Below, one piece after another: positions 1-64,000 of a stretch of DNA of 64,000 bases. A program made the translations under genes and the position numbers. The notes beneath the pieces were generated by a model. The model was not told the DNA's origin and made no database searches. It was given only the letters and a program-made list of their open reading frames with translations. The stretch lies in the NCBI GenBank assembly GCA_903813345.2, contig CAIIXF020000001.1, positions 22,010,001-22,074,000 of the forward strand. The letters run 5' to 3'. Position 1 is the first letter of the stretch. Every line of letters starts with the position of its first letter. This stretch comes from Owenia fusiformis. Its lineage: Eukaryota.

Positions 1-451
1 CGACAACCCGATGAGTCGAGGACTCGCGGGTTTGGAGCTTCGAGTCGAGTCCAATCGAGTCGAAGTTGATGAATCGAATCATTTTCGAGTTGAGAAAAAA
101 ATTCGAAAAAATAAAAAAATTCAGAAAAATACTGTCAATATGCATGTTTTTACTCGATATTGCGTTGAATATATAAGTTTCAATGACTTGGATATGCTTG
201 TATTAAATTATTATATTGTATGTGCACACAAATGAAAGAATATATGTAATAAAATCAGAATAAACTTACGACGAATTGTGTTTGTTTATATTTCCGGCTT
301 TCCACCATTGACGCATTAAAAATACGAACGGTCAAAAGCGATGTTGTTCGCACTTCGCGCGACTCGAAACGGATTCGAAACTCGAATCGTCATTTTCTGA
401 CTCAAATCGGATTCGACTCGAATCAGATTTTTTCGACTCGTCTCACCCCTG
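1..451. mobile_element. Right part of a non-autonomous DNA element with CGAGTCGA/CGAATC subterminal repeats (hAT-like)
   Basis: CpG-rich short repeats in opposite orientation at 1-90 and 360-445, ending TCACCCCTG. The left end lies outside the window. Confidence 0.4.
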
Positions 452-731
452 GGTAGAAACATCTAGATAAATGATTCACTTTCTATATTGTGTACCAATA
501 CTGAATACTTAAAAAAAAAAATCTAGGTAATTTCCATGTGAAACTATAAATTATCTTTGGCTATTAAGAATACAGAATGTTGTAAGATGAATTGGCAATA
601 TGGCATGATAAATAACTCTTTTGTACTTAGAAGCTAAGTATACACTGTACAAATATTTATAAAAAACAGTATTTACATATAAATATACAAATATGTACAC
701 CAAATTGAATACTAGTAGTTTATCATCAGGG

Positions 732-3700
732 TCATAAAACTGTACGAGGTAGGAGCATAGATGTTGATCTTGAGCTCATGTTAGAGGCACAAGGAGAATT
801 GTCTCTGCTGCTCTCTGTGGAGCTACTCTGACTACTTGGCGGAGTCTCTAGTAGGGCAAAAACCAGACGAGCATCTGAGATACTACTTCGCCTGCTGCTG
901 GGCCTACTTTCTAGAGGCTGTGTTCGTTTACAGCAACAAGGGCAGCACCGTTTGAACAAGGCAGCGATAGCCTTGATCACATTGTCCATTGGCTCTAAGG
1001 AATGCATCCATAGTGGAAGCCATTCCCAATTCCTGAACTTAGTTGGGAGCCATTTAGGCTTTTTGTCCTGAATGAGATTCACAAATAGCACAACTGCAAC
1101 AACAAAGAATACTGTACCAAGAACAATGGAAAGGGGTAGGAGGCCAGCCATCGATAGTCCAAATATGGCCCCAGGGGTGATGAAAAACATCACAATGACG
1201 TAAAATATTGCAAACCACCTGAATCTGGCGGTTGTGTTGCCCATCACCTTCGCAAGTTTTATCGGGGCCTTTCTCATAACTGGAACTGGGAAGAACAAGA
1301 GGATTCCTGATATGTTGAAAAACAAATGAACGAGACTGATCTGGAAAGCACTCGCTACTTTGTCCCCTGATGAGGCGAATGCTGCTAGCATACTCGTCAT
1401 CGTTGTGCCAATGTTGGATCCGAGGGTCAATGGGTACATTCGCTCCAATGAGATCACTCCTATTCCTACCAATGGGGTCATGGCTGAGGTGAACACAGAG
1501 CTACTCTGGACTAGCATCGTCATCCCAGCACCCACTATTATAGCGACATACCCTGTCAGGAACTTCAGTTTTCCTGGGAAATCTGCATTGATTGTTTTTT
1601 TGATGATCTTGGCAATATTGCCATTGAGAATGGAATGAAGTAGTTTGACCAGTAGCACAAGGCATGTGCAGAGGAGGAACAGGGCCACGGCTAGTAGCAG
1701 GAAACCAATCACCATATCACTGAGACCAGTGTCGTAGAACATAAAGGAACCTGAAAATATATGAACAATTGATGAAATATGGGTCAAGACTTTTTAAAAG
1801 TACCTTCTTTGGAATAGGCCAACATTTAATTTATGCCCATCCAGTTACTCCCTCCCCACTTGAAAATAATGAATGATCCCATTTCAAAACCTCTACAAGT
1901 AGTTAAACATGCATGAGTGTACAGATGATAAACAAAACAAAGATTTATTATTGACAATAAATGAACTAAACCTTTGCTATATACTAATAGACATGATTTT
2001 GTTTACGTATGTGTATTAAAGTCAAAAAAATATAAACAAGATTTATAATAAAATAGTAAACTGTAATTATCTGTGGTTAATAAACATAAACAGTTCAAAC
2101 TGGATTATGTTTATTTGATCAAAGATCTCGTGTCATTTGAGTGCTTATAATTGTCTATGCTATAACCTGTAGTATCACATGTTTAAGTCACTCATGTTTT
2201 CATGCACTTTTAACGTGATGACAACAAAAATGAATAAATCAACAAGTTCAAATACTCCTGTCAGACATATAAAGGAATTTCATCAGTCAAAAGAATTGCA
2301 AAATAATAAATGTCAACACAACAAAAAGGGATTGGTTTGTGATCAAAGGTACACTATTTAATGACCAGGTCAAAACTCTCAAGTTTTAGTGAAATATTTT
2401 AATGAAGGCTCACCCCTAGTCTAACTCAGGCCTTGCAATCCACCTCTCAAACATCCCCAAAAGGAGAGAAAGTATACGGCAGTCTAGCTCAAACCCCTGC
2501 CCCATTTGACTTAAAAACCCTATTGAACATTAAAGTAACATCTACCCATTTTCTTGCATGGCCACTCTCCCCGAAATATAATCAATTTCACAAAATGGCA
2601 CATAGATGTCACCATAGACCTGCCCCCTTATTAGACCTAATAATAAAGGAAGACATGACTTACACTTTCCAGTTCCAACTTTAAGTGTCATGTTGAATTC
2701 CTCTGTAACATTGCTAAGGACAGTTCTCTGTACACCCTCAGCAGAAACTATGGTAACATTCTGCTTTGTTGTCAAGTTAAATGCCTTTTGGACTTCCTTG
2801 TAGACACACCATTTCTGAAAGACAGCATATCACTATATGAAAAAGTTGATGGTGACTGTCATTTCCATTGTAACTTTGGAGAGTTGATCTTGTAATACTG
2901 GTACAAAAGAAAATGTAAGGTAATGTAAGTGATAATTGGGATGGTAGTGCAGTAGTGTAACATATTCACTGCCTGTTGATCTATTTCTGGAAATGAGGAT
3001 ATTCTTATTAATTAAATTTTAACATCCTGATTCATGTTTTGTTCTATGTCGCAATGGCCTATAATTAACATAAAATAATGAACCAAGATTCAGAAAATCA
3101 ATAGCTTGTACACTACATATTGGATCAATAAAACATGATAAAGCTTGACATTGAAAGGTCATAAGAGTTATTATTCATCCAATAAACAGGATAGGATATT
3201 ATTATAGATATTGTAGTAACATGGGAGGAAGGGGGGGGGGGGGGGGTAGTAGGAATGTAGATGTTGTGTTTAGCCATCCCATTATCATAGTAATTGAAGA
3301 AATCTTTCATCAAGCCCTTAATCCCCCATTTACGCAGATATAAGTGTGATAAGATAATTACAAAAATTATGAAGATTTGTCAATAAGTAATAGAGTATGA
3401 AGTAGTACCTTAATCAGGCTTTTCTTGGCGTAGTCTGTTTCTCCAAGGGCAATCTTCTGTATTACCTTTTTGTCAACCTGAAACCACAAGCACCCACATG
3501 ATAACACGATGTAATCATTTATGTACACTCATGTTATGATGACCTAAAAAGATATCGATTGAACCCTTCAGTTCGAGTCTGGGTTTAACCAATCAATTTA
3601 TCCATTGAATTTGAAAAAAGGATTGAAAAGATGTTCAACAAAACCACAACATATTTGACCTGACTTATTAAGTGCAAAAATGAAAGAAACCCTTAAGCAC

Positions 3701-6700
3701 CAGGATAAAGCATGCTATCACACATGATGCAGTATGTGACAACAGGAGTGCAGGTGATTGAAAAGATGTCCATGTTACCCAATAAACCTCTATTGCATTT
3801 GATAAATATATTACCAGTTTATCATTTATATTTGTTTCTTGTGTCTGAATTCTCTCATTAAACCATTTTTAATAAATTATTCTCTTACTGTAAGTTAAAA
3901 CAAGGCAGTAACATGCAAAATGTCACCACCTGCCATTTGTTACTGACATTGACTGCCAAACACCAACCACAAAATAGTTGGAAACTATTGCAATTTGTCA
4001 CCACTTGTGGTGGCATAAACAATCACTCAAAGACATAGGTTAGGTTTTAATACAATTTAACATTAAACAAGCTGAACTGTTTCCTAACCTGGATGATTGT
4101 GCTGGTGAAAGGTTTGGTGAGGACCTTCAGGAACTCTTTCTTCTCCATTGAAGTGTCCTTTAGGTTACAGCTGTCAATGATAGCTGTTGTCAGCCTGTAC
4201 AGATAACCTGAAGTAATAAAACAAAAGGTTCAGAATTATGGAAATATAACATGGATCATGATCCAATATTTTAGTTTTGAAAAGTGGCTTTTCAGACTCT
4301 TTTGGAAACTTGGAAACAAAGGCATTCACATTCACAATTGATATTTTTCAGTTTGTTTCAGTTTGTAATCAAGGGATCTTCCAATAATTTTATAATGCAA
4401 CAATTTGTAGGATTACTAATGTTTTCAAGAGGGTTATTTCTTTAAAACTGACCAGATCTCAAAAGTGATAAGTTAAAATCTACACAAACCTGTGAGAACT
4501 TCCAATGGAAGTAGGATCAGCACAGATAACCAGTTGAACATGTCATGCACAGTTGCACCTCCAAAAGCCCTGCGGAACTCATCCTTGTTGCCAGAATGTG
4601 CCAGACTGACAACCGTGTTGGTTACAGATGTGCCAATGTTGGCCCCCATTATGATAGGGATGGCTGGTCGCACGTCAAGAACTGAAAAGCACAATCAGGA
4701 TTTTAAAAATAAATTTGCTATTTGAGCAACATAGAAAGAACCTTAATTACGCCATTGAAGGCAAAACCAGATATCAAAATAAAAGTTGTGTTCTTCTTGC
4801 TTTGTGTTATATCCTTTGTGAAAAGAAAGGAAGCAGTGATTCTCACTTTCAGTTTGGACCAAAACATTGCAATTTTTCATTATCATCCCCAGGAGTATCT
4901 ATATATGTTATACTGTGCCCCTTTGCCTGAGATGATTTAGAAATATATCTTGATAACATGATGAAAGGATGGATCTAAATTAATATGCCTTTATTCAACA
5001 TTTCAAAACATAATAAATAGAAACTTTTTCAACTAAAATTACCCACAAGGGTTTTATTTTCACAGTTCATCAGAGGTTTCATTAGCAGCAGGCAACAGGT
5101 GATTTTCACCGGTTGGTTTCACAAAATCGCCTGTTGTTCTTAGGGACTTTTCAACTTTTCCATGTTATATTTATGATTTCCATTAATGTTGCCTGTTGTT
5201 TTCATTTATCTAGCCTGTTGTGAGAAATTCTAGCGAAACCCCTAGTTCATGTACATAAATATTTTAGAATTATTTTTTCTCATATATCTGTGTTTTCAAT
5301 AACGCCGTCCTTACATTACATACACGCAAAATATATCCCTTGGACCCGGAAATAAAAAGTGATTGCGTTTTGTGGACGCAGTGCAAGCCATACTCATACA
5401 ATCAACTTTGGATGAATGATTTGAGAAAGATCTTCCCTTCAATCTTTTTATTTCGTCAGAATCCACTAAGTAATTGAAGGAAATTCTATTTCTAAAAGAA
5501 ATAAAATTTTCTTTCGAAATTCACTTCCCGGAAGTTGATTTCTGATCGAAATAGTACAAGGCATGTGATAAGACAAAAAGTTATCCAATACTTAATTTCC
5601 GAGCAGTAATCAGTACGAATCCTACGATTGGCCGGTAGCTGAAGACCTGATTCAAACCATTTTCAATTGGTCAAGTGCGATCACGTGATCATTATTTGAG
5701 ACTGCACATGCGCAAGAAACTGAACCAAAAAATTGAACCTCGCGCAGATTGCCCCTAAACTAAACATGCTAAAGCAAAATCAATAGCAAATTGCTTCGAA
5801 ATTCGCAAATAAAATGTATTTTTAATGGGTGAATATAAGTTATACCTCACAAGTGAGGGCATCTGTATCATTCAATGACATACTAGACTCGCAAGAACGC
5901 TGATTGAGACCGATAAATAGCAAAAGCGGTGATACAAAATTTCATCAATTTATTACATCCAGTGTAAAAGCGCGACTTTGAATTCCCGGGAACATTTTTT
6001 CAAGGGACGCAGTTTTTTGAGGGGAGACGCATTTTTTGAAAATCATTACGTCCCAGGGCGCAATCTTGGACAAGCCTACTGAAAACACTGTATATACTCA
6101 CTTCCAGAGGCTACCATGGTGACAACGATAGATGTTGATGTGCTGGAACTCTGCACCATGACAGTTGCTATGATGCCGATCATCAGTCCAGCAATAGGGT
6201 TCTGTATCACATCACTGTTTGTGAATGCCTCACCTGAAATAGCATAAAGAATTAATTGACAGAGAAATCGTTCATTTATAAGTAGATCCTGATTCATTTT
6301 AATAGAGAGAAGTCTGTATTTTTCAATGGAATGATTTATTTCCACAAAAATTGTGAACATTAGTAAAACCTGTCCTCACTGAATACTTATGCTATATATG
6401 ATACAAGGAAGTCACTAGCATTTTCGTTTCACATCTAAAATTGAAATGCTAAGAATTTAGTCAAAAAGTGAAATCTTAATCTGATTTGCCATTTCAAAAA
6501 TCACTATTTCTATGTGAATTTGAAGTGAGATGTGATCCCATTTTATAAAATGTGCTTAAAGTTAGATGTTCTATGTTCAACATGTTGCCCCTAATTGTAT
6601 TGTATATTTATTGCCTCCCCTAAATGAAAAAATACATTGTTTTAGATGTAAGATCAGTGATCTCCCCAGCATTAAACCAAGTGGTTGCTGCACCCACCCA

Positions 6701-8156
6701 GATTTTAATGTAGGTCTACAACCACCTGAGAATCCATTTGCATCCACTTCAAAATCAGATAAATCATGATAATATTCACAATTTGAACAAAATGTATAAA
6801 CAGTGGAAGTTACAATTTTGCAACCATTTGAGAAAAAATCCTGGGGAGATCACTGAAGATATATAAAAAGTTGTGTTTCCAGATTATTGCTCTTACCTGA
6901 TGCCTTTCCTCCTACAAGTTGAAACCCAGAGCTCAGTAGATCCAGAGAACATATGAAGAGGTAGAGAAGGGCTAGTAGACCTATTGGTTTCCCAATCCAT
7001 CCTACAATAACCCTCTTTACCTTCTGGCCCCTTGTCAAATCTATAAACATAAATCAAATATTCCATGATTATATTTATTTTTACATAAATCGGCTATTGG
7101 TGATTATTTTTCAAATGTCTTGTATTCATTTCTAAGCAAATCAAGCCTTAGATTAAAAATTGATTGTGCAAATTATCTAGACTAATAGACTCATGATTAT
7201 AATTGATAATTGTAAGATAATATCATGAACATTTTCCTAGTCCATTTCTATATTTTCTTAGCCTTTCTCAGAAGAGATCACTACAGATCAGTCCCTACAA
7301 AATAAAATTGATTAGACTTCCTTCAAAGGAACTCTAGGTGCCCTTTGATTTCCTCTCCTCCAGACAAAGTTTTAGTTTACATGTTGACAAGGTGTGCGAC
7401 TTCCTTCTATTTAGGCTGGTTGATGGTCATCTGAATCCCATGTCTTCCTTTGATATTGGCCTGTTGAATATGGGTATTTTTACTCTTGCAATTTGACAAT
7501 CACAGCTCTGAAACAGGATGTCTGGCATGAACTGACAAGAGCACTAACTTAACCTTCATTCAACATTGCAACAATCAGTTGCAAATATTTCAAAATCTAA
7601 CATGACTCTCGAAGTGAGTAACAAATTCCATGTAGAGCTCTATAATATGGATAAAAATGGGTCTTGGAATGACAAGTGTCCTAGCTAATAACTCAAGTCC
7701 GAAAGATTAAACATGAAAAACATGATATTTTCATAAACAGATGTTGATGAGTGCACTTGTCTAGCTGCCAGACATCATCAGTGATCAGACGACAACGTTT
7801 ACCCACCATTCCATTTTTCGCTGGAATCCGTAAGTTCAGGCAAGGCCCATGGGTCAACCTCATTCGACTCATTCAGACTTTCTTCAGTGTCTCTTATTGC
7901 CACTGCGCAGTAGTCTACAGAAGCCCCATCAAGTGATTTTTTCAGGAAACCGGCAGCATGAACAATGTCAGACGGTGTCGGTTGCTTCGGAACCTGAGGA
8001 TGGCAAAAATTATCGTCAAATTTAGGGCCTTTCCCCCCACATTTCCCCTCATTTCAAAGTTCAACCAAAAGATGATGTACTTACCTCTTCCGCGATGCTG
8101 TCATATTCTGGCGGCGGCGTATCTGGAAGGGGTTTGTCCGCTTCAAATGTGTACAT
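732..8156 (-). CDS. SLC34A: Sodium-dependent phosphate cotransporter type II (NaPi-II/SLC34 family), ~694 aa, 9 coding exons
   Basis: Exons 8156-8085, 7993-7807, 7040-6897, 6233-6102, 4681-4490, 4207-4089, 3477-3409, 2814-2664, 1750-732 join through GT-AG sites into 2085 nt in frame. Both QSSS repeats ([18 protein letters not shown]), GANIGTS and GSNIGTT motifs, DPWALPEL N-terminal motif, Cys-rich tail (CCPCCC). The first exon is less certain. Confidence 0.95.
3899..4020 (-). mobile_element. HINE/Helentron-like short element (family copy)
   Basis: Reverse complement of the ATGCCACCAC..CTCCAACTTTTTTGTG..GGTGGTGACATTTTGCATGTTA..CTTGTT element seen at ~30803, 53612 and 55636. Confidence 0.5.
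5071..5244. mobile_element. Small hAT-like MITE
   Basis: Imperfect TIRs CAGAGGTTTCATTAG / CTAGCGAAACCCCTA; AGTTCAT repeated at both boundaries; internal GCCTGTTG repeats. Confidence 0.45.
5288..6090. mobile_element. Degenerate TIR element in SLC34 intron
   Basis: Imperfect TIRs CTGTGTTTTCAATAA..GTCC / GGAC..CTACTGAAAACACTG in TA-rich flanks; ends 11 nt from the splice junction at 6101. Confidence 0.45.
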
Positions 8157-10128
8157 TTCAGGCGCGATTTCGAATGGCTTCTTCTCTCGCAAATGTATTA
8201 TTAGAAATGAAGTGTAGTATTAAAACCTACTTACACCTCATTTGAATATTAATATATCGATCCACGTTTTGAAATGTGTTTGGATTCAACTTAGAATATA
8301 TTGTAACTATCATTTACAACACTTTGATTGATAATCGAAATAAAATACTTTTTGAAAATTGACAGAAAACGACGCATGGTAAGATTATTCCTCTTTCTTT
8401 ATAGAATTATTTTACTACGCGGATGTATACATTAGGTGCCCGAACTGAACATGTGGCCGTTTAGACTGGCGCTAATTTTTCTATTTACATCTCATTTTAC
8501 ACTAGCCAATCAAATTCGACATGACATCATTTTTAAGGATGGTGATTGGTTAATTTATCACACCCTTGCGGGAAGAATACACGTGATAGTTGAATGGAAG
8601 CTCACAAGTGATCATGAGTGAGCAACGGAGTTCTCAGTTCACTTTGCGGTTTGCGCCAGATTTTTTCGTTCAACAAAACAAATAATGACGTAAAACGAAA
8701 TTAATTTTTTTTACACTTTGTCTCGTGTCATATCGTTGTAAAAATTGCCATGCATGAGTGAGCTACATATCACCTTTAAAAAACGTTTAATTTTCTGCAT
8801 TTATGCAAATTAGCTAATTAGCGGTTCAGTTCCACCTGTCCACTAATTTATGTAGAATAGGTGAACGTTATGCGTAAATTAGGTGAAAGTTAGGCGGAAT
8901 TGCAATGCAATAGTGAGCTCATTGTTCCCTTAATAAACGTTTAATTATCATCATTACGCAAATGGGCTAAGTAACGGCCAACTTCCTCTGATAAATGTAA
9001 ATTAGGTGAAAGTTGGACTTCAATCTGCCCCCAAATTTTATCAAGACCCCCTAGCCTTATTGCATGTTGAGGCCACATAGGCCTACTACATGTAAGTTTA
9101 CTATACCCGAACTATTCTTAACTATTATAATTATTTTGCATTTTTTTTATTTTGGATTTATTTACTATTTATATTTCACTAATTTTGAATTTTTAAAAAA
9201 AATTGCGCCTATCAGCTTTTGGGGATTTGTGACTTTGTGACAGCTTTGTGACAAAAATGTTCCTCTAATTTTTTGTAAGCGTAGGTCTATATTTTTTAGT
9301 CGGAATCCGTCATGCAAAACCACCCTTTACACTCGTTCACTATCATCCATGCTGTTTCATTCGACTTTGGCTTCATCTTGAGCAATTTTGCGAGAATGTA
9401 TAAAGCTTAAAAATACTTTCTGGGCTTTGCTGAAAAATACAAATCATTAATTTCGAAGTTTCAAGTTTTACCACTTGAGATGCTGAAGGATGTGGGAATT
9501 GTTTAGGACATTGGCAATGATCACAATACTTTCACTTGGCACCTTTTGAGGTGGATCCCGGCTATGGCATTAATGGTTGAGAAATAGGGATCGAAACCAG
9601 CCATAGTTTTCTCCTGATGACCATTGTGAATTATTGTGTTTTATGGATTATGACGACGGCTCTTGTGAATGGATGTTGACCCTTTGAAATGCCTATGGAC
9701 TTGGAGACTGGATTTTATCTACACAGTATCCCACATCATTTGAGACTGAATGCTCTATCTTGTATGAGTACTTGTATCTACAACTATTTTTGATGTTATG
9801 AGTATTGGTTATCAATTTCTAATTTTTACTTCAACATGTATTGTAATGACTTCAGTATGAATGAAATGTCCCTTGGTGTTCTGGATTTGGATTGTGATAT
9901 CGGTTCTTGAATGGTGGGGGGAAAGGGGGTATTAGACATTGTTTCTTTTCACGTTAGATCATGGTTTTGGGATATATGGGGTTTGTTTTTCTTGACTGGT
10001 ATGCACTTAGAGTTTGCTTTTTCTTGCTAAGTTCCATTACAACTTTTGGTCCTTTCCCTTTGGCACTTGTGCTTATATGTTCATTTTAATCATATAAAGA
10101 TGGCAGCACCAACAGAATCCAGTATTAT

Positions 10129-10433
10129 CAAGGAGGATTGGCTCCCAGAGTGCACCACCGATATTCTGTCCCATATATGGGTATGTCGTAATACAAAATT
10201 CGAATTCAAACAGCCGCCATTTTGTTCACTTCAACATTTAAATCGTGAATTTTGGTCTTATTTCCAAACGAAAAATTCCAAAACTCACAAGAAATGATCG
10301 AGATATTGGTTCGAATCTTTTGAACTGTTTATTTTGAATTTATAGTCGGTTTTAATTTCAGAAAATAACGACATTTCGACGTTTTCATTGTTGGAAAATA
10401 TCGAGTTTCGATCCTGGGAGCCAATCCTCCTTG
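10129..10433 (+). mobile_element. MITE, CAAGGAGGATTGGCTCCCAG family, copy A
   Basis: 20-bp perfect TIRs; flanking direct repeat GTATTAT (7 bp). Confidence 0.88.
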
Positions 10434-10451
10434 GTATTATCTTTCTAGAGT

Positions 10452-10756
10452 CAAGGAGGATTGGCTCCCAGGATCGAAACTCGATATTTTCCAACAATGA
10501 AATCGTCGAAATGTCGTTATTTTCTGAAATTATAACCAACTATAAATTCAAAATAAACAGTCCAAAAGATTCGAACCAATATCTCGATCATTTCTCCTGA
10601 GTTTTGGAATTTTTCGTTCGGAAACAAGACCAAAATTCACGATTCAAATGCTGAAGTGAACAAAATGGTGGCTGTTTGAATTCAAATTTTGTATCACGAC
10701 ATGCCCATATATGGGACAGAATATCGATGTTGCACTCTGGGAGCCAATCCTCCTTG
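10452..10756 (-). mobile_element. MITE, CAAGGAGGATTGGCTCCCAG family, copy B (inverted relative to A)
   Basis: 20-bp perfect TIRs; 9-bp TSD TTCTAGAGT; near-identical reverse complement of copy A. Confidence 0.9.
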
Positions 10757-11139
10757 TTCTAGAGTATTTATAAATAAACACAGATCGATTATCATGCCAT
10801 CTTTATTTAAAAATTATTTCTATCGACCTTAGCCGTATGATTTTAATGATGATCTTTTAGAACCCGAAATGCAAGAATACCACCACTGGACGAAAATATT
10901 GTGAACATTGAATAATAATAAATTCACAGGAATTTCCACGTAATTTCGCGACTGTTATATTTTGCAAATTAGAACTATTGAACGTTTGCGGCTATTACTG
11001 TATTTTGATTTCCAAAATTCGCGAAAAGCATGAGAAAACATCATTATTATATTGCCACCAAAAACCTAAAATCATTGTTAGACTGTACTGTTCTCTAGGT
11101 AATTTTCTGGAAATTATTTCAAAATATACTGAACACCCT

Positions 11140-11217
11140 CAGGCCCGTAGCCAGGATTTGCCAAGGGGGGGGGGGGTTCAGTTTTCTGCGAACCCCCCCC
11201 CCCTGGCTACGGGCCTG
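11140..11217. mobile_element. 78-bp minimal MITE with 5-bp TSD (hAT5-like)
   Basis: TIR CAGGCCCGTAGCCAGG / CCTGGCTACGGGCCTG; poly-G and poly-C arms; TSD ACCCT. Confidence 0.85.
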
Positions 11218-13034
11218 ACCCTACACCATGTGTTTTTCTGACAGACTGACTACAATAATGTCATTCTGGTACTTTGAGACATGACATGACTAATTTTATA
11301 ATATCATTTTGAATAACATTCTGATATCTGTAATTTTTCAAATAGACCCTTAGTGTCTGTTTACCATTATTTCTCAAAAACACATAGAGATTTATTTATC
11401 CCACTTTTGGAACACGTAATATTGATTCCTGCATATCTTGTCAAAATTTTATTGAAATCCATGGATTTTCAAAAAGTTCTATCAAAACAAAAATACGGAC
11501 TTTTTTGGCCCACTCTGTATATAGCCTATTTTACATAATTATCATTTTATTATTAGAGCGTTCTTCTTGGTAAAAAGATACGGCGTCAGACGCAACATTT
11601 AATGTGCGCGCCCTATTTCAAAATGATGTGGAATGATTATTCAACTTTGAATATAGGTACGAATCAATTCTTAAAAATACTTTGACGCAATTAGTGTTAA
11701 GGTACAAATCGCTGATTTCTCAACTTCAGGGGAAATTACTGGACCGTCAGGCTAGATTTTATGTCGACCTCGAGGAAAGTTTTGGCGGTCTAAGTATCAC
11801 TGGGGGGTATCGTGATGCAACAACACCGTGTTGTTGCATCAAGATGGCCAGACTTCCGGTGTTAGATTTTCGTACGATATTTTGTTTCCCAATTAAACCC
11901 ATTTCTAGGACGAGTTCTCAATCAACCATACACGTGCAGTTAGCGCACGATCTATATTTAAAGAAATTGTCATTAGTATACATGTAGCATCATCAAGAAG
12001 CAATAAGTTCACGGTTTTAGTTCCTCACTATTGATGCAACAACACCAAACCGAAGATGCAACAACATTCCTCTAGATTTGAGCAATGATGCAGCAACACC
12101 AATTAATAGTATAATTTCAGAAGACCATAAATCTCGAGAGGAACAGATTTTTAAATGCTACGATTGCGACACCGTTACCCATTACCCATTTGCGTTCTTC
12201 TCAAGGCATTCAAAATACACGTCCTGCGGGCGAAGATTCTTTCAATCGTCTTTAACATGGCAAGCTACAGTAACCCAATATCTATTTTCATAAACCACTG
12301 TTCCATAGCTTGATGACCCTGACTCCATTTAGTATCATTCAAAATGGTGGACAAACATCTTTCGTTCTCGGTAAACATGACGAGCTATTGGAAATGATCT
12401 GTCATCCATCTGTAGAACAGTGATAAACTAGATATAGTAGATGTACGTTACCACTGTTTATCAAAATATAGCTAAAACAGTTTCACTGTAACATTCGTGA
12501 GCTTATCGGAGAACATTTCAAAAAGCATGTTAATGAGATGATTGCTTCATCTATGATATGATATGATTCTTTATTTCCTCCAATTTGGAGAGCCAACGAG
12601 TAAAAACGTCTAATTGACTTTATTAGGGAGGTTTAGTTACACGTTTAATGAAAATCTTGCACGGTGCACATGTAGAAGTATTGCTCTCTGTGGATTCGTT
12701 CTCTCCGACTAAGTAAAAAGGTAAACAAAAGTGATAGGATTTAGGGCCCAAAAAGGTAAACTGATAGGGGTACAGTAATCCCAGATTCCCCCGGGCCCTC
12801 GGGACATATCATATTGTCTCTCGGAATAAAACCAATATTGAATCCCTCTTAGTAAATAACCTCTATATAATAGCATTGTATAACTGCAATATCATTAAAC
12901 CAACACTCATCCTATACAACTCTTGAGAACGATGTACAACTCCTGGATAGCGTACACGACTCCTGAGCAGCGCATACAACTCTTCAACTTGATAAATGAC
13001 GTCATACTTTGGGTGGTATAACAAAGGATATATA

Positions 13035-15260
13035 CAATTCGTCGCATGAGAATAACTTTGTACTATCTCACATTTTTACGGAACTGAGAAATCAAGGTTT
13101 GAAAGTTTAGAGGTCTGTATCTTACTTAGTATTGCTATGTGAAACTTGATTTTTTGTATGTCACCTGGTCTCACCCTAGAGATATCTTATATGAAATATC
13201 ATACCTTGAAACAATTTACAAGATCCTTTTTAAAACTATGGAAATGGAGTTGATACAATTTCCCACCGGAATAACAGCTTATTTCTAATTTCAAATTGTC
13301 ATATCTGATATCAACTGTTTCAACCAATCAACTCTCTAAGAATTGGTCATGTGACTTGCAAAACTTGGAGTTATAACAATCTTATATTAAAACAAAGTAT
13401 GCCAATATGCATGTTATTGTATCTAGAATGAAAAATAATGTTTTGCTTTGTAAAAAAGTCTTCAAAAACCAAAGAATATTATTTAATAAAATAAAGAAAA
13501 TTCAATTTATAAAACTTTAAAATCAATTTCTCAAATAAGTACAATTATTTCTTAATTTTGGAATCTCAGGACACCCTTCAAAAAGAATTTATTGCCTTTG
13601 AAACTAAGGCAGAAGTACAATGCATTGAAACCAATGATGCCAATACGGTCCCCCACATATTTCCCTCGGTATAAACCCTGTAGCCTAAACCTCCCAGCAC
13701 ATTACAATGTAGCCTCTAAGGGCCGGTCTGCTGGTCATTATCAGGTTATTTTTGATACAGACCAGTTGATTTTTTCACTGGGTATAGGAGAATAACATTG
13801 CAACTGGTCCGTAATTCCATTTTGACCAGCAGGTTTCAGATCCTTAGGGCCTAAGACATAACCAATTTTTATTACATGCACATGGAAGAAATTTGAAAAT
13901 AGAAAAATAAATTTTAATTCATTTTAGATTAATGAAAGTGATGAAACCTTGATTTAGGTAATCACATTTTGTTCATTGTGATGCAGCTATCATAATCCAT
14001 TCATTTTCTGTTGTTTGCTACTCTGTGGAGTACAATTGGGAATTGAAACAATTGTAGAAGTGGAGACTAAGAGTGGCTCTTTGTAAAGAAATTGAACCAA
14101 TTTGTTACTTTTCCAAAATAAAATGTAGATGATCTAAAAACAATGATCCCAAAAATGCAAAAGAAAGGACAAATCTGAAAAACATACTAGTAATAAAATA
14201 ACTAAAAAGATCCCAGATGTTCAGTGAAAAGCGCAAAGTAAATCATAGATGAAGATAAAATAAAATAAGTGTTTTAAGGGACTATACTAACATAAAGATA
14301 ACTCCTTATTGATATAGTGTATGGTCAGTAAAAGTTAAAGCTAGTTTAAATAGATTTAGCTTTTTTTCCACAAACTATAAAACATCATTTTGAAAGAGAT
14401 TTCAATAGTATACAGACAGTGATTGCCTTTGAGCGATGTAGTGCAAAATATGACAGTTACTATTTGTTTTGATTACTATATCTAGTATATAACCTATTAT
14501 TATGTACTCTATTTGAAGAAACAAATAAGTAGTCCTTCATTTTCAACATTTAATGATGACAGCTTCGTATATGCATTTCTATTGCATTTGGCCATTCAAA
14601 CCCCTATAAGACCTGGTAGCAGGGAAGATAAAGGATACTTTTGACTGCTCACATGATCTAATTAACTGGTCATTTGTACTTTTCATCTTCCCTGGTAGCG
14701 AGGATTTAGGTTTTCGAGGAAATGAGTAATTCTATTTCATATCATGTGGCCATGAATAATCCAATGAGCATCCATAATACAAAGAGTAATTGAGGGCATA
14801 TAATTTGAATATGCATGGGATTGCACATACTGTATCATTTTATTTTTTTGATCTACTTGTAATAGTTCAAAAACTAAAACATGAAAGGCCAGGCAAGCAA
14901 ACTGGCATGGTTTTGTGTTACAAAACATTATTTCATTCTAGATACAATAACATGCATATTGGCATACTTCGTTTTAATATAAGATTGTTATAACTCCAAG
15001 TTTTGCAAGTCACATGACCAATTCTTAGACAGTTGATTGGTTGAAACAGTTGATATCAGATATGACAATTTGAAATTAGAAATAAGCTGTTTGTCTGGAG
15101 ATGGTACAATTTCACACTGAATTCTAGCTTAATGAGAGGGAATTGAGATGGGGCATGTATCTGAGATGAAAGCCTGTGTTTCAAATAGTAAAATTCCATG
15201 TCTATCTCAATTTTTTTGAAAATGGCAGTTAGTACAAAGTTATTCTCACGCGACGAATTG
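13035..15260. mobile_element. Nested TIR element with TA flanks and an additional ~180-bp internal inverted repeat
   Basis: Termini CAATTCGTCGCATGAGAATAACTTTGTACT / AGTACAAAGTTATTCTCACGCGACGAATTG; ~13273-13445 is near-perfectly inverted at ~14921-15090. Confidence 0.8.
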
Positions 15261-15262
15261 TA

Positions 15263-15410
15263 GACCTCTCTTGAGGTCAACTGTCAAAATTGTATACCGA
15301 TACTGTAAACCTTGAAAGTTCTGTTGACCGAGACCGGAGATCTAGGTCAACAGTACTCTCAGTGTTTACTGTTGAGGTATACACTTTTGTCAGTTGACCG
15401 AATAGAGAGG
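15263..15410. repeat. Imperfect ~145-bp hairpin (Crypton-like subterminal palindrome)
   Basis: CTCTC..GGTCAACTGTCAAAA..GTATACC..CTGTTGACC-loop-GGTCAACAG..GGTATAC..TTTTGTCAGTTGACC..GAGAG. Confidence 0.55.
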
Positions 15411-16606
15411 TGAACAATTGTTTGTTAGTCCGAAGAATATAATAATTGGACGAATATATAATCGAATATCAAGTGAACATATTTGATAAGTAAAGGTATC
15501 ATATTTTAGCAAAAAATCTCAAACCGTCGAATACTTGTAATTTTTTACACAACTTATTTTTTCAAAATTAAAAAAAAATCAACATTCAAAAAACATTTTT
15601 TCAAAAGTAGCGGTCAACAGTACCTAGTAGCGGTCAGCAGTACATATTGTTGCCCGCTCATCAACCAATCAGAAATGAGTATTTCAATTGAGGTACAAAC
15701 AACACAAAATGACTGATATCTGTTGTCTTTCCATGATTATATTAGTTATTTGTATACAATTTCCATACGGTAAATCAAGGGCATTTAATTTAGAAAATGT
15801 TCGTATAATAATCTTTATTTTTCAGATACAAATACATTAAGAAACCAAACAAAATACGTTTCATTCATGGACCACGGACTCACGCGTTTTATTCATGTCC
15901 CGACCAACACCTGTAAACAGGACATAAACAGTTTCTCTTGTTGTTCAATGATACATTATATTGGCGTTTTTGCATCAGCACATAGGTGTTGTTGTATCAT
16001 CGATAATAAACAGAGTGGTGTTGTTGCATCAATAGTGAGGAATTAAAACCGCGAATTTATAGCTTCTTGATGATGCTACATGTATACTAACGACAGTTTT
16101 TCAAAATATAGATCATGCGCTAGCTGCATGTGTATGATTATTGAGCAACTCGTCCTAGAAATGGGTTTAAATTGGGAAAACAAAATATCGTTCGAAAATC
16201 GATCACCGGAAGTCTGGCCATCTTGATGCAACAACACGGTGTTGTTGCATCACGATACCCCCCAGTGAAGTATGTTCTCAACAAATTATGCTGTTTTATG
16301 TTACAATTTGATGATCTACGATGAAGAACATCCTACATTTGATCCATAATGAGGAATATGACATCTCGATTTTAGCTGCACCTCGAATCTAAAAGAACGC
16401 CACCAATTCATTATAGTAAACCTTTTGGGAGATATTAGACCACGCTTCTTGCGATTTTGTACACTCCCTTGGCCTATATAGCGTTAATATAGGCCTATGG
16501 ATCTAATTCTGCTTTTAAAATTATGGACAGGTTTCTGATAAAATCGGTTAAAATTAAAATAATCAAAATTATCGAATTCGGATGGATAGCAGGATTTTCG
16601 AATCTA

Positions 16607-17048
16607 CAGAGTGATCCAAAAATGCAACCCTCAATTTCTTAAATATACCATATAAAAATACCATATAAAGTTTAAATCACTTTGACTTATATTGTAGTCT
16701 TACCCAATGTTATCAAAGTGTGATATGTGAAACTTTTTTTTTTAATTTCAAAAAGTGTTTTTTGAAGGACCTCTTGTTCGAAAAATCGTGAATTTATTTA
16801 AAACTGACTTTTAGAAGTGGCACATTAAATATGGCATTTTATTATTGAAATAGCATGCCCTTTGTTCAACCTTTGCATTGGTGTTAAAAATACCATCTTT
16901 TTGAAATGTATGAGGAATATTTGATGATTAAAAAAGCTACTTTTTTGAAAAATGGCGGAATACTTGAGAAATGAAAAGCTGACAACTTTTTTCCAATTTA
17001 TTTTCAAAAATCTCTAAAATGGAGGGTTTAATTTTTTGCGCCACCCTG
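16607..17048. mobile_element. Tc1/mariner-type MITE (degenerate)
   Basis: TA-CAGAGTGATCCAAAAA..AACCCTC / GAGGGTT..TTTTTGCGCCACCCTG. Confidence 0.55.
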
Positions 17049-17541
17049 TTTAAGACAGTGTGATAAATTCTATTGGTTCAATATTTCTTCAATAAATGGA
17101 AGATTATGTAATGAATGTTTTCAAAGAATTCAGTAAAATAAATGTATTTATTTATGAAAATGACAACAACACGGATAGACAGAGATTCATATTCAATACA
17201 TGGGCCGATTTGCACATCAACATTCAACATCCTCTTATATACAACATACAGCATAATAACATGCACAAGGAATTTCAAATAAAACAGAAAGTTGAACATA
17301 TGCATGGGGTGACATCTATTTAAAACATAAGAAAATTTCCAGTATCTATTTCATATCTAATGGTCTTTAACTTTTGAAGCTTTTTGAAGGCAATTCAGAG
17401 ACTTTCACATGTTTGTTTAAAACATTTCTCAGATAGCATCGGGATGAATTTGAATTCCTTTGACTTCACTTCTTAAAAGAGAGCTTCGTCTTCAGTCTAC
17501 TAGTTTATAACTAGACTCTACGCAAAGGGTGCAAAGGGTAG

Positions 17542-18772
17542 CATGCCCGTAGCCAGCTTTTTGTAAGGGGGGGGGCGGCTCTCACCCCCCCCCGCAAACC
17601 GCCCTCCCCCCCCCAAAAAAAAATTCCCCATGCTAAACCAAGCCCCTTTGTATTGTAAAGGACAGTGGCGGATCCGGAAGCTAACAAGGGGGGACCCACA
17701 CTTCAAGTCAGGAAAAAATATCCGCGGAAAAACGTTTTAGGGCCATAAAACCAAAAGGGCCAAAATTTCGAAAATCTATGGCACGTTTTTTATTTAAAAT
17801 TTGGCCTAACATAAAAAAAAATAAGGCCCAAAAAGGTCAAGTAATGCCCTAAAAGGCCAACTGAAGAGGCCCTACAATATTTTTGGGCCAACATTTTTTT
17901 CTAGGCCCATCCTAGGGCAACGCGGAAAATTGTTTAGGGCCCTAAAACCAAAAGTTGGGCCAAAATTCTGAAAATTGATGGCTCGTGCTTTGAAAATTTG
18001 GCCTATAATTGAAAAAACAAGGCCCAAAAGGTCAAGTAATGCCCAAAAAGGCCCACTAAAGAGGCCCTACAATATTTTTGGGCCAACATTTTTTTCTAGG
18101 CTCATCCTATGGCCACGCGGAAAACCTTTTAGAGCCCTAGAACCAAAATTATGAAAATTTATGGCCCGTTTTTTGGAAATTTGGCCGAAAATTGAAAAAA
18201 ATAAGGCCCAAAAAGGTCAAGTAAAAAGGTCAAGTAAAGGCCAACTAAAGAGGCTCTACAAAATTTTTGGCCAAACATTTTTTTTCTAGGACCATCCTAG
18301 GGCCGCGTGTAAGATTTTTAGGGCCCTAAAACCAAAATTCAGGCGAAAATTTATGGCCCGTTTTTTGAAAATTTGGCCTTAAATTGAAAAAATAGGGCCC
18401 AAAAGGTCAAGCAATGCCCATAAAGGCCCACTTAAAAGGCCCTGCAATATTTTGGGCCATCATTTTTTCCGGCCCCATCCTAGGGGGGGGGGGGGGGTTT
18501 ACAAAACACAAAGGACGATCCTAAAAAACAGAGGGAAAGGGGCACAAATATGTCCGCAAAAAAATTGGGCCAAATTTTGAAAATAATGCACAAATTTAAA
18601 AAAAAATGCACAGTAATGCCAGTTTTTTAATCTTAATTGCCCAGTGAACGTGGGGAAGAGCAAGTTTTTCTTCAAGGAAGCAAAAAGGTAGGTCCACATT
18701 TTTTAGGAGATATCAGACGGGGGGGGGGGGGGCTCATACGAGCCCCCAGAGCCCCCCCTGGCTACGGGCCTG
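17542..18772. mobile_element. hAT5-like composite element with 5-bp TSD carrying a tandem array
   Basis: TIRs CATGCCCGTAGCCAG / CTGGCTACGGGCCTG; TSD GGTAG; same TIR family as 11140-11217. Confidence 0.85.
17720..18483 (+). repeat. Tandem array, ~4 units of ~190-198 bp (GGCC/AAAA-rich)
   Basis: Units begin CGCGGAAAA..TTTAGGGCC..AAAACCAAAA at ~17722, 17920, 18115 and 18303; each ends CCCATCCTAGGG-like. Confidence 0.85.
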
Positions 18773-19411
18773 GGTAGGATACTACCTTCTCAGTTGACAA
18801 GCCAAGAGGCTGGTATATACTTGTACATTATCTAATATATACTAGATATAGTACATTTACTACATTTAAGTTAGAAACAACCGTTACATATAAGACAACA
18901 TATCGTCTTTTTTCTTACTACCAAGTCACACCATGTACCAAACTATTTCTCAAACCATTCAAGTGGAAATAACATGTAGTAAATGTTTCTTTGTGTTCAA
19001 AATATTGCTAATGTTCAAGTTGAAACTCGTTCCATGTTCCTCATACTTTTGCATATTTTCCATATCGTCCTTTTTGTTGGTACCTCCCTCTCATGGAATT
19101 GGATTCCAAAAGCCACTTGCGCTGCAATGAGTAGTGCAATGAAACTTCTGGTTTGTTGATACCCTTTGAGTAGTAAGTTAGGTTTTCTGTCAAACCTCTT
19201 TACATAACCCTAATATCACACCAAACTAGTTCTCAATACGTTCTCGAAAACGGACTTAAACTGTGTACAAACAGACGAGCTGAACGTACTACAATCCCGA
19301 GACTACGTTCCGCAACCCGTTCCGTTCCGTTAGCCCGTTCGGCAACATGTTTCAAAAGCATAGTAAGAACAGATTTGTTGTGATCGTGTGTTGAGTGTTA
19401 ACTGACCCAAA

Positions 19412-21082
19412 TTACACTTGTGTCTTGGCCGTGCTCCTGTTGTTAGAAACTGCATTTTCATTTGTTATAGCGCTGTCTTGGATGCGATCAGCCATCTTTT
19501 TACAACAGACAAGTTCGTACAGTCCTCGTCTAAACCTGGCGCTCACAAGCGTGTAAATGATAAAGTTAATGCTAGAATTGATGCGCAAGAAGAGGTCAGA
19601 AATGATCAAAACACAATACGCTAGCCCATACGAGAACTTCAGTATATCAACGTTTAGTACGATCTTCTCTGAACGATGAAAATAGTACAGAATTTGGACA
19701 ATTTTAACGCCCATTGCAGGTAGGATCAACAGGAGGAACATGAAGGCGACGACGGTCAACATGAGTGTTAGGTTGTCCCTTCCTTTCTGACTGTCCTTCT
19801 CCGTTGATGTAACCAATGCTTTGCGTCTTCTAGCCGCCTTCCTCAAGGCTGACACCAATAAACCGTTCATCGCCAGCACAGACACCACCGGGATGATATA
19901 TTTAATAAGACCCTCGCAGATCATCCCGTAAACAATCCCATAACCGTACGAGTTTCCAAATGGTGTGAGTTTTCGCATCCCTACAGGAGCACCGGTGCAA
20001 GGATTGACAGACATGTACGACTCCTGGTGAAAGCACGTAGGTATGTTGTAGCAGATGCAACAAATGCTAATACATACCACCTCAACCCTTGCTTTGGTGA
20101 GAGTACAGAGACTACTCGCTTTGAATGGCTTGCAAACAACAATATAACGGTCTAGTGTAAGTAAAACAACCAGCCAAGAGGATAGCAACTGCAGAGTTTT
20201 GTTCACGAATCCAAGATACTGCTTATTCAAGGCAATCCAGTGGACAATCTTTGTGTCTCGATGTTGGACCCATGTTGTGTTCTGGTAGGCCGTCAAAAAC
20301 GGATCAAACATCAGATACCACAGACAATAAGTCCCGTCTACCAACGCTAGAGATTTCAGGATGAAAATACTTGTATTTGTGTTATCTTTTGATAATATTA
20401 TGAACGCCAAAATATTTCCAATCAGTCCACCAGCACATAGTACGATACTCAACCAAAACTCAATAGCCATACTGGCCATAGTTAATCCCTTTGGACGTAA
20501 ACTGTCCAAGTTCAAATCTTTATTATATGGTGGACAGCAAAATAATGTCTTCGTTCGCATATGTCTTAGAAGACACGGGGACAACTGGACCTTGTTGACG
20601 TCAACAGTGTCTGTTGACATAATCGGTTTATTCATAGTAGACGTGCGCGTATCGACACCTCTTGTAGTGTAAAGGTCAGCTGTTTCTGTTACGTTCCTAT
20701 TGTTTTCTGTCCATGATGTAACAAGATTATGTACAATAGGAGATGTGATCTCAATAGCCACAGCGAATTCTTCCTGTGTTGTTTGAACATTGATATCAAC
20801 TGCATCAGTCTCATTCATTATTTTTGTAACATTTAAAACTGTTGTGTTGAGCATAGACGGATTGACGTTGACACCTCCAGGTGGGTTCCTTTCAGTTGTG
20901 ACATTATTTTCGTATAATGACACCGTCGGTACTGCCAGCGTTGCTACTGATGTGAGTTCCGTGTCGGAGAACGGAGCTGTTTTAGTCCTCTGATCCTGTT
21001 TTGAAAAATTGAAAGCGATGATTTCAGTGACAGATGAATATCCTGCAATCAGCAAAATGAAGACTTTCATCGGAAACTCCAT
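19412..21082 (-). CDS. Intronless rhodopsin-family GPCR, FMRFamide/peptide-receptor-like, with signal peptide and Thr/Asn-rich ectodomain (556 aa)
   Basis: Single open ORF; hydrophobic N-terminus; seven TM segments with GLIGN (TM1), LALVD (TM2), LDRY (TM3), NSSINFIIY (TM7, NFxxY variant); C-terminal TQV. Confidence 0.92.
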   Translation of the reverse strand: MEFPMKVFILLIAGYSSVTEIIAFNFSKQDQRTKTAPFSDTELTSVATLAVPTVSLYENNVTTERNPPGGVNVNPSMLNTTVLNVTKIMNETDAVDINVQTTQEEFAVAIEITSPIVHNLVTSWTENNRNVTETADLYTTRGVDTRTSTMNKPIMSTDTVDVNKVQLSPCLLRHMRTKTLFCCPPYNKDLNLDSLRPKGLTMASMAIEFWLSIVLCAGGLIGNILAFIILSKDNTNTSIFILKSLALVDGTYCLWYLMFDPFLTAYQNTTWVQHRDTKIVHWIALNKQYLGFVNKTLQLLSSWLVVLLTLDRYIVVCKPFKASSLCTLTKARVEVVCISICCICYNIPTCFHQESYMSVNPCTGAPVGMRKLTPFGNSYGYGIVYGMICEGLIKYIIPVVSVLAMNGLLVSALRKAARRRKALVTSTEKDSQKGRDNLTLMLTVVAFMFLLLILPAMGVKIVQILYYFHRSEKIVLNVDILKFSYGLAYCVLIISDLFLRINSSINFIIYTLVSARFRRGLYELVCCKKMADRIQDSAITNENAVSNNRSTAKTQV

Positions 21083-22695
21083 TTCAATTGTTAGTGGAAT
21101 TTTAGCTCTAGTCTCTATGAGCTATTATTGACAATACTATTGACACTTAAAATCAATAAAAAATGACCATAAAACACGATTTTGATATTTATTCAAGGTG
21201 ATCGTGGTTTTCACGACCCAACGAATTTGCAAAACGCATGCATATGTTTATCATCTGCTATTGTCATCACGCGCTCAGTTGCGGTTAATACTCAATCAAA
21301 CAATAAAATCTGCCGTAAACACTACATAAACTAAAAGGATTATTAAACAATAATGATAGTAAATGGGGATAATGTTTTTTCAGTAATTGCAATTTTCCAA
21401 AAGAGCCTGAGAACCCGGATATAGTGTAATATCACGTTTGTACTAGTTAAAGCTGAACACTCGTCAAATCATTGCTCTTATGTTATATGCATAGCGCCAT
21501 CTTTTGCCAGTGTACACATCTTTTAATAATATTCAATTCCCAGAAAGTAAAGTAAGAAAAGACGTAGAAACACTGAAACTGTGGTAATAAGTATTGATGA
21601 TAGCTCACGTCTCATTTAATAACTAAATGTATTTTATTGTCAGTGCATAAGGATATAACACAGGATTTGAACCTGTCATTTGCAGTGTAATCCTTTTCAA
21701 ATGAACTCTTTAGCGGATTATCTTATACTTTTAGTAGTGAACAGCAGCTTGCAATTATTTACAAAGCGTATATTTGTACTTGTAAAAGGATCAAAATGTT
21801 CATTCTCCACCAAGAGAATGATACGGTGTCTCAATAATTGTTAACAATTGTTGACAGTTTTTGGTTAACAAATGAATAATCCCATCACAGCCTTCTCTCA
21901 GCTAGTTTCCTTCTAGAACATTTTTGTGCATGGCAGAGATGGTCTGAGTATTAGAATGGAATAAACCAAGGTATTAAAGAATCTTAGCATCGCATCATTG
22001 GAGATTTGGTCCAAGTTTTTTTCAAACGTCATGGAAAATGATTAAAATGACATACAGTAACTGTATAAATCAAAGTTATTCTTGCGGAAAACTTTTCATT
22101 GAATTCAAATATGCCATTATAAAGAAAAAAAGTTAGTTAGAGGTTAGAAGTGCAAATCTCTTAAAATCACACGAAAAACAAGAATTGGCGAGATTTCAAA
22201 GCTATATGGAAACTCGTCTATTGAACTATATCAAACTTTCCCGCATCGAACATTTTGATCATTCGATCACCTTTCTTAATTAATAAAAAAAATAAAATGA
22301 ACTATTTGATCACGAAAGTAATAAAGCATGCTTTCCATAAAATTGCCATTATCTTATCAGCTACTAATGGAATCATCCCCTTAATATACGGCCATGTATT
22401 GTTAAATACAATAGAGCATGTCATTTTCTATTCCATTGATTTTAAAATGTTATATCATTGTAGATGATTAATAATATCCCAATTTATATTTTCCAAATTC
22501 AATTTTCTCATCGAACGCTTTTGGTAGGCCTAACTATATAATGCGCGAAACACTTTGACTTTCAACTTGAAAAATCACGCTCTTTATAACAGTGCGTTTA
22601 TAATATCAATTAAGAAATTAACATATTTGTTAAGAAAGTATAAAGCTAAAAGTTAATCTACATTTTATCGTATAAACTATAGCAATGTAACCGAC

Positions 22696-22703
22696 TATAA
22701 ATA
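22696..22703 (+). promoter_or_regulatory. Candidate TATA box of SRCR copy 1
   Basis: ACTATAAAT 35 nt before the inferred ATG; conserved at the equivalent place in copy 2 (42581-42589). Confidence 0.35.
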
Positions 22704-22730
22704 TTACAGTTAACCTGTGGGATGATCAAT

Positions 22731-25700
22731 ATGAGTAGGTACGTACATTTTATCTTGCAATTGTCTATAGGTCGTTGTCGTCATTATTTAAACATCTTGT
22801 GATGTCAACATGCGACGTTCGATTTTTTACAGTAGAGTTGGACATATGTTCTATGTTCATGGACTTACCCGTAATTATATCATAGGTTGAGTTATGTATG
22901 GTTGAGTTGTGTATGTGTGGTGCTACTTCAGCTGATAATATGTCGGGCTGCTGGCCCAGGTTCTGGTATTTACTTATATTTATATAAATTAGAATTAATC
23001 GTCTGGTAATTGGCCGATAACACGAAAAGAAGACGTTTCAATTCTCAGTTATCAAATAGCAATCATAACTGCTTTAACTATGGATGCAATTCCCACACCC
23101 CATAATATTTTAACATTGGCACTGCAGGGTGTGTGATCCGACTCTCATTTGAAGACGTTCTGATTTTACGACAAAATAAATACAATATTGAAATAAAAAC
23201 ATAAACGTCAATCGAGTTATGAACATTAATGTCAATTTATGGGCATATTTGCTAACGCCATTCAGCCGTTTGATGCTATTTCGATTAAATATTGATCAAC
23301 ATAGGCTAATATCATGAAAAGTAAGATACTCCGGCATTAGATGTTTAATAGAAGCAATGCTGTTATTTAAAATACATAAATCAAACGTTCATATAAACAA
23401 GAAACAGAGTGATATTCGCAGTTAAAGAAGATAGAATGATTTTATTTACATTATATTTATTTTAAATCCCAGCTTGAAAATGATAAATATGAGTTGTTAT
23501 CATATTGAGATGGCTAGTCAACAATACAGAAATACTTGGCCACATTTTTAGTATCCCGTCCACCCGTTTAAGATACAATAAATAAAATATAGTGAAAATA
23601 GATATCAGGATATTGGGATGTCCAAGTGACAGAAAGAATTAAATGCATATTTCAATCTCCGATTTAAGGGCCCTTTACGAGTATTCGTTTGACCAGGGCA
23701 CGTAAAGGGCAAGCGGGTCTCGAAGGACAAGTCGAGTTGTTCTTTAACAATAGTACAATAATGATACCCCAATGGGGCGTAATATGCGGGGATTTTGATG
23801 ACAATGCTGCGAAGGTTGTTTGTCGAGAGCTCGGTTTTCCAAAGGGCACCAGAGCAGTTCCTCTGCTTGTAAGGATTCTATATTTCTATAACATTTCATA
23901 TTTTAGCTATCATTCATACGTTGTTTCGGTATGATTTCGAACATACATCAAAAACACTTTCCGACAGATAAAGTCACTTTAGTGACAATTTTTGAACGTT
24001 TTTTATCCTTAAAACATTCCATTAATTGTTTAAAGGATTCTCATTTCGGAATAAAAGATAAGCAGACTTTCATGCACCTCCCCCCGAATGCATGTAACGG
24101 TACAGAGAAGAGGCTGGTCGATTGTCAACATTCGCCTATCCTTCATTGGCCTCCAGGTACCGTGTTTATAGCATCATATTCTCGCAGATTACTGAGCAAA
24201 CTGAGATTAATTGGGCAAAATAAAATGAAAAGTGCCCTTGTACAGTGAAACCTGTTAAGTGAAACAGTTCTCTGTTTGGGGAAAACTTCAGAGTAAAAAG
24301 ATCAACTGACTCAATGTTAAATGAACCTCTATAAGTGGAACACCTCCCAAGGGAACACTTTTTAGGCCCTAACCATGAGGTTGCGAGTTCGAGACACGTG
24401 TGCTCCTTGTGTTTATTCATTTTAGGCTTTTACTGTACTTAAAAGTGTAACTGTCGATCAATCTAGGATAGCAGACTCATTATACTCATTGTTTGATATC
24501 TTTGTTAAAGATACCATCTTAGATTTTCAAGGTATGATGTTTTCATATTGTTTGAAAATCAAACTGGGAAACGAGTATGTAAAGATACACCACTTGTATG
24601 AATTTTACATATTCCAGGAATTTCATGTAAGCGCACAAATATCCACAGGGACAATAAGGACGGTTCTGAGAACATCATTGGCGTCTCGTGTGAATCTGAA
24701 CCAGATATTGAAAGTGAGTGCAAAGAACACCCTTCATAGGCCAGAACCTTACATAGTCCATTTTATAAGTATTACTTTTGAGTATTAGTCTAGCCACAAG
24801 CCCTTGTGAGCCCCCTCCCCCAACTACACGCCTCACCTGTTGTGTACGTTCGTGTAGGGCTCCATAGTCTTGAAGCAAGACTATTTGAATTATGATTTCA
24901 ACCTATTGTTAGGGTACACCGACACCCATAATATGTTTGATTTTGAAATCCATTGTGAATTGACTAGAATCCTACACATACGCTTTTCACCATGCTCTTG
25001 AAAAATATCTATATAAGTAATTATAGACATTGACTTCAATTGATTTTTTCTATTTCAATTTTTTTATACACACTACTCGTACTATTGATTGTTAATTGTA
25101 AATATTGTTTGGAGGGCATTATATTACTGGTCTTGGTCATTGTTTGCTCATCCCACCAAAAGGAAACAAAGGTTATTGAACAAATACTTTTATATGGTAC
25201 AGAAAACAATCTACATATAATATATTCATATACACTACTGACCAATCATGTCATTTCAGTTCGACTTGTTGATGGAATAGACAACACAGAAGGAAGGGTG
25301 GAACTCAGCTACTATGGTACATGGGGCACTATATGTGACGACTCCTGGGATGACAACGATGCCAAGGTCGTATGTCAACAGCTGGGTTTATACCAGACCC
25401 ATGGCAAAGCATTTAGCATGAGGGCCGCCTATTTTGGAGAGGGCCAAGGTGCAGAGTAATTTATTTAACGTTATGACCATCAATCCTCAAACTCAATGTA
25501 TTTTAGGCACTAAAATAGCATGATTTGGTACGTTGAAATAGCATGAAATTCCCGGCATATTGCTGCAATGTAGACCTCCTCATAACTTTCGGGATGCTCT
25601 CTGTATTTCGAGTGCATTTTTCAAATTCTCCAGCGTCATTAATTAAAGGATCAGATAAGATAGAGAGGAGATAAGTGAAAAAATTGTTGGGAGATTTAAA

Positions 25701-28700
25701 AATTATTATTCCTGGATAAATACTTTTGCAGCATTTTCGAGTGTAGCTTTATCGAGTCCAATCAATGCATGACCGCCATCTTGAGCCACACAAGCGCCAT
25801 TCATCATTGCCGCATCATCAGAGGCCAAAAACGCGATCAATTTTGCAGTTTCTTCAACCGATCCGACTTTTCTTATCGGTACCACTTTCTCGCAGTTGGA
25901 ATACAGCTCGACTTGTTCCTCTTTAGATAATCCCAAGTTTTTTAAATTGTTAAAGTTTTTCACAAAACCTGGACACACAGCATTTACACGAACCCCCTGA
26001 GCTCCAAACTCAAGCGCTGCACATTTGACAAACATATTCAATCCTGCTTTTACAATGCTATCAAAAGGAGCGATGTCAGTTGCATTTGTAGAATATAAAT
26101 CCGAAGTACAGACGATGTTTCCTCCACTCTGCTTCAGAGCTGGGAAACACAACTGCGACAAATGCATAGGAGCACGAAGCATAACCTTCACCTCCAAATC
26201 AAATGCTTCCATTGGGCCTGTTGTTAAATCATGCGGTTCATAATACCCAGCGTTGCTGACTAAAATATCAATCCTTCCAAATGTTTTAATAGCAGTTTCT
26301 TTGATGTTTGCAAGGGTATTCTCATCCATTACATCCCCTTGGACATAGGGAAACATGGCATTCTCGGTACTGACACTTTTGCATTCAGCGACAGTTTCGT
26401 TAATGCCATTTAAATCTCGCCCATGAACCAGAACACTTGCGCCCTCTTTAGCCAGTAACATTGCAGTAGCTCTACCTATACCACTACTAGATCCAGTAAT
26501 AATCGCGCACTTCCCCGAAATCTCATGATGACTAGATCCCCTTTATTTCATGCACTATACGAGTATATACGAGTGTATTTGCAAAGATGCTCTATATACA
26601 AGTCATTGACATGTAGAAATTCTATTCATCTGACATGAACTTTGAACATGCAATGAATAGACATGGCCAGGTTTAAAATGTTCACTATAAACAGGACTGT
26701 GCAATAATAAATTATATATGTCGTACATTAACGGTCTAGTTTGACACCAACAGACTCATGAATAGAGAAAAAATGTCGGAAGTAAAGTATAATTCATTTC
26801 ATGCCAAATTGAAATCAACGTTTATTGTAAGGTGGATACTGTTTTATATGTACAATCCATGCCATTTAATCTCTGTATTAAAGGTGCAACAATTAGTGCA
26901 AATGGGCCATTCAACGATCAGGGACCAGTGTCAAAATATATTTAAGTTTGGATATTTCATCCAGACTAACATATATTTTTATGATCTACAAAGAAACCCC
27001 AAGGATGAACATTATTTCAGCTGATATTCCACTTGTAACGTCGTGGATCTTAAAACTCTATAAGTGGGACTCCCTTTATAGAAGCTTTGAATTTGCACTT
27101 CTTAATGCTGAAATTGATAGTTTACCCATATATTTTAAGAAAATAGGTATGTCAAAGAGGATGTTAAGCCAAATGTTGCCCTGATAGCTCAGAAAAAATA
27201 AAAAATTTCGAATTTTCTCTCTACAGTCCTTGTTGCCCCTTTAACCATTTGGGAATAAACAAATGACTTTTTGTTGAATGGTCGCCTAAAACACAATTCA
27301 TTACAAAATTGATGAAAATATAAATGGATTGTTACACTAATGATAGATGTGTCTTGATGTGATGGTTGTTACTATAGTAATAGTGCCTTCGAGATTGAAA
27401 TAAATCGCTAGACTTAAATGGTGGAGCTGACGGTTTAAAAACTGAGCAATACACTGTAAGTAACCTTTCGTCTCCTATTTTAGTTCCTCATGTGTTCATG
27501 AATAAAGTTGCCTGCAATGGTAACGAAGATAAGCTCCAAACGTGTGGGCTTGTCAAGTCTGTTGGAACCTGCCTTAAAAGTAAAGATGCATCCGTGTCAT
27601 GTCTGAGAACGCCTATCCGAAGTAAGTATATTGTTATACGAGTATTAAGAAAATTCAAATATTCGATCGATTTGATATTCGAATATTATTGCAACTGAAG
27701 TCCATGTATTGTTATTTACCGATTTTACCTAGAATACATCTTCAAAATTCAATGTTAACGTTGTTTCCCGTAGATAGGGTCAGATTGGTAGGAGGGTCAG
27801 ACTACGCAGGTAGGGTGGAGGTTTACCATAAACACAAATGGGGAACTGTTAAAAGTAGCAACAGACCATTCGGAATCGACCAACATGCTTCAACAAATAA
27901 CTTTGAAAGAGTCATATGCAGACAGCTAGGCCTTACATCAAACTTGGATAGTGCGACGAGGTAGGTTAGTTTAACTTGCTATGTTCAAATAAAGGCGAGG
28001 GCCATCGCGATTATTACTTTTATGTATCATCAATGTTGTCGCTGTGATCAATGTAATGTTGCCAGCATTTGCCTTGAATTTCAAGGTACCTCGGATCACC
28101 ATTTGGTTATGGATCAGCCAGATCACTACCATACATCAAATGTTTTGGAAATGAGTCATCGGTTGAAGATTGTGTGCTTGAATGGTCCTCTAATCGTTAT
28201 TGGCGTGCCCCAGGGTGGTTCCATTTATCAGATGCATCTTTGTCGTGCAAACCGCAACCGCTAGAAGGTATGATACCAAATGTGGCTTTATTTGCCAGAA
28301 CAGCGTTATTCTTGGTCAAATTAATATTGAAAAGGTCATTGGTGTCTCTGAATTCCCATGGCACAGGGTATACTATCTATGTGACGTAAATTAATAAAGC
28401 TTTCTATTTCATAAAATTAGTGAGACTCGCTGATGGTGCCAAAAAGTCTCAAGGTCGTCTTGAGGTTAACTTCAATGGTATTTGGGGAACCGTTTGTGAT
28501 GATCTAGTAACAGTTTCTGATGCTAGAGTCGTATGTAAGATGCTTGGGTACAACGACAACAGAGGTATTGTCGTACCAAGGGGAACTTTCCCTCCAGGTA
28601 AACAAAAAGCATCAATTCATTTATCATGTTACTTACTTTCTAAAAATCACAATTTCCCCTTCATTTAAATCCAATGCATATTTTGTACAATCCCAAGTGA

Positions 28701-31700
28701 CCTAGAAGGTCTTGGTAGATATCAGAATAAATTATTTTACCTCAATAGCTTTATAATTAATTGAGCCTGTTACCCGTTGACAATATTTTAGTCTAGCTAC
28801 AAGTCTTTGTGGTCCTCCCCTACACACCTCCCCTCTGTATGAGTTTCATACATTTGAAGTCAAATAATGGGAGGGGGGTTAACAGGGGCTTGTAGCTAGA
28901 CTAACAATCTTTTAGGAGATGGAATTCGAACATGGCTCTCAGCGATGAGATGTAAAGGATCTGAGACGATTATTGATACATGCGACAGAAATAAGATATT
29001 GCAAAAGTTTGGGAAGAAATGGGAATGTGGACATTCAGAGGATGTTGGAATAGACTGCGACCCTCCAATATCATCAGGTGAGGATCATTTGTAGATTAAA
29101 CGAACGCAAAACATAACTGATAAATGAATCAAATCAATATTCTTAATTTGAAAAAGTTATCTTAAGAATAAACACTAACCAAATGTTTTTTTCATTAGGA
29201 ATTTAAATTATCATAAAACGTGTTACTTTACATATTATAAATACTTTAACACGCGGTACTAACTTCGACCGTTAATTTGAATTTTTGACCTACCGGATGT
29301 TTGAAAGTCAAGGATTACGGGTCTCGTACAGCACCGTTTTTCTTCAAACTTTCCATTCAAAGCATAACAAAAATCCCTTTCTGTTGGTACATTATTCTCT
29401 TAAACAGAGTCCCTACTTCCAGCGGCATTTTGGTCCCCAGCTGTAAGAAGGCCTTCTAACAGCTGGGGACCAAAACGCTGCTAGAACGAGAGACTCTTTA
29501 CAGTAAAGTAATGCACCGACAGAAAGGCAATTTTGTTTTGCTTTTAATGGTATAAGTTTCAAGAAGAACGGTACAGTATGAGACTTGCAATCCTTCATTT
29601 TCGAGCATCTGGTAGGTCAAAAATTCAAATTAACGGTCGAAGTTAGGACCGCGTGTTTAAGGCCCCTACTAAATAATTTATGTTATCAGAGTTATGGAGG
29701 CTTTCCGGTGCGGGAGAAGGCGTCGGTGTGGTGCAGTACAACTATAATCTTACTGGCTTATGGGGAGTAATTACAATATTCGATGTTAATATAAAAAAGG
29801 CACTCGCCCCGCTAATTTGCGATCATTTCGGGTACGATCCCGAAAATGCAAAATCACTGCGAGATTTTGACTACTACGACTCTAGTAAAGGTCTTCCCGT
29901 TATTTCAAACAAAATCAGTTGTCCAACCCCAACGACTTCACTGCGTGATTGCAATGTCTCTCTTCTTCCACAACCCTCATTCTCATCACCACATAGGAAC
30001 ATGCTCATCGTATCATGTATACCAGAGGACACAGGAAGTAAGTCACAATAACCAACATTCAAACGTCTTCTTCGATTTACACTATTTGCGCAAATACCAA
30101 TTTGAAAGCAATATTGAAATGTCAATCTTTGAATAAAATAGGTCAATATTTTGAAATAGTCAGGCTAACCAGTTGGAGCAAAATGATATTCCGAAAATGT
30201 ACATCGACAACCATATACATGTGAATGTTTCAGTTCGACTAGTTGGTGGTAAAGATGACACGGAAGGGATGGTGCAAGTTAGGGGAAAGGGTATGTGGGT
30301 AGGCATGGGAGAAACAGTATCCAGTCAATTCAACGACAATCATGCAGCTGTTGTTTGTCGACAATTGGGCTTCAAAGATACGTCAGAGGCAACGTCTTTA
30401 ACAGGTAATCGCCTTTTACATTCAACAGAGAATATAGAACACAAATATGCAAAAAATATGGAGCCAATTATGAACATAAAAACAAACCCTGAACACCCAA
30501 AGCACGAACCAAAGTACAATGAATCAGCGCATTGCCGTTCATGTAGGTTTCATTTTGGATTTTCAGAAGCCTACTTTTCTAAAATGGATGTTTCAAACCC
30601 GATTGCGTTGCGAATTAACGATAGAAATTGTCCGTTGGAGACAAATAAAGACATTATGAGCTGTATATATTCTGCGTGGTTTATCAATACATTTCCACCG
30701 GTGGAGCCTGCCGCCGTATCTTGTGTTAAACCAGCACGTGGTAAGTGAACATTGAATTCAGTCATTTACATTAATGAATTATATAACGGTTCTCATCTCT
30801 AGTTTTTGTGTCACCACCGAAAGTGCCAACACATTGTTAGTTGTTACAGTCTCCAACTTTTTTGTGTTCGACAGTCTGCGTTCGGCGCCGGTCGGCGCCT
30901 CAGTACAAACTCTTACAACTTCCAATAACCATTGCTGGTAAGTCACCAATCGTTACATAGGCCTACTTTATATAGACTCTTCGTTTAGAAACAATAAGAC
31001 TCAGTGGAGGATCTCATTCATACGGCAGATTGGAAGTGTTGTACAAAGGAGAGTGGGGGACAGTTTGTGCTGCTGACTGGAGAGAACGGCAGTCCATTGT
31101 TGCATGTAGACAACTGGGCTTTGGGAGCGCGTTCGCCCAACAAATACAATCTGGTATGTCTTTCTTTAGTAAAGAACAGATCGGGAGCGAATTCAGCTGG
31201 AATCAGCATCCTCCGAAAGCAGGGCTCCAGATATCATCCCCCGGGGTATCATCCACTATTGTTCCTCATTCATCCAGGGATTCAGGTCAATACTTCCTTT
31301 TTTGTGGAGAGAAAAAAAGAACAAAGTGGATGAAGTCTGATGATGTCTGGACCCCATACGTTCGGAGAATGGAATATCAGTCTTAAAACTATGACACTGT
31401 CCATACCTGCTATGATAAAAGTAGGGAGAGATTCATAAAAAAGTGTTACACACAAACATGAAGTCGTGTCCCATGGTCCATTGGGAGGAGCATTTATTCG
31501 AAATTTTTGCCCAATTAATCATTTCTTCGTGGCTTCAATAATATAACAACTTCTTCAGTGAGTGGCAAAAGCTTAACAGCAAATTGATATCCATTTTATA
31601 TTTCTTGATCATTAGTCAAGTCATGTCTTATTGTAATTTCATTTCCAATGCAGGAACGTCAACAAAAGAAAATGTTCCTGAAAGGATTTGGTTGTATGAC

Positions 31701-33254
31701 GTTGATTGTACTGGGGAAGAGAAAAGACTGGAAGGATGTCGACATAACGGTTGGGGTTGTGCTCCTTGTGAGCATGCGGAAGATGTTGAGATTACATGCG
31801 AAGAAGTTCTGGAAGAAGGTACGAAATATACACATTGTACAATAATATTAACAGTGTGATGATGGGTGATGTTATATTTCTCCCAATACCTTCCTCTTTC
31901 TGATTCACGCGTACGATACTGAGTTGTCCAACTCCTAAACAGTGTCTGATTTCTCTAAATCCAACGTTTTTTTTATATTAGTTCGTCTTGTGGATGGAAT
32001 CGGTCCCTACACTGGTCGGTTGGAGGTAAAACATATGGGTGAATGGAAGTCTGTGTGCTCCTACAATGGATGGGATAATAAACTTGATTCTAAAACTGTA
32101 TGCAATCAACTAGGCTATACAACTGATGATCCAAACTTTATTTACGCTGCGCACAACGGTTGGTTTATAAAATGGAGAAATGGGTACCATTATTATCGTG
32201 AATCATTAAAAGATGTTCAAATATTACATTTCGAAGAATCTGAATTCACATTCACAGTGAACGAAAATGTCACAGTTTCAGATTTATTATTTCAGAAAAG
32301 ATCCGCATGGGAACTGATGAAGAATTTTCCATGGTGAGGAGCAGGGTAACTTGCGACGGGACTGAGGACAACCTCGGACGATGCAGTCATCTACATGGAT
32401 TCCTTTCTTTTGTCGAAGTTACTCCCTCCAGTCTCGGCAGTGCTTTGTATAATTGGTGCGTTCACGAAGACAACTCTGTGTGGATCTACTGCCCAACTGA
32501 GACACCACGTATGTTCCTTATTGTACTAACATGATTGAATTTAAACATCCATCTCATGTGAGAGGACCTCGTTCAGCAGTCCAAGGTGCAGATGCAAAAG
32601 TGCCAGAATCATGAAATCGTCTTTAGCCGAAGAGGGACAACGTATATTTGGATCTTTGGTACACCGAGATGTTTTATTTTTGATCAGACACAAAGGCCTA
32701 TATACCGATACATATTTCCCTTTCATCTTACAGTTGTAAATCCGACGGCTGAGTCCTGTAGCGATGGTTGGTTCCTTGAGAATATTGTGACTGATAAAAT
32801 GGTTTGCGCAAAGAAAATAATCATGGAAGATTGTTCTGTAAGTTAATCAATTGAGCCAATGTATGGACGAAATTGAATCGACCATTTGTTTCTAACTGAA
32901 ATACTAGACCAATCATGGGCGTAGCCAGGGAAGGGGGAGGGGGTACAGTGGGTGCTACCCTTCCCCCACAAAAAAGTAATTTTAGTATGTCCCCGACTAA
33001 CTGTCAAGCGTGACATATTCATCACATTGTGATTGTGTCTATCCATATCAAGTATTCTAATTTATTTTACCAACCAGGCAGCTGGACGCCTCACAGGTTA
33101 TCCACTCATGTGTGAAGATGACGCAGGGAACATATCTATGACGGGGTTGAAAAGTGTTGACGGCTGTCCAACAGGTTTTGTGACAACATACGATACGTTT
33201 GATGAAAGCGATATAGACTGGATGAATGATGTTATGTCAGCATATGGAGATTAG
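22731..33254 (+). CDS. Secreted 8xSRCR protein with C-terminal partial trypsin-like module, copy 1 (~1077 aa, 20 exons)
   Basis: Exons 22731-22738, 22886-22965, 23669-23868, 24036-24156, 24618-24713, 25260-25448, 27484-27621, 27774-27960, 28086-28267, 28421-28597, 28916-29077, 29690-30037, 30234-30404, 30567-30740, 30989-31153, 31654-31818, 31982-32158, 32296-32508, 32734-32837, 33078-33254 sum to 3234 nt in frame. Signal peptide [30 protein letters not shown] motifs RLVxG..GRVE..WGT(I/V)CDD..A.VVC.QLG and C.H.EDV...C. No TM segment seen. Exons 1-2 are less certain. Confidence 0.88.
24243..24435. mobile_element. pogo/Tigger-type MITE
   Basis: TA-CAGTGAAACCT ... AGGCTTTTACTG-TA. Confidence 0.6.
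24786..24883. mobile_element. ~100-bp TAG..CTA element (AcademH-like non-autonomous)
   Basis: TAGTCTAGCCACAAG / CTTGAAGCAAGACTA; degenerate 9-bp flanking repeat; related to 28789-28903 and ~43743-43831. Confidence 0.55.
25706..26526 (-). pseudogene. Intronless short-chain dehydrogenase/reductase (FabG-like classical SDR) nested in SRCR copy 1 intron; possibly pseudogenised
   Basis: [13 protein letters not shown] (TGxxxGxG), [29 protein letters not shown] and DGG motifs. ATG at 26526 (MRF..GK) is one base out of frame with the rest. The YxxxK position reads DSIVK. Lies within intron 25449-27483. Confidence 0.75.
26882..27240. mobile_element. Kolobok-like MITE with TTAA TSD
   Basis: TTAA-AGGTGCAACAA ... 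TTGTTGCCCCT-TTAA. Confidence 0.7.
28789..28903. mobile_element. 115-bp TAG..CTA element (AcademH-like non-autonomous)
   Basis: 15-bp perfect TIR TAGTCTAGCTACAAG; TSD ACAATATTT / ACAATCTTT (8 of 9). Confidence 0.75.
29250..29655. mobile_element. piggyBac-like MITE with ~95-bp TIRs
   Basis: TTAA-CACGCGGTACTAACTTCGACCGTTAATTTGAATTTTTGACCTACC... mirrored, ending GACCGCGTG-TTTAA. Confidence 0.75.
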
Positions 33255-33358
33255 AGAAACGTTTAGAAAAATATAACTTTATAAAAGTTTTTGCAAACCT
33301 CTCTTTTTGTACAGTTATATTCCATAGAAATACATACAAAGAACTCCAGACACGAGCT

Positions 33359-34069
33359 CACCCTATGCAGACAGAGCATGTGGGAAATATTGGGTGCGGA
33401 GCAAATGAGCGGAGGGTGCGGAGCTAACGGTTATTTTTGAATTTAAATTTGGGATATTTCTGAAACTAAGCCGTTTTGGGACTTCAAATATACCAAGATA
33501 TGTGTATTTGACACCAAATATCAATACAATTGTGAAAATAGTAGCGCAGTTCATTCTATAGCGACGCAGTGTGCCTTAAACCTTTCCCAGACCTATATAT
33601 TTTGAAATTATCCTTTTAATACTGAGTCCCCAGCATTCATAAAAAATGGTGTTCAAGGTGCACTATCTATACAAATTATTTTTGCATCTTGGAAGCCAGG
33701 CAGTATCTGTGTGATTTTATAAAAATTCTGAAATTTTTTCAGATATGAGCCCCCTCTAAATATTGGGTGCGGAGCAGCTCCACAAACGTAGCTCCGCACC
33801 CAATATTTAGAGGGGGCTCATATCTGAAGAACATTTCCGAATTTTTATAAAATCACACAGATACTGCCTGGCTTCCAAGATGCAAAAATAATTTGCATGG
33901 GTAGTGTATCTTGAACACCATTTTTATGAATGCTGGGGACGCAGTATTAAAAGGATAGTCTCAAAATATATAGGTCTGGGAAATGTTTAAGGCATACTGC
34001 GTCGCTCCGCACCCTCCGCTCATTTGCGCCGCACCCAATATTTCCCACAGGCTCTGTCTGCATAGGGTG
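33359..34069. mobile_element. Foldback MITE with CAC termini and 5-bp TSD (Transib-like)
   Basis: CACCCTATGCAGACAGAG / CTCTGTCTGCATAGGGTG; TSD GAGCT; almost wholly palindromic about ~33780, with the left arm ~130 bp longer. Confidence 0.88.
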
Positions 34070-34127
34070 GAGCTAAAACGAGACGAATAATGGATATAAC
34101 GCAAGAAAACTTGCAGAATATATAAAA

Positions 34128-34501
34128 TGGCTGGCCATCTGAATGTATCGTCATACTTTTAAGCCCTCAAAATTGATTTTACACCGTTAAAAATCACTTT
34201 GTATGCCGTCGAAAACGATTTCATACGCAGTTGAGAATAACTTTGTACGGCGTCAATATCAATTTTGAAAGGCGTCGAAAATAATTTTGTACAAACAATC
34301 GAAGCAATGATTTCAAACTTGGCTGCCATCCAAGACGTAATTTACGTGTCACATACAATTTTTGACGTGGTTCAAAATCATTTTTGACGGCGTGCAAAAT
34401 CATTTTTGACGCGGTAACTCAACCGCGTAATTGTCGTTTTTGATTGGATTATACGTGCGGTGTTAAAAGTATGACAATAGTTTCGTCCAGATGGCCAACC
34501 A
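34128..34501. mobile_element. TIR element with internal ~22-bp tandem repeats
   Basis: TGGCTGGCCATCTG..TGTATCGTCATACTTTTAA / TTAAAAGTATGAC..CAGATGGCCAACCA; internal AAAATCATTTTTGACGGCGT-like units. Confidence 0.6.
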
Positions 34502-34944
34502 TATATATCACTCATATTTACGACCTTACATGATTATTATCATGATGATATGGTTGAAAATATGGCCAGGTTTCCAGGACAAAAAGCAGCTGATAAATAC
34601 CGCGATTCATTTATACAATAAGTGAGCTGATATCATGAATGTGACCTTTTCTAATTCCATAAAATGACTATGAGGCTCATGGAGCCTGGAAATATCATGT
34701 AGAGCTTATTTTTATTTCAAATATAACATACTAGACAAATAACAATTTTATGCTAAACGGTATTGATTTCACTTAAAGTAATGAGTTCATAACCTGATAA
34801 TCATTATCTTGTAAAATAGAAACTGACGATTTTGGATATGTAAAGCAGGCATGTAATCAAACCTTTGTACACAGCCAACCCACCTCCATATGGAACCCAT
34901 GCCGCTATCCACGTGATATCCGCGTAAAAAAGTTGACTTATCTT

Positions 34945-37900
34945 TCTTTCTTTTTTTTTTTATAATAATAATAATAATAATAATAAGATTTTATTTCATA
35001 TAAGGCCTCTGGCCCATTGTGTACATAGTATATTTACAATAGTGTAATATTGGTTGCTTCAATAATTAATAGTGATAACTTCTTTAGGAGGATAGCATTT
35101 TTTGTTTTCATCAATTGGATGAATTGATCTGTGCTATAGTTTTCTACAAAGGTAATGTCAAGACTTAATCTAATATTATGGTATCTAGGACACTTACACA
35201 TTACATGGTACTCATCCTCTATTATTATGGTACAATATTTACACATTCTATTGTCTCTTACAATATTACGGTGTCTTCCCGTTTCAATTTCAAAACAGTG
35301 GTTCGAAACTCTAAATTTTGCTAGAGCTTTAATACATCTATATTCTAAATTACATAATAAATAAAATTCAGGCTCTAAAATATTTTTAAATTGCATATAT
35401 GTATATAATTTGGGGCTTTCCCTGAGTTTCCCTAGCCAAGCTTGGCTGTACATATCCTGAAGTCTTTGCTTAAATATAAAAATAAAATATAATTGGTTCC
35501 CTACACTTTGCTCAAACCATGCATGTCCAAATCCCAGTGAAAAAAGCAAATATTTGATTTTTGATGCCCGAGTTGTTTTTCCCGATTGATCTAGTTGATA
35601 AAGCATTGTATAGCATGATTTAGGATGTCTATGATTAGGCATTTCTGTTAATTTTATCCAGTATTTTATGGTTTTAAGCATATAAGTGGTACAAAGTGGA
35701 AGTCTGCCACATTCGCCTAATGCTGCTGCATCATTTGATTGTGGTCCCACACCTATAAAATATTTACAAAACTGAGCTTGTGTACATTCAATTACATTAC
35801 ACCATTCATATCCCCACATCTCTGAACCATAGCACAAGATGGGTGTTACCATGGCATCAAACAGAGAGAACATAAGTTTAAGTGGTATTCTTCCACACTT
35901 TTGGTTAAGTTGTTTGAGTAAAATAATAGATTTCTTTGCTTGTGAAGCAAGCTGACTTTTAGCTGGAGACCAGGAGAGTCTTGTGGAAAATAGTATACCT
36001 AGATATTTATAATATGATATTTGTTCTATCTCTGCTCCTTCAAAATAAAATTTTTCATTTTGCCTGAGGGGACCACCATTCCTGAACACCATCACATTTG
36101 TTTTGGATAAATTTACTTTCATTCCCCATTTACGTGAAAAGCTACCTAAGGTATCAAGTTGTTTTTGCACATTTGGTACAGTGTTACCTATACAATTTAA
36201 GTCATCCACATAACACAATGCCATTATATTAGGGGAACCTTCTACAATATGGATTCCTTGGCAGTTTTGTTCCCTCAGCATGTTAAAAAATGAGTTTACA
36301 TACATAATGAACCACGTTGGGCTGAGTGAATCTCCTTGAAATATACCCTTTGTACATGGAAAAAAAATTGTAATTCCTTTTACATGTTTAATAGTATGGA
36401 TATCTTGCTCTATATTTACATTTATCTCGCATTTAACACAGCATTGAAGTTTACTGTACATCGATTGATATAGTTTTAACACGTTACCATGGATACCTGT
36501 AGTCATCATTTTATAAAATAGGTGGCGGTGGGGTATATTATCAAACGCTTTTGAGAAATCAATTAAAATACAATAGAACCTTCCACCTGGTGTTGACAAA
36601 TGTTTCTGGGTCATTGCTGATAAAGTGAAAATATTATCAATTGTACTGTACCCTGGTCTCGATCCCGCTTGGGATTCATCTATAACGCTGTTACCTTTAC
36701 TCCAATTTAACATCCTTATATTGAATATTGAATTAAACATCTTTGCTAAGGTCTCAAGAAGTGAAATACCTCGAAAATTTGAACATATATAGGTTCCCTT
36801 TTTATGAATAGGGCATATTATTGCTTTGCACCAGTCATCAGGGTAAATCCCTGACTTTAAAATCGCATTATACAGTTCCACCAATTTAGGGGTAATGATG
36901 TCCTTTGTATGTACAATAAATTCATTTAAGAATCCACTCAGTCCGTGTGCTTTGTCATGTTTTAGTTTATTTATACAGAATGTAACTTCCTCCGTTGAAA
37001 TTGGATCATTTAATATATCTGGGTCATTATTATCACATTCAATACACAGGTTGTCATGGAGTTGCATGGTATGATCTATCCGTATTTTAAATTCCTGGTC
37101 AATATTTACAGTTTCATCATTCAGTAGTGAATTGAAATAGTCTTTCCAATCATTAGGGTCAATATTGATATTAGGTTGTTTCTTTCTTAACAATTGTTTG
37201 ATTGTCGCCCATTTATTGTTACGGTCTTGTATTAGTCCACACATCTTTGCTTTCAGTTTGTTCTTCTTAAGTTTAACTGATGTCTTGAATTGATTCCTGT
37301 ATGTTGTATATTGTTCGTAATCGGTTTGGTTGCGTGTTGTCCTGAAAATGTTCAATTGGCGGTATTTCTTGGCTTTCAGTTCCTGTAGTTCATTATCCCA
37401 CCATTCTGGTTGTTGGGGTTTGTTTTTTGCCCGTTTGCTCGATGATTTTTGTTTCATGCTTGCACCTGCTCTTGTGTATATATTGTTCAGGACATTTATA
37501 CTTTCATTGATGTTGCCATCATTTATCAGATGTGAAAAGTTCTGCAGGAGAGCTTTTGTTTCATCATCACACATTGTTCTCTGAAATGTTGGTTCTTTAT
37601 CATGTTTCCATTTATAGGAATCGGTTTTTATTATTTGCGGGTTTCGGTTAATGTCTTGTTGCTGTTCATGGAGGATATTAATGTTTAACTGCAGGAGTGT
37701 TGGGTAATGGTCAGATTCGTCAATTGTTAGTACAGAAAAATTTTCAATTTTATCAAATAATGAATCTGGTGCTAATGTGAGATCTACTTGGCTGAGTCCA
37801 TCATTTGATATACATGTGAATTCTCCTTCTGGGTCACCCTTTGTTCTTCCATTTACGATGTGAATGCCAAATGTTTTACATATATCAATAAGAGATCTGC

Positions 37901-38828
37901 CATACTGGTTATCTACTGTGTCACGGTTTGCTCTTGGTTTTTGAAAGTTGTCAAGGTTATATAGTTCAGGAAAAGGGATATTCTCTGCTGTGTCTGGTGT
38001 GATATAGTCTCGCAATTGTGCAGTTCTACAGTTTGTATCACCACTTAATAATATGTCACATTCTGGCACTTTCTCCAACAAATGGATGATTTTTGTTTCC
38101 AATAGAGATATTCCGTCCTCTTCATGGTTATAAAGTGAAGATCTTTCTGGAGCTACATATATGCACAATAATCCAATATCTTTATCTTATCCGAAGTAAT
38201 GTTTACTTAGTTTAAAGGCTACAGATTCTTTTAGGTTATGACATACACGTTTGATCCCATCTAATAGTGATTTACGAACGAATACACATATCCCTCCATG
38301 GTATCTGCCTCTTGATTTAGTTTTAGGTCTGCTTAGACCAAAGCATTTATGCGTATCAAGTAAATCGTCAAAATCATGATTCGTTTTTGCCCAAGTTTCA
38401 CAGATATTTATAATGTCATATGATTTGAAACGTTCAAGTAGTTCCCCTTTATTTGTATGTTGCGATAGACCATGTGCATTCCATTGTAATATAGTCAATA
38501 TTGTTTGGTTTGTTTGTTTCGGGCCTTGGCCATGCCCCTATCTGTTTTTATTCAACTTGATAACTTCCGATTTCTTTTCATCATATGCAAAATATTCGCC
38601 ATCTATCACTAGTTTGTCGTAGTTAAATGTGGCCTTTTGGTTTTCCTCTTTGGCCTTCTTTAGTGTTGGTAGCAGCTTTTTACGGATGTCTCGTACATGT
38701 TTTGACGGGTCCTCGTGAATGTAGACATTTGGTGCGCTGTTTTTCAGTTTGAATCTTGAGTTCCAGATAGTTTGTTTACCTTTGTACTTCGTAAATTTTA
38801 CTATGATAGGTTTTGGCCTGATATTTCC
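34945..38828 (-). mobile_element. 5'-truncated non-LTR retrotransposon (RTEX-like LINE)
   Basis: ORF1 C-terminal remnant (RPKPIIVKF..VYIHED..LVIDG, stop at 38538-38540); ORF2 with APE endonuclease (QWNAHGL, ICETW, GDTN, SDH), RT (FRGISLL, IDFSKAFD, QGDSLSP, YVDD) and C-terminal CxxC..EDEYH..C knuckle; 3' AATAAA, (TTA)n and poly-A tail; degenerate ~16-bp direct repeat at the flanks (aaagttgacttatctt / aaagtttgtttatctt). Confidence 0.9.
35034..38498 (-). pseudogene. LINE ORF2 (endonuclease-reverse transcriptase) broken by one in-frame TAA
   Basis: ORFs 38187-38498 and 35034-38168 are in the same frame, separated only by TAA at 38187-38189 (HYFG*DKDIGLLCIYVAP). Confidence 0.88.
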
Positions 38829-39229
38829 AAAGTTTGTTTATCTTCAAATAGCAACAGGACCAACAAAGTTCATATTCACTCTACTGCAAGGATGTGCCAT
38901 CTTTAATTTATTAATACTAGTATTATATTTAATATTCTAATACAACAATGTTTGAATGCGAGCACTGTCGATTTCAGGGCCATTTATATAATAGAGGAGT
39001 TTCCATATATTGCTTTGAAATCTCACAAATTCTCGTTTTTTCATGAGATTTAAAGAGATTTGCACTTTAAACCTCTAACAACCAAGCTTTCTTTCTTTTA
39101 ATAGCATATTTGAATTCAGTGAAAAGTTTTCCCCAATAATATAGCCTAACATTGATTTATACAATTATGTCACTTAATCAACATACGTTTTAAAAATATT
39201 TGAGCCAACACGTTGACATGGTCATCCCA

Positions 39230-41080
39230 CAGTCAGTCAAGTCGAGTAACTAAGTCAACATTCGAAAATAAAAATCTCAAAAATCGTACATCTTCGATTT
39301 CCAAAATAATTTGTGAGGTGGTTATTAAGATGATAATACACATTTTAACGTATTAATTTTGAGTACATCTCGAATCCATTCTCAACAAAAGCGTTCTCGA
39401 AATAAGTATTCGAAATATTTGAGTTCGGTATGATAAAAGTACATTAAGATATACCGCTCCTTAACAAACTCCTTTGGGACCAAGATATAGAATCAAATGC
39501 ATATTCTTCTTATTTACTCCCTGGCACATGCCAACGAATGTTACATACGTAAATATCTCCGTTTTAAATAATTTTGTTAACGTTGTTTTCTACAGGTGCC
39601 ATTTTTATAATTGAAAAACAAAATTGAACATTTTGTTTTTCTAAATTGATAAGTTTCTTAGAATACAACTTAACCGTTAACGATTTAAGTCATTAATAAT
39701 ATTTCCCTTAGTGATCCCATGCTAAATATACAGTAAGTAGGTCATTGTTTTGTGGCTTTTAAACATGAGTCGACAATTATGTAGGGAATTTCAATTCCAA
39801 ATGTAGGCGTGTCAACTCATGTTTTTGCACAAAATTTAGCCTTTTATAATGATAGATCGCCAAAATCTGCATGTACCTCTCAATGAGGCAACACGTTTTT
39901 AAATTTATAGATGCTGAGCTATAAACTCAAACAAAAATTAAACCACCCGCTATTATTTTGATTACACAAGACGAAATTTCCACTCCCGGGGAGCACTGTG
40001 GTAACACTTTGAAGGAGGATTCTTGAAATATCGTTCGAATTTTCTCAAAAGGTTTCACGCAATTTTATTGCTTTGTTTAAGCCCCGACTAATATCATACT
40101 CAAATCCGATACCATAATTATAAATTAAAATGAAACATTAAACTCACCAGGTTAAATAATAAACCGTTTCGAGAATTGATGATTTGAGTTAACTGTGGAT
40201 ATTTATATAAATGTAAGTCGGCATGTATTCGACAGTTAATGTACACACATGATGTATGCATCAACGTGTGACTTAAATATCGATTCGTGACAATCATATT
40301 TGGTTTTCAAAAATTAAGTTGGAAGTTACAGTGGTTGGAGATTAACGAAAACGTCAATCACATCCAAATATCAGAACGACGTCAAGTATGAACAATACAC
40401 TTTTTGTGCATCTCGAACAAGGCAAGGTTCTGTAATCCAGCAATGTGCATTCCGAAAGAAAAAATTCACAAATATCAACAAATCCCATTGAGTTGGATAT
40501 TACATTCAAAATCACAACTTTCGAAATATTTGTTTTAACCAAGAATTGTAAGAACTTGAAACATGTTGTTAGTTCTTCAAACCGCATATCCTCATTTACG
40601 TTCTTTGACAAGGATAAATTCATTTAAAAACATGGATTTTCTTGATTATTCTTCAAAACTACCCTTGAAATATTAGTAATTGGGATATTACAGTGTAAAT
40701 TGACACGCATTTGTTTGCTCCATATCATGAAAAAATAAATGCAGTACCATCTTTCAATATTTGAAAACAGAAAGTTCATTCTTTATGTAAACAAGAAAAA
40801 TTACATTTATGGTTGATTCATAATGAAAAATGACAAATAACATACATCTTTTGAAGTAGGGGTATAGTGGGACATAGTGGAAATTCAGAAATTTAGGCAA
40901 TATCCCAAAGATTGCTTCACCAATATGTAACAGAACATCAAATTTATCATTTACATGTTTGCTGATAGGTTTATTGAAAATAATTAATCAGAGGTTTACT
41001 TTAATTATGGTACCATTCTTAGTTAATATTGATGAACATAGGAATATCGAATGTTGACTAAGTTACTTGACTTGACCGAG
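39230..41080. mobile_element. Degenerate non-autonomous TIR element (Tc1/mariner-like ends)
   Basis: GTCAAGTCGAGTAACTAAGTCAACATTCGA mirrored by TCGAATGTTGACTAAGTTACTTGACTTGAC; no recognisable transposase inside. Confidence 0.6.
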
Positions 41081-41643
41081 TATGCAATTTGAGTTTCAGA
41101 CAGTTTCAGCACTTTTTCATAAATCATTAAATTAAGTGACTATTGCAAGTTTATAAAATGGCTATGGCAGGCTATGGCAGTCTGGCTCAAGCAAAACGAA
41201 GAATGACAAAGGTGACATCTATTATATCAGCTTTATTCCATTCTGATTTATCAGAGTCCCTCTTTACCTAACGTTTTTGAGAGAACTATTCCAAAAGGAT
41301 AGTAAAGGCTGTGGATCCCACAATGGCTTTATTCAGCTATTTAGAAACTATACTATTAGGACCAATCCTATTGGTATAGCACTGGTGCATCTCATTTTTC
41401 CAGTCAATTTAGTAATCATTTCATCTGAAGATGCTGGCGTGTCAAAGATTAATATCAGGTCTTAAAGTGAAAAATTAAATGGGATGTTCACCATTATGGT
41501 ATTCATCACTTATATCTGTTTGCAATTAGCTATTAATATCCTCGGGTTGAACTGGGTTCATTCATCGACGCTAATATCTGACAGAAGGGGTGAAACTTTC
41601 TCAGTGTGCTGGGCCAAATCGAAAGTACGAACCCATGGCATTC

Positions 41644-41963
41644 CACTGGCGGATTAGGGGGGGGGGGGGGGGGGGGGGGGGGCTGGGGGCCCAAGGGGGG
41701 GCTCAGAAAAAAAAGTTGGACCCAAAAAAATTGTGGGCCAAAAAAGGCCTTAAGGCCCCATAAAGTGGGCCTTTTTATCATTTCTGGGCCTTTTAAGGCC
41801 TTATTTTTTAATTTCAGGCCAAATTTTGAAGAAAATGGGCCTCAGAATTTCAAAATGTGGGCCCACTTTGGGATTTTACGGGCCCAAAATTTTTTCCCGC
41901 GGATGTTTTTTTCTCTGACCTGAAATTTGGGCCCCCCCTTGTTGGTTTCCAGATCCGCCCCTG
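41644..41963 (-). mobile_element. hAT5-like MITE with 5-bp TSD
   Basis: CACTGGCGGATT / GATCCGCCCCTG; TSD CATTC; body is the reverse complement of one unit of the 17662-18483 array. Confidence 0.82.
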
Positions 41964-42046
41964 CATTCTAGAAAGAAATTGATAGAACGCTGATCAGACG
42001 ATGGTACATGTTTCCTTTTTACAGTTATCAGAAGCAACGCTGGATA

Positions 42047-42131
42047 TAGCCTTGCCCAAGTCGGTCTCTTTTACTTATCTTGATTTCTGTTATGACCAGA
42101 TAAGTAAAAAATACCGACTTGGGCAAGGCTA
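42047..42131. mobile_element. 85-bp hairpin element TAG..CTA with perfect 9-bp TSD (AcademH-like non-autonomous)
   Basis: TAGCCTTGCCCAAGTCGGT / ACCGACTTGGGCAAGGCTA; TSD CGCTGGATA; partial second copy at ~56061-56141. Confidence 0.88.
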
Positions 42132-42582
42132 CGCTGGATACAGCATCAACCAGAACTGAGGACAGACGCCGAATATGAAATTACATTTACCATGTTGATC
42201 ACGATGCTTTAATTAATAAACACGATGCTTTAATTAATATTGTTTGATCACTGGGGTAATAAAGCATGTATTTCATTCTCTTGTTAGTAGTATTTTATCA
42301 GCTGCTGGAATCATGCTTTTAACAGTCGTTAAAACTGCAAATACAATAAAGCGTGTCATTTTCCACATCAATTGCTTTTGTGAATTTGATTTAAAATGTC
42401 TCCTTATTGTTATATTTAGATGTTATGTTTACATATATTTGTGAATGCAAATTTTAATATTTTGATCAAGTGGTGTTATATTCCGAATATGTTAACGCAT
42501 CATTTGGGCACTTTGAAGTCATGCAGTTAGAAAATAAAAGTGAATTTGTTCTTTATTGTACGAGCATATATCCGGCTTGAAC

Positions 42583-42589
42583 TATAAAT
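42583..42589 (+). promoter_or_regulatory. Candidate TATA box of SRCR copy 2
   Basis: ACTATAAAT then GATGATCA before the ATG, as in copy 1; upstream 42243-42400 aligns with 22305-22450. Confidence 0.35.
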
Positions 42590-42610
42590 GTTGACTGATA
42601 GATGATCACG

Positions 42611-45600
42611 ATGGATCGGTATGTAAAGATTAAGTCTATAATATAGACTCTATATAGGTCATTCTTCAAACCATATAGCTATATATTATATGTTGGTATA
42701 CAACGTTATTTTGTTATTCGTGGACTTAACGTGGTTTTACGTTCATCATTGCAGGTTGTGTAACGTATGTGTGCTACTACTTCATCTCATTTGGTGTGCT
42801 GTTGGTCATCATTACGGTATTAATTACATTTACAAACTTTAATATTGATCATCAGATTTCTTAATGGAGCTACATGCATATGACACAGTTCGAAATTGAA
42901 TATCATTATTATTGTTAGCTGTTACATCTTCGTCCTTGGTTGTTACTGTTTTTGCTTTTGAAAATCAGGCAGTAAAACTTGCAGGAATGGTAAAACCCCG
43001 TTAATATAAAATCGTATTTGCTGACAAAATGCTGGACTGTTTAAACCACTTCAGCTAAATACATCATTGATATCAATATCATATTCTTAGAGATAAATAC
43101 TCGTATCAAGAAAACGATCGAATCGTATGTCCATAGCATAAACATGTAAGAATAGAGAACAGACTGCTGAAAGCAAGTATCGTGAAAACTTAATGTGCAT
43201 ATTTTAATAATCATGTGCGCATTAAAGGACTTGGACCAACAAACGCAGACATTACAAGTATTCGGCTAACTAGGTCACGTGAAGGAAGAGAAGGTCTTGA
43301 GGGACAAGTCGAGTTGTACTTTAACAATAGTGCAATAATGACACCCCAATGGGGCGTGATATGTGGGGATTTCGATGAAAATGCTGCCAAGATTGTATGT
43401 AGGGAGCTCGGTTTCCCAGTGGGCACTCGAGCAGTTCCACTTCTAGTAAGAATAATAACAATTTTAACTAGTAGCGTGTATTATGACTTTTGTTTGAACA
43501 AAATGCAAACGTTTTGGGATAAGTTCGTCAACGGTGCACGTCAATTTCTTCTGTGGTCATTATCAATTTTCATATTCTGAAAACTCCCACCATTAAAGGA
43601 TTCTCATTTCGGACTACAAGATAGGCAGACGTTCATACATCTTCCTCTAAATGCGTGTGCGGGTGATGAGGAAAGGCTGATAGAATGTCAACATTCGCCC
43701 ATCCTGGAGGAACATTGGCCCGAAGGTACTGTAGGAAGTATTAGAGTTGCTTCAAGTCTTTGGACCCCCTCTATCCCCTTTACCACAAATGGAACTGGTA
43801 ATGGAGGGTCACAAGGGCTTGCAGCTATCTCCAGATTTCTTTAGTAACTTGAAGCATGAGTTTCCGAAATAATTAGATGATTTCAGCATGTTCAACCTTT
43901 TCATCACACATCCCGTCCTCTTAGTTCTTCATAAGTCTCTCTGGGGCCTCGATCGTGTGACACAAACATTTTTCACACCTCTTCGATTCCAGACATTTCA
44001 TGTAATCGTACGGACATCCACAGGGATAATGAAGACGGTTCCAAGAACATCATTGGCGTCTCTTGTGGTTCCGAACCCGATATTGAAGGTAAGTGAAATG
44101 AACAATAAAGTTACAAACTTGATTAGATAGAATTTTGAGTTAGATTTAGTTTATAGATGGCCTATAGGCCATCAGCTTCACCCCAAAATTTAGGTTATCG
44201 GTACCAAGTTAGGGGAATAAGCCTCATTGTGATTTTTGGCAAGGTAAATACCTCTAGAGTAAGAAATTATATGATAGCATTGCAGGAGTGGCAGCTAAAT
44301 GGTTGTTATCACCCATTTTTCAAAATGGCCGCCGGTGCACTTACTACCAAATAAAAGAAGTTATATCAAAGCACACTGAGAGACAAAAACAGTGATTTTG
44401 AGGTCTATTTCAGGGTTTTAGGGGTCAAGGATTTCATTTAAGTCAAAATCTAAGTCATCAAAGAATTGGAAATCCAAGATGGCCGCCATAATGGATGTCA
44501 AAACAAATATGTCACTATTGATATAAGTTCAAAAAGCTCAAAGAATGGTTAAAAAGTGACTTTGGAGACCATGAAAAGGTTTAAGAGGATAGGGATTTTA
44601 TTTGTCTCTAAATCTAAATAATAATCAAAGAACTACTTTACATAGAAATCCAAAATGGCCACCAAAATGAATGTCAAAATGAATACGTAACTATTTATGT
44701 AAACTCAAAAATGGTTGCTTTTGCAGACCATGGTAAGTTTAAATAGAGGTTAAGGATTCCATTCATGTATAAATTGAAGTGATTAAAGAATACCTTTATA
44801 CAGAAATCTAAACTGGCTGCCAAAATGGCTGCAAAAATGAATTTTTAAGCACATAGAAAAATTAGAATAGTTATGTTATAGATATCTGAGACTGGGTTTC
44901 AGGAGAAAATGGTTTCAATTTACCTTTACTTAAGTTATCTTAACCTTTCCTCATATTAAAATCCAAAATGGTCACCAAACTGGCTGCCAAAATAAATTAC
45001 AACATTCACATGGAGCATGACTCAACCATCTAACCTATTTCCTTTATTTGCCATCTTGAAGTCCACAGGCTGCAGACCTAGTTCTCTCAACATGATTTTC
45101 CGAGAAGAACATTGGAAGCCTCTAAAGCCTACATGAACTGGGAAGTGTCTCACCTTCCACCCTTTACACCTTACTTTGTCAATGAGGTCTTCATTCTCGG
45201 CACTCTTCAGTCTATCCGAGATATTATCTTCTGTGTAATTGTAGACTTGGATTGAGTCTGTCCTTTCTTTACAGACCTACGGCCCTCGGGCAGATATATT
45301 ATATTGGCCTTGGGATAATCCCCATATCCTGAACCTCATATAGGATAATCTCTATGTACCAACTCCCTACATTGCTAAGGTCAATAGCTTTCATCCACTT
45401 TTCTAGTTCTCACAGATGCTGTTGTTGGGACCCATCAAAATATTTTGCCAAAATATATTCAATTCTCTCATCATGGATAGTATGAAAAAAAAACATTAGC
45501 TTCATTTGTTACTCTGCTTGCAGAGTCTAGTTAAACTAGAGATGAAGCTCTCTTTTCTGAAGCGAAGTCGAATTAATGCAAAGGATATTCCTTTGTATAC

Positions 45601-48600
45601 CACTCAGTTGAAAAGATTCCTGGGATTGCACTACATATATCTCATCTTCTCCAAGCAGCTTAAAATCCGTTATGCTCCAGGAAATGACTAGGTCATAACA
45701 TTAATGATGTCCAAAAAGGCTAGGCAAGAAAGATGTCTTGTATCATCATTCCCTTTGAGACCTCCATATTAGGACTCTTCTGCTTTCATAAACCAGTTCA
45801 TTGTTTTGATGAAGAGAGTACAATTGAGATGGTACATCACATCAGGGCCATCTTTGATATCCAAATGAATATGTTCCAAAATTAATTATTCATTTTGGCA
45901 GCCATTTTGGTTGCCATCCTGAATATCCAAATAAAAGAATTATTTGATGACTTAAAGTTCTCAACCATTTAAACCTAGCCATTGACTTAAAATTATCGAC
46001 CTCTGAAACCTAGACATGGTCTCCAAAATCACTTTGTAATTGTTCATTGAGCTTATATAAATGGTAACTTATTCATTTTGGCATCCATCTTGGATTTCCC
46101 TTCAAGTTATTCTTTGAAAACTAAGACAATAAAATTATTGATCCCCAAACCCTTTCATGATCTACAAAACTACATTTTAGCTATTCTTTGAGCTTACATT
46201 AATAGTTACATGTTCGTTTCGGCACCCATATTGGCGGCCATTTTGGTTTTCTATGAAAAGTAATTATTTGATTACTTAGACTAAAATGAAGCATAAGTGA
46301 AATCATTAACCTCTAAACCCTTTCATGATCTATAAAATTGCTTTTTATCTGTTCTTTGAGCATGTATCAATACATGTAGTTACATATTCCATTTGGCACC
46401 TATTTTGGCGGCCATCTTGGATTTACATATAAGGTAATCCTTTGATGACATAGATTTAGACATGAATAAAATCCTTAGGCTTGAAAACCTCTTCTAAAAC
46501 TCTTCAAAATCATTTTGAAACGTTTTAGCTTGTATCATTAGTTACATATTTGTTTTTGAACCAAAATTGGTGGCCATCTTGGATTTTCGTATGAATTTAT
46601 GTTTTGATGACTTGGATTTATGCATAAATTGAATCAGTGACTCCTAAAACCCAGAATTAGACCCTAAAATTACTGATTTTGCTTCTCAGTATGCTTAGAT
46701 ATAACTTCTTTCATTTGGTAGCAAGCGCACCGGCAGCCATTTTGAAAAATGGGTAAAAACACCCATTTAGCTGCCACTTCTGCAATGCTATCACATATTT
46801 TCTTACTCTAGGGGTGTACACCTTCCCAAAAATCACCATGGCCATTATTCCCCTGATTTGGTACCGACCAACCCCCCAGGCTGATCGCCTACTACGAGAG
46901 GTTTGCAAATGCAATAATATTATAAAAATTGAGACTGTTCAATGCTTTGTTGGTGAAATACATCATAAGTTAATTGTTGCTTGCCTTAAACCAAAACAGA
47001 AGGTCAAGATTTAAGGCTAGGACATAATCAACGATTGTTTTAGCACACAAAAAGCACACAAAGTCAAAACAACCGTTCATCTGCATGCTGTAAAGTGTAG
47101 AATGACTTTTTTCCGTTTTGATTAGCCGAAATGTGATATATCATGCTTAATGAATACACAATGCATCCATATCAAACTCTCATATCCATACCCAATTATA
47201 GTTCGACTTGTTGATGGAAGAGACGAAACAGAGGGCAGGGTCGAAATGAGTTACTATGGTACCTGGGGTACTATATGTGACGACTCTTGGGATGACAACG
47301 ATGCCAAGGTCGTATGTCAACAGCTGGGTTTATACCAGACCCATGGCAAAGCATATAGCATGAGGGCCGCCTATTTTGGCGAGGGCCAAGGTACCTAATT
47401 TAATAATTTCCTCCTATGAAAATATACATGTGAATGTGCAAGGGGCATCCATGTACAGGATCACCAGAGACTGATCGATGGAAATATCTTAAAAATATTC
47501 AAAGATCACTGAATTCAACAATTTGCATTCGAATTGTTCACACTTGTCATAATAATGTTATACGTGGTTTTTGCCACCTATTAATGATTAATTTAATGTT
47601 TGAATTGTTTGGCTGTATAATATGAAATGCTTGGCTGTGACATGAAAATGCTTGGCTGTGAGAGATATTTAGATCGTCTAGTCTTACCGTACTCGCAAAT
47701 ATGAATAACGAATATAAGTTACATAATACAATTACTTTATTATTGTGTAACCTTTAATCAACTGTGAACGTGTAAACAATAATATGTACGTTAAACCATT
47801 TCACTTTCGTTTACCTCGAATACAATGCTATATGTCTGTCAGACCAATGTTAAATTCGGCATCCTCGATTACCTAGTTTTCTCCATTTCCTTTCCTCGGC
47901 TCCTTGACTTATTTTCCGACATCATGACGATTGTAAGTTTTCAGATTCTTTTCCGCTATCTTCCCACCATCTTTCCACTATCATTTTCTTCACCCTGATC
48001 TTACATTCATTCACAACTTATATACCATTTGAAACGTTAACAAGACGCATCTCATCATTGACTCTGATTGGTTACTTATTACATAGAGTTCTAAAGATAG
48101 AAATGATGTCATTGTCAGGATAATGCAAGAACAGACAAACGTTGGACCTTCGTCATGCACCTGGCTATAATTGATTACTGGAAAGCTGATTTACATATTT
48201 AGATCCAGTCATATCAGGAGCATGTTTATAAACAGAACTGACCTCAGGATGTACCTAATAAATCTTGAGCTGTCAGCATTGTGAAATACTGTTCTCAACA
48301 CTAACATGAATTGAACCTACTTTACATTCTTCCTTTGCAGTGCCTCACGTATTTATGAATAATGTTGCTTGTGATGGGATTGAAGATAAAATAGATGAGT
48401 GTGGTCTTGTCAGGTCTGTGGGAAACTGCCTTAAAAGTAAAGACGCATCAGTGTCATGTTTGAGAGAACCTGTTCAAAGTAAGTAACCATATCCTGATAT
48501 CGTGGACAAAGAATTAGAAAACCACTGAGTCACGTGGAATAATCTACTTGTTAAGGGCTTTTTTACCAATTAACTGTACCGAAATTGTGTAAACAGATGT

Positions 48601-51600
48601 TATTTCCTCTTATAACGATATGATGTTGAAAGGAGCACGTAGGTTATCGCAAACAATTTCAAACGATTCTAACTTGAATTATGAATATTTTCTGATCATG
48701 AACATGGATGTATCTTTTAGATCCATTCATTATCTTCAAGAAAAGTATATATAATGATAATTTAGTTAATCAGACCTAAGTGATATTGAAGGGGCAATGG
48801 ACCAATCAACATACTTTTTCAAAAATGTTGACCTAATTTTCACCAAAAATGCAACCTATTATTATATTGTTGAATGCATAATTAGAATGTGCTTTGAGAC
48901 ATGTTCAAAATCCTAAAAGGAAAATTTGATTGCTCCAGGGACTTTAAAGATATTCAATTTGGATGACCAAAATGAACTGAAACAAATGGATAGCATGAGA
49001 TTTTTCAATGGAGAAATAACATGGGGAACTCTTATCTTAATGCAATTAAGTTTTTCTTTCAAGAACTGTTTGATACATCAAAATAAAGAATAGTAATGCA
49101 TTAAACATTGTAAAAAATGATTGCATTTTTGGTGAAAATGGGGTCAACATCTTCAAAATGGGGTAAAAAAGTGTGTTGATGGGTTAATTGCTAGTTAAAT
49201 ATCTCCGAGTTTGTTTGAATTTATTATTACTGTGCATAATTTTCATTGAGATAATGAATTGATCTAAAAGATAAACTTGTCTTCATTGTCAGAAAATAGT
49301 CATAATCCAAGATATAACCTTCTGAAATTGTTTGCGATAACCCACGTGCTCCTTTCTAAATGTTATGCCAAAAGACAAAGCAAATAATAAATAAATAAAT
49401 ACTTCCTGTAGATAGGGTGAGACTAGTAGGAGGGTCAGAGTACGCTGGTAGGGTAGAGATTTACCATAAACTTAAGTGGGGAACTGTTAAGAATAGCGAC
49501 AAACCATTCGGAATCGACCAACATGCTTCAGCAAATTACTTCGAAAGAGTCATATGTAGACAGCTTGGTTTAACAACAGCGTTGGAGAGTGCTGTCAGGT
49601 ACTATCGTATGCATTCGTTCAATTTCGCTTCTTAAAACTAGATTTAGCGCGCAGGGTAGTTATCATGAAACTACTCAATTCATATCAGTAACTGTGACGT
49701 TTACGACCAGGTCATTCATATTTGTTTTATATTAATGTTCATATGACCCATTTCTATTTGCTAAAGATACCGTGGATCCCCGTTCGGTTACGGATCAGAT
49801 AGATCCTTACAGTACATCAAATGTTACGGAAATGAATCCACGATTGACGACTGTGTACTTGAATGGACGTCCAACCTCTATTGGCGTGCACCAGGTTGGT
49901 TCCATTGGTCAGACGCATCAGTGTCCTGCAAACCACATCCTTTAGAAGGTAAGACGTCCACGTCCATAATGTTATGTTCGAACATACATTTAAGTAGCTA
50001 CTATAGTAGTATATGATCTCTGTAAAAAACGTTGTATTTGACAATGTCTGAACTTGTGTTTTGAGGGAGGGGCGAAAACCAGTCATCCTTGCCTATAGGA
50101 AAATGAGCTAACTTTTTTTTAGAACAGTGATATTAGCGTGTTCACTGGTGATCCACTCGATTACGCTGGTTACCAAAACGAACCGTTTTGGTAACAAAAT
50201 GTCGGAACATCCGGAAGGTACGATTTTTCTCGTTTCCTTATTTTACACGTTGTAGGCAGAATTCCAACGACATTTTTTAACACAAACGTGTATCAGTATC
50301 ATATGTTTAAGAAAGTGTACATATTCGCGAACAAATAGTTCAGAAGACAACAGAATCGTCGATTTACTTCCTCACTTAAGTTACATAAACGGTTTGGGTT
50401 AAAAGTGCAGATCTTAACTGTTTTTCGAAAAACCGTTTATGTAACTTAAGTGAGGAAGTAAATCGACGATTCTGTTGTCCTCTGAGCCAATTTATTGCAA
50501 ACATGTACATTTTCTAAAACATATCATACTGATGCACGTTGTGAGAAGAAACGTCGTGGGGATTCTGCCTACAACGCGTGAAATAAGGAAAAAAGAAAAA
50601 TCGTGCCTTCGACGTTCCGACATTTTGTTACCAAAACGGTTCGTTTTGGTAACCAGCGTAATCGAGTGGATCACCAGTGGTGTTTTTATTTCATTTAATT
50701 AGTGAGACTTGCTGATGGTGCCACGGCATCACAAGGTCGCCTTGAGGTTAACTTTAATGGTATTTGGGGAACCGTTTGTGATGATTTGGTAACTCCAACT
50801 GATGCTAGAGTTGTATGTAAGATGCTTGGATACAACGACGGCAGAGGTATTGTCGTACCAAGGGGAACTTTCCCTCCAGGTAAACAAGAATCATCAATAT
50901 ATTTGTTTCTCATGTTTCAGAGAATTTCATCATTCCCTAATGCATAACAATATTGTCTAAACTCTGGTTCATCAGATGGTTTTGCAAGATATCTTGATAG
51001 GGAAGATCACCGATAGCAAAATTAATGTTCCTATTAAGGCATATGCTTCAGTCTTGCACTTGGTCTAATATCCAAAAACCGTTGTTTAACTTGATGTGTC
51101 ACCCTGCTGTCTCAATTGATACAAAAACTATGAATTTCTTTACAAGGAGACGGTCTTCGAACTTGGATCTCGGCGTTGATGTGTGGGCCATCTGACACGA
51201 TCATCGATAACTGTGACAGAAATAAATTAAAATTTGGCAAGAGATGGGCATGTGACCATTCTGAAGATGTCGGTATAGACTGTGACCCGCCAACATCGAA
51301 AGGTGATCGGTTCAAATTACATAGTAGCCGAGACAACACAAGTCCCAAGTCTGTATATTTTTTCTCATTTCTCCACTTTTAAAAGTTAAGTCACCACATT
51401 TTGCATGCACATTCCTTGGAGAAATCCTAACATAGAATTTTATTGGTTTTGATTATAATTTATTTGTTAAATATAGGGAAACATTTGATTTTGACTGGTC
51501 TATAATCAAAATTTTCCATTTTGTGTAACAAATGCAACATTTTGACATTATTAATAAAACTCCAAGTTATAAATGACAGATATAATATGGTGACTCTAAT

Positions 51601-54600
51601 CTTATTGACAATAACTAATTAACTATCACTAGTTAATTTTTGCCAGTCATCAGATCATGCAATGGAAGTGTACCTCAATAAGAAATGCATTCATTGATTG
51701 TGGCAAGTAGTGAATTGTCAAAAGAATGTTGGAGTTGCACCATTATTTTGCTGCATTTTGGTGCTTCTTTTTCCATTAAGGTCGTTTTGGTACCACTGTG
51801 ATGTCATAATATATAATTTGATGTCATAATATGGGTACCAAATTGAATCACACATTACAAGCTTTAGGATGATACCAAATATGCCATCATTCATTTGATT
51901 AAAATGGTAACTGGAATAAGCTCAAAAGGTATGCCACTCCCCTATCCCATCCATTTTTCAGGTCATTGAAACATGCCAAAATCTCAAATAGTGCAGGCAT
52001 CTTCATGGGTCGTTTTTGGCCCCGTTTTATTTAAAATATCATGTTTCTGCATGTCATTTTTCTCGGAAATGTCTCAACTACCTAAAACAGTTACATTTGT
52101 GCTGAATAAGAAAACATTTGGTCATTTTCGAGTTATTACATCAAAAGTAGAGACTTTTATTAATTTTATCAAAATGTTGCATTTGTTACAAAATGGCAAA
52201 TTTTTGTTATCGGCCAATCAAAATCAAATGTTTCCCTATTTTTAACAAATAAATTATAATCAAAACTAATGAAATTCTATGTTAGGATTCCTCCAAGGAA
52301 TGTGCATGCAAAATATGGTGACTTAACTTTTAAAAGTTAAATATGTAAGTGTAAGTTGAACAAACCAGAATTGAAGTTCCAATTTTACTTGTATTTTTAT
52401 AGTGTAAAATCGGTCTTAGTGAACACCCCCTCTCTAGTTACCATCGCTGTAGTGGACACTTACCAACACTGAACATTATTTTCTTGGCAAAAAATGTTCA
52501 ATTTACAGACAGAGTATCGATTGTTTTAATATTTTCCAAACTACATTAAAAATATGTTTGACATCAGATCTTAAAAGGGGGATGTTAGATGTGTGTTACC
52601 CATGCAATGAAATAATATTAATATGCATATACCATTTGTCTAATATTTTGTATCCTCCAACACACTGGTTAAATTAACATTGCTGGTGCATCATTTGTTT
52701 AAGATTTCGCCAGAAAGTGCCTTTAAGGATTACCTCTTAAATGACAGACAAACACCAAACAAAATATTGTTATTTTTGTACCTGGATCTAGGTTTTGCTG
52801 TCCAATATTTGGTATATATATTATTTGGGGCACTTAAAAAAAAATCACATTTTCTGAGCTATATGTTGACGAGACATTTTTATACAACTCATATTCAAGA
52901 TACAATACCTATATTGCTAGATCATAACGAGAACATTTTTTGAATCTGTAGTTCTCATGCGATATCTAAGGGGGGGGGGCTATCTACCAACTGTGTTTAC
53001 AAGAATAACAGATTGCGTGATCTCTGTGTTGCAGAGTTGTGGAGGCTGGCCGGTGCAGGGGAAGGTGCCGGTGTGTTGCAATACAACAACAATGGCATAT
53101 GGGGAATATTTACGATGTTCAGTACTAGTACAAAGGCTTCACTCGCCCCCCTTATTTGCGAATATTTTGGGTATGATCGCAAAAATGCAAAGGCACTGCG
53201 AGATTATGAATACTACGATTCCAGCAAAGGATTCCCTGTTATTTCGAACCAAATCAGATGTTCAGCCCCTAGGATTTCACTACGTGATTGCAAACCATCT
53301 CTTAGGACACCTTCATACAAAGTAGCACATAGGAATATGCTTATCGTGTCATGCGTGCCAGAGACAGAACCGGAGGATACAAGAAGTATATTGTTCTTTT
53401 TTGTGTATTTACTCTCTCCATTCCTCTAGTTTATAATTTCTTTCTTATTAGAATTGATATTGACATTTGTTTGAAATGATGCACAAGTCTATATCGAGCT
53501 AATAAAAATCAAAATTAAACAAAGAACACATCATCTTAACGCCATCTTTATTATTCAATCAGCGTAATAATCCGGAGCCCAGAAAACACTACTGTACATT
53601 GTACCACGATATTATTATGCCACCACCCCAAGTGATAACATATCTCCAACTTTTTTGTGACGGCGTTAGGCGTCTGTGATCGAAGATCGGCGCGTGCAAC
53701 AAATGGCCGGTGGTGACATTTTGCATGTTAATTCCACGTTCATTCGTATTTCAGTTCGACTAGTTGGTGGTGAAGATGATACTGAAGGTATGGTGCAAGT
53801 GAGGGGTAGGGGTATATGGGTAGGGATTGGAGATTCTCCTACTAGTCATTTTAACGACAATCACGCTGCAGTAATTTGTCGACAATTGGGCTTCAACGAT
53901 ACATCAAATGCTGCTTCATTAAAAGGTACTTTGTTTCTGTGCGTATCTATTTAGGCTACTGAATGCAAATGTGATCTTAACCCTATAATGACTAATAAAT
54001 GCATGTTTTCAGCTAGTACAATAGATCATGTTTATATTTAAATGTCTTTCATTACTTTGATAAAAATACGATTATTTGTCCTAGACTTGACGTGTGTTTC
54101 ATTTCAAACTTTTCAGAATCCTACTTTTCTAAAATGGATGATCCAATAGTGTTACGGATTAAAGATAAGTTTTGTTCCCTGGAAACAAACATGGATATCA
54201 GGAGATGTACATATCCTGCCTGGTTCATAGATACATTTCCAACTATGGATACTGCGGCTGTATCGTGTACAAAACCAAAACGCGGTAAATTTTCGTTATT
54301 TGAATCATTTACACCGATAATGAGATTGTTTTCAGGACTGGCATGTCCTTCATCGACATGGGTTATTTTGCCATAGTAGTGTTTTCTGTCAATTCATATA
54401 TTTACATGAATATAACTGCTTCTCATACATTATACAGGGTTAACAAATTGATACCTATAAATTACGTTTTCAATTAAGTTTTTGCTCCTCTGTATTAAAT
54501 CCATTTTGTTTAGAAACGTTAAGACTTAGCGGGGGTTCTGATTCGTTCGGTAGATTGGAAGTGTTCTACAAGGGAGAGTGGGGGACAATCTGTGCTTCAA

Positions 54601-57600
54601 ACTGGAGGCAACAACATTCCATCATTGCGTGCAGACAACTTGGCTTTGGCAGCACCTATGCACATAAAATACCTTCAGGTACCTTTGCAGGCAACATTAG
54701 GGAGGTCAAGATAAACGTTTTTAAAAAATTGTACGTAAACGTAGAATAATGGTCCCCTGTGCGTTAGTTCTCCCATTTGTTCTGTTCAGCTGTACCTGTG
54801 TTGCTGATTGCGTATAATGGTTTATCCCATACTTGGACGTGTTACGGGTACATAAAGCCGGTTTATAAAAACTTATATTTTCATCAGCGGGCAGATATAG
54901 CTTTACGTCCCGCTTCGAGCGGGCAGATATACTATATCTGCCCGCTACGTCATAATCGCTGTTCCCGTATTGGTTCTTTTTTGTAACGTTCGCATACTGT
55001 AAACGCGACAATGGAGAAAAAACGCAGACAATCTCGACCTGTTTGATGCTTTAAAGAAGGGAAGGAGCAGTATACCCCGTTAATAATCAAAGATTTGAGC
55101 AGGAAAAGAAACAAGAATACAAAACATGAATATTTAAAAATAATTCCACGATTGGTTGCAAAGTTTCTGAACTTTGGCCAATTGAACAATGTGATTGGTA
55201 TGGGATAAACAGATCATCCTATAGTCGGTTCAGGATATTTGGATTATCCCTTGGCCAATATAATATATCTACCCTCGGGGCCTACGGCCCTCGGGCAGAT
55301 ATATTATATTGGCCTCGGGATAATCCCAATATCCTGAACCTCATATAAGATAATCTCTATATACGGAAAATAATTGTAGTGACGTCCCTGGAAAGATGAA
55401 ATGAGAGCGGAACAGTAACCTCGTTTGTCGAAATATTGCATACTCGTACAGGTTCTCTTTAAAACGTATAACTTAACCCCCCTAGCATTGCTCTGGACAG
55501 TTTTGTTCCGTATTTATTCGGAACAACATTTCAAGTAAATTGTTTCCATCAACATTTCCATTTTCTTGACACCATCACAATATATATATTTATACTAAAA
55601 TGTACAATTTATACTAAAATATACAATACAATACAAGTGGTGACATATATTGTTAAAGTCTCCCACTCTTTTGTGAACGGTACTAGGTGGTCGAATTTGG
55701 CGGTATCAAATGGAAGGTGGTGACATTTTGCATGTTAACGCCTTGTTAAATTATTCATAATTACTATCATCTACTGACAAATGCAAGTGTTTACCGTTTA
55801 CACTATAGGAACATCAAGAAGAGAAAACGTGCCAGATAGAATATGGTTGCATAATTTAGCATGTACTGGGTCTGAGAAAAGACTGGAAGGATGTCGACAT
55901 AATGGTTGGGGATTTGCTCCTTGTGAGCATGCGGAGGATGTTGAGATTACATGCGAAGAAATTTTGGAAGAAGGTACGATAACTTACTACAAAATATTGT
56001 ATTATGTAGTCCCATTATAGTATCACCTTCATCCTTTGATATCACGATAGCAGTCCTATACCGGTCTCTTTTACTTATCTTGATTCCTATTATGATTCAA
56101 GATCAGATCTAGGTAAAAAGTACCGACTTGGGGCAAGGCTATCCTTTACCAACAGTGCCGGGTTCCTTTAAATTTAAAACGTTTTTACACATTTATTAGT
56201 TCGACTCGTGGATGGTATCGGTCCTTACACTGGTCGATTGGAGGTAAAACATGTGGGCGAATGGAAGTCTGTATGTACCTACATGAGATGGGATAGTAAA
56301 AACGATTCGAAAACTGTGTGCAATCAACTAGGCTACAAAACTAATGACCCAAACTTTATATACGCTGCGCATAACGGTAGGTTTATAGAATTCTGAAATG
56401 TGTACCATTATTATCGTAAATTATTTCCGTTGATTTTGTATCCAAACTTTATTTACGCTGCGCATAATGGTTTGTAGTTCATTTATGTGCCCTTCTCTCA
56501 TTTTCATCAGGCATATCTTTTTCATCGATGCTATGACAAGTAAGCTTAAAGTCAAATGGAGTGCAAAAATAGGTTTTTACCATTTCAGAAAAGATCCGCA
56601 TGGGAACCGATGACGAATTTTCCATGGTGCGAAGTAGGTTGACTTGCGATGGGACAGAAGATAATCTTGGGCGATGTGGTCATCAGCATGGATTCCTTTC
56701 CTTTGTTCCTGTAACACCGGCTAGTCTCGGAAGTGCTTTGTATAATTGGTGCGTTCACGAAGACAACTCTGTGTGGATCTACTGCCCAACTGATACGCCA
56801 CGTACGTTTCTTTAATGTGATTTTTGTACATTTATACATGGTCATCCTTATTGGTGGTAGTTAAAAACATAACGCCACTCTGTGCAAGCAATACCAACCA
56901 GAGCCCTCATTATCCGGTCAGCGCTAAATTAGCGTTGCGATTTGCGTTGCGCTTGCGAATCAACATTATTCGCAAGCGCAAATCATGGTTTGCGTCGTAT
57001 TACGCGCTTCACGCAAACGCAGACGCAACGCAGACGCAACAGTATGCTAATCGCAAATAAATTGGAAACGCGGGAAATTTAAACTTAGAGCTCAAAATAG
57101 ATATCGATTTTTTAATGTCTATGTATGTTTACGCCAGTGCGGATGTGTCAATCCCATACTTGGACGTGTTATAGGTACATAAAGCTGGTTTGTAATTAGA
57201 GGTTATGTCACTATGACGTGAAATATGCCTGAGTTCTCCCAATATAGGCCGACCTTGGGAGGCTCTATATTTGGGCAAGAACGAAGGCATATTTCACGTC
57301 ATAGTGACATAACTGATGTATTACATGCCTTTGTTCCCATGGTTACTTTGTATCAATGACGTGACGTCATGATATTATCATGGTTATTAAAGAAATCTAA
57401 TATCAAAACGAGGTAAGCGGGCTATATCGGGGTAATCGGGCAATATCGGTGGATATAGCTCGCTAACTTTCCCATTGACTTCCATACAAATGCTTCGCTA
57501 GGTATGTAATACAAACTTTTATTCCATACTTAGTAGTGTTATAGGTATATAACATGCGGGAATATAACTGATATGTGACGTGAGCGGGAGACATATATAT

Positions 57601-60600
57601 CTACTGAGCCAGGGGACTTTGCTATTATTCCTAACAATCTACTAAGTATAGAATAAATCAGTTATTAAATGCTCGATTTTTGATACAGGGTATATCCCTC
57701 GGTAAATACAATATATCAACCCTCGGTCCCTACGGTCCCTCGGGTTGATATATTGTATTTCCCTCAGATATACCCTGTATCAAAAACCTCCCATTAAATA
57801 ACCTCTATATATTTTCATCAGCGGTCAGATATAGCTATACGTCCCGCTCTGAGCGGGCAGATACAGTATATCTGCCCGCTGACGTCATAATCGCCGTTCG
57901 CATATTGGTTCATTTTTGTAACATGAGCATAATTACTGTAAACGATAATGGAGAAAAGGCAGACAATTGCGATCTGTTTGAAGGAAGGAAATGAGCGTAT
58001 CCCTGTTAAACAAGGATTTCAGAAATAAATGTGGATGAATATCTGAAAATCAGGCTATTCTAAATGAATTCTTACGGTTGGTTGGACATTTTCTGAACTC
58101 CGGCCAATTGAACAGCGTGAACAAAATGACCAAGATTGGTATGGTATAAACAGATCATCCTATAGTTCAATATCAAGGAGGATTGGCTCCCAGAATGCAA
58201 CACCGATATTCTGCAAAACAATCACCTAGCGATAGCTTTGTTGGAGAGTATCGGGTCATTCTCCATGCAGTCGTACAAATTATACAGACACGAATAGCAA
58301 ATGACGCATGCGTGGAGATTAAAGAATATCGAGTTGGAACCCTGGCTTCCAATCCTCCTTGGTTCAATATCCTGAACCTCATATATGATAATCTCTATTT
58401 ATCCCATGATACTACTAATTCCCGATGAATAACCGGGATTATTCCATAATACTACTGTTTTCCCAGGGAAATATGAAGGAATAAAAATCGTATTGAATCG
58501 TATTACATGAAAAAATCGTATTGTCCCCGGGAAAAAAATCGTATTGGAGCGTATTACATGAAAAAATCGTATTGTCCCCGGGAAAAATCGTATTGGAGCA
58601 TATTAACCTATTTTCGGTTTCCCGGTTATTTTTTCCCAGTTATCTGCATTATCCAAATGTAGCATTTTAGAGGGGTGTATTATGGAATAAATAGGTTATT
58701 TCTGGTCGGAATTGAATATGGGTTTTATACCTCGGAAAATATGATATTGACCTTGGGCTATATGATATTGACACTCGGTCGCTGCGCTCCCTCGGTCAAT
58801 ATCATATTACCCTTCGGTCAATATCATATTGTCCCTCGGAATAAAACCCATATTCAATCCCTCCTAGTAAATAACCTATATTTATTCCATAATAACATGT
58901 TTTCCCTGGGAAAATAACAGGGAATAAAAGTGTTATTTGAAAAATCCCGTATCAGATCCCGTATCAGCCAAAATCCCGTATCAGATCCCGTATTGGATCC
59001 CGTATCAGCAAAAATCCCGTATCAGATCCCGTATCAGAAAAATTGAAAAAAAAATATTATGAAATAAATAGGTTATTGATGGTCGTGATGGAATATGGAT
59101 TTATTCCTTGAGAAAATATTTTGCCAAACAAAGCTTCCTCTTTCAATCAGTTGGGTCGATATAGCATGCTAAAATGATGTTCTTATGTGAAAAACGAATT
59201 CCAGTTTTATCATCATCGCTCTGACACAGACAAAAATGCTTACGTATTGCTGAATGTTTTGATGTTGATGTGTTTATGTTACACATGTACAATAATTTTT
59301 TTATATTTAAAAATATCATAAAGCTAAGTCATATTTTCTTGATTAAATATACCATTTTTTCATAGAAAAATCTAACTAATGATTTTATGAAGACAGTTAT
59401 GAATATCATGGAATAAAAAGCTAATTTACTGGTCGGGATTAAATATGGGTTTATTCCTCATGACAATTTGATATTTCACATATTGTGAGGGACAATTTGG
59501 TATTTCACTCTGACCCTCCAGGCTCTCGGTAAATATCATATTGTCCATCATAATACAACCCATATTGAATCCCTCCCACTACATAACCTATATATATCTT
59601 GCGAAAATCTAGATCTGTCACTGGAAGGCAGCCCATCTTGAAAACAAGACACGGTGTCTTTGTAATTAGTCCGACTGATATAGCCTACCTAGAGAAAACC
59701 GCCGATACCTCAGCAACAATGTTCGAAACAGTAGGTTGGGATACCCCGAATATATCTCCATTTATCATTTGCATACAACCTGTAGCATATCGTAATGAAA
59801 TGAATACTTTTAGCTGACATGAAATTGCCTGAGGATTCCTTGTTCTTGACGCTAGATCCCCATCTAATATATTAATCAACTCAAGAATGAGTGGCCTCGG
59901 CATGCGATATCTGTTTAATATCTCATCGTCAGTCATCTCTAACGGCTGACTCCTGTCTCTGAATAAGCGTAAACCTCTTCTATTGTGAACATCCTGGAAT
60001 AATATGCGCCACATTTTCCAGCTTGATCGAACCCTAATATTTTAATTTTAGCAGACGATATTTGCGAAATGGAATTGCAATATTTATTATAGATTTCACA
60101 AAACCAAGGTAGCATAATCGTGCACTTTCAGACTTGATTTTGATAAGTTTTGGTTATTTGTGTCTCTAATGTTTTCAACCTATTTTTAGTTGGAGGTCTC
60201 AAAGGGCACTTCCTAGATTTCTACAACGATAATGTTAATTTAAATAGGAAAACTATCAAGATTCTTGATGATATGTTTGCGATTTATATTGCGGCAGGGT
60301 CAGGGATGCCGCAAATAAAGTGGAGTTTGCGACATAAAAATCAACTGATTTACGTGGACGCAACTGTGCGATGACTGCATAATACCAATTTGCGTGCGGT
60401 TAGCAGTATATTTGCGATGCGAAATGAAAATAGCGATGCGTCTACCGTGTAATAAGAAAACTGCGATTTGCGCTAAAGACGCAAAACGGCAATGAATTTG
60501 CGCTAGAGTGCCTTTGAGATGACCTCATAATATCGTTTTGCGTACGATTCGCTAAATATTTACGTTGCGATTGCGATTTGCGGTGCGTCGACCGGATAAT

Positions 60601-61467
60601 GAGGCCTCTGTTCGCTACGCTCTCTTGTCTCTTGGCTAGGGAATATTGATATCATCTCGATCTTTGATAAAAATGGTATCCTCAAAATCATATGAAAGCA
60701 TATTATGACATAATTACAGTGGTTAGTCCGACGCCTGAGTCCTGTAGTGATGGTTGGTTTCTTGAAAATATTGTGACTGATAAGATGGTTTGCGCAAAGA
60801 AAATAATCATGGAAGATTGTTCTGTAAGTTGCTCATTATCAATCTTACCTAGTGTCAAAATTCGTACTACGTATGCGATTTTTAGAAATAAGTTCACTAA
60901 ATTAAATTGATTTTGTATTTATATGTAATAGACTATAAGTCTATGGATAAACATCCTCCAATCTGGATATTGAGATTATCTGCTCGGGAGCCGGATATTT
61001 GGATGGATATTCCAAATATTCTGATCTTCCTGTTGGAAGATCTCTACCGATATACACTAACTGATCATGAAGAATGTTCCATCTGTCTGCCATCGTGGGC
61101 TGTTCATTGACATTACTCATTCGAGTACTCTATGTCATAGTTTTGTGTGACACATAGTATGTCCCTCACATTCATGAAAACGATATTGGTCCAAACATGG
61201 TTAGAATTTAGGAGCACCTAGTCCCAAGTTTCTTAACACTAGATGTTGATAGACCAATATTTTACGATTGAACAGGTAGCTGGACGCCTCACAGGTTATC
61301 CACTAATGTGTGAGGATGAGGAAGGGAACGTCGTATCTATGACGGGGTTGAAAAGTGTTGACGGCTGTCCAACAGGTTTTGTGACAACATACGATACGTT
61401 TGATGAAAGCGATATAAACTGGATGAATGATGTTATGTCAGCCTATGGAGATGAGGAGACTCTTTGA
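42611..61467 (+). CDS. Secreted 8xSRCR protein with C-terminal partial trypsin-like module, copy 2 (~1081 aa, 20 exons)
   Basis: Exons 42611-42618, 42755-42816, 43228-43445, 43599-43725, 43993-44088, 47202-47390, 48341-48478, 49412-49598, 49767-49948, 50703-50879, 51147-51302, 53035-53385, 53755-53925, 54117-54284, 54514-54678, 55809-55973, 56200-56376, 56589-56801, 60720-60823, 61276-61467 sum to 3246 nt in frame. Same exon structure and phases as copy 1. Signal peptide [20 protein letters not shown]. Confidence 0.88.
44165..46891. mobile_element. Academ-like non-autonomous element with very long repeat-built TIRs
   Basis: Termini TAGGCCATCAGC / GCTGATCGCCTA; 3-bp TSD CTA; arms ~44165-44990 and ~45890-46891 are built of ~120-bp units containing TCCAAGATGGCCGCC. 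Confidence 0.8.
48631..49353. mobile_element. Kolobok-like MITE containing a second nested Kolobok-like MITE (~48790-49196)
   Basis: AGGAGCACGTAGGTTATCGCAAACAATTTC / GAAATTGTTTGCGATAACCCACGTGCTCCT; inner pair CAACATACTTTTT..TTTTCACCAAAAATGCAA / TTGCATTTTTGGTGAAAA..AAAAAGTGTGTTG. TTAA sites are degenerate. Confidence 0.7.
50143..50679. mobile_element. Foldback MITE with CAC termini and 5-bp TSD (Transib-like)
   Basis: More than 60 bp of perfect TIR CACTGGTGATCCACTCGATTACGCTGG...; arms ~250 bp; TSD GTGTT. Confidence 0.9.
51375..52337. mobile_element. Non-autonomous element with ~190-bp inverted arms
   Basis: ACTTTTAAAAGTTAAGTCACCACATTTTGCATGCACATTCCTTGGAG... mirrored at ~52150-52337; true termini and TSD unclear. 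Confidence 0.72.
53612..53740 (+). mobile_element. HINE/Helentron-like short element (family copy)
   Basis: TTATTATGCCACCAC ... GGTGGTGACATTTTGCATGTTAATTCCACGTT; short subterminal inverted repeats, T-rich ends, no TSD. Confidence 0.5.
54825..55360. mobile_element. Crypton-like non-autonomous element with subterminal hairpin
   Basis: Begins TCCCATAC (reverse complement TATGG), ends ATAATCTCTAT; ~140-bp hairpin at 55211-55356 capped by GGCCTACGGCC; no TIR; second copy at 57152-58398. Confidence 0.6.
55636..55747 (+). mobile_element. HINE/Helentron-like short element (family copy)
   Basis: AGTGGTGACA..GTCTCCCACTCTTTTGTG..GGTGGTGACATTTTGCATGTTAACGCCTTGTT. Confidence 0.5.
57152..58398. mobile_element. 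Second copy of the Crypton-like element, interrupted by three insertions
   Basis: Aligns with 54825-55360 except for inserts at ~57197-57510 and ~57521-57810 (both hairpin-bearing) and the MITE at 58174-58361. Confidence 0.65.
58174..58361 (+). mobile_element. MITE, CAAGGAGGATTGG family, shorter relative
   Basis: Same TIR; 9-bp TSD GTTCAATAT; inserted in a Crypton-like element. Confidence 0.85.
58485..58605 (+). repeat. Minisatellite (AAAATCGTATTG..CGTATTACATG)
   Basis: Repeated CGTATT core with a higher-order period of ~50 bp. Confidence 0.75.
58690..58881. repeat. Crypton-like long hairpin
   Basis: ATAGGTTATTT..ATTGAATATGGGTTTTAT..-GCTGCGC loop-..ATAAAACCCATATTCAAT..AAATAACCTAT; flanked by TATTATGGAATAA and TTATTCCATAATA; relatives at ~12795-12868 and ~59420-59592. 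Confidence 0.6.
58943..59037 (+). repeat. Minisatellite (ATCCCGTATCAG)n
   Basis: About seven copies of ATCCCGTATCAG with short A-rich linkers. Confidence 0.85.
59685..60014 (-). pseudogene. Harbinger (HARBI1-like) transposase N-terminal fragment
   Basis: [21 protein letters not shown]...[12 protein letters not shown]...[15 protein letters not shown] matches the HTH region of Harbinger transposases; the DDE domain is absent. Confidence 0.82.
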
Positions 61468-62851
61468 AAATAAACTAAAGTCTAAGCTTGTATTCGCGGA
61501 TGCAAATAACAGCTTTCGGCTAATAGATTAACCCACTTTTGTATGGCAAACAAAAATATATGAACTGAATAGTGGCAGGCGACTATTCATATTAAAAGGA
61601 GTTGCCCATAAAATAATAGATTAATCCGGTAGCCGACAGTCGAAAGTTGCATTTTGATATTTTCAGCTTGTTTTCATTTTAGAAGTATATGTAGAATGTA
61701 ATTGTGCTTGAGATTTGAATGTAATCGCATAACATGCCTTGTTTATAACCAGGTGACACTTATCCACATATTTCAAACAATGTTAGATTAAAAGGATCAA
61801 CAAAATAGATAATTGAAGTGAATAGTTTATTGCATTTTTGGGGTTTCTTTTTTTACCATGGGCTTTCAAGAGACTTTTTGAAAGCCCAACTTTTACCTAA
61901 CCTGTAGACAGACAATAAAGTTATTATTTGTTAAACGAGGTTAATATTTACTAAAACAATGTCACTAATGTTATATACTAAAATATATAATAAAAATGTA
62001 TAGTATATCAAATGAAACATTGGATAAATATCATATTTCAAAATTATACATGATAATGCAACTTTTAATTGGTTTGATATGTTCAATGGAAAATTACATT
62101 TTTTGGATATGTCAATTTGAAATTACTTTTTATGACAACATTACAATATTGACCAATGGATCATTTACAAAAACTTTTTCAAAGTTAGAATTTCTAAATC
62201 AAGTGTTTTGAACGTAGATATAATGATCGCAAAGTAAGAGAACACAAACTTTTATATGAGTTCCTAACTTGAGGTTTCTGTTAATAGACTCTTAATTGTT
62301 CTCAAACTATGACGTCATTATGTCCATGGTTACAACATTAACAATTTATTAATTCAACAAAGTTTCTGTTAATGGTCACTCAAAGTTCTTCAAAAAAGCT
62401 TAGCTCCACTAACAAATCCAAATCACATGTATCCAAATCACAGATGTTTGCATATCAAATTACTGTTGTACATCCAATTATTTTAAAAACTTAAACATAT
62501 CCATAAAAAACTAAACAGATAGAGTTTGGTTTAAATCCTCATTATATAAAAGTATAACAACTAAAAAATCAAAAATTAATTGATGGTAACACATACAATT
62601 AACTTGTAGGGGCCCACGTCCCACGTGTTAATTGCTTATTTAACACAATATGAATTCATGTGTTACATGGTTTTTCTAATTTGGTCATTTTCCAGGGGAG
62701 AACTCCATACATTGCCACATTACACTGCATGACCCAAAAGTGAAACATTTTCGAGAACTTAGATACCCTATATAGTCCCTAAGATATCCTATAAAAATAA
62801 ATAAATACTACATAGTTCTATATGAGACAAACACATATAAACATTGTACAT

Positions 62852-63404
62852 CTAGCATATATCGGAAGATATATGTGACAAAATTTTGACTTTGGGCTGA
62901 CTTTGTCGACCAGCTGAATTTATCTGAAGACTGGGTTTTTCAACAATTTGAGCGACAGTTACTTCCTTAGAGAATGATACTCGCTTGTTTTTGTTCCTGT
63001 TCTTTTTGGTAGGATTTTGTGACTGAGGACATAGACATTGTGACTGTTGCTGTAATATATGTTGCAAGTTAGTTCCTCCTACAAAACATTCCTCTGGTTT
63101 CTCAGTTATTTGAATAGTATTTTCTGGATCGCCATTTATATTGAGTTGTCCCATGTCAACTGGTGTACTAGATGCCTGAGGGGGAATTACTACACTTGTT
63201 GTCCTTTCACCCCCACAGTTTTCACATAAACTGGTCCCATCTGTGCTGTCTATGGTAATGGTAGAGTCTGAGTCTGAACAAGGGGTGGAAGGACCAGGCA
63301 TTACATAGTCAGTATCTAGGGAGTTTGGCACTGTCATGGGAGATGATCCACTATCAATACCAGAGTCATCAGATCCGAGTATGTCTAGGTTATCATTGGA
63401 ACTC
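62852..63404 (-). CDS. Probable terminal coding exon of an unidentified convergent gene (Ser/Asp-rich, disordered)
   Basis: Acceptor tttgcag| at 63405-63406 on the minus strand followed by ~183 open codons to TAG. Higher GC than flanks. Contains DSGIDS and KRVSF motifs. Confidence 0.55.
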
Positions 63405-64000
63405 CTGCAAATCAAATAGGTATACACATGTACTGAGGTATATATCAAAAGTTCACTGATTACTTTATTTATATGAATTTACACATATCCGATTCCATGG
63501 TGGGAATGAGGTCTTAATTTCAATAAAGAGTCAACGAAAGAAATCAAGAATTTTGTACAATTTATTTATCAACTTAAAAGCTGCTTTATCTCAGACAATA
63601 TAAACCACCTCAATTGATGGAATTAAAATCATTCTACAGGAATTTTGTTGGAAGCTATTTCTGATTCAAAACAAAGTTAATGAAAATGGAGCAGATGTAT
63701 TATACTCCCAAGTATTTTTTATAACATATACAAAAAAGGTATAGTCTAAATACCGAGTAGAGCATTTACTATTCCAAATTCATATGCCGCCACTTTGTTT
63801 TGTTTTTAAATATTTTTTTTGGGCTGGAGAGCTGGAGCAATAGATTTATATGGGATAATTCAGAATGACAACAATATTCTCACCTCCCGTGTTAGAGTGC
63901 TCAAATTCGGGAACAGATTTTTTAAATCCAGTTTTTTTCCCCATTAAAATACGTATACAAGGTCCGATTTTGAACACATCATTTCAGTTTTACTTGACAT

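What the first reader, a model, noticed from the sequence alone, without database searches (positions are those of the whole stretch)
32734..33254. Secreted 8xSRCR protein ending in a catalytically dead fragment of a trypsin domain
Seen: the last two exons encode [62 protein letters not shown], joined directly to SRCR8. Established: the C-terminal part of S1A proteases reads VPL..C..ITDNMICAG..DSCQ|GDSGGPLVC..LVGIVSWG.GC..VYT.V..WI...M, and many trypsin-family genes have a phase-0 intron one residue after Cys191. The intron here (32838-33077) is phase 0 one residue after the equivalent Cys. GDSGGP has become RLTGYP, and the regions bearing His57, Asp102 and the activation site are absent. Inference: a neurotrypsin-like SRCR-protease lost about two-thirds of its protease domain and kept roughly residues 160-245 as a non-enzymatic module (oligomerisation, substrate decoy or complementation with a partner). 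The Cys201 equivalent lacks its usual partner Cys136, so it may form inter-chain disulfides. I do not know this architecture from described proteins.
Basis: partly seen in the sequence, partly recalled or inferred. Interest (0 to 1): 0.85.

Follow-up and report, generated by a model that had tools for sequence, protein, structure and literature searches.

The report
SRCR proteins with protease-relic tail
Two neighbouring genes of the marine worm Owenia fusiformis encode secreted proteins made of eight SRCR domains that end in a short, conserved piece which looks like the last third of a trypsin-type protease and cannot be an enzyme; it is an unusual leftover, but of modest wider importance.

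Summary
Exons 32734-32837 and 33078-33254 (+) follow SRCR8 directly, with GT-AG introns of phase 1 and phase 0, and give the 93-aa end of an annotated Owenia fusiformis protein (P0001, 1078 aa, 8 SRCR). A tandem paralog (P0002) at 42.6-61.5 kb has the same tail.

The trypsin-fragment reading rests on several weak to moderate lines, none decisive:
- PDB sequence searches put S1 proteases first, colinear with their C-termini (E 0.07-0.6).
- My own S1A profile from 34 bacterial domains gives an empirical p of 7e-4; hhalign gives P 4e-4.
- 28 of 30 language-model look-alikes are Trypsin clusters.
- The five Cys fall on C168, C182, C191, C201 and C220.

Against it: Pfam Trypsin gives no hit, both structure models were too poor to use, and chance hits appear at similar PDB E-values.

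No hidden protease exons exist in gene 1, because the intron is only 225 bp, and nothing S1-like lies elsewhere in the window. The tail is under purifying selection (dN/dS 0.2), and its synonymous divergence is oddly low. Only these two proteins carry it in the libraries searched. Whether the ancestor lost protease exons or captured two, and what the tail does (an orphan Cys suggests disulfide multimerisation), were not tested. I rate it a new variant of a known kind, of moderate interest.

The parts
22722..33254 (+). Gene 1 (protein P0001, 1078 aa): signal peptide, 8 SRCR domains, 93-aa tail. The start is approximate. Residues 1-6 match at 22722-22739 and residues 7-31 at 22887-22961.
   Evidence: Exact-match exon chain. 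18 of 18 junctions examined were rebuilt with GT-AG: 15 phase 1, 2 phase 0, 1 phase 2. Pfam gives 8 SRCR stretches. P0001 is 100% identical.
31982..32508 (+). The two exons of SRCR8 (31982-32158 and 32296-32508). The last one ends in phase 1, five residues after the final SRCR Cys.
   Evidence: (SRCR hit on the first half)
32509..32733 (+). Intron of 225 bp between SRCR8 and the tail. It is too short to hide the ~150 missing protease residues. Retaining it would stop translation after 8 more residues.
   Evidence: Its in-frame ORF 32562-32733 has no Trypsin hit.
32734..32837 (+). Tail exon A (104 nt, phase 1 to phase 0). It encodes (L)[25 protein letters not shown], which aligns with about residues 160-192 of S1 proteases, including Cys168, Cys182 and Cys191.
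32838..33077 (+). Phase-0 intron of 240 bp, one residue after the Cys191 equivalent
33078..33254 (+). Tail exon B with its stop codon. It encodes [32 protein letters not shown] lies on SGGP (Ser195 to Thr). It carries the Cys201 and Cys220 equivalents and the C-terminal helix motif.
42602..61467 (+). Gene 2 (protein P0002, 1084 aa), a tandem paralog with the same architecture and 78.8% overall identity
60720..60823 (+). Gene 2 tail exon A (104 nt, same phases). It is preceded by a 3.9-kb intron (56802-60719) that holds repeats and no S1-like ORF.
61276..61467 (+). Gene 2 tail exon B. It has one extra codon and four more C-terminal residues (EETL).

Best explanation
Two tandem Owenia fusiformis genes encode secreted proteins of eight SRCR domains. 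Their last two exons are a 93-98-residue relic of the C-terminal third (about chymotrypsin residues 160-245) of an S1A serine-protease domain.

The relic cannot be an enzyme. The parts that carry His57, Asp102 and the activation site do not exist. The Ser195 position is Thr, and the active-site loop is three residues longer than canonical.

Origin (inferred): almost all introns of the gene, including the one before tail exon A, are phase 1. Removing or skipping the upstream protease exons of an SRCR-protease ancestor would therefore keep the reading frame. Capture of the last two exons of an S1 gene would do the same.

The relic has been kept as coding sequence in both copies.

Function (inferred, about 30% confident): it is a small disulfide-braced C-terminal module. 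Its fifth Cys, the Cys201 equivalent, lacks its normal partner Cys136 and may link chains covalently, multimerising or tethering an SRCR pattern-recognition or adhesion protein.
For: Sequence likeness to S1:
- phmmer of the P0001 tail against 177,635 PDB sequences gave 2 hits at E<=10. Both are S1 proteases and both are colinear with their C-termini: earthworm fibrinolytic enzyme 1ym0_A (E 0.072, tail 3-86 to 149-233 of 238) and elastase 1elt_A (E 0.63, 8-88 to 158-236 of 236).
- Elastase is again the best hit for the two-sequence profile (E 0.37, the only hit) and for the P0002 tail (E 0.3).

Single-hypothesis test:
- I built an HMM from 34 bacterial PF00089 domains. It scores the tail at 6.8 bits (E 2.2e-4 at Z=1), aligned in register (tail 6-65 to HMM 165-222 of 255).
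- 14 of 20,000 shuffles reach that score. For P0002 the count is 25 of 20,000. The reversed tails score -2.1 and -1.3.
- 0 of 784 natural 93-aa windows from the other session proteins reach it.
- hhalign gives local P 4.2e-4 over 77 columns (tail 6-91 to 172-255 of 273) and global P 4.8e-5.

Language-model features:
- 28 of 30 nearest ESM Atlas clusters are 100% PF00089 Trypsin, score 0.92.
- With PF00089 left out, the best named cluster falls to 0.77.

Cys pattern: Cys fall on C168, C182, C191 and C220, and on C201 in the elastase alignments.

Gene structure: the phase-0 intron lies one residue after the Cys191 equivalent, and exon A runs from phase 1 to phase 0. This matches what I recall of trypsin and kallikrein genes.

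Selection:
- The tail has dN/dS 0.205 (7 non-synonymous and 8 synonymous differences).
- An earlier count of 7 non-synonymous among 16 differences gave a binomial p of 0.0016 against neutrality.
- The tail is the most conserved segment (92.5% against 78.8% overall).
- Similarity is confined to the exons.

No full protease:
- The intron in gene 1 is 225 bp.
- There are 0 matches to GDSGGP-type or TAAHC-type motifs in six frames.
- The best of 2,122 six-frame ORFs against the S1 HMM has E 0.17 and is junk. The two exon-A ORFs rank 2nd and 4th.
Against: - Pfam's Trypsin model gives no hit on either exon, on the 93-aa tail or on the whole proteins, even at E<=10.
- HMMER of the tail against 1.84 billion representatives found no S1 protease at E<=0.001. 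The 3 hits were the protein itself and two repeat proteins.
- The PDB E-values are borderline. For the P0002 tail, 59 of the 60 rows shown are influenza haemagglutinin chains that match a 24-residue motif at E 0.56-1.3, the same level as the elastase hit.
- 1ym0_A is lost with the two-sequence profile.
- The ESM scores have few shared features (130-142 of 256). The tool states that 4-10 in 100 shuffled proteins reach 0.9.
- The fold is not shown. The AF2 models have pLDDT 50.3 and 36.5, and Foldseek gave nothing at E<=0.001.
- The low synonymous divergence of the tail may reflect gene conversion, which would weaken the argument from long retention.
- The intron-position argument rests on recall.
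- Splicing and expression were not shown by reads.
- No test bears on function.
Confidence: 0.7

Rival explanations
1. The likeness is chance. The tail is a lineage-specific Cys-rich C-terminal peptide with no descent from a protease.
For: No Pfam Trypsin hit. The PDB E-values are 0.07-0.6, and unrelated haemagglutinin matches appear at the same level. No relatives other than the paralog exist in 1.84 and 5.8 billion proteins. No usable structure was obtained.
Against: Four methods that differ in kind all single out S1 and no other family, and always its C-terminal third in register. The empirical p is 7e-4. 0 of 784 natural windows reach the score. All five Cys fall on S1 Cys positions. The intron position and phase fit.
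Confidence: 0.15
2. The tail is a true protease relic but has no use. It is a decaying leftover or an annotation product, and the working protein is the SRCR array alone.
For: RNA reads gave no junction evidence. Depth over the tail bins was 0.57 and 0.2 in X14 and 0 in X16. The C-terminus differs between the copies (stop after YGD against ..YGDEETL). A partial barrel may not fold (pLDDT 50).
Against: Both copies keep open frames, GT-AG sites and phases, while the rest of the gene has dS 0.73. The tail's dN/dS is 0.2. It is the best conserved segment. Conservation stops exactly at the exon edges.
Confidence: 0.1
3. A complete protease domain is restored by exons that the gene model misses.
For: Gene 2 has a 3.9-kb intron before the tail.
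Against: Gene 1 has only 225 bp there. No S1 motif or profile hit lies anywhere in the 64-kb window on either strand. Exon A begins in phase 1, directly compatible with SRCR8.
Confidence: 0.02

Closest known systems
SRCR-protease mosaics: neurotrypsin (PRSS12), hepsin and TMPRSS proteases, complement factor I (recalled; SRCR with Trypsin is the top SRCR partner domain in fish and chicken in Table 1 of PMC10855680, passage seen)
   Same: SRCR domain(s) are followed at the C-terminus by S1-type sequence. The modules are bounded by phase-1 introns.
   Different: Those proteins have a complete ~230-residue domain with an activation site and the catalytic triad. Here only about the last 90 residues exist, Ser195 is Thr, and there are eight SRCR domains and no other module.
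Catalytically dead S1 homologues: haptoglobin, HGF/MSP, protein Z, azurocidin, arthropod serine protease homologues (recalled)
   Same: Non-enzymatic use of S1-derived sequence in secreted proteins
   Different: Those keep the whole two-barrel fold with point substitutions. This is a fragment that lacks the N-terminal barrel and two strands of the C-terminal barrel.
Exon-skipped kallikrein isoforms that lack catalytic residues (PMC3707919, passages seen)
   Same: Loss of whole protease exons removes triad residues while the frame is kept
   Different: Those are splice variants of intact genes. Here the truncation is fixed in the genome of two paralogs and fused to an SRCR array.
Secreted SRCR-only or SRCR-rich proteins: DMBT1/SALSA, CD5L, LGALS3BP, sea-urchin SRCR proteins (recalled)
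   Same: A secreted tandem SRCR array. Multimerisation or covalent tethering through extra Cys is known for some of them (recalled for CD5L and IgM).
   Different: None is described with a protease-fragment tail. I did not test any likeness of function.

Membership tests
SRCR superfamily (Pfam PF00530) | One or more SRCR domains above the Pfam cut-off | tested here: met
   8 stretches. P0001 scores 422.8 bits and P0002 411.7 bits, against a cut-off of 26.1.
Peptidase S1A / Trypsin (Pfam PF00089) | Match to the family profile above the gathering score (20.6 bits) | tested here: not met
   No PF00089 hit at E<=10 for the exons, the tail or the whole proteins. My own S1A HMM gives only 6.8 bits.
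Peptidase S1A / Trypsin (Pfam PF00089) | Catalytic triad His57, Asp102, Ser195 | tested here: not met
   The regions for His57 and Asp102 are absent: the tail starts at about residue 160, after a 225-bp intron. The Ser195 position is Thr in all alignments.
Peptidase S1A / Trypsin (Pfam PF00089) | Complete two-beta-barrel domain of about 220-240 residues with an N-terminal activation site | tested here: not met
   The tail is 93 residues and aligns to 149-233 of 238 and to 158-236 of 236.
Peptidase S1A / Trypsin (Pfam PF00089) | Descent: significant, colinear likeness of the fragment to the C-terminal third, with the conserved Cys | tested here: met
   Empirical p 7e-4 (14 of 20,000 shuffles). 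hhalign P 4.2e-4 local and 4.8e-5 global. S1 is the top hit in 3 of 3 PDB searches. 28 of 30 ESM clusters are Trypsin. The strength is moderate.
Peptidase S1A / Trypsin (Pfam PF00089) | Chymotrypsin fold of the fragment (strand order; 168-182 and 191-220 disulfides) | tested here: inconclusive
   AF2 pLDDT is 50.3 (tail) and 36.5 (SRCR8+tail). Foldseek found nothing at E<=0.001.
Peptidase S1A / Trypsin (Pfam PF00089) | Family-typical phase-0 intron just before the GDSGGP exon | not testable with these tools
   The position here is shown. The family pattern is recalled. Passages only place Ser195 in the last coding exon of kallikreins and call the intron phases conserved. No eukaryotic S1 gene was at hand.
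Neurotrypsin-like / TTSP SRCR-protease mosaics | SRCR followed by a zymogen activation site and an active S1 domain | tested here: not met
   Five residues link the last SRCR Cys to the tail. There is no activation motif and no full domain.
Serine protease homologues (pseudoproteases) | Full-length S1 fold with substituted catalytic residues | tested here: not met
   Only the last ~37% of the domain is present.

The most novel reading that the evidence does not exclude
A fragment of the chymotrypsin fold (four of the six strands of the C-terminal barrel plus the terminal helix) has become an autonomous, selected module. It would complete itself by pairing. Either two tails rebuild a barrel-like unit locked by the orphan Cys201-equivalent disulfide, or the tail complements in trans a partner that carries the missing part. 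That would make it a protease-derived oligomerisation or docking domain for an SRCR receptor array. The unusually low synonymous divergence of just these two exons would then mark strong constraint or concerted evolution of this module.
Probability: 0.12. Interest if true: 0.7.

Novelty: new variant of a known kind. Interest (0 to 1): 0.4.

Why it matters
Dead proteases are common, but those described keep the whole fold. A one-third fragment that is fixed in the genome and conserved, fused to a receptor-type SRCR array, would be a clean example of how phase-compatible exon loss or capture turns part of an enzyme into a new non-enzymatic module. It would also raise the question of whether a partial beta-barrel can fold or must pair. 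The case is confined to one annelid lineage so far and has no functional data, so its reach is limited. It also warns annotators that such tails escape Pfam.

Tried and rejected
- Pfam on each exon, on the joined tail (typed as a part of P0001) and on the whole proteins gave no Trypsin hit.
- I tested whether the 225-bp intron, which is open in frame with exon A (32562-32733), is a decayed piece of the protease. There was no Trypsin hit, only a 12-bit unrelated one. Dropped.
- The window's own genome is not held, so I could not look for Owenia SRCR-protease paralogs. All three homologous-protein searches returned only P0001 and P0002 with the tail. Lottia, Amphimedon and Acanthaster hits covered only the SRCR part, about 40% of the query.
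- P0003 and P0004 from the representative search are repeat proteins with no relation to the tail.
- The AF2 models of the tail (pLDDT 50.3) and of SRCR8+tail (36.5) were too poor to use. Foldseek gave nothing at E<=0.001.
- Complex prediction with two copies of the tail gave no answer (score 0.00, mark 0.32). This is evidence neither for nor against binding.
- RNA: no RNA holder was listed. In the lay, the X1 and X2 contigs run through introns, for example 32471-32810, and behave like DNA. The raw RNA runs X14 and X16 gave depth below 2 over 29.7-33.3 kb, all with the first mate on the minus strand. No joint at 32508/32734 or 32837/33078 appears among the 15 listed; 37 more were not shown.
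- The first PF00089 search of four genomes gave proteins of 247-684 aa at 28-80 bits. I took them for HtrA-like, did not check, and did not use them.
- The ORF +44618-44743 (E 0.17 against my S1 HMM) is low-complexity junk.
- Lottia P0005 windows scoring 5.1-5.6 bits come from a chance SWGK..C motif inside an SRCR domain.
- RNA structure as a cause of the low synonymous divergence: z-scores were +0.49 and +1.23. Not supported.
- Literature on the exact intron position: searches found 0 papers, and one search found 2 irrelevant ones.
Full report
WHAT IS THERE

The window is eukaryotic DNA with 32-42% G+C. The last exon of the finding, used as a query, returned two annotated proteins of the annelid Owenia fusiformis. 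P0001 (1078 aa) is 100% identical and P0002 (1084 aa) is 90% identical, and both lie on the same 62-Mb contig.

Reading the DNA and rebuilding every junction from GT-AG sites reproduces P0001 exactly:
- SRCR8 ends at 32508 in phase 1.
- Exon A is 32734-32837 (104 nt).
- A 240-bp phase-0 intron follows, one residue after the Cys of ..EDCS.
- Exon B is 33078-33254 and ends in TAG.

Of the 18 junctions of gene 1 that I examined, 15 are phase 1, 2 are phase 0 and 1 is phase 2.

Pfam finds eight SRCR stretches in both proteins. The only hydrophobic segment is N-terminal, which fits a secreted protein.

P0002 is encoded in tandem at about 42.6-61.5 kb on the same strand. It has the same two tail exons (60720-60823 and 61276-61467) with the same phases. 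The intron before its tail is 3.9 kb instead of 225 bp.

IS THE TAIL A PIECE OF A TRYPSIN DOMAIN?

Standard tools say little:
- Pfam gives no Trypsin hit for either exon, for the 93-aa tail or for the whole proteins, even at E<=10.
- HMMER of the tail against 1.84 billion representatives gave 3 hits at E<=0.001: the protein itself and two unrelated repeat proteins.

More focused tests do point to S1.

(a) PDB sequence searches.
- phmmer of the P0001 tail against 177,635 PDB sequences gave only 2 hits at E<=10. Both are S1 proteases aligned end to end with their C-termini: earthworm fibrinolytic enzyme 1ym0_A (E 0.072) and salmon elastase 1elt_A (E 0.63).
- The two-sequence profile gave one hit, elastase, at E 0.37.
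- The P0002 tail gave 66 hits. Elastase was best at E 0.3. The other 59 rows shown were influenza haemagglutinin chains matching a 24-residue motif at E 0.56-1.3.
- Chance matches therefore do occur at this level, and the PDB result alone is not proof.

(b) A test of the one hypothesis.
- No eukaryotic S1 sequences could be fetched. I collected 35 full-length PF00089 domains from bacterial genomes (4 of 401 and 26 of 401 genomes had a match at E<=1e-30). I kept 34 distinct ones and built an HMM.
- The tail scores 6.8 bits, E 2.2e-4 for a single target, aligned in register (tail 6-65 to HMM 165-222 of 255).
- 14 of 20,000 shuffles reach this score. For P0002 the count is 25 of 20,000. The reversed tails score -2.1 and -1.3.
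- hhalign of the tail pair against the same alignment gives local P 4.2e-4 over 77 columns, reaching the very C-terminus, and global P 4.8e-5.

(c) Language-model features.
- 28 of the 30 nearest ESM Atlas clusters are pure Trypsin clusters at 0.92.
- With PF00089 excluded, the best named cluster drops to 0.77.
- The tool's own caveats apply: few shared features, and 4-10% of shuffled proteins reach 0.9.

(d) Cysteines. The five Cys fall on C168, C182, C191 and C220 and on C201 (elastase alignments).

(e) Intron. The phase-0 intron one residue after the Cys191 equivalent, and an exon running from phase 1 to phase 0 before it, match what I recall of trypsin and kallikrein genes. The passages I could read say only that Ser195 is in the fifth coding exon and that phases are conserved (PMC3707919; PMC5725587). 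The exact position is recalled, not tested.

The structure could not help. AF2 gave pLDDT 50.3 for the tail and 36.5 for SRCR8+tail, and Foldseek found nothing.

Taken together, I put descent from an S1 domain at roughly 80%.

CATALYTICALLY DEAD AND TRUNCATED

In all alignments TGYP lies on SGGP, so Ser195 is Thr. The stretch from Cys191 to Pro198 is 11 residues instead of 8.

The tail corresponds to about the last 37% of the domain: 149-233 of 238, or 158-236 of 236.

Nothing can restore the rest:
- The intron in gene 1 is 225 bp, and retaining it stops translation after eight residues.
- No GDSGGP-type or TAAHC-type motif occurs in any frame of the 64 kb.
- Among 2,122 six-frame ORFs, the best hit to the S1 HMM has E 0.17 and is junk. 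The two exon-A ORFs rank second and fourth.
- The 3.9-kb intron of gene 2 holds repeats and an ORF on the minus strand (59685-60041) without a Pfam hit.

IS IT KEPT BY SELECTION?

Between the paralogs, the tail is the most conserved segment: 92.5% identity, against 64-88% for the SRCR domains and 78.8% overall.

The tail's dN/dS is 0.205, against 0.167 for the rest of the gene. An earlier count of 7 non-synonymous among 16 differences gave a binomial p of 0.0016 against neutrality.

Introns and flanks do not align, and similarity ends within a few bases of each splice site and of the stop codon.

One thing is unexplained. Synonymous divergence in the tail is 0.158 (8 of 56 sites) against 0.727 (298 of 641) elsewhere (Fisher p 1.8e-6), and there is an 83-nt identical run. 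RNA folding gives no sign of structure. Exon-confined gene conversion or constraint on silent sites would both fit. Conversion would weaken the argument from long retention, but not the dN/dS result.

HOW IT PROBABLY AROSE AND WORKS (INFERENCE)

SRCR8 ends in phase 1 and exon A begins in phase 1, as do nearly all module borders of the gene. Two routes therefore give an in-frame product: deletion or permanent skipping of the upstream protease exons of an SRCR-protease ancestor, or capture of the last two exons of an S1 gene. I could not tell these apart without other Owenia or annelid genes.

The fragment lacks two strands of the C-terminal barrel and the whole N-terminal barrel, so it is unlikely to be a closed barrel on its own.

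It keeps two S1 disulfide pairs by alignment, and it has a fifth Cys whose usual partner, Cys136, is missing. Mature P0002 has an odd number of Cys: 47, if the three Cys within the first 30 residues go with the signal peptide.

My best guess, at about 30%, is a disulfide-mediated multimerisation or tethering module for a secreted SRCR recognition protein. The one complex prediction I ran gave no answer. It is listed under Tried and rejected only.

EXPRESSION

No run on record as RNA held the stretch. In the lay, the two contig sets run through introns and look like DNA. The two raw RNA runs gave depth below 2 on the 3' half of the gene, all in the orientation expected for a plus-strand transcript, and no joint at the tail's junctions was listed. 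The junctions therefore rest on the deposited gene model, on the splice signals and on the conservation between paralogs.

COMPARISON AND NOVELTY

The protein is a member of the SRCR superfamily. It fails every defining test of an S1 peptidase except fragmentary descent. It is not a neurotrypsin or TTSP-type mosaic, and it is not a classical serine-protease homologue, since those keep the whole fold.

The nearest analogy is the set of exon-skipped kallikrein isoforms that lack triad residues (PMC3707919, passages). Those are splice variants, not fixed genes.

Searches of the paper library did not turn up this architecture:
- 'Owenia fusiformis' plus SRCR gave 1 paper, on astacins (listing only).
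- SRCR, truncated, 'serine protease domain' and pseudoprotease gave 28 papers, of which 12 were listed by title and abstract.
- The SRCR, annelid and trypsin terms gave 83 papers, of which 12 were listed.
- A 2024 survey of invertebrate SRCR genes has 0 occurrences of Annelida, Capitella or Owenia (PMC10855680, passages only).

Supplements were closed. In the protein libraries, only the two Owenia paralogs carry the tail.

I rate it a new variant of a known kind. It is real and a little odd, it is lineage-restricted, and it has no functional evidence. Interest 0.4.

Noticed in passing
window 32734-32837 and 33078-33254 against 60720-60823 and 61276-61467: Synonymous divergence of the two tail exons is 4-5 times lower than in the rest of the paralog pair: 8 of 56 against 298 of 641 synonymous sites (Fisher p 1.8e-6). 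There is an 83-nt identical run (33133-33215 = 61334-61416), while the flanking introns do not align. This could be gene conversion confined to the exons or constraint on silent sites. RNA folding z-scores (+0.49, +1.23) do not explain it.
   Followed up: partly
window 25706-26542, minus strand: An intronless 278-aa short-chain dehydrogenase ORF (adh_short_C2, E 1.1e-46) sits inside the 25449-27483 intron of SRCR gene 1, on the opposite strand. It is only 24-29% identical to the bacterial SDRs found, so there is no sign of recent transfer.
   Followed up: partly
window 19412-21121, minus strand: A single 569-aa ORF with a rhodopsin-type 7TM domain (7TM_GPCR_Srw E 4.3e-16, 7tm_1 E 1.5e-13) and a long Ser/Thr/Asn-rich N-terminal part lies upstream of SRCR gene 1.
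   Followed up: no
window 35034-38186, minus strand: A 1050-aa open frame of a non-LTR retrotransposon (endonuclease plus RVT_1, E 4.2e-32) lies between the two SRCR genes.
   Followed up: no
window 24104-24504, 26911-27311, 28916-29717, 33327-34128: Intronic and 3'-flank stretches had summed contig depths of thousands to tens of thousands, and many loose read ends, in all four runs laid. These are high-copy repeats. One begins about 75 bp after the stop codon of gene 1.
   Followed up: no
window 59685-60041, minus strand (inside the 3.9-kb intron of gene 2): A 118-aa ORF that looked to me like the N-terminus of a Harbinger/PIF-type transposase (recalled likeness). Pfam gave no hit at E<=0.001.
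   Followed up: partly
P0002 residues 1012-1036 (window 60797-60823 and 61276-61323): The motif around ..[18 protein letters not shown].. matches a 24-residue stretch of influenza haemagglutinin HA1 chains in the PDB at E 0.56-1.3. I take this as chance, inflated by the many near-identical HA entries.
   Followed up: no
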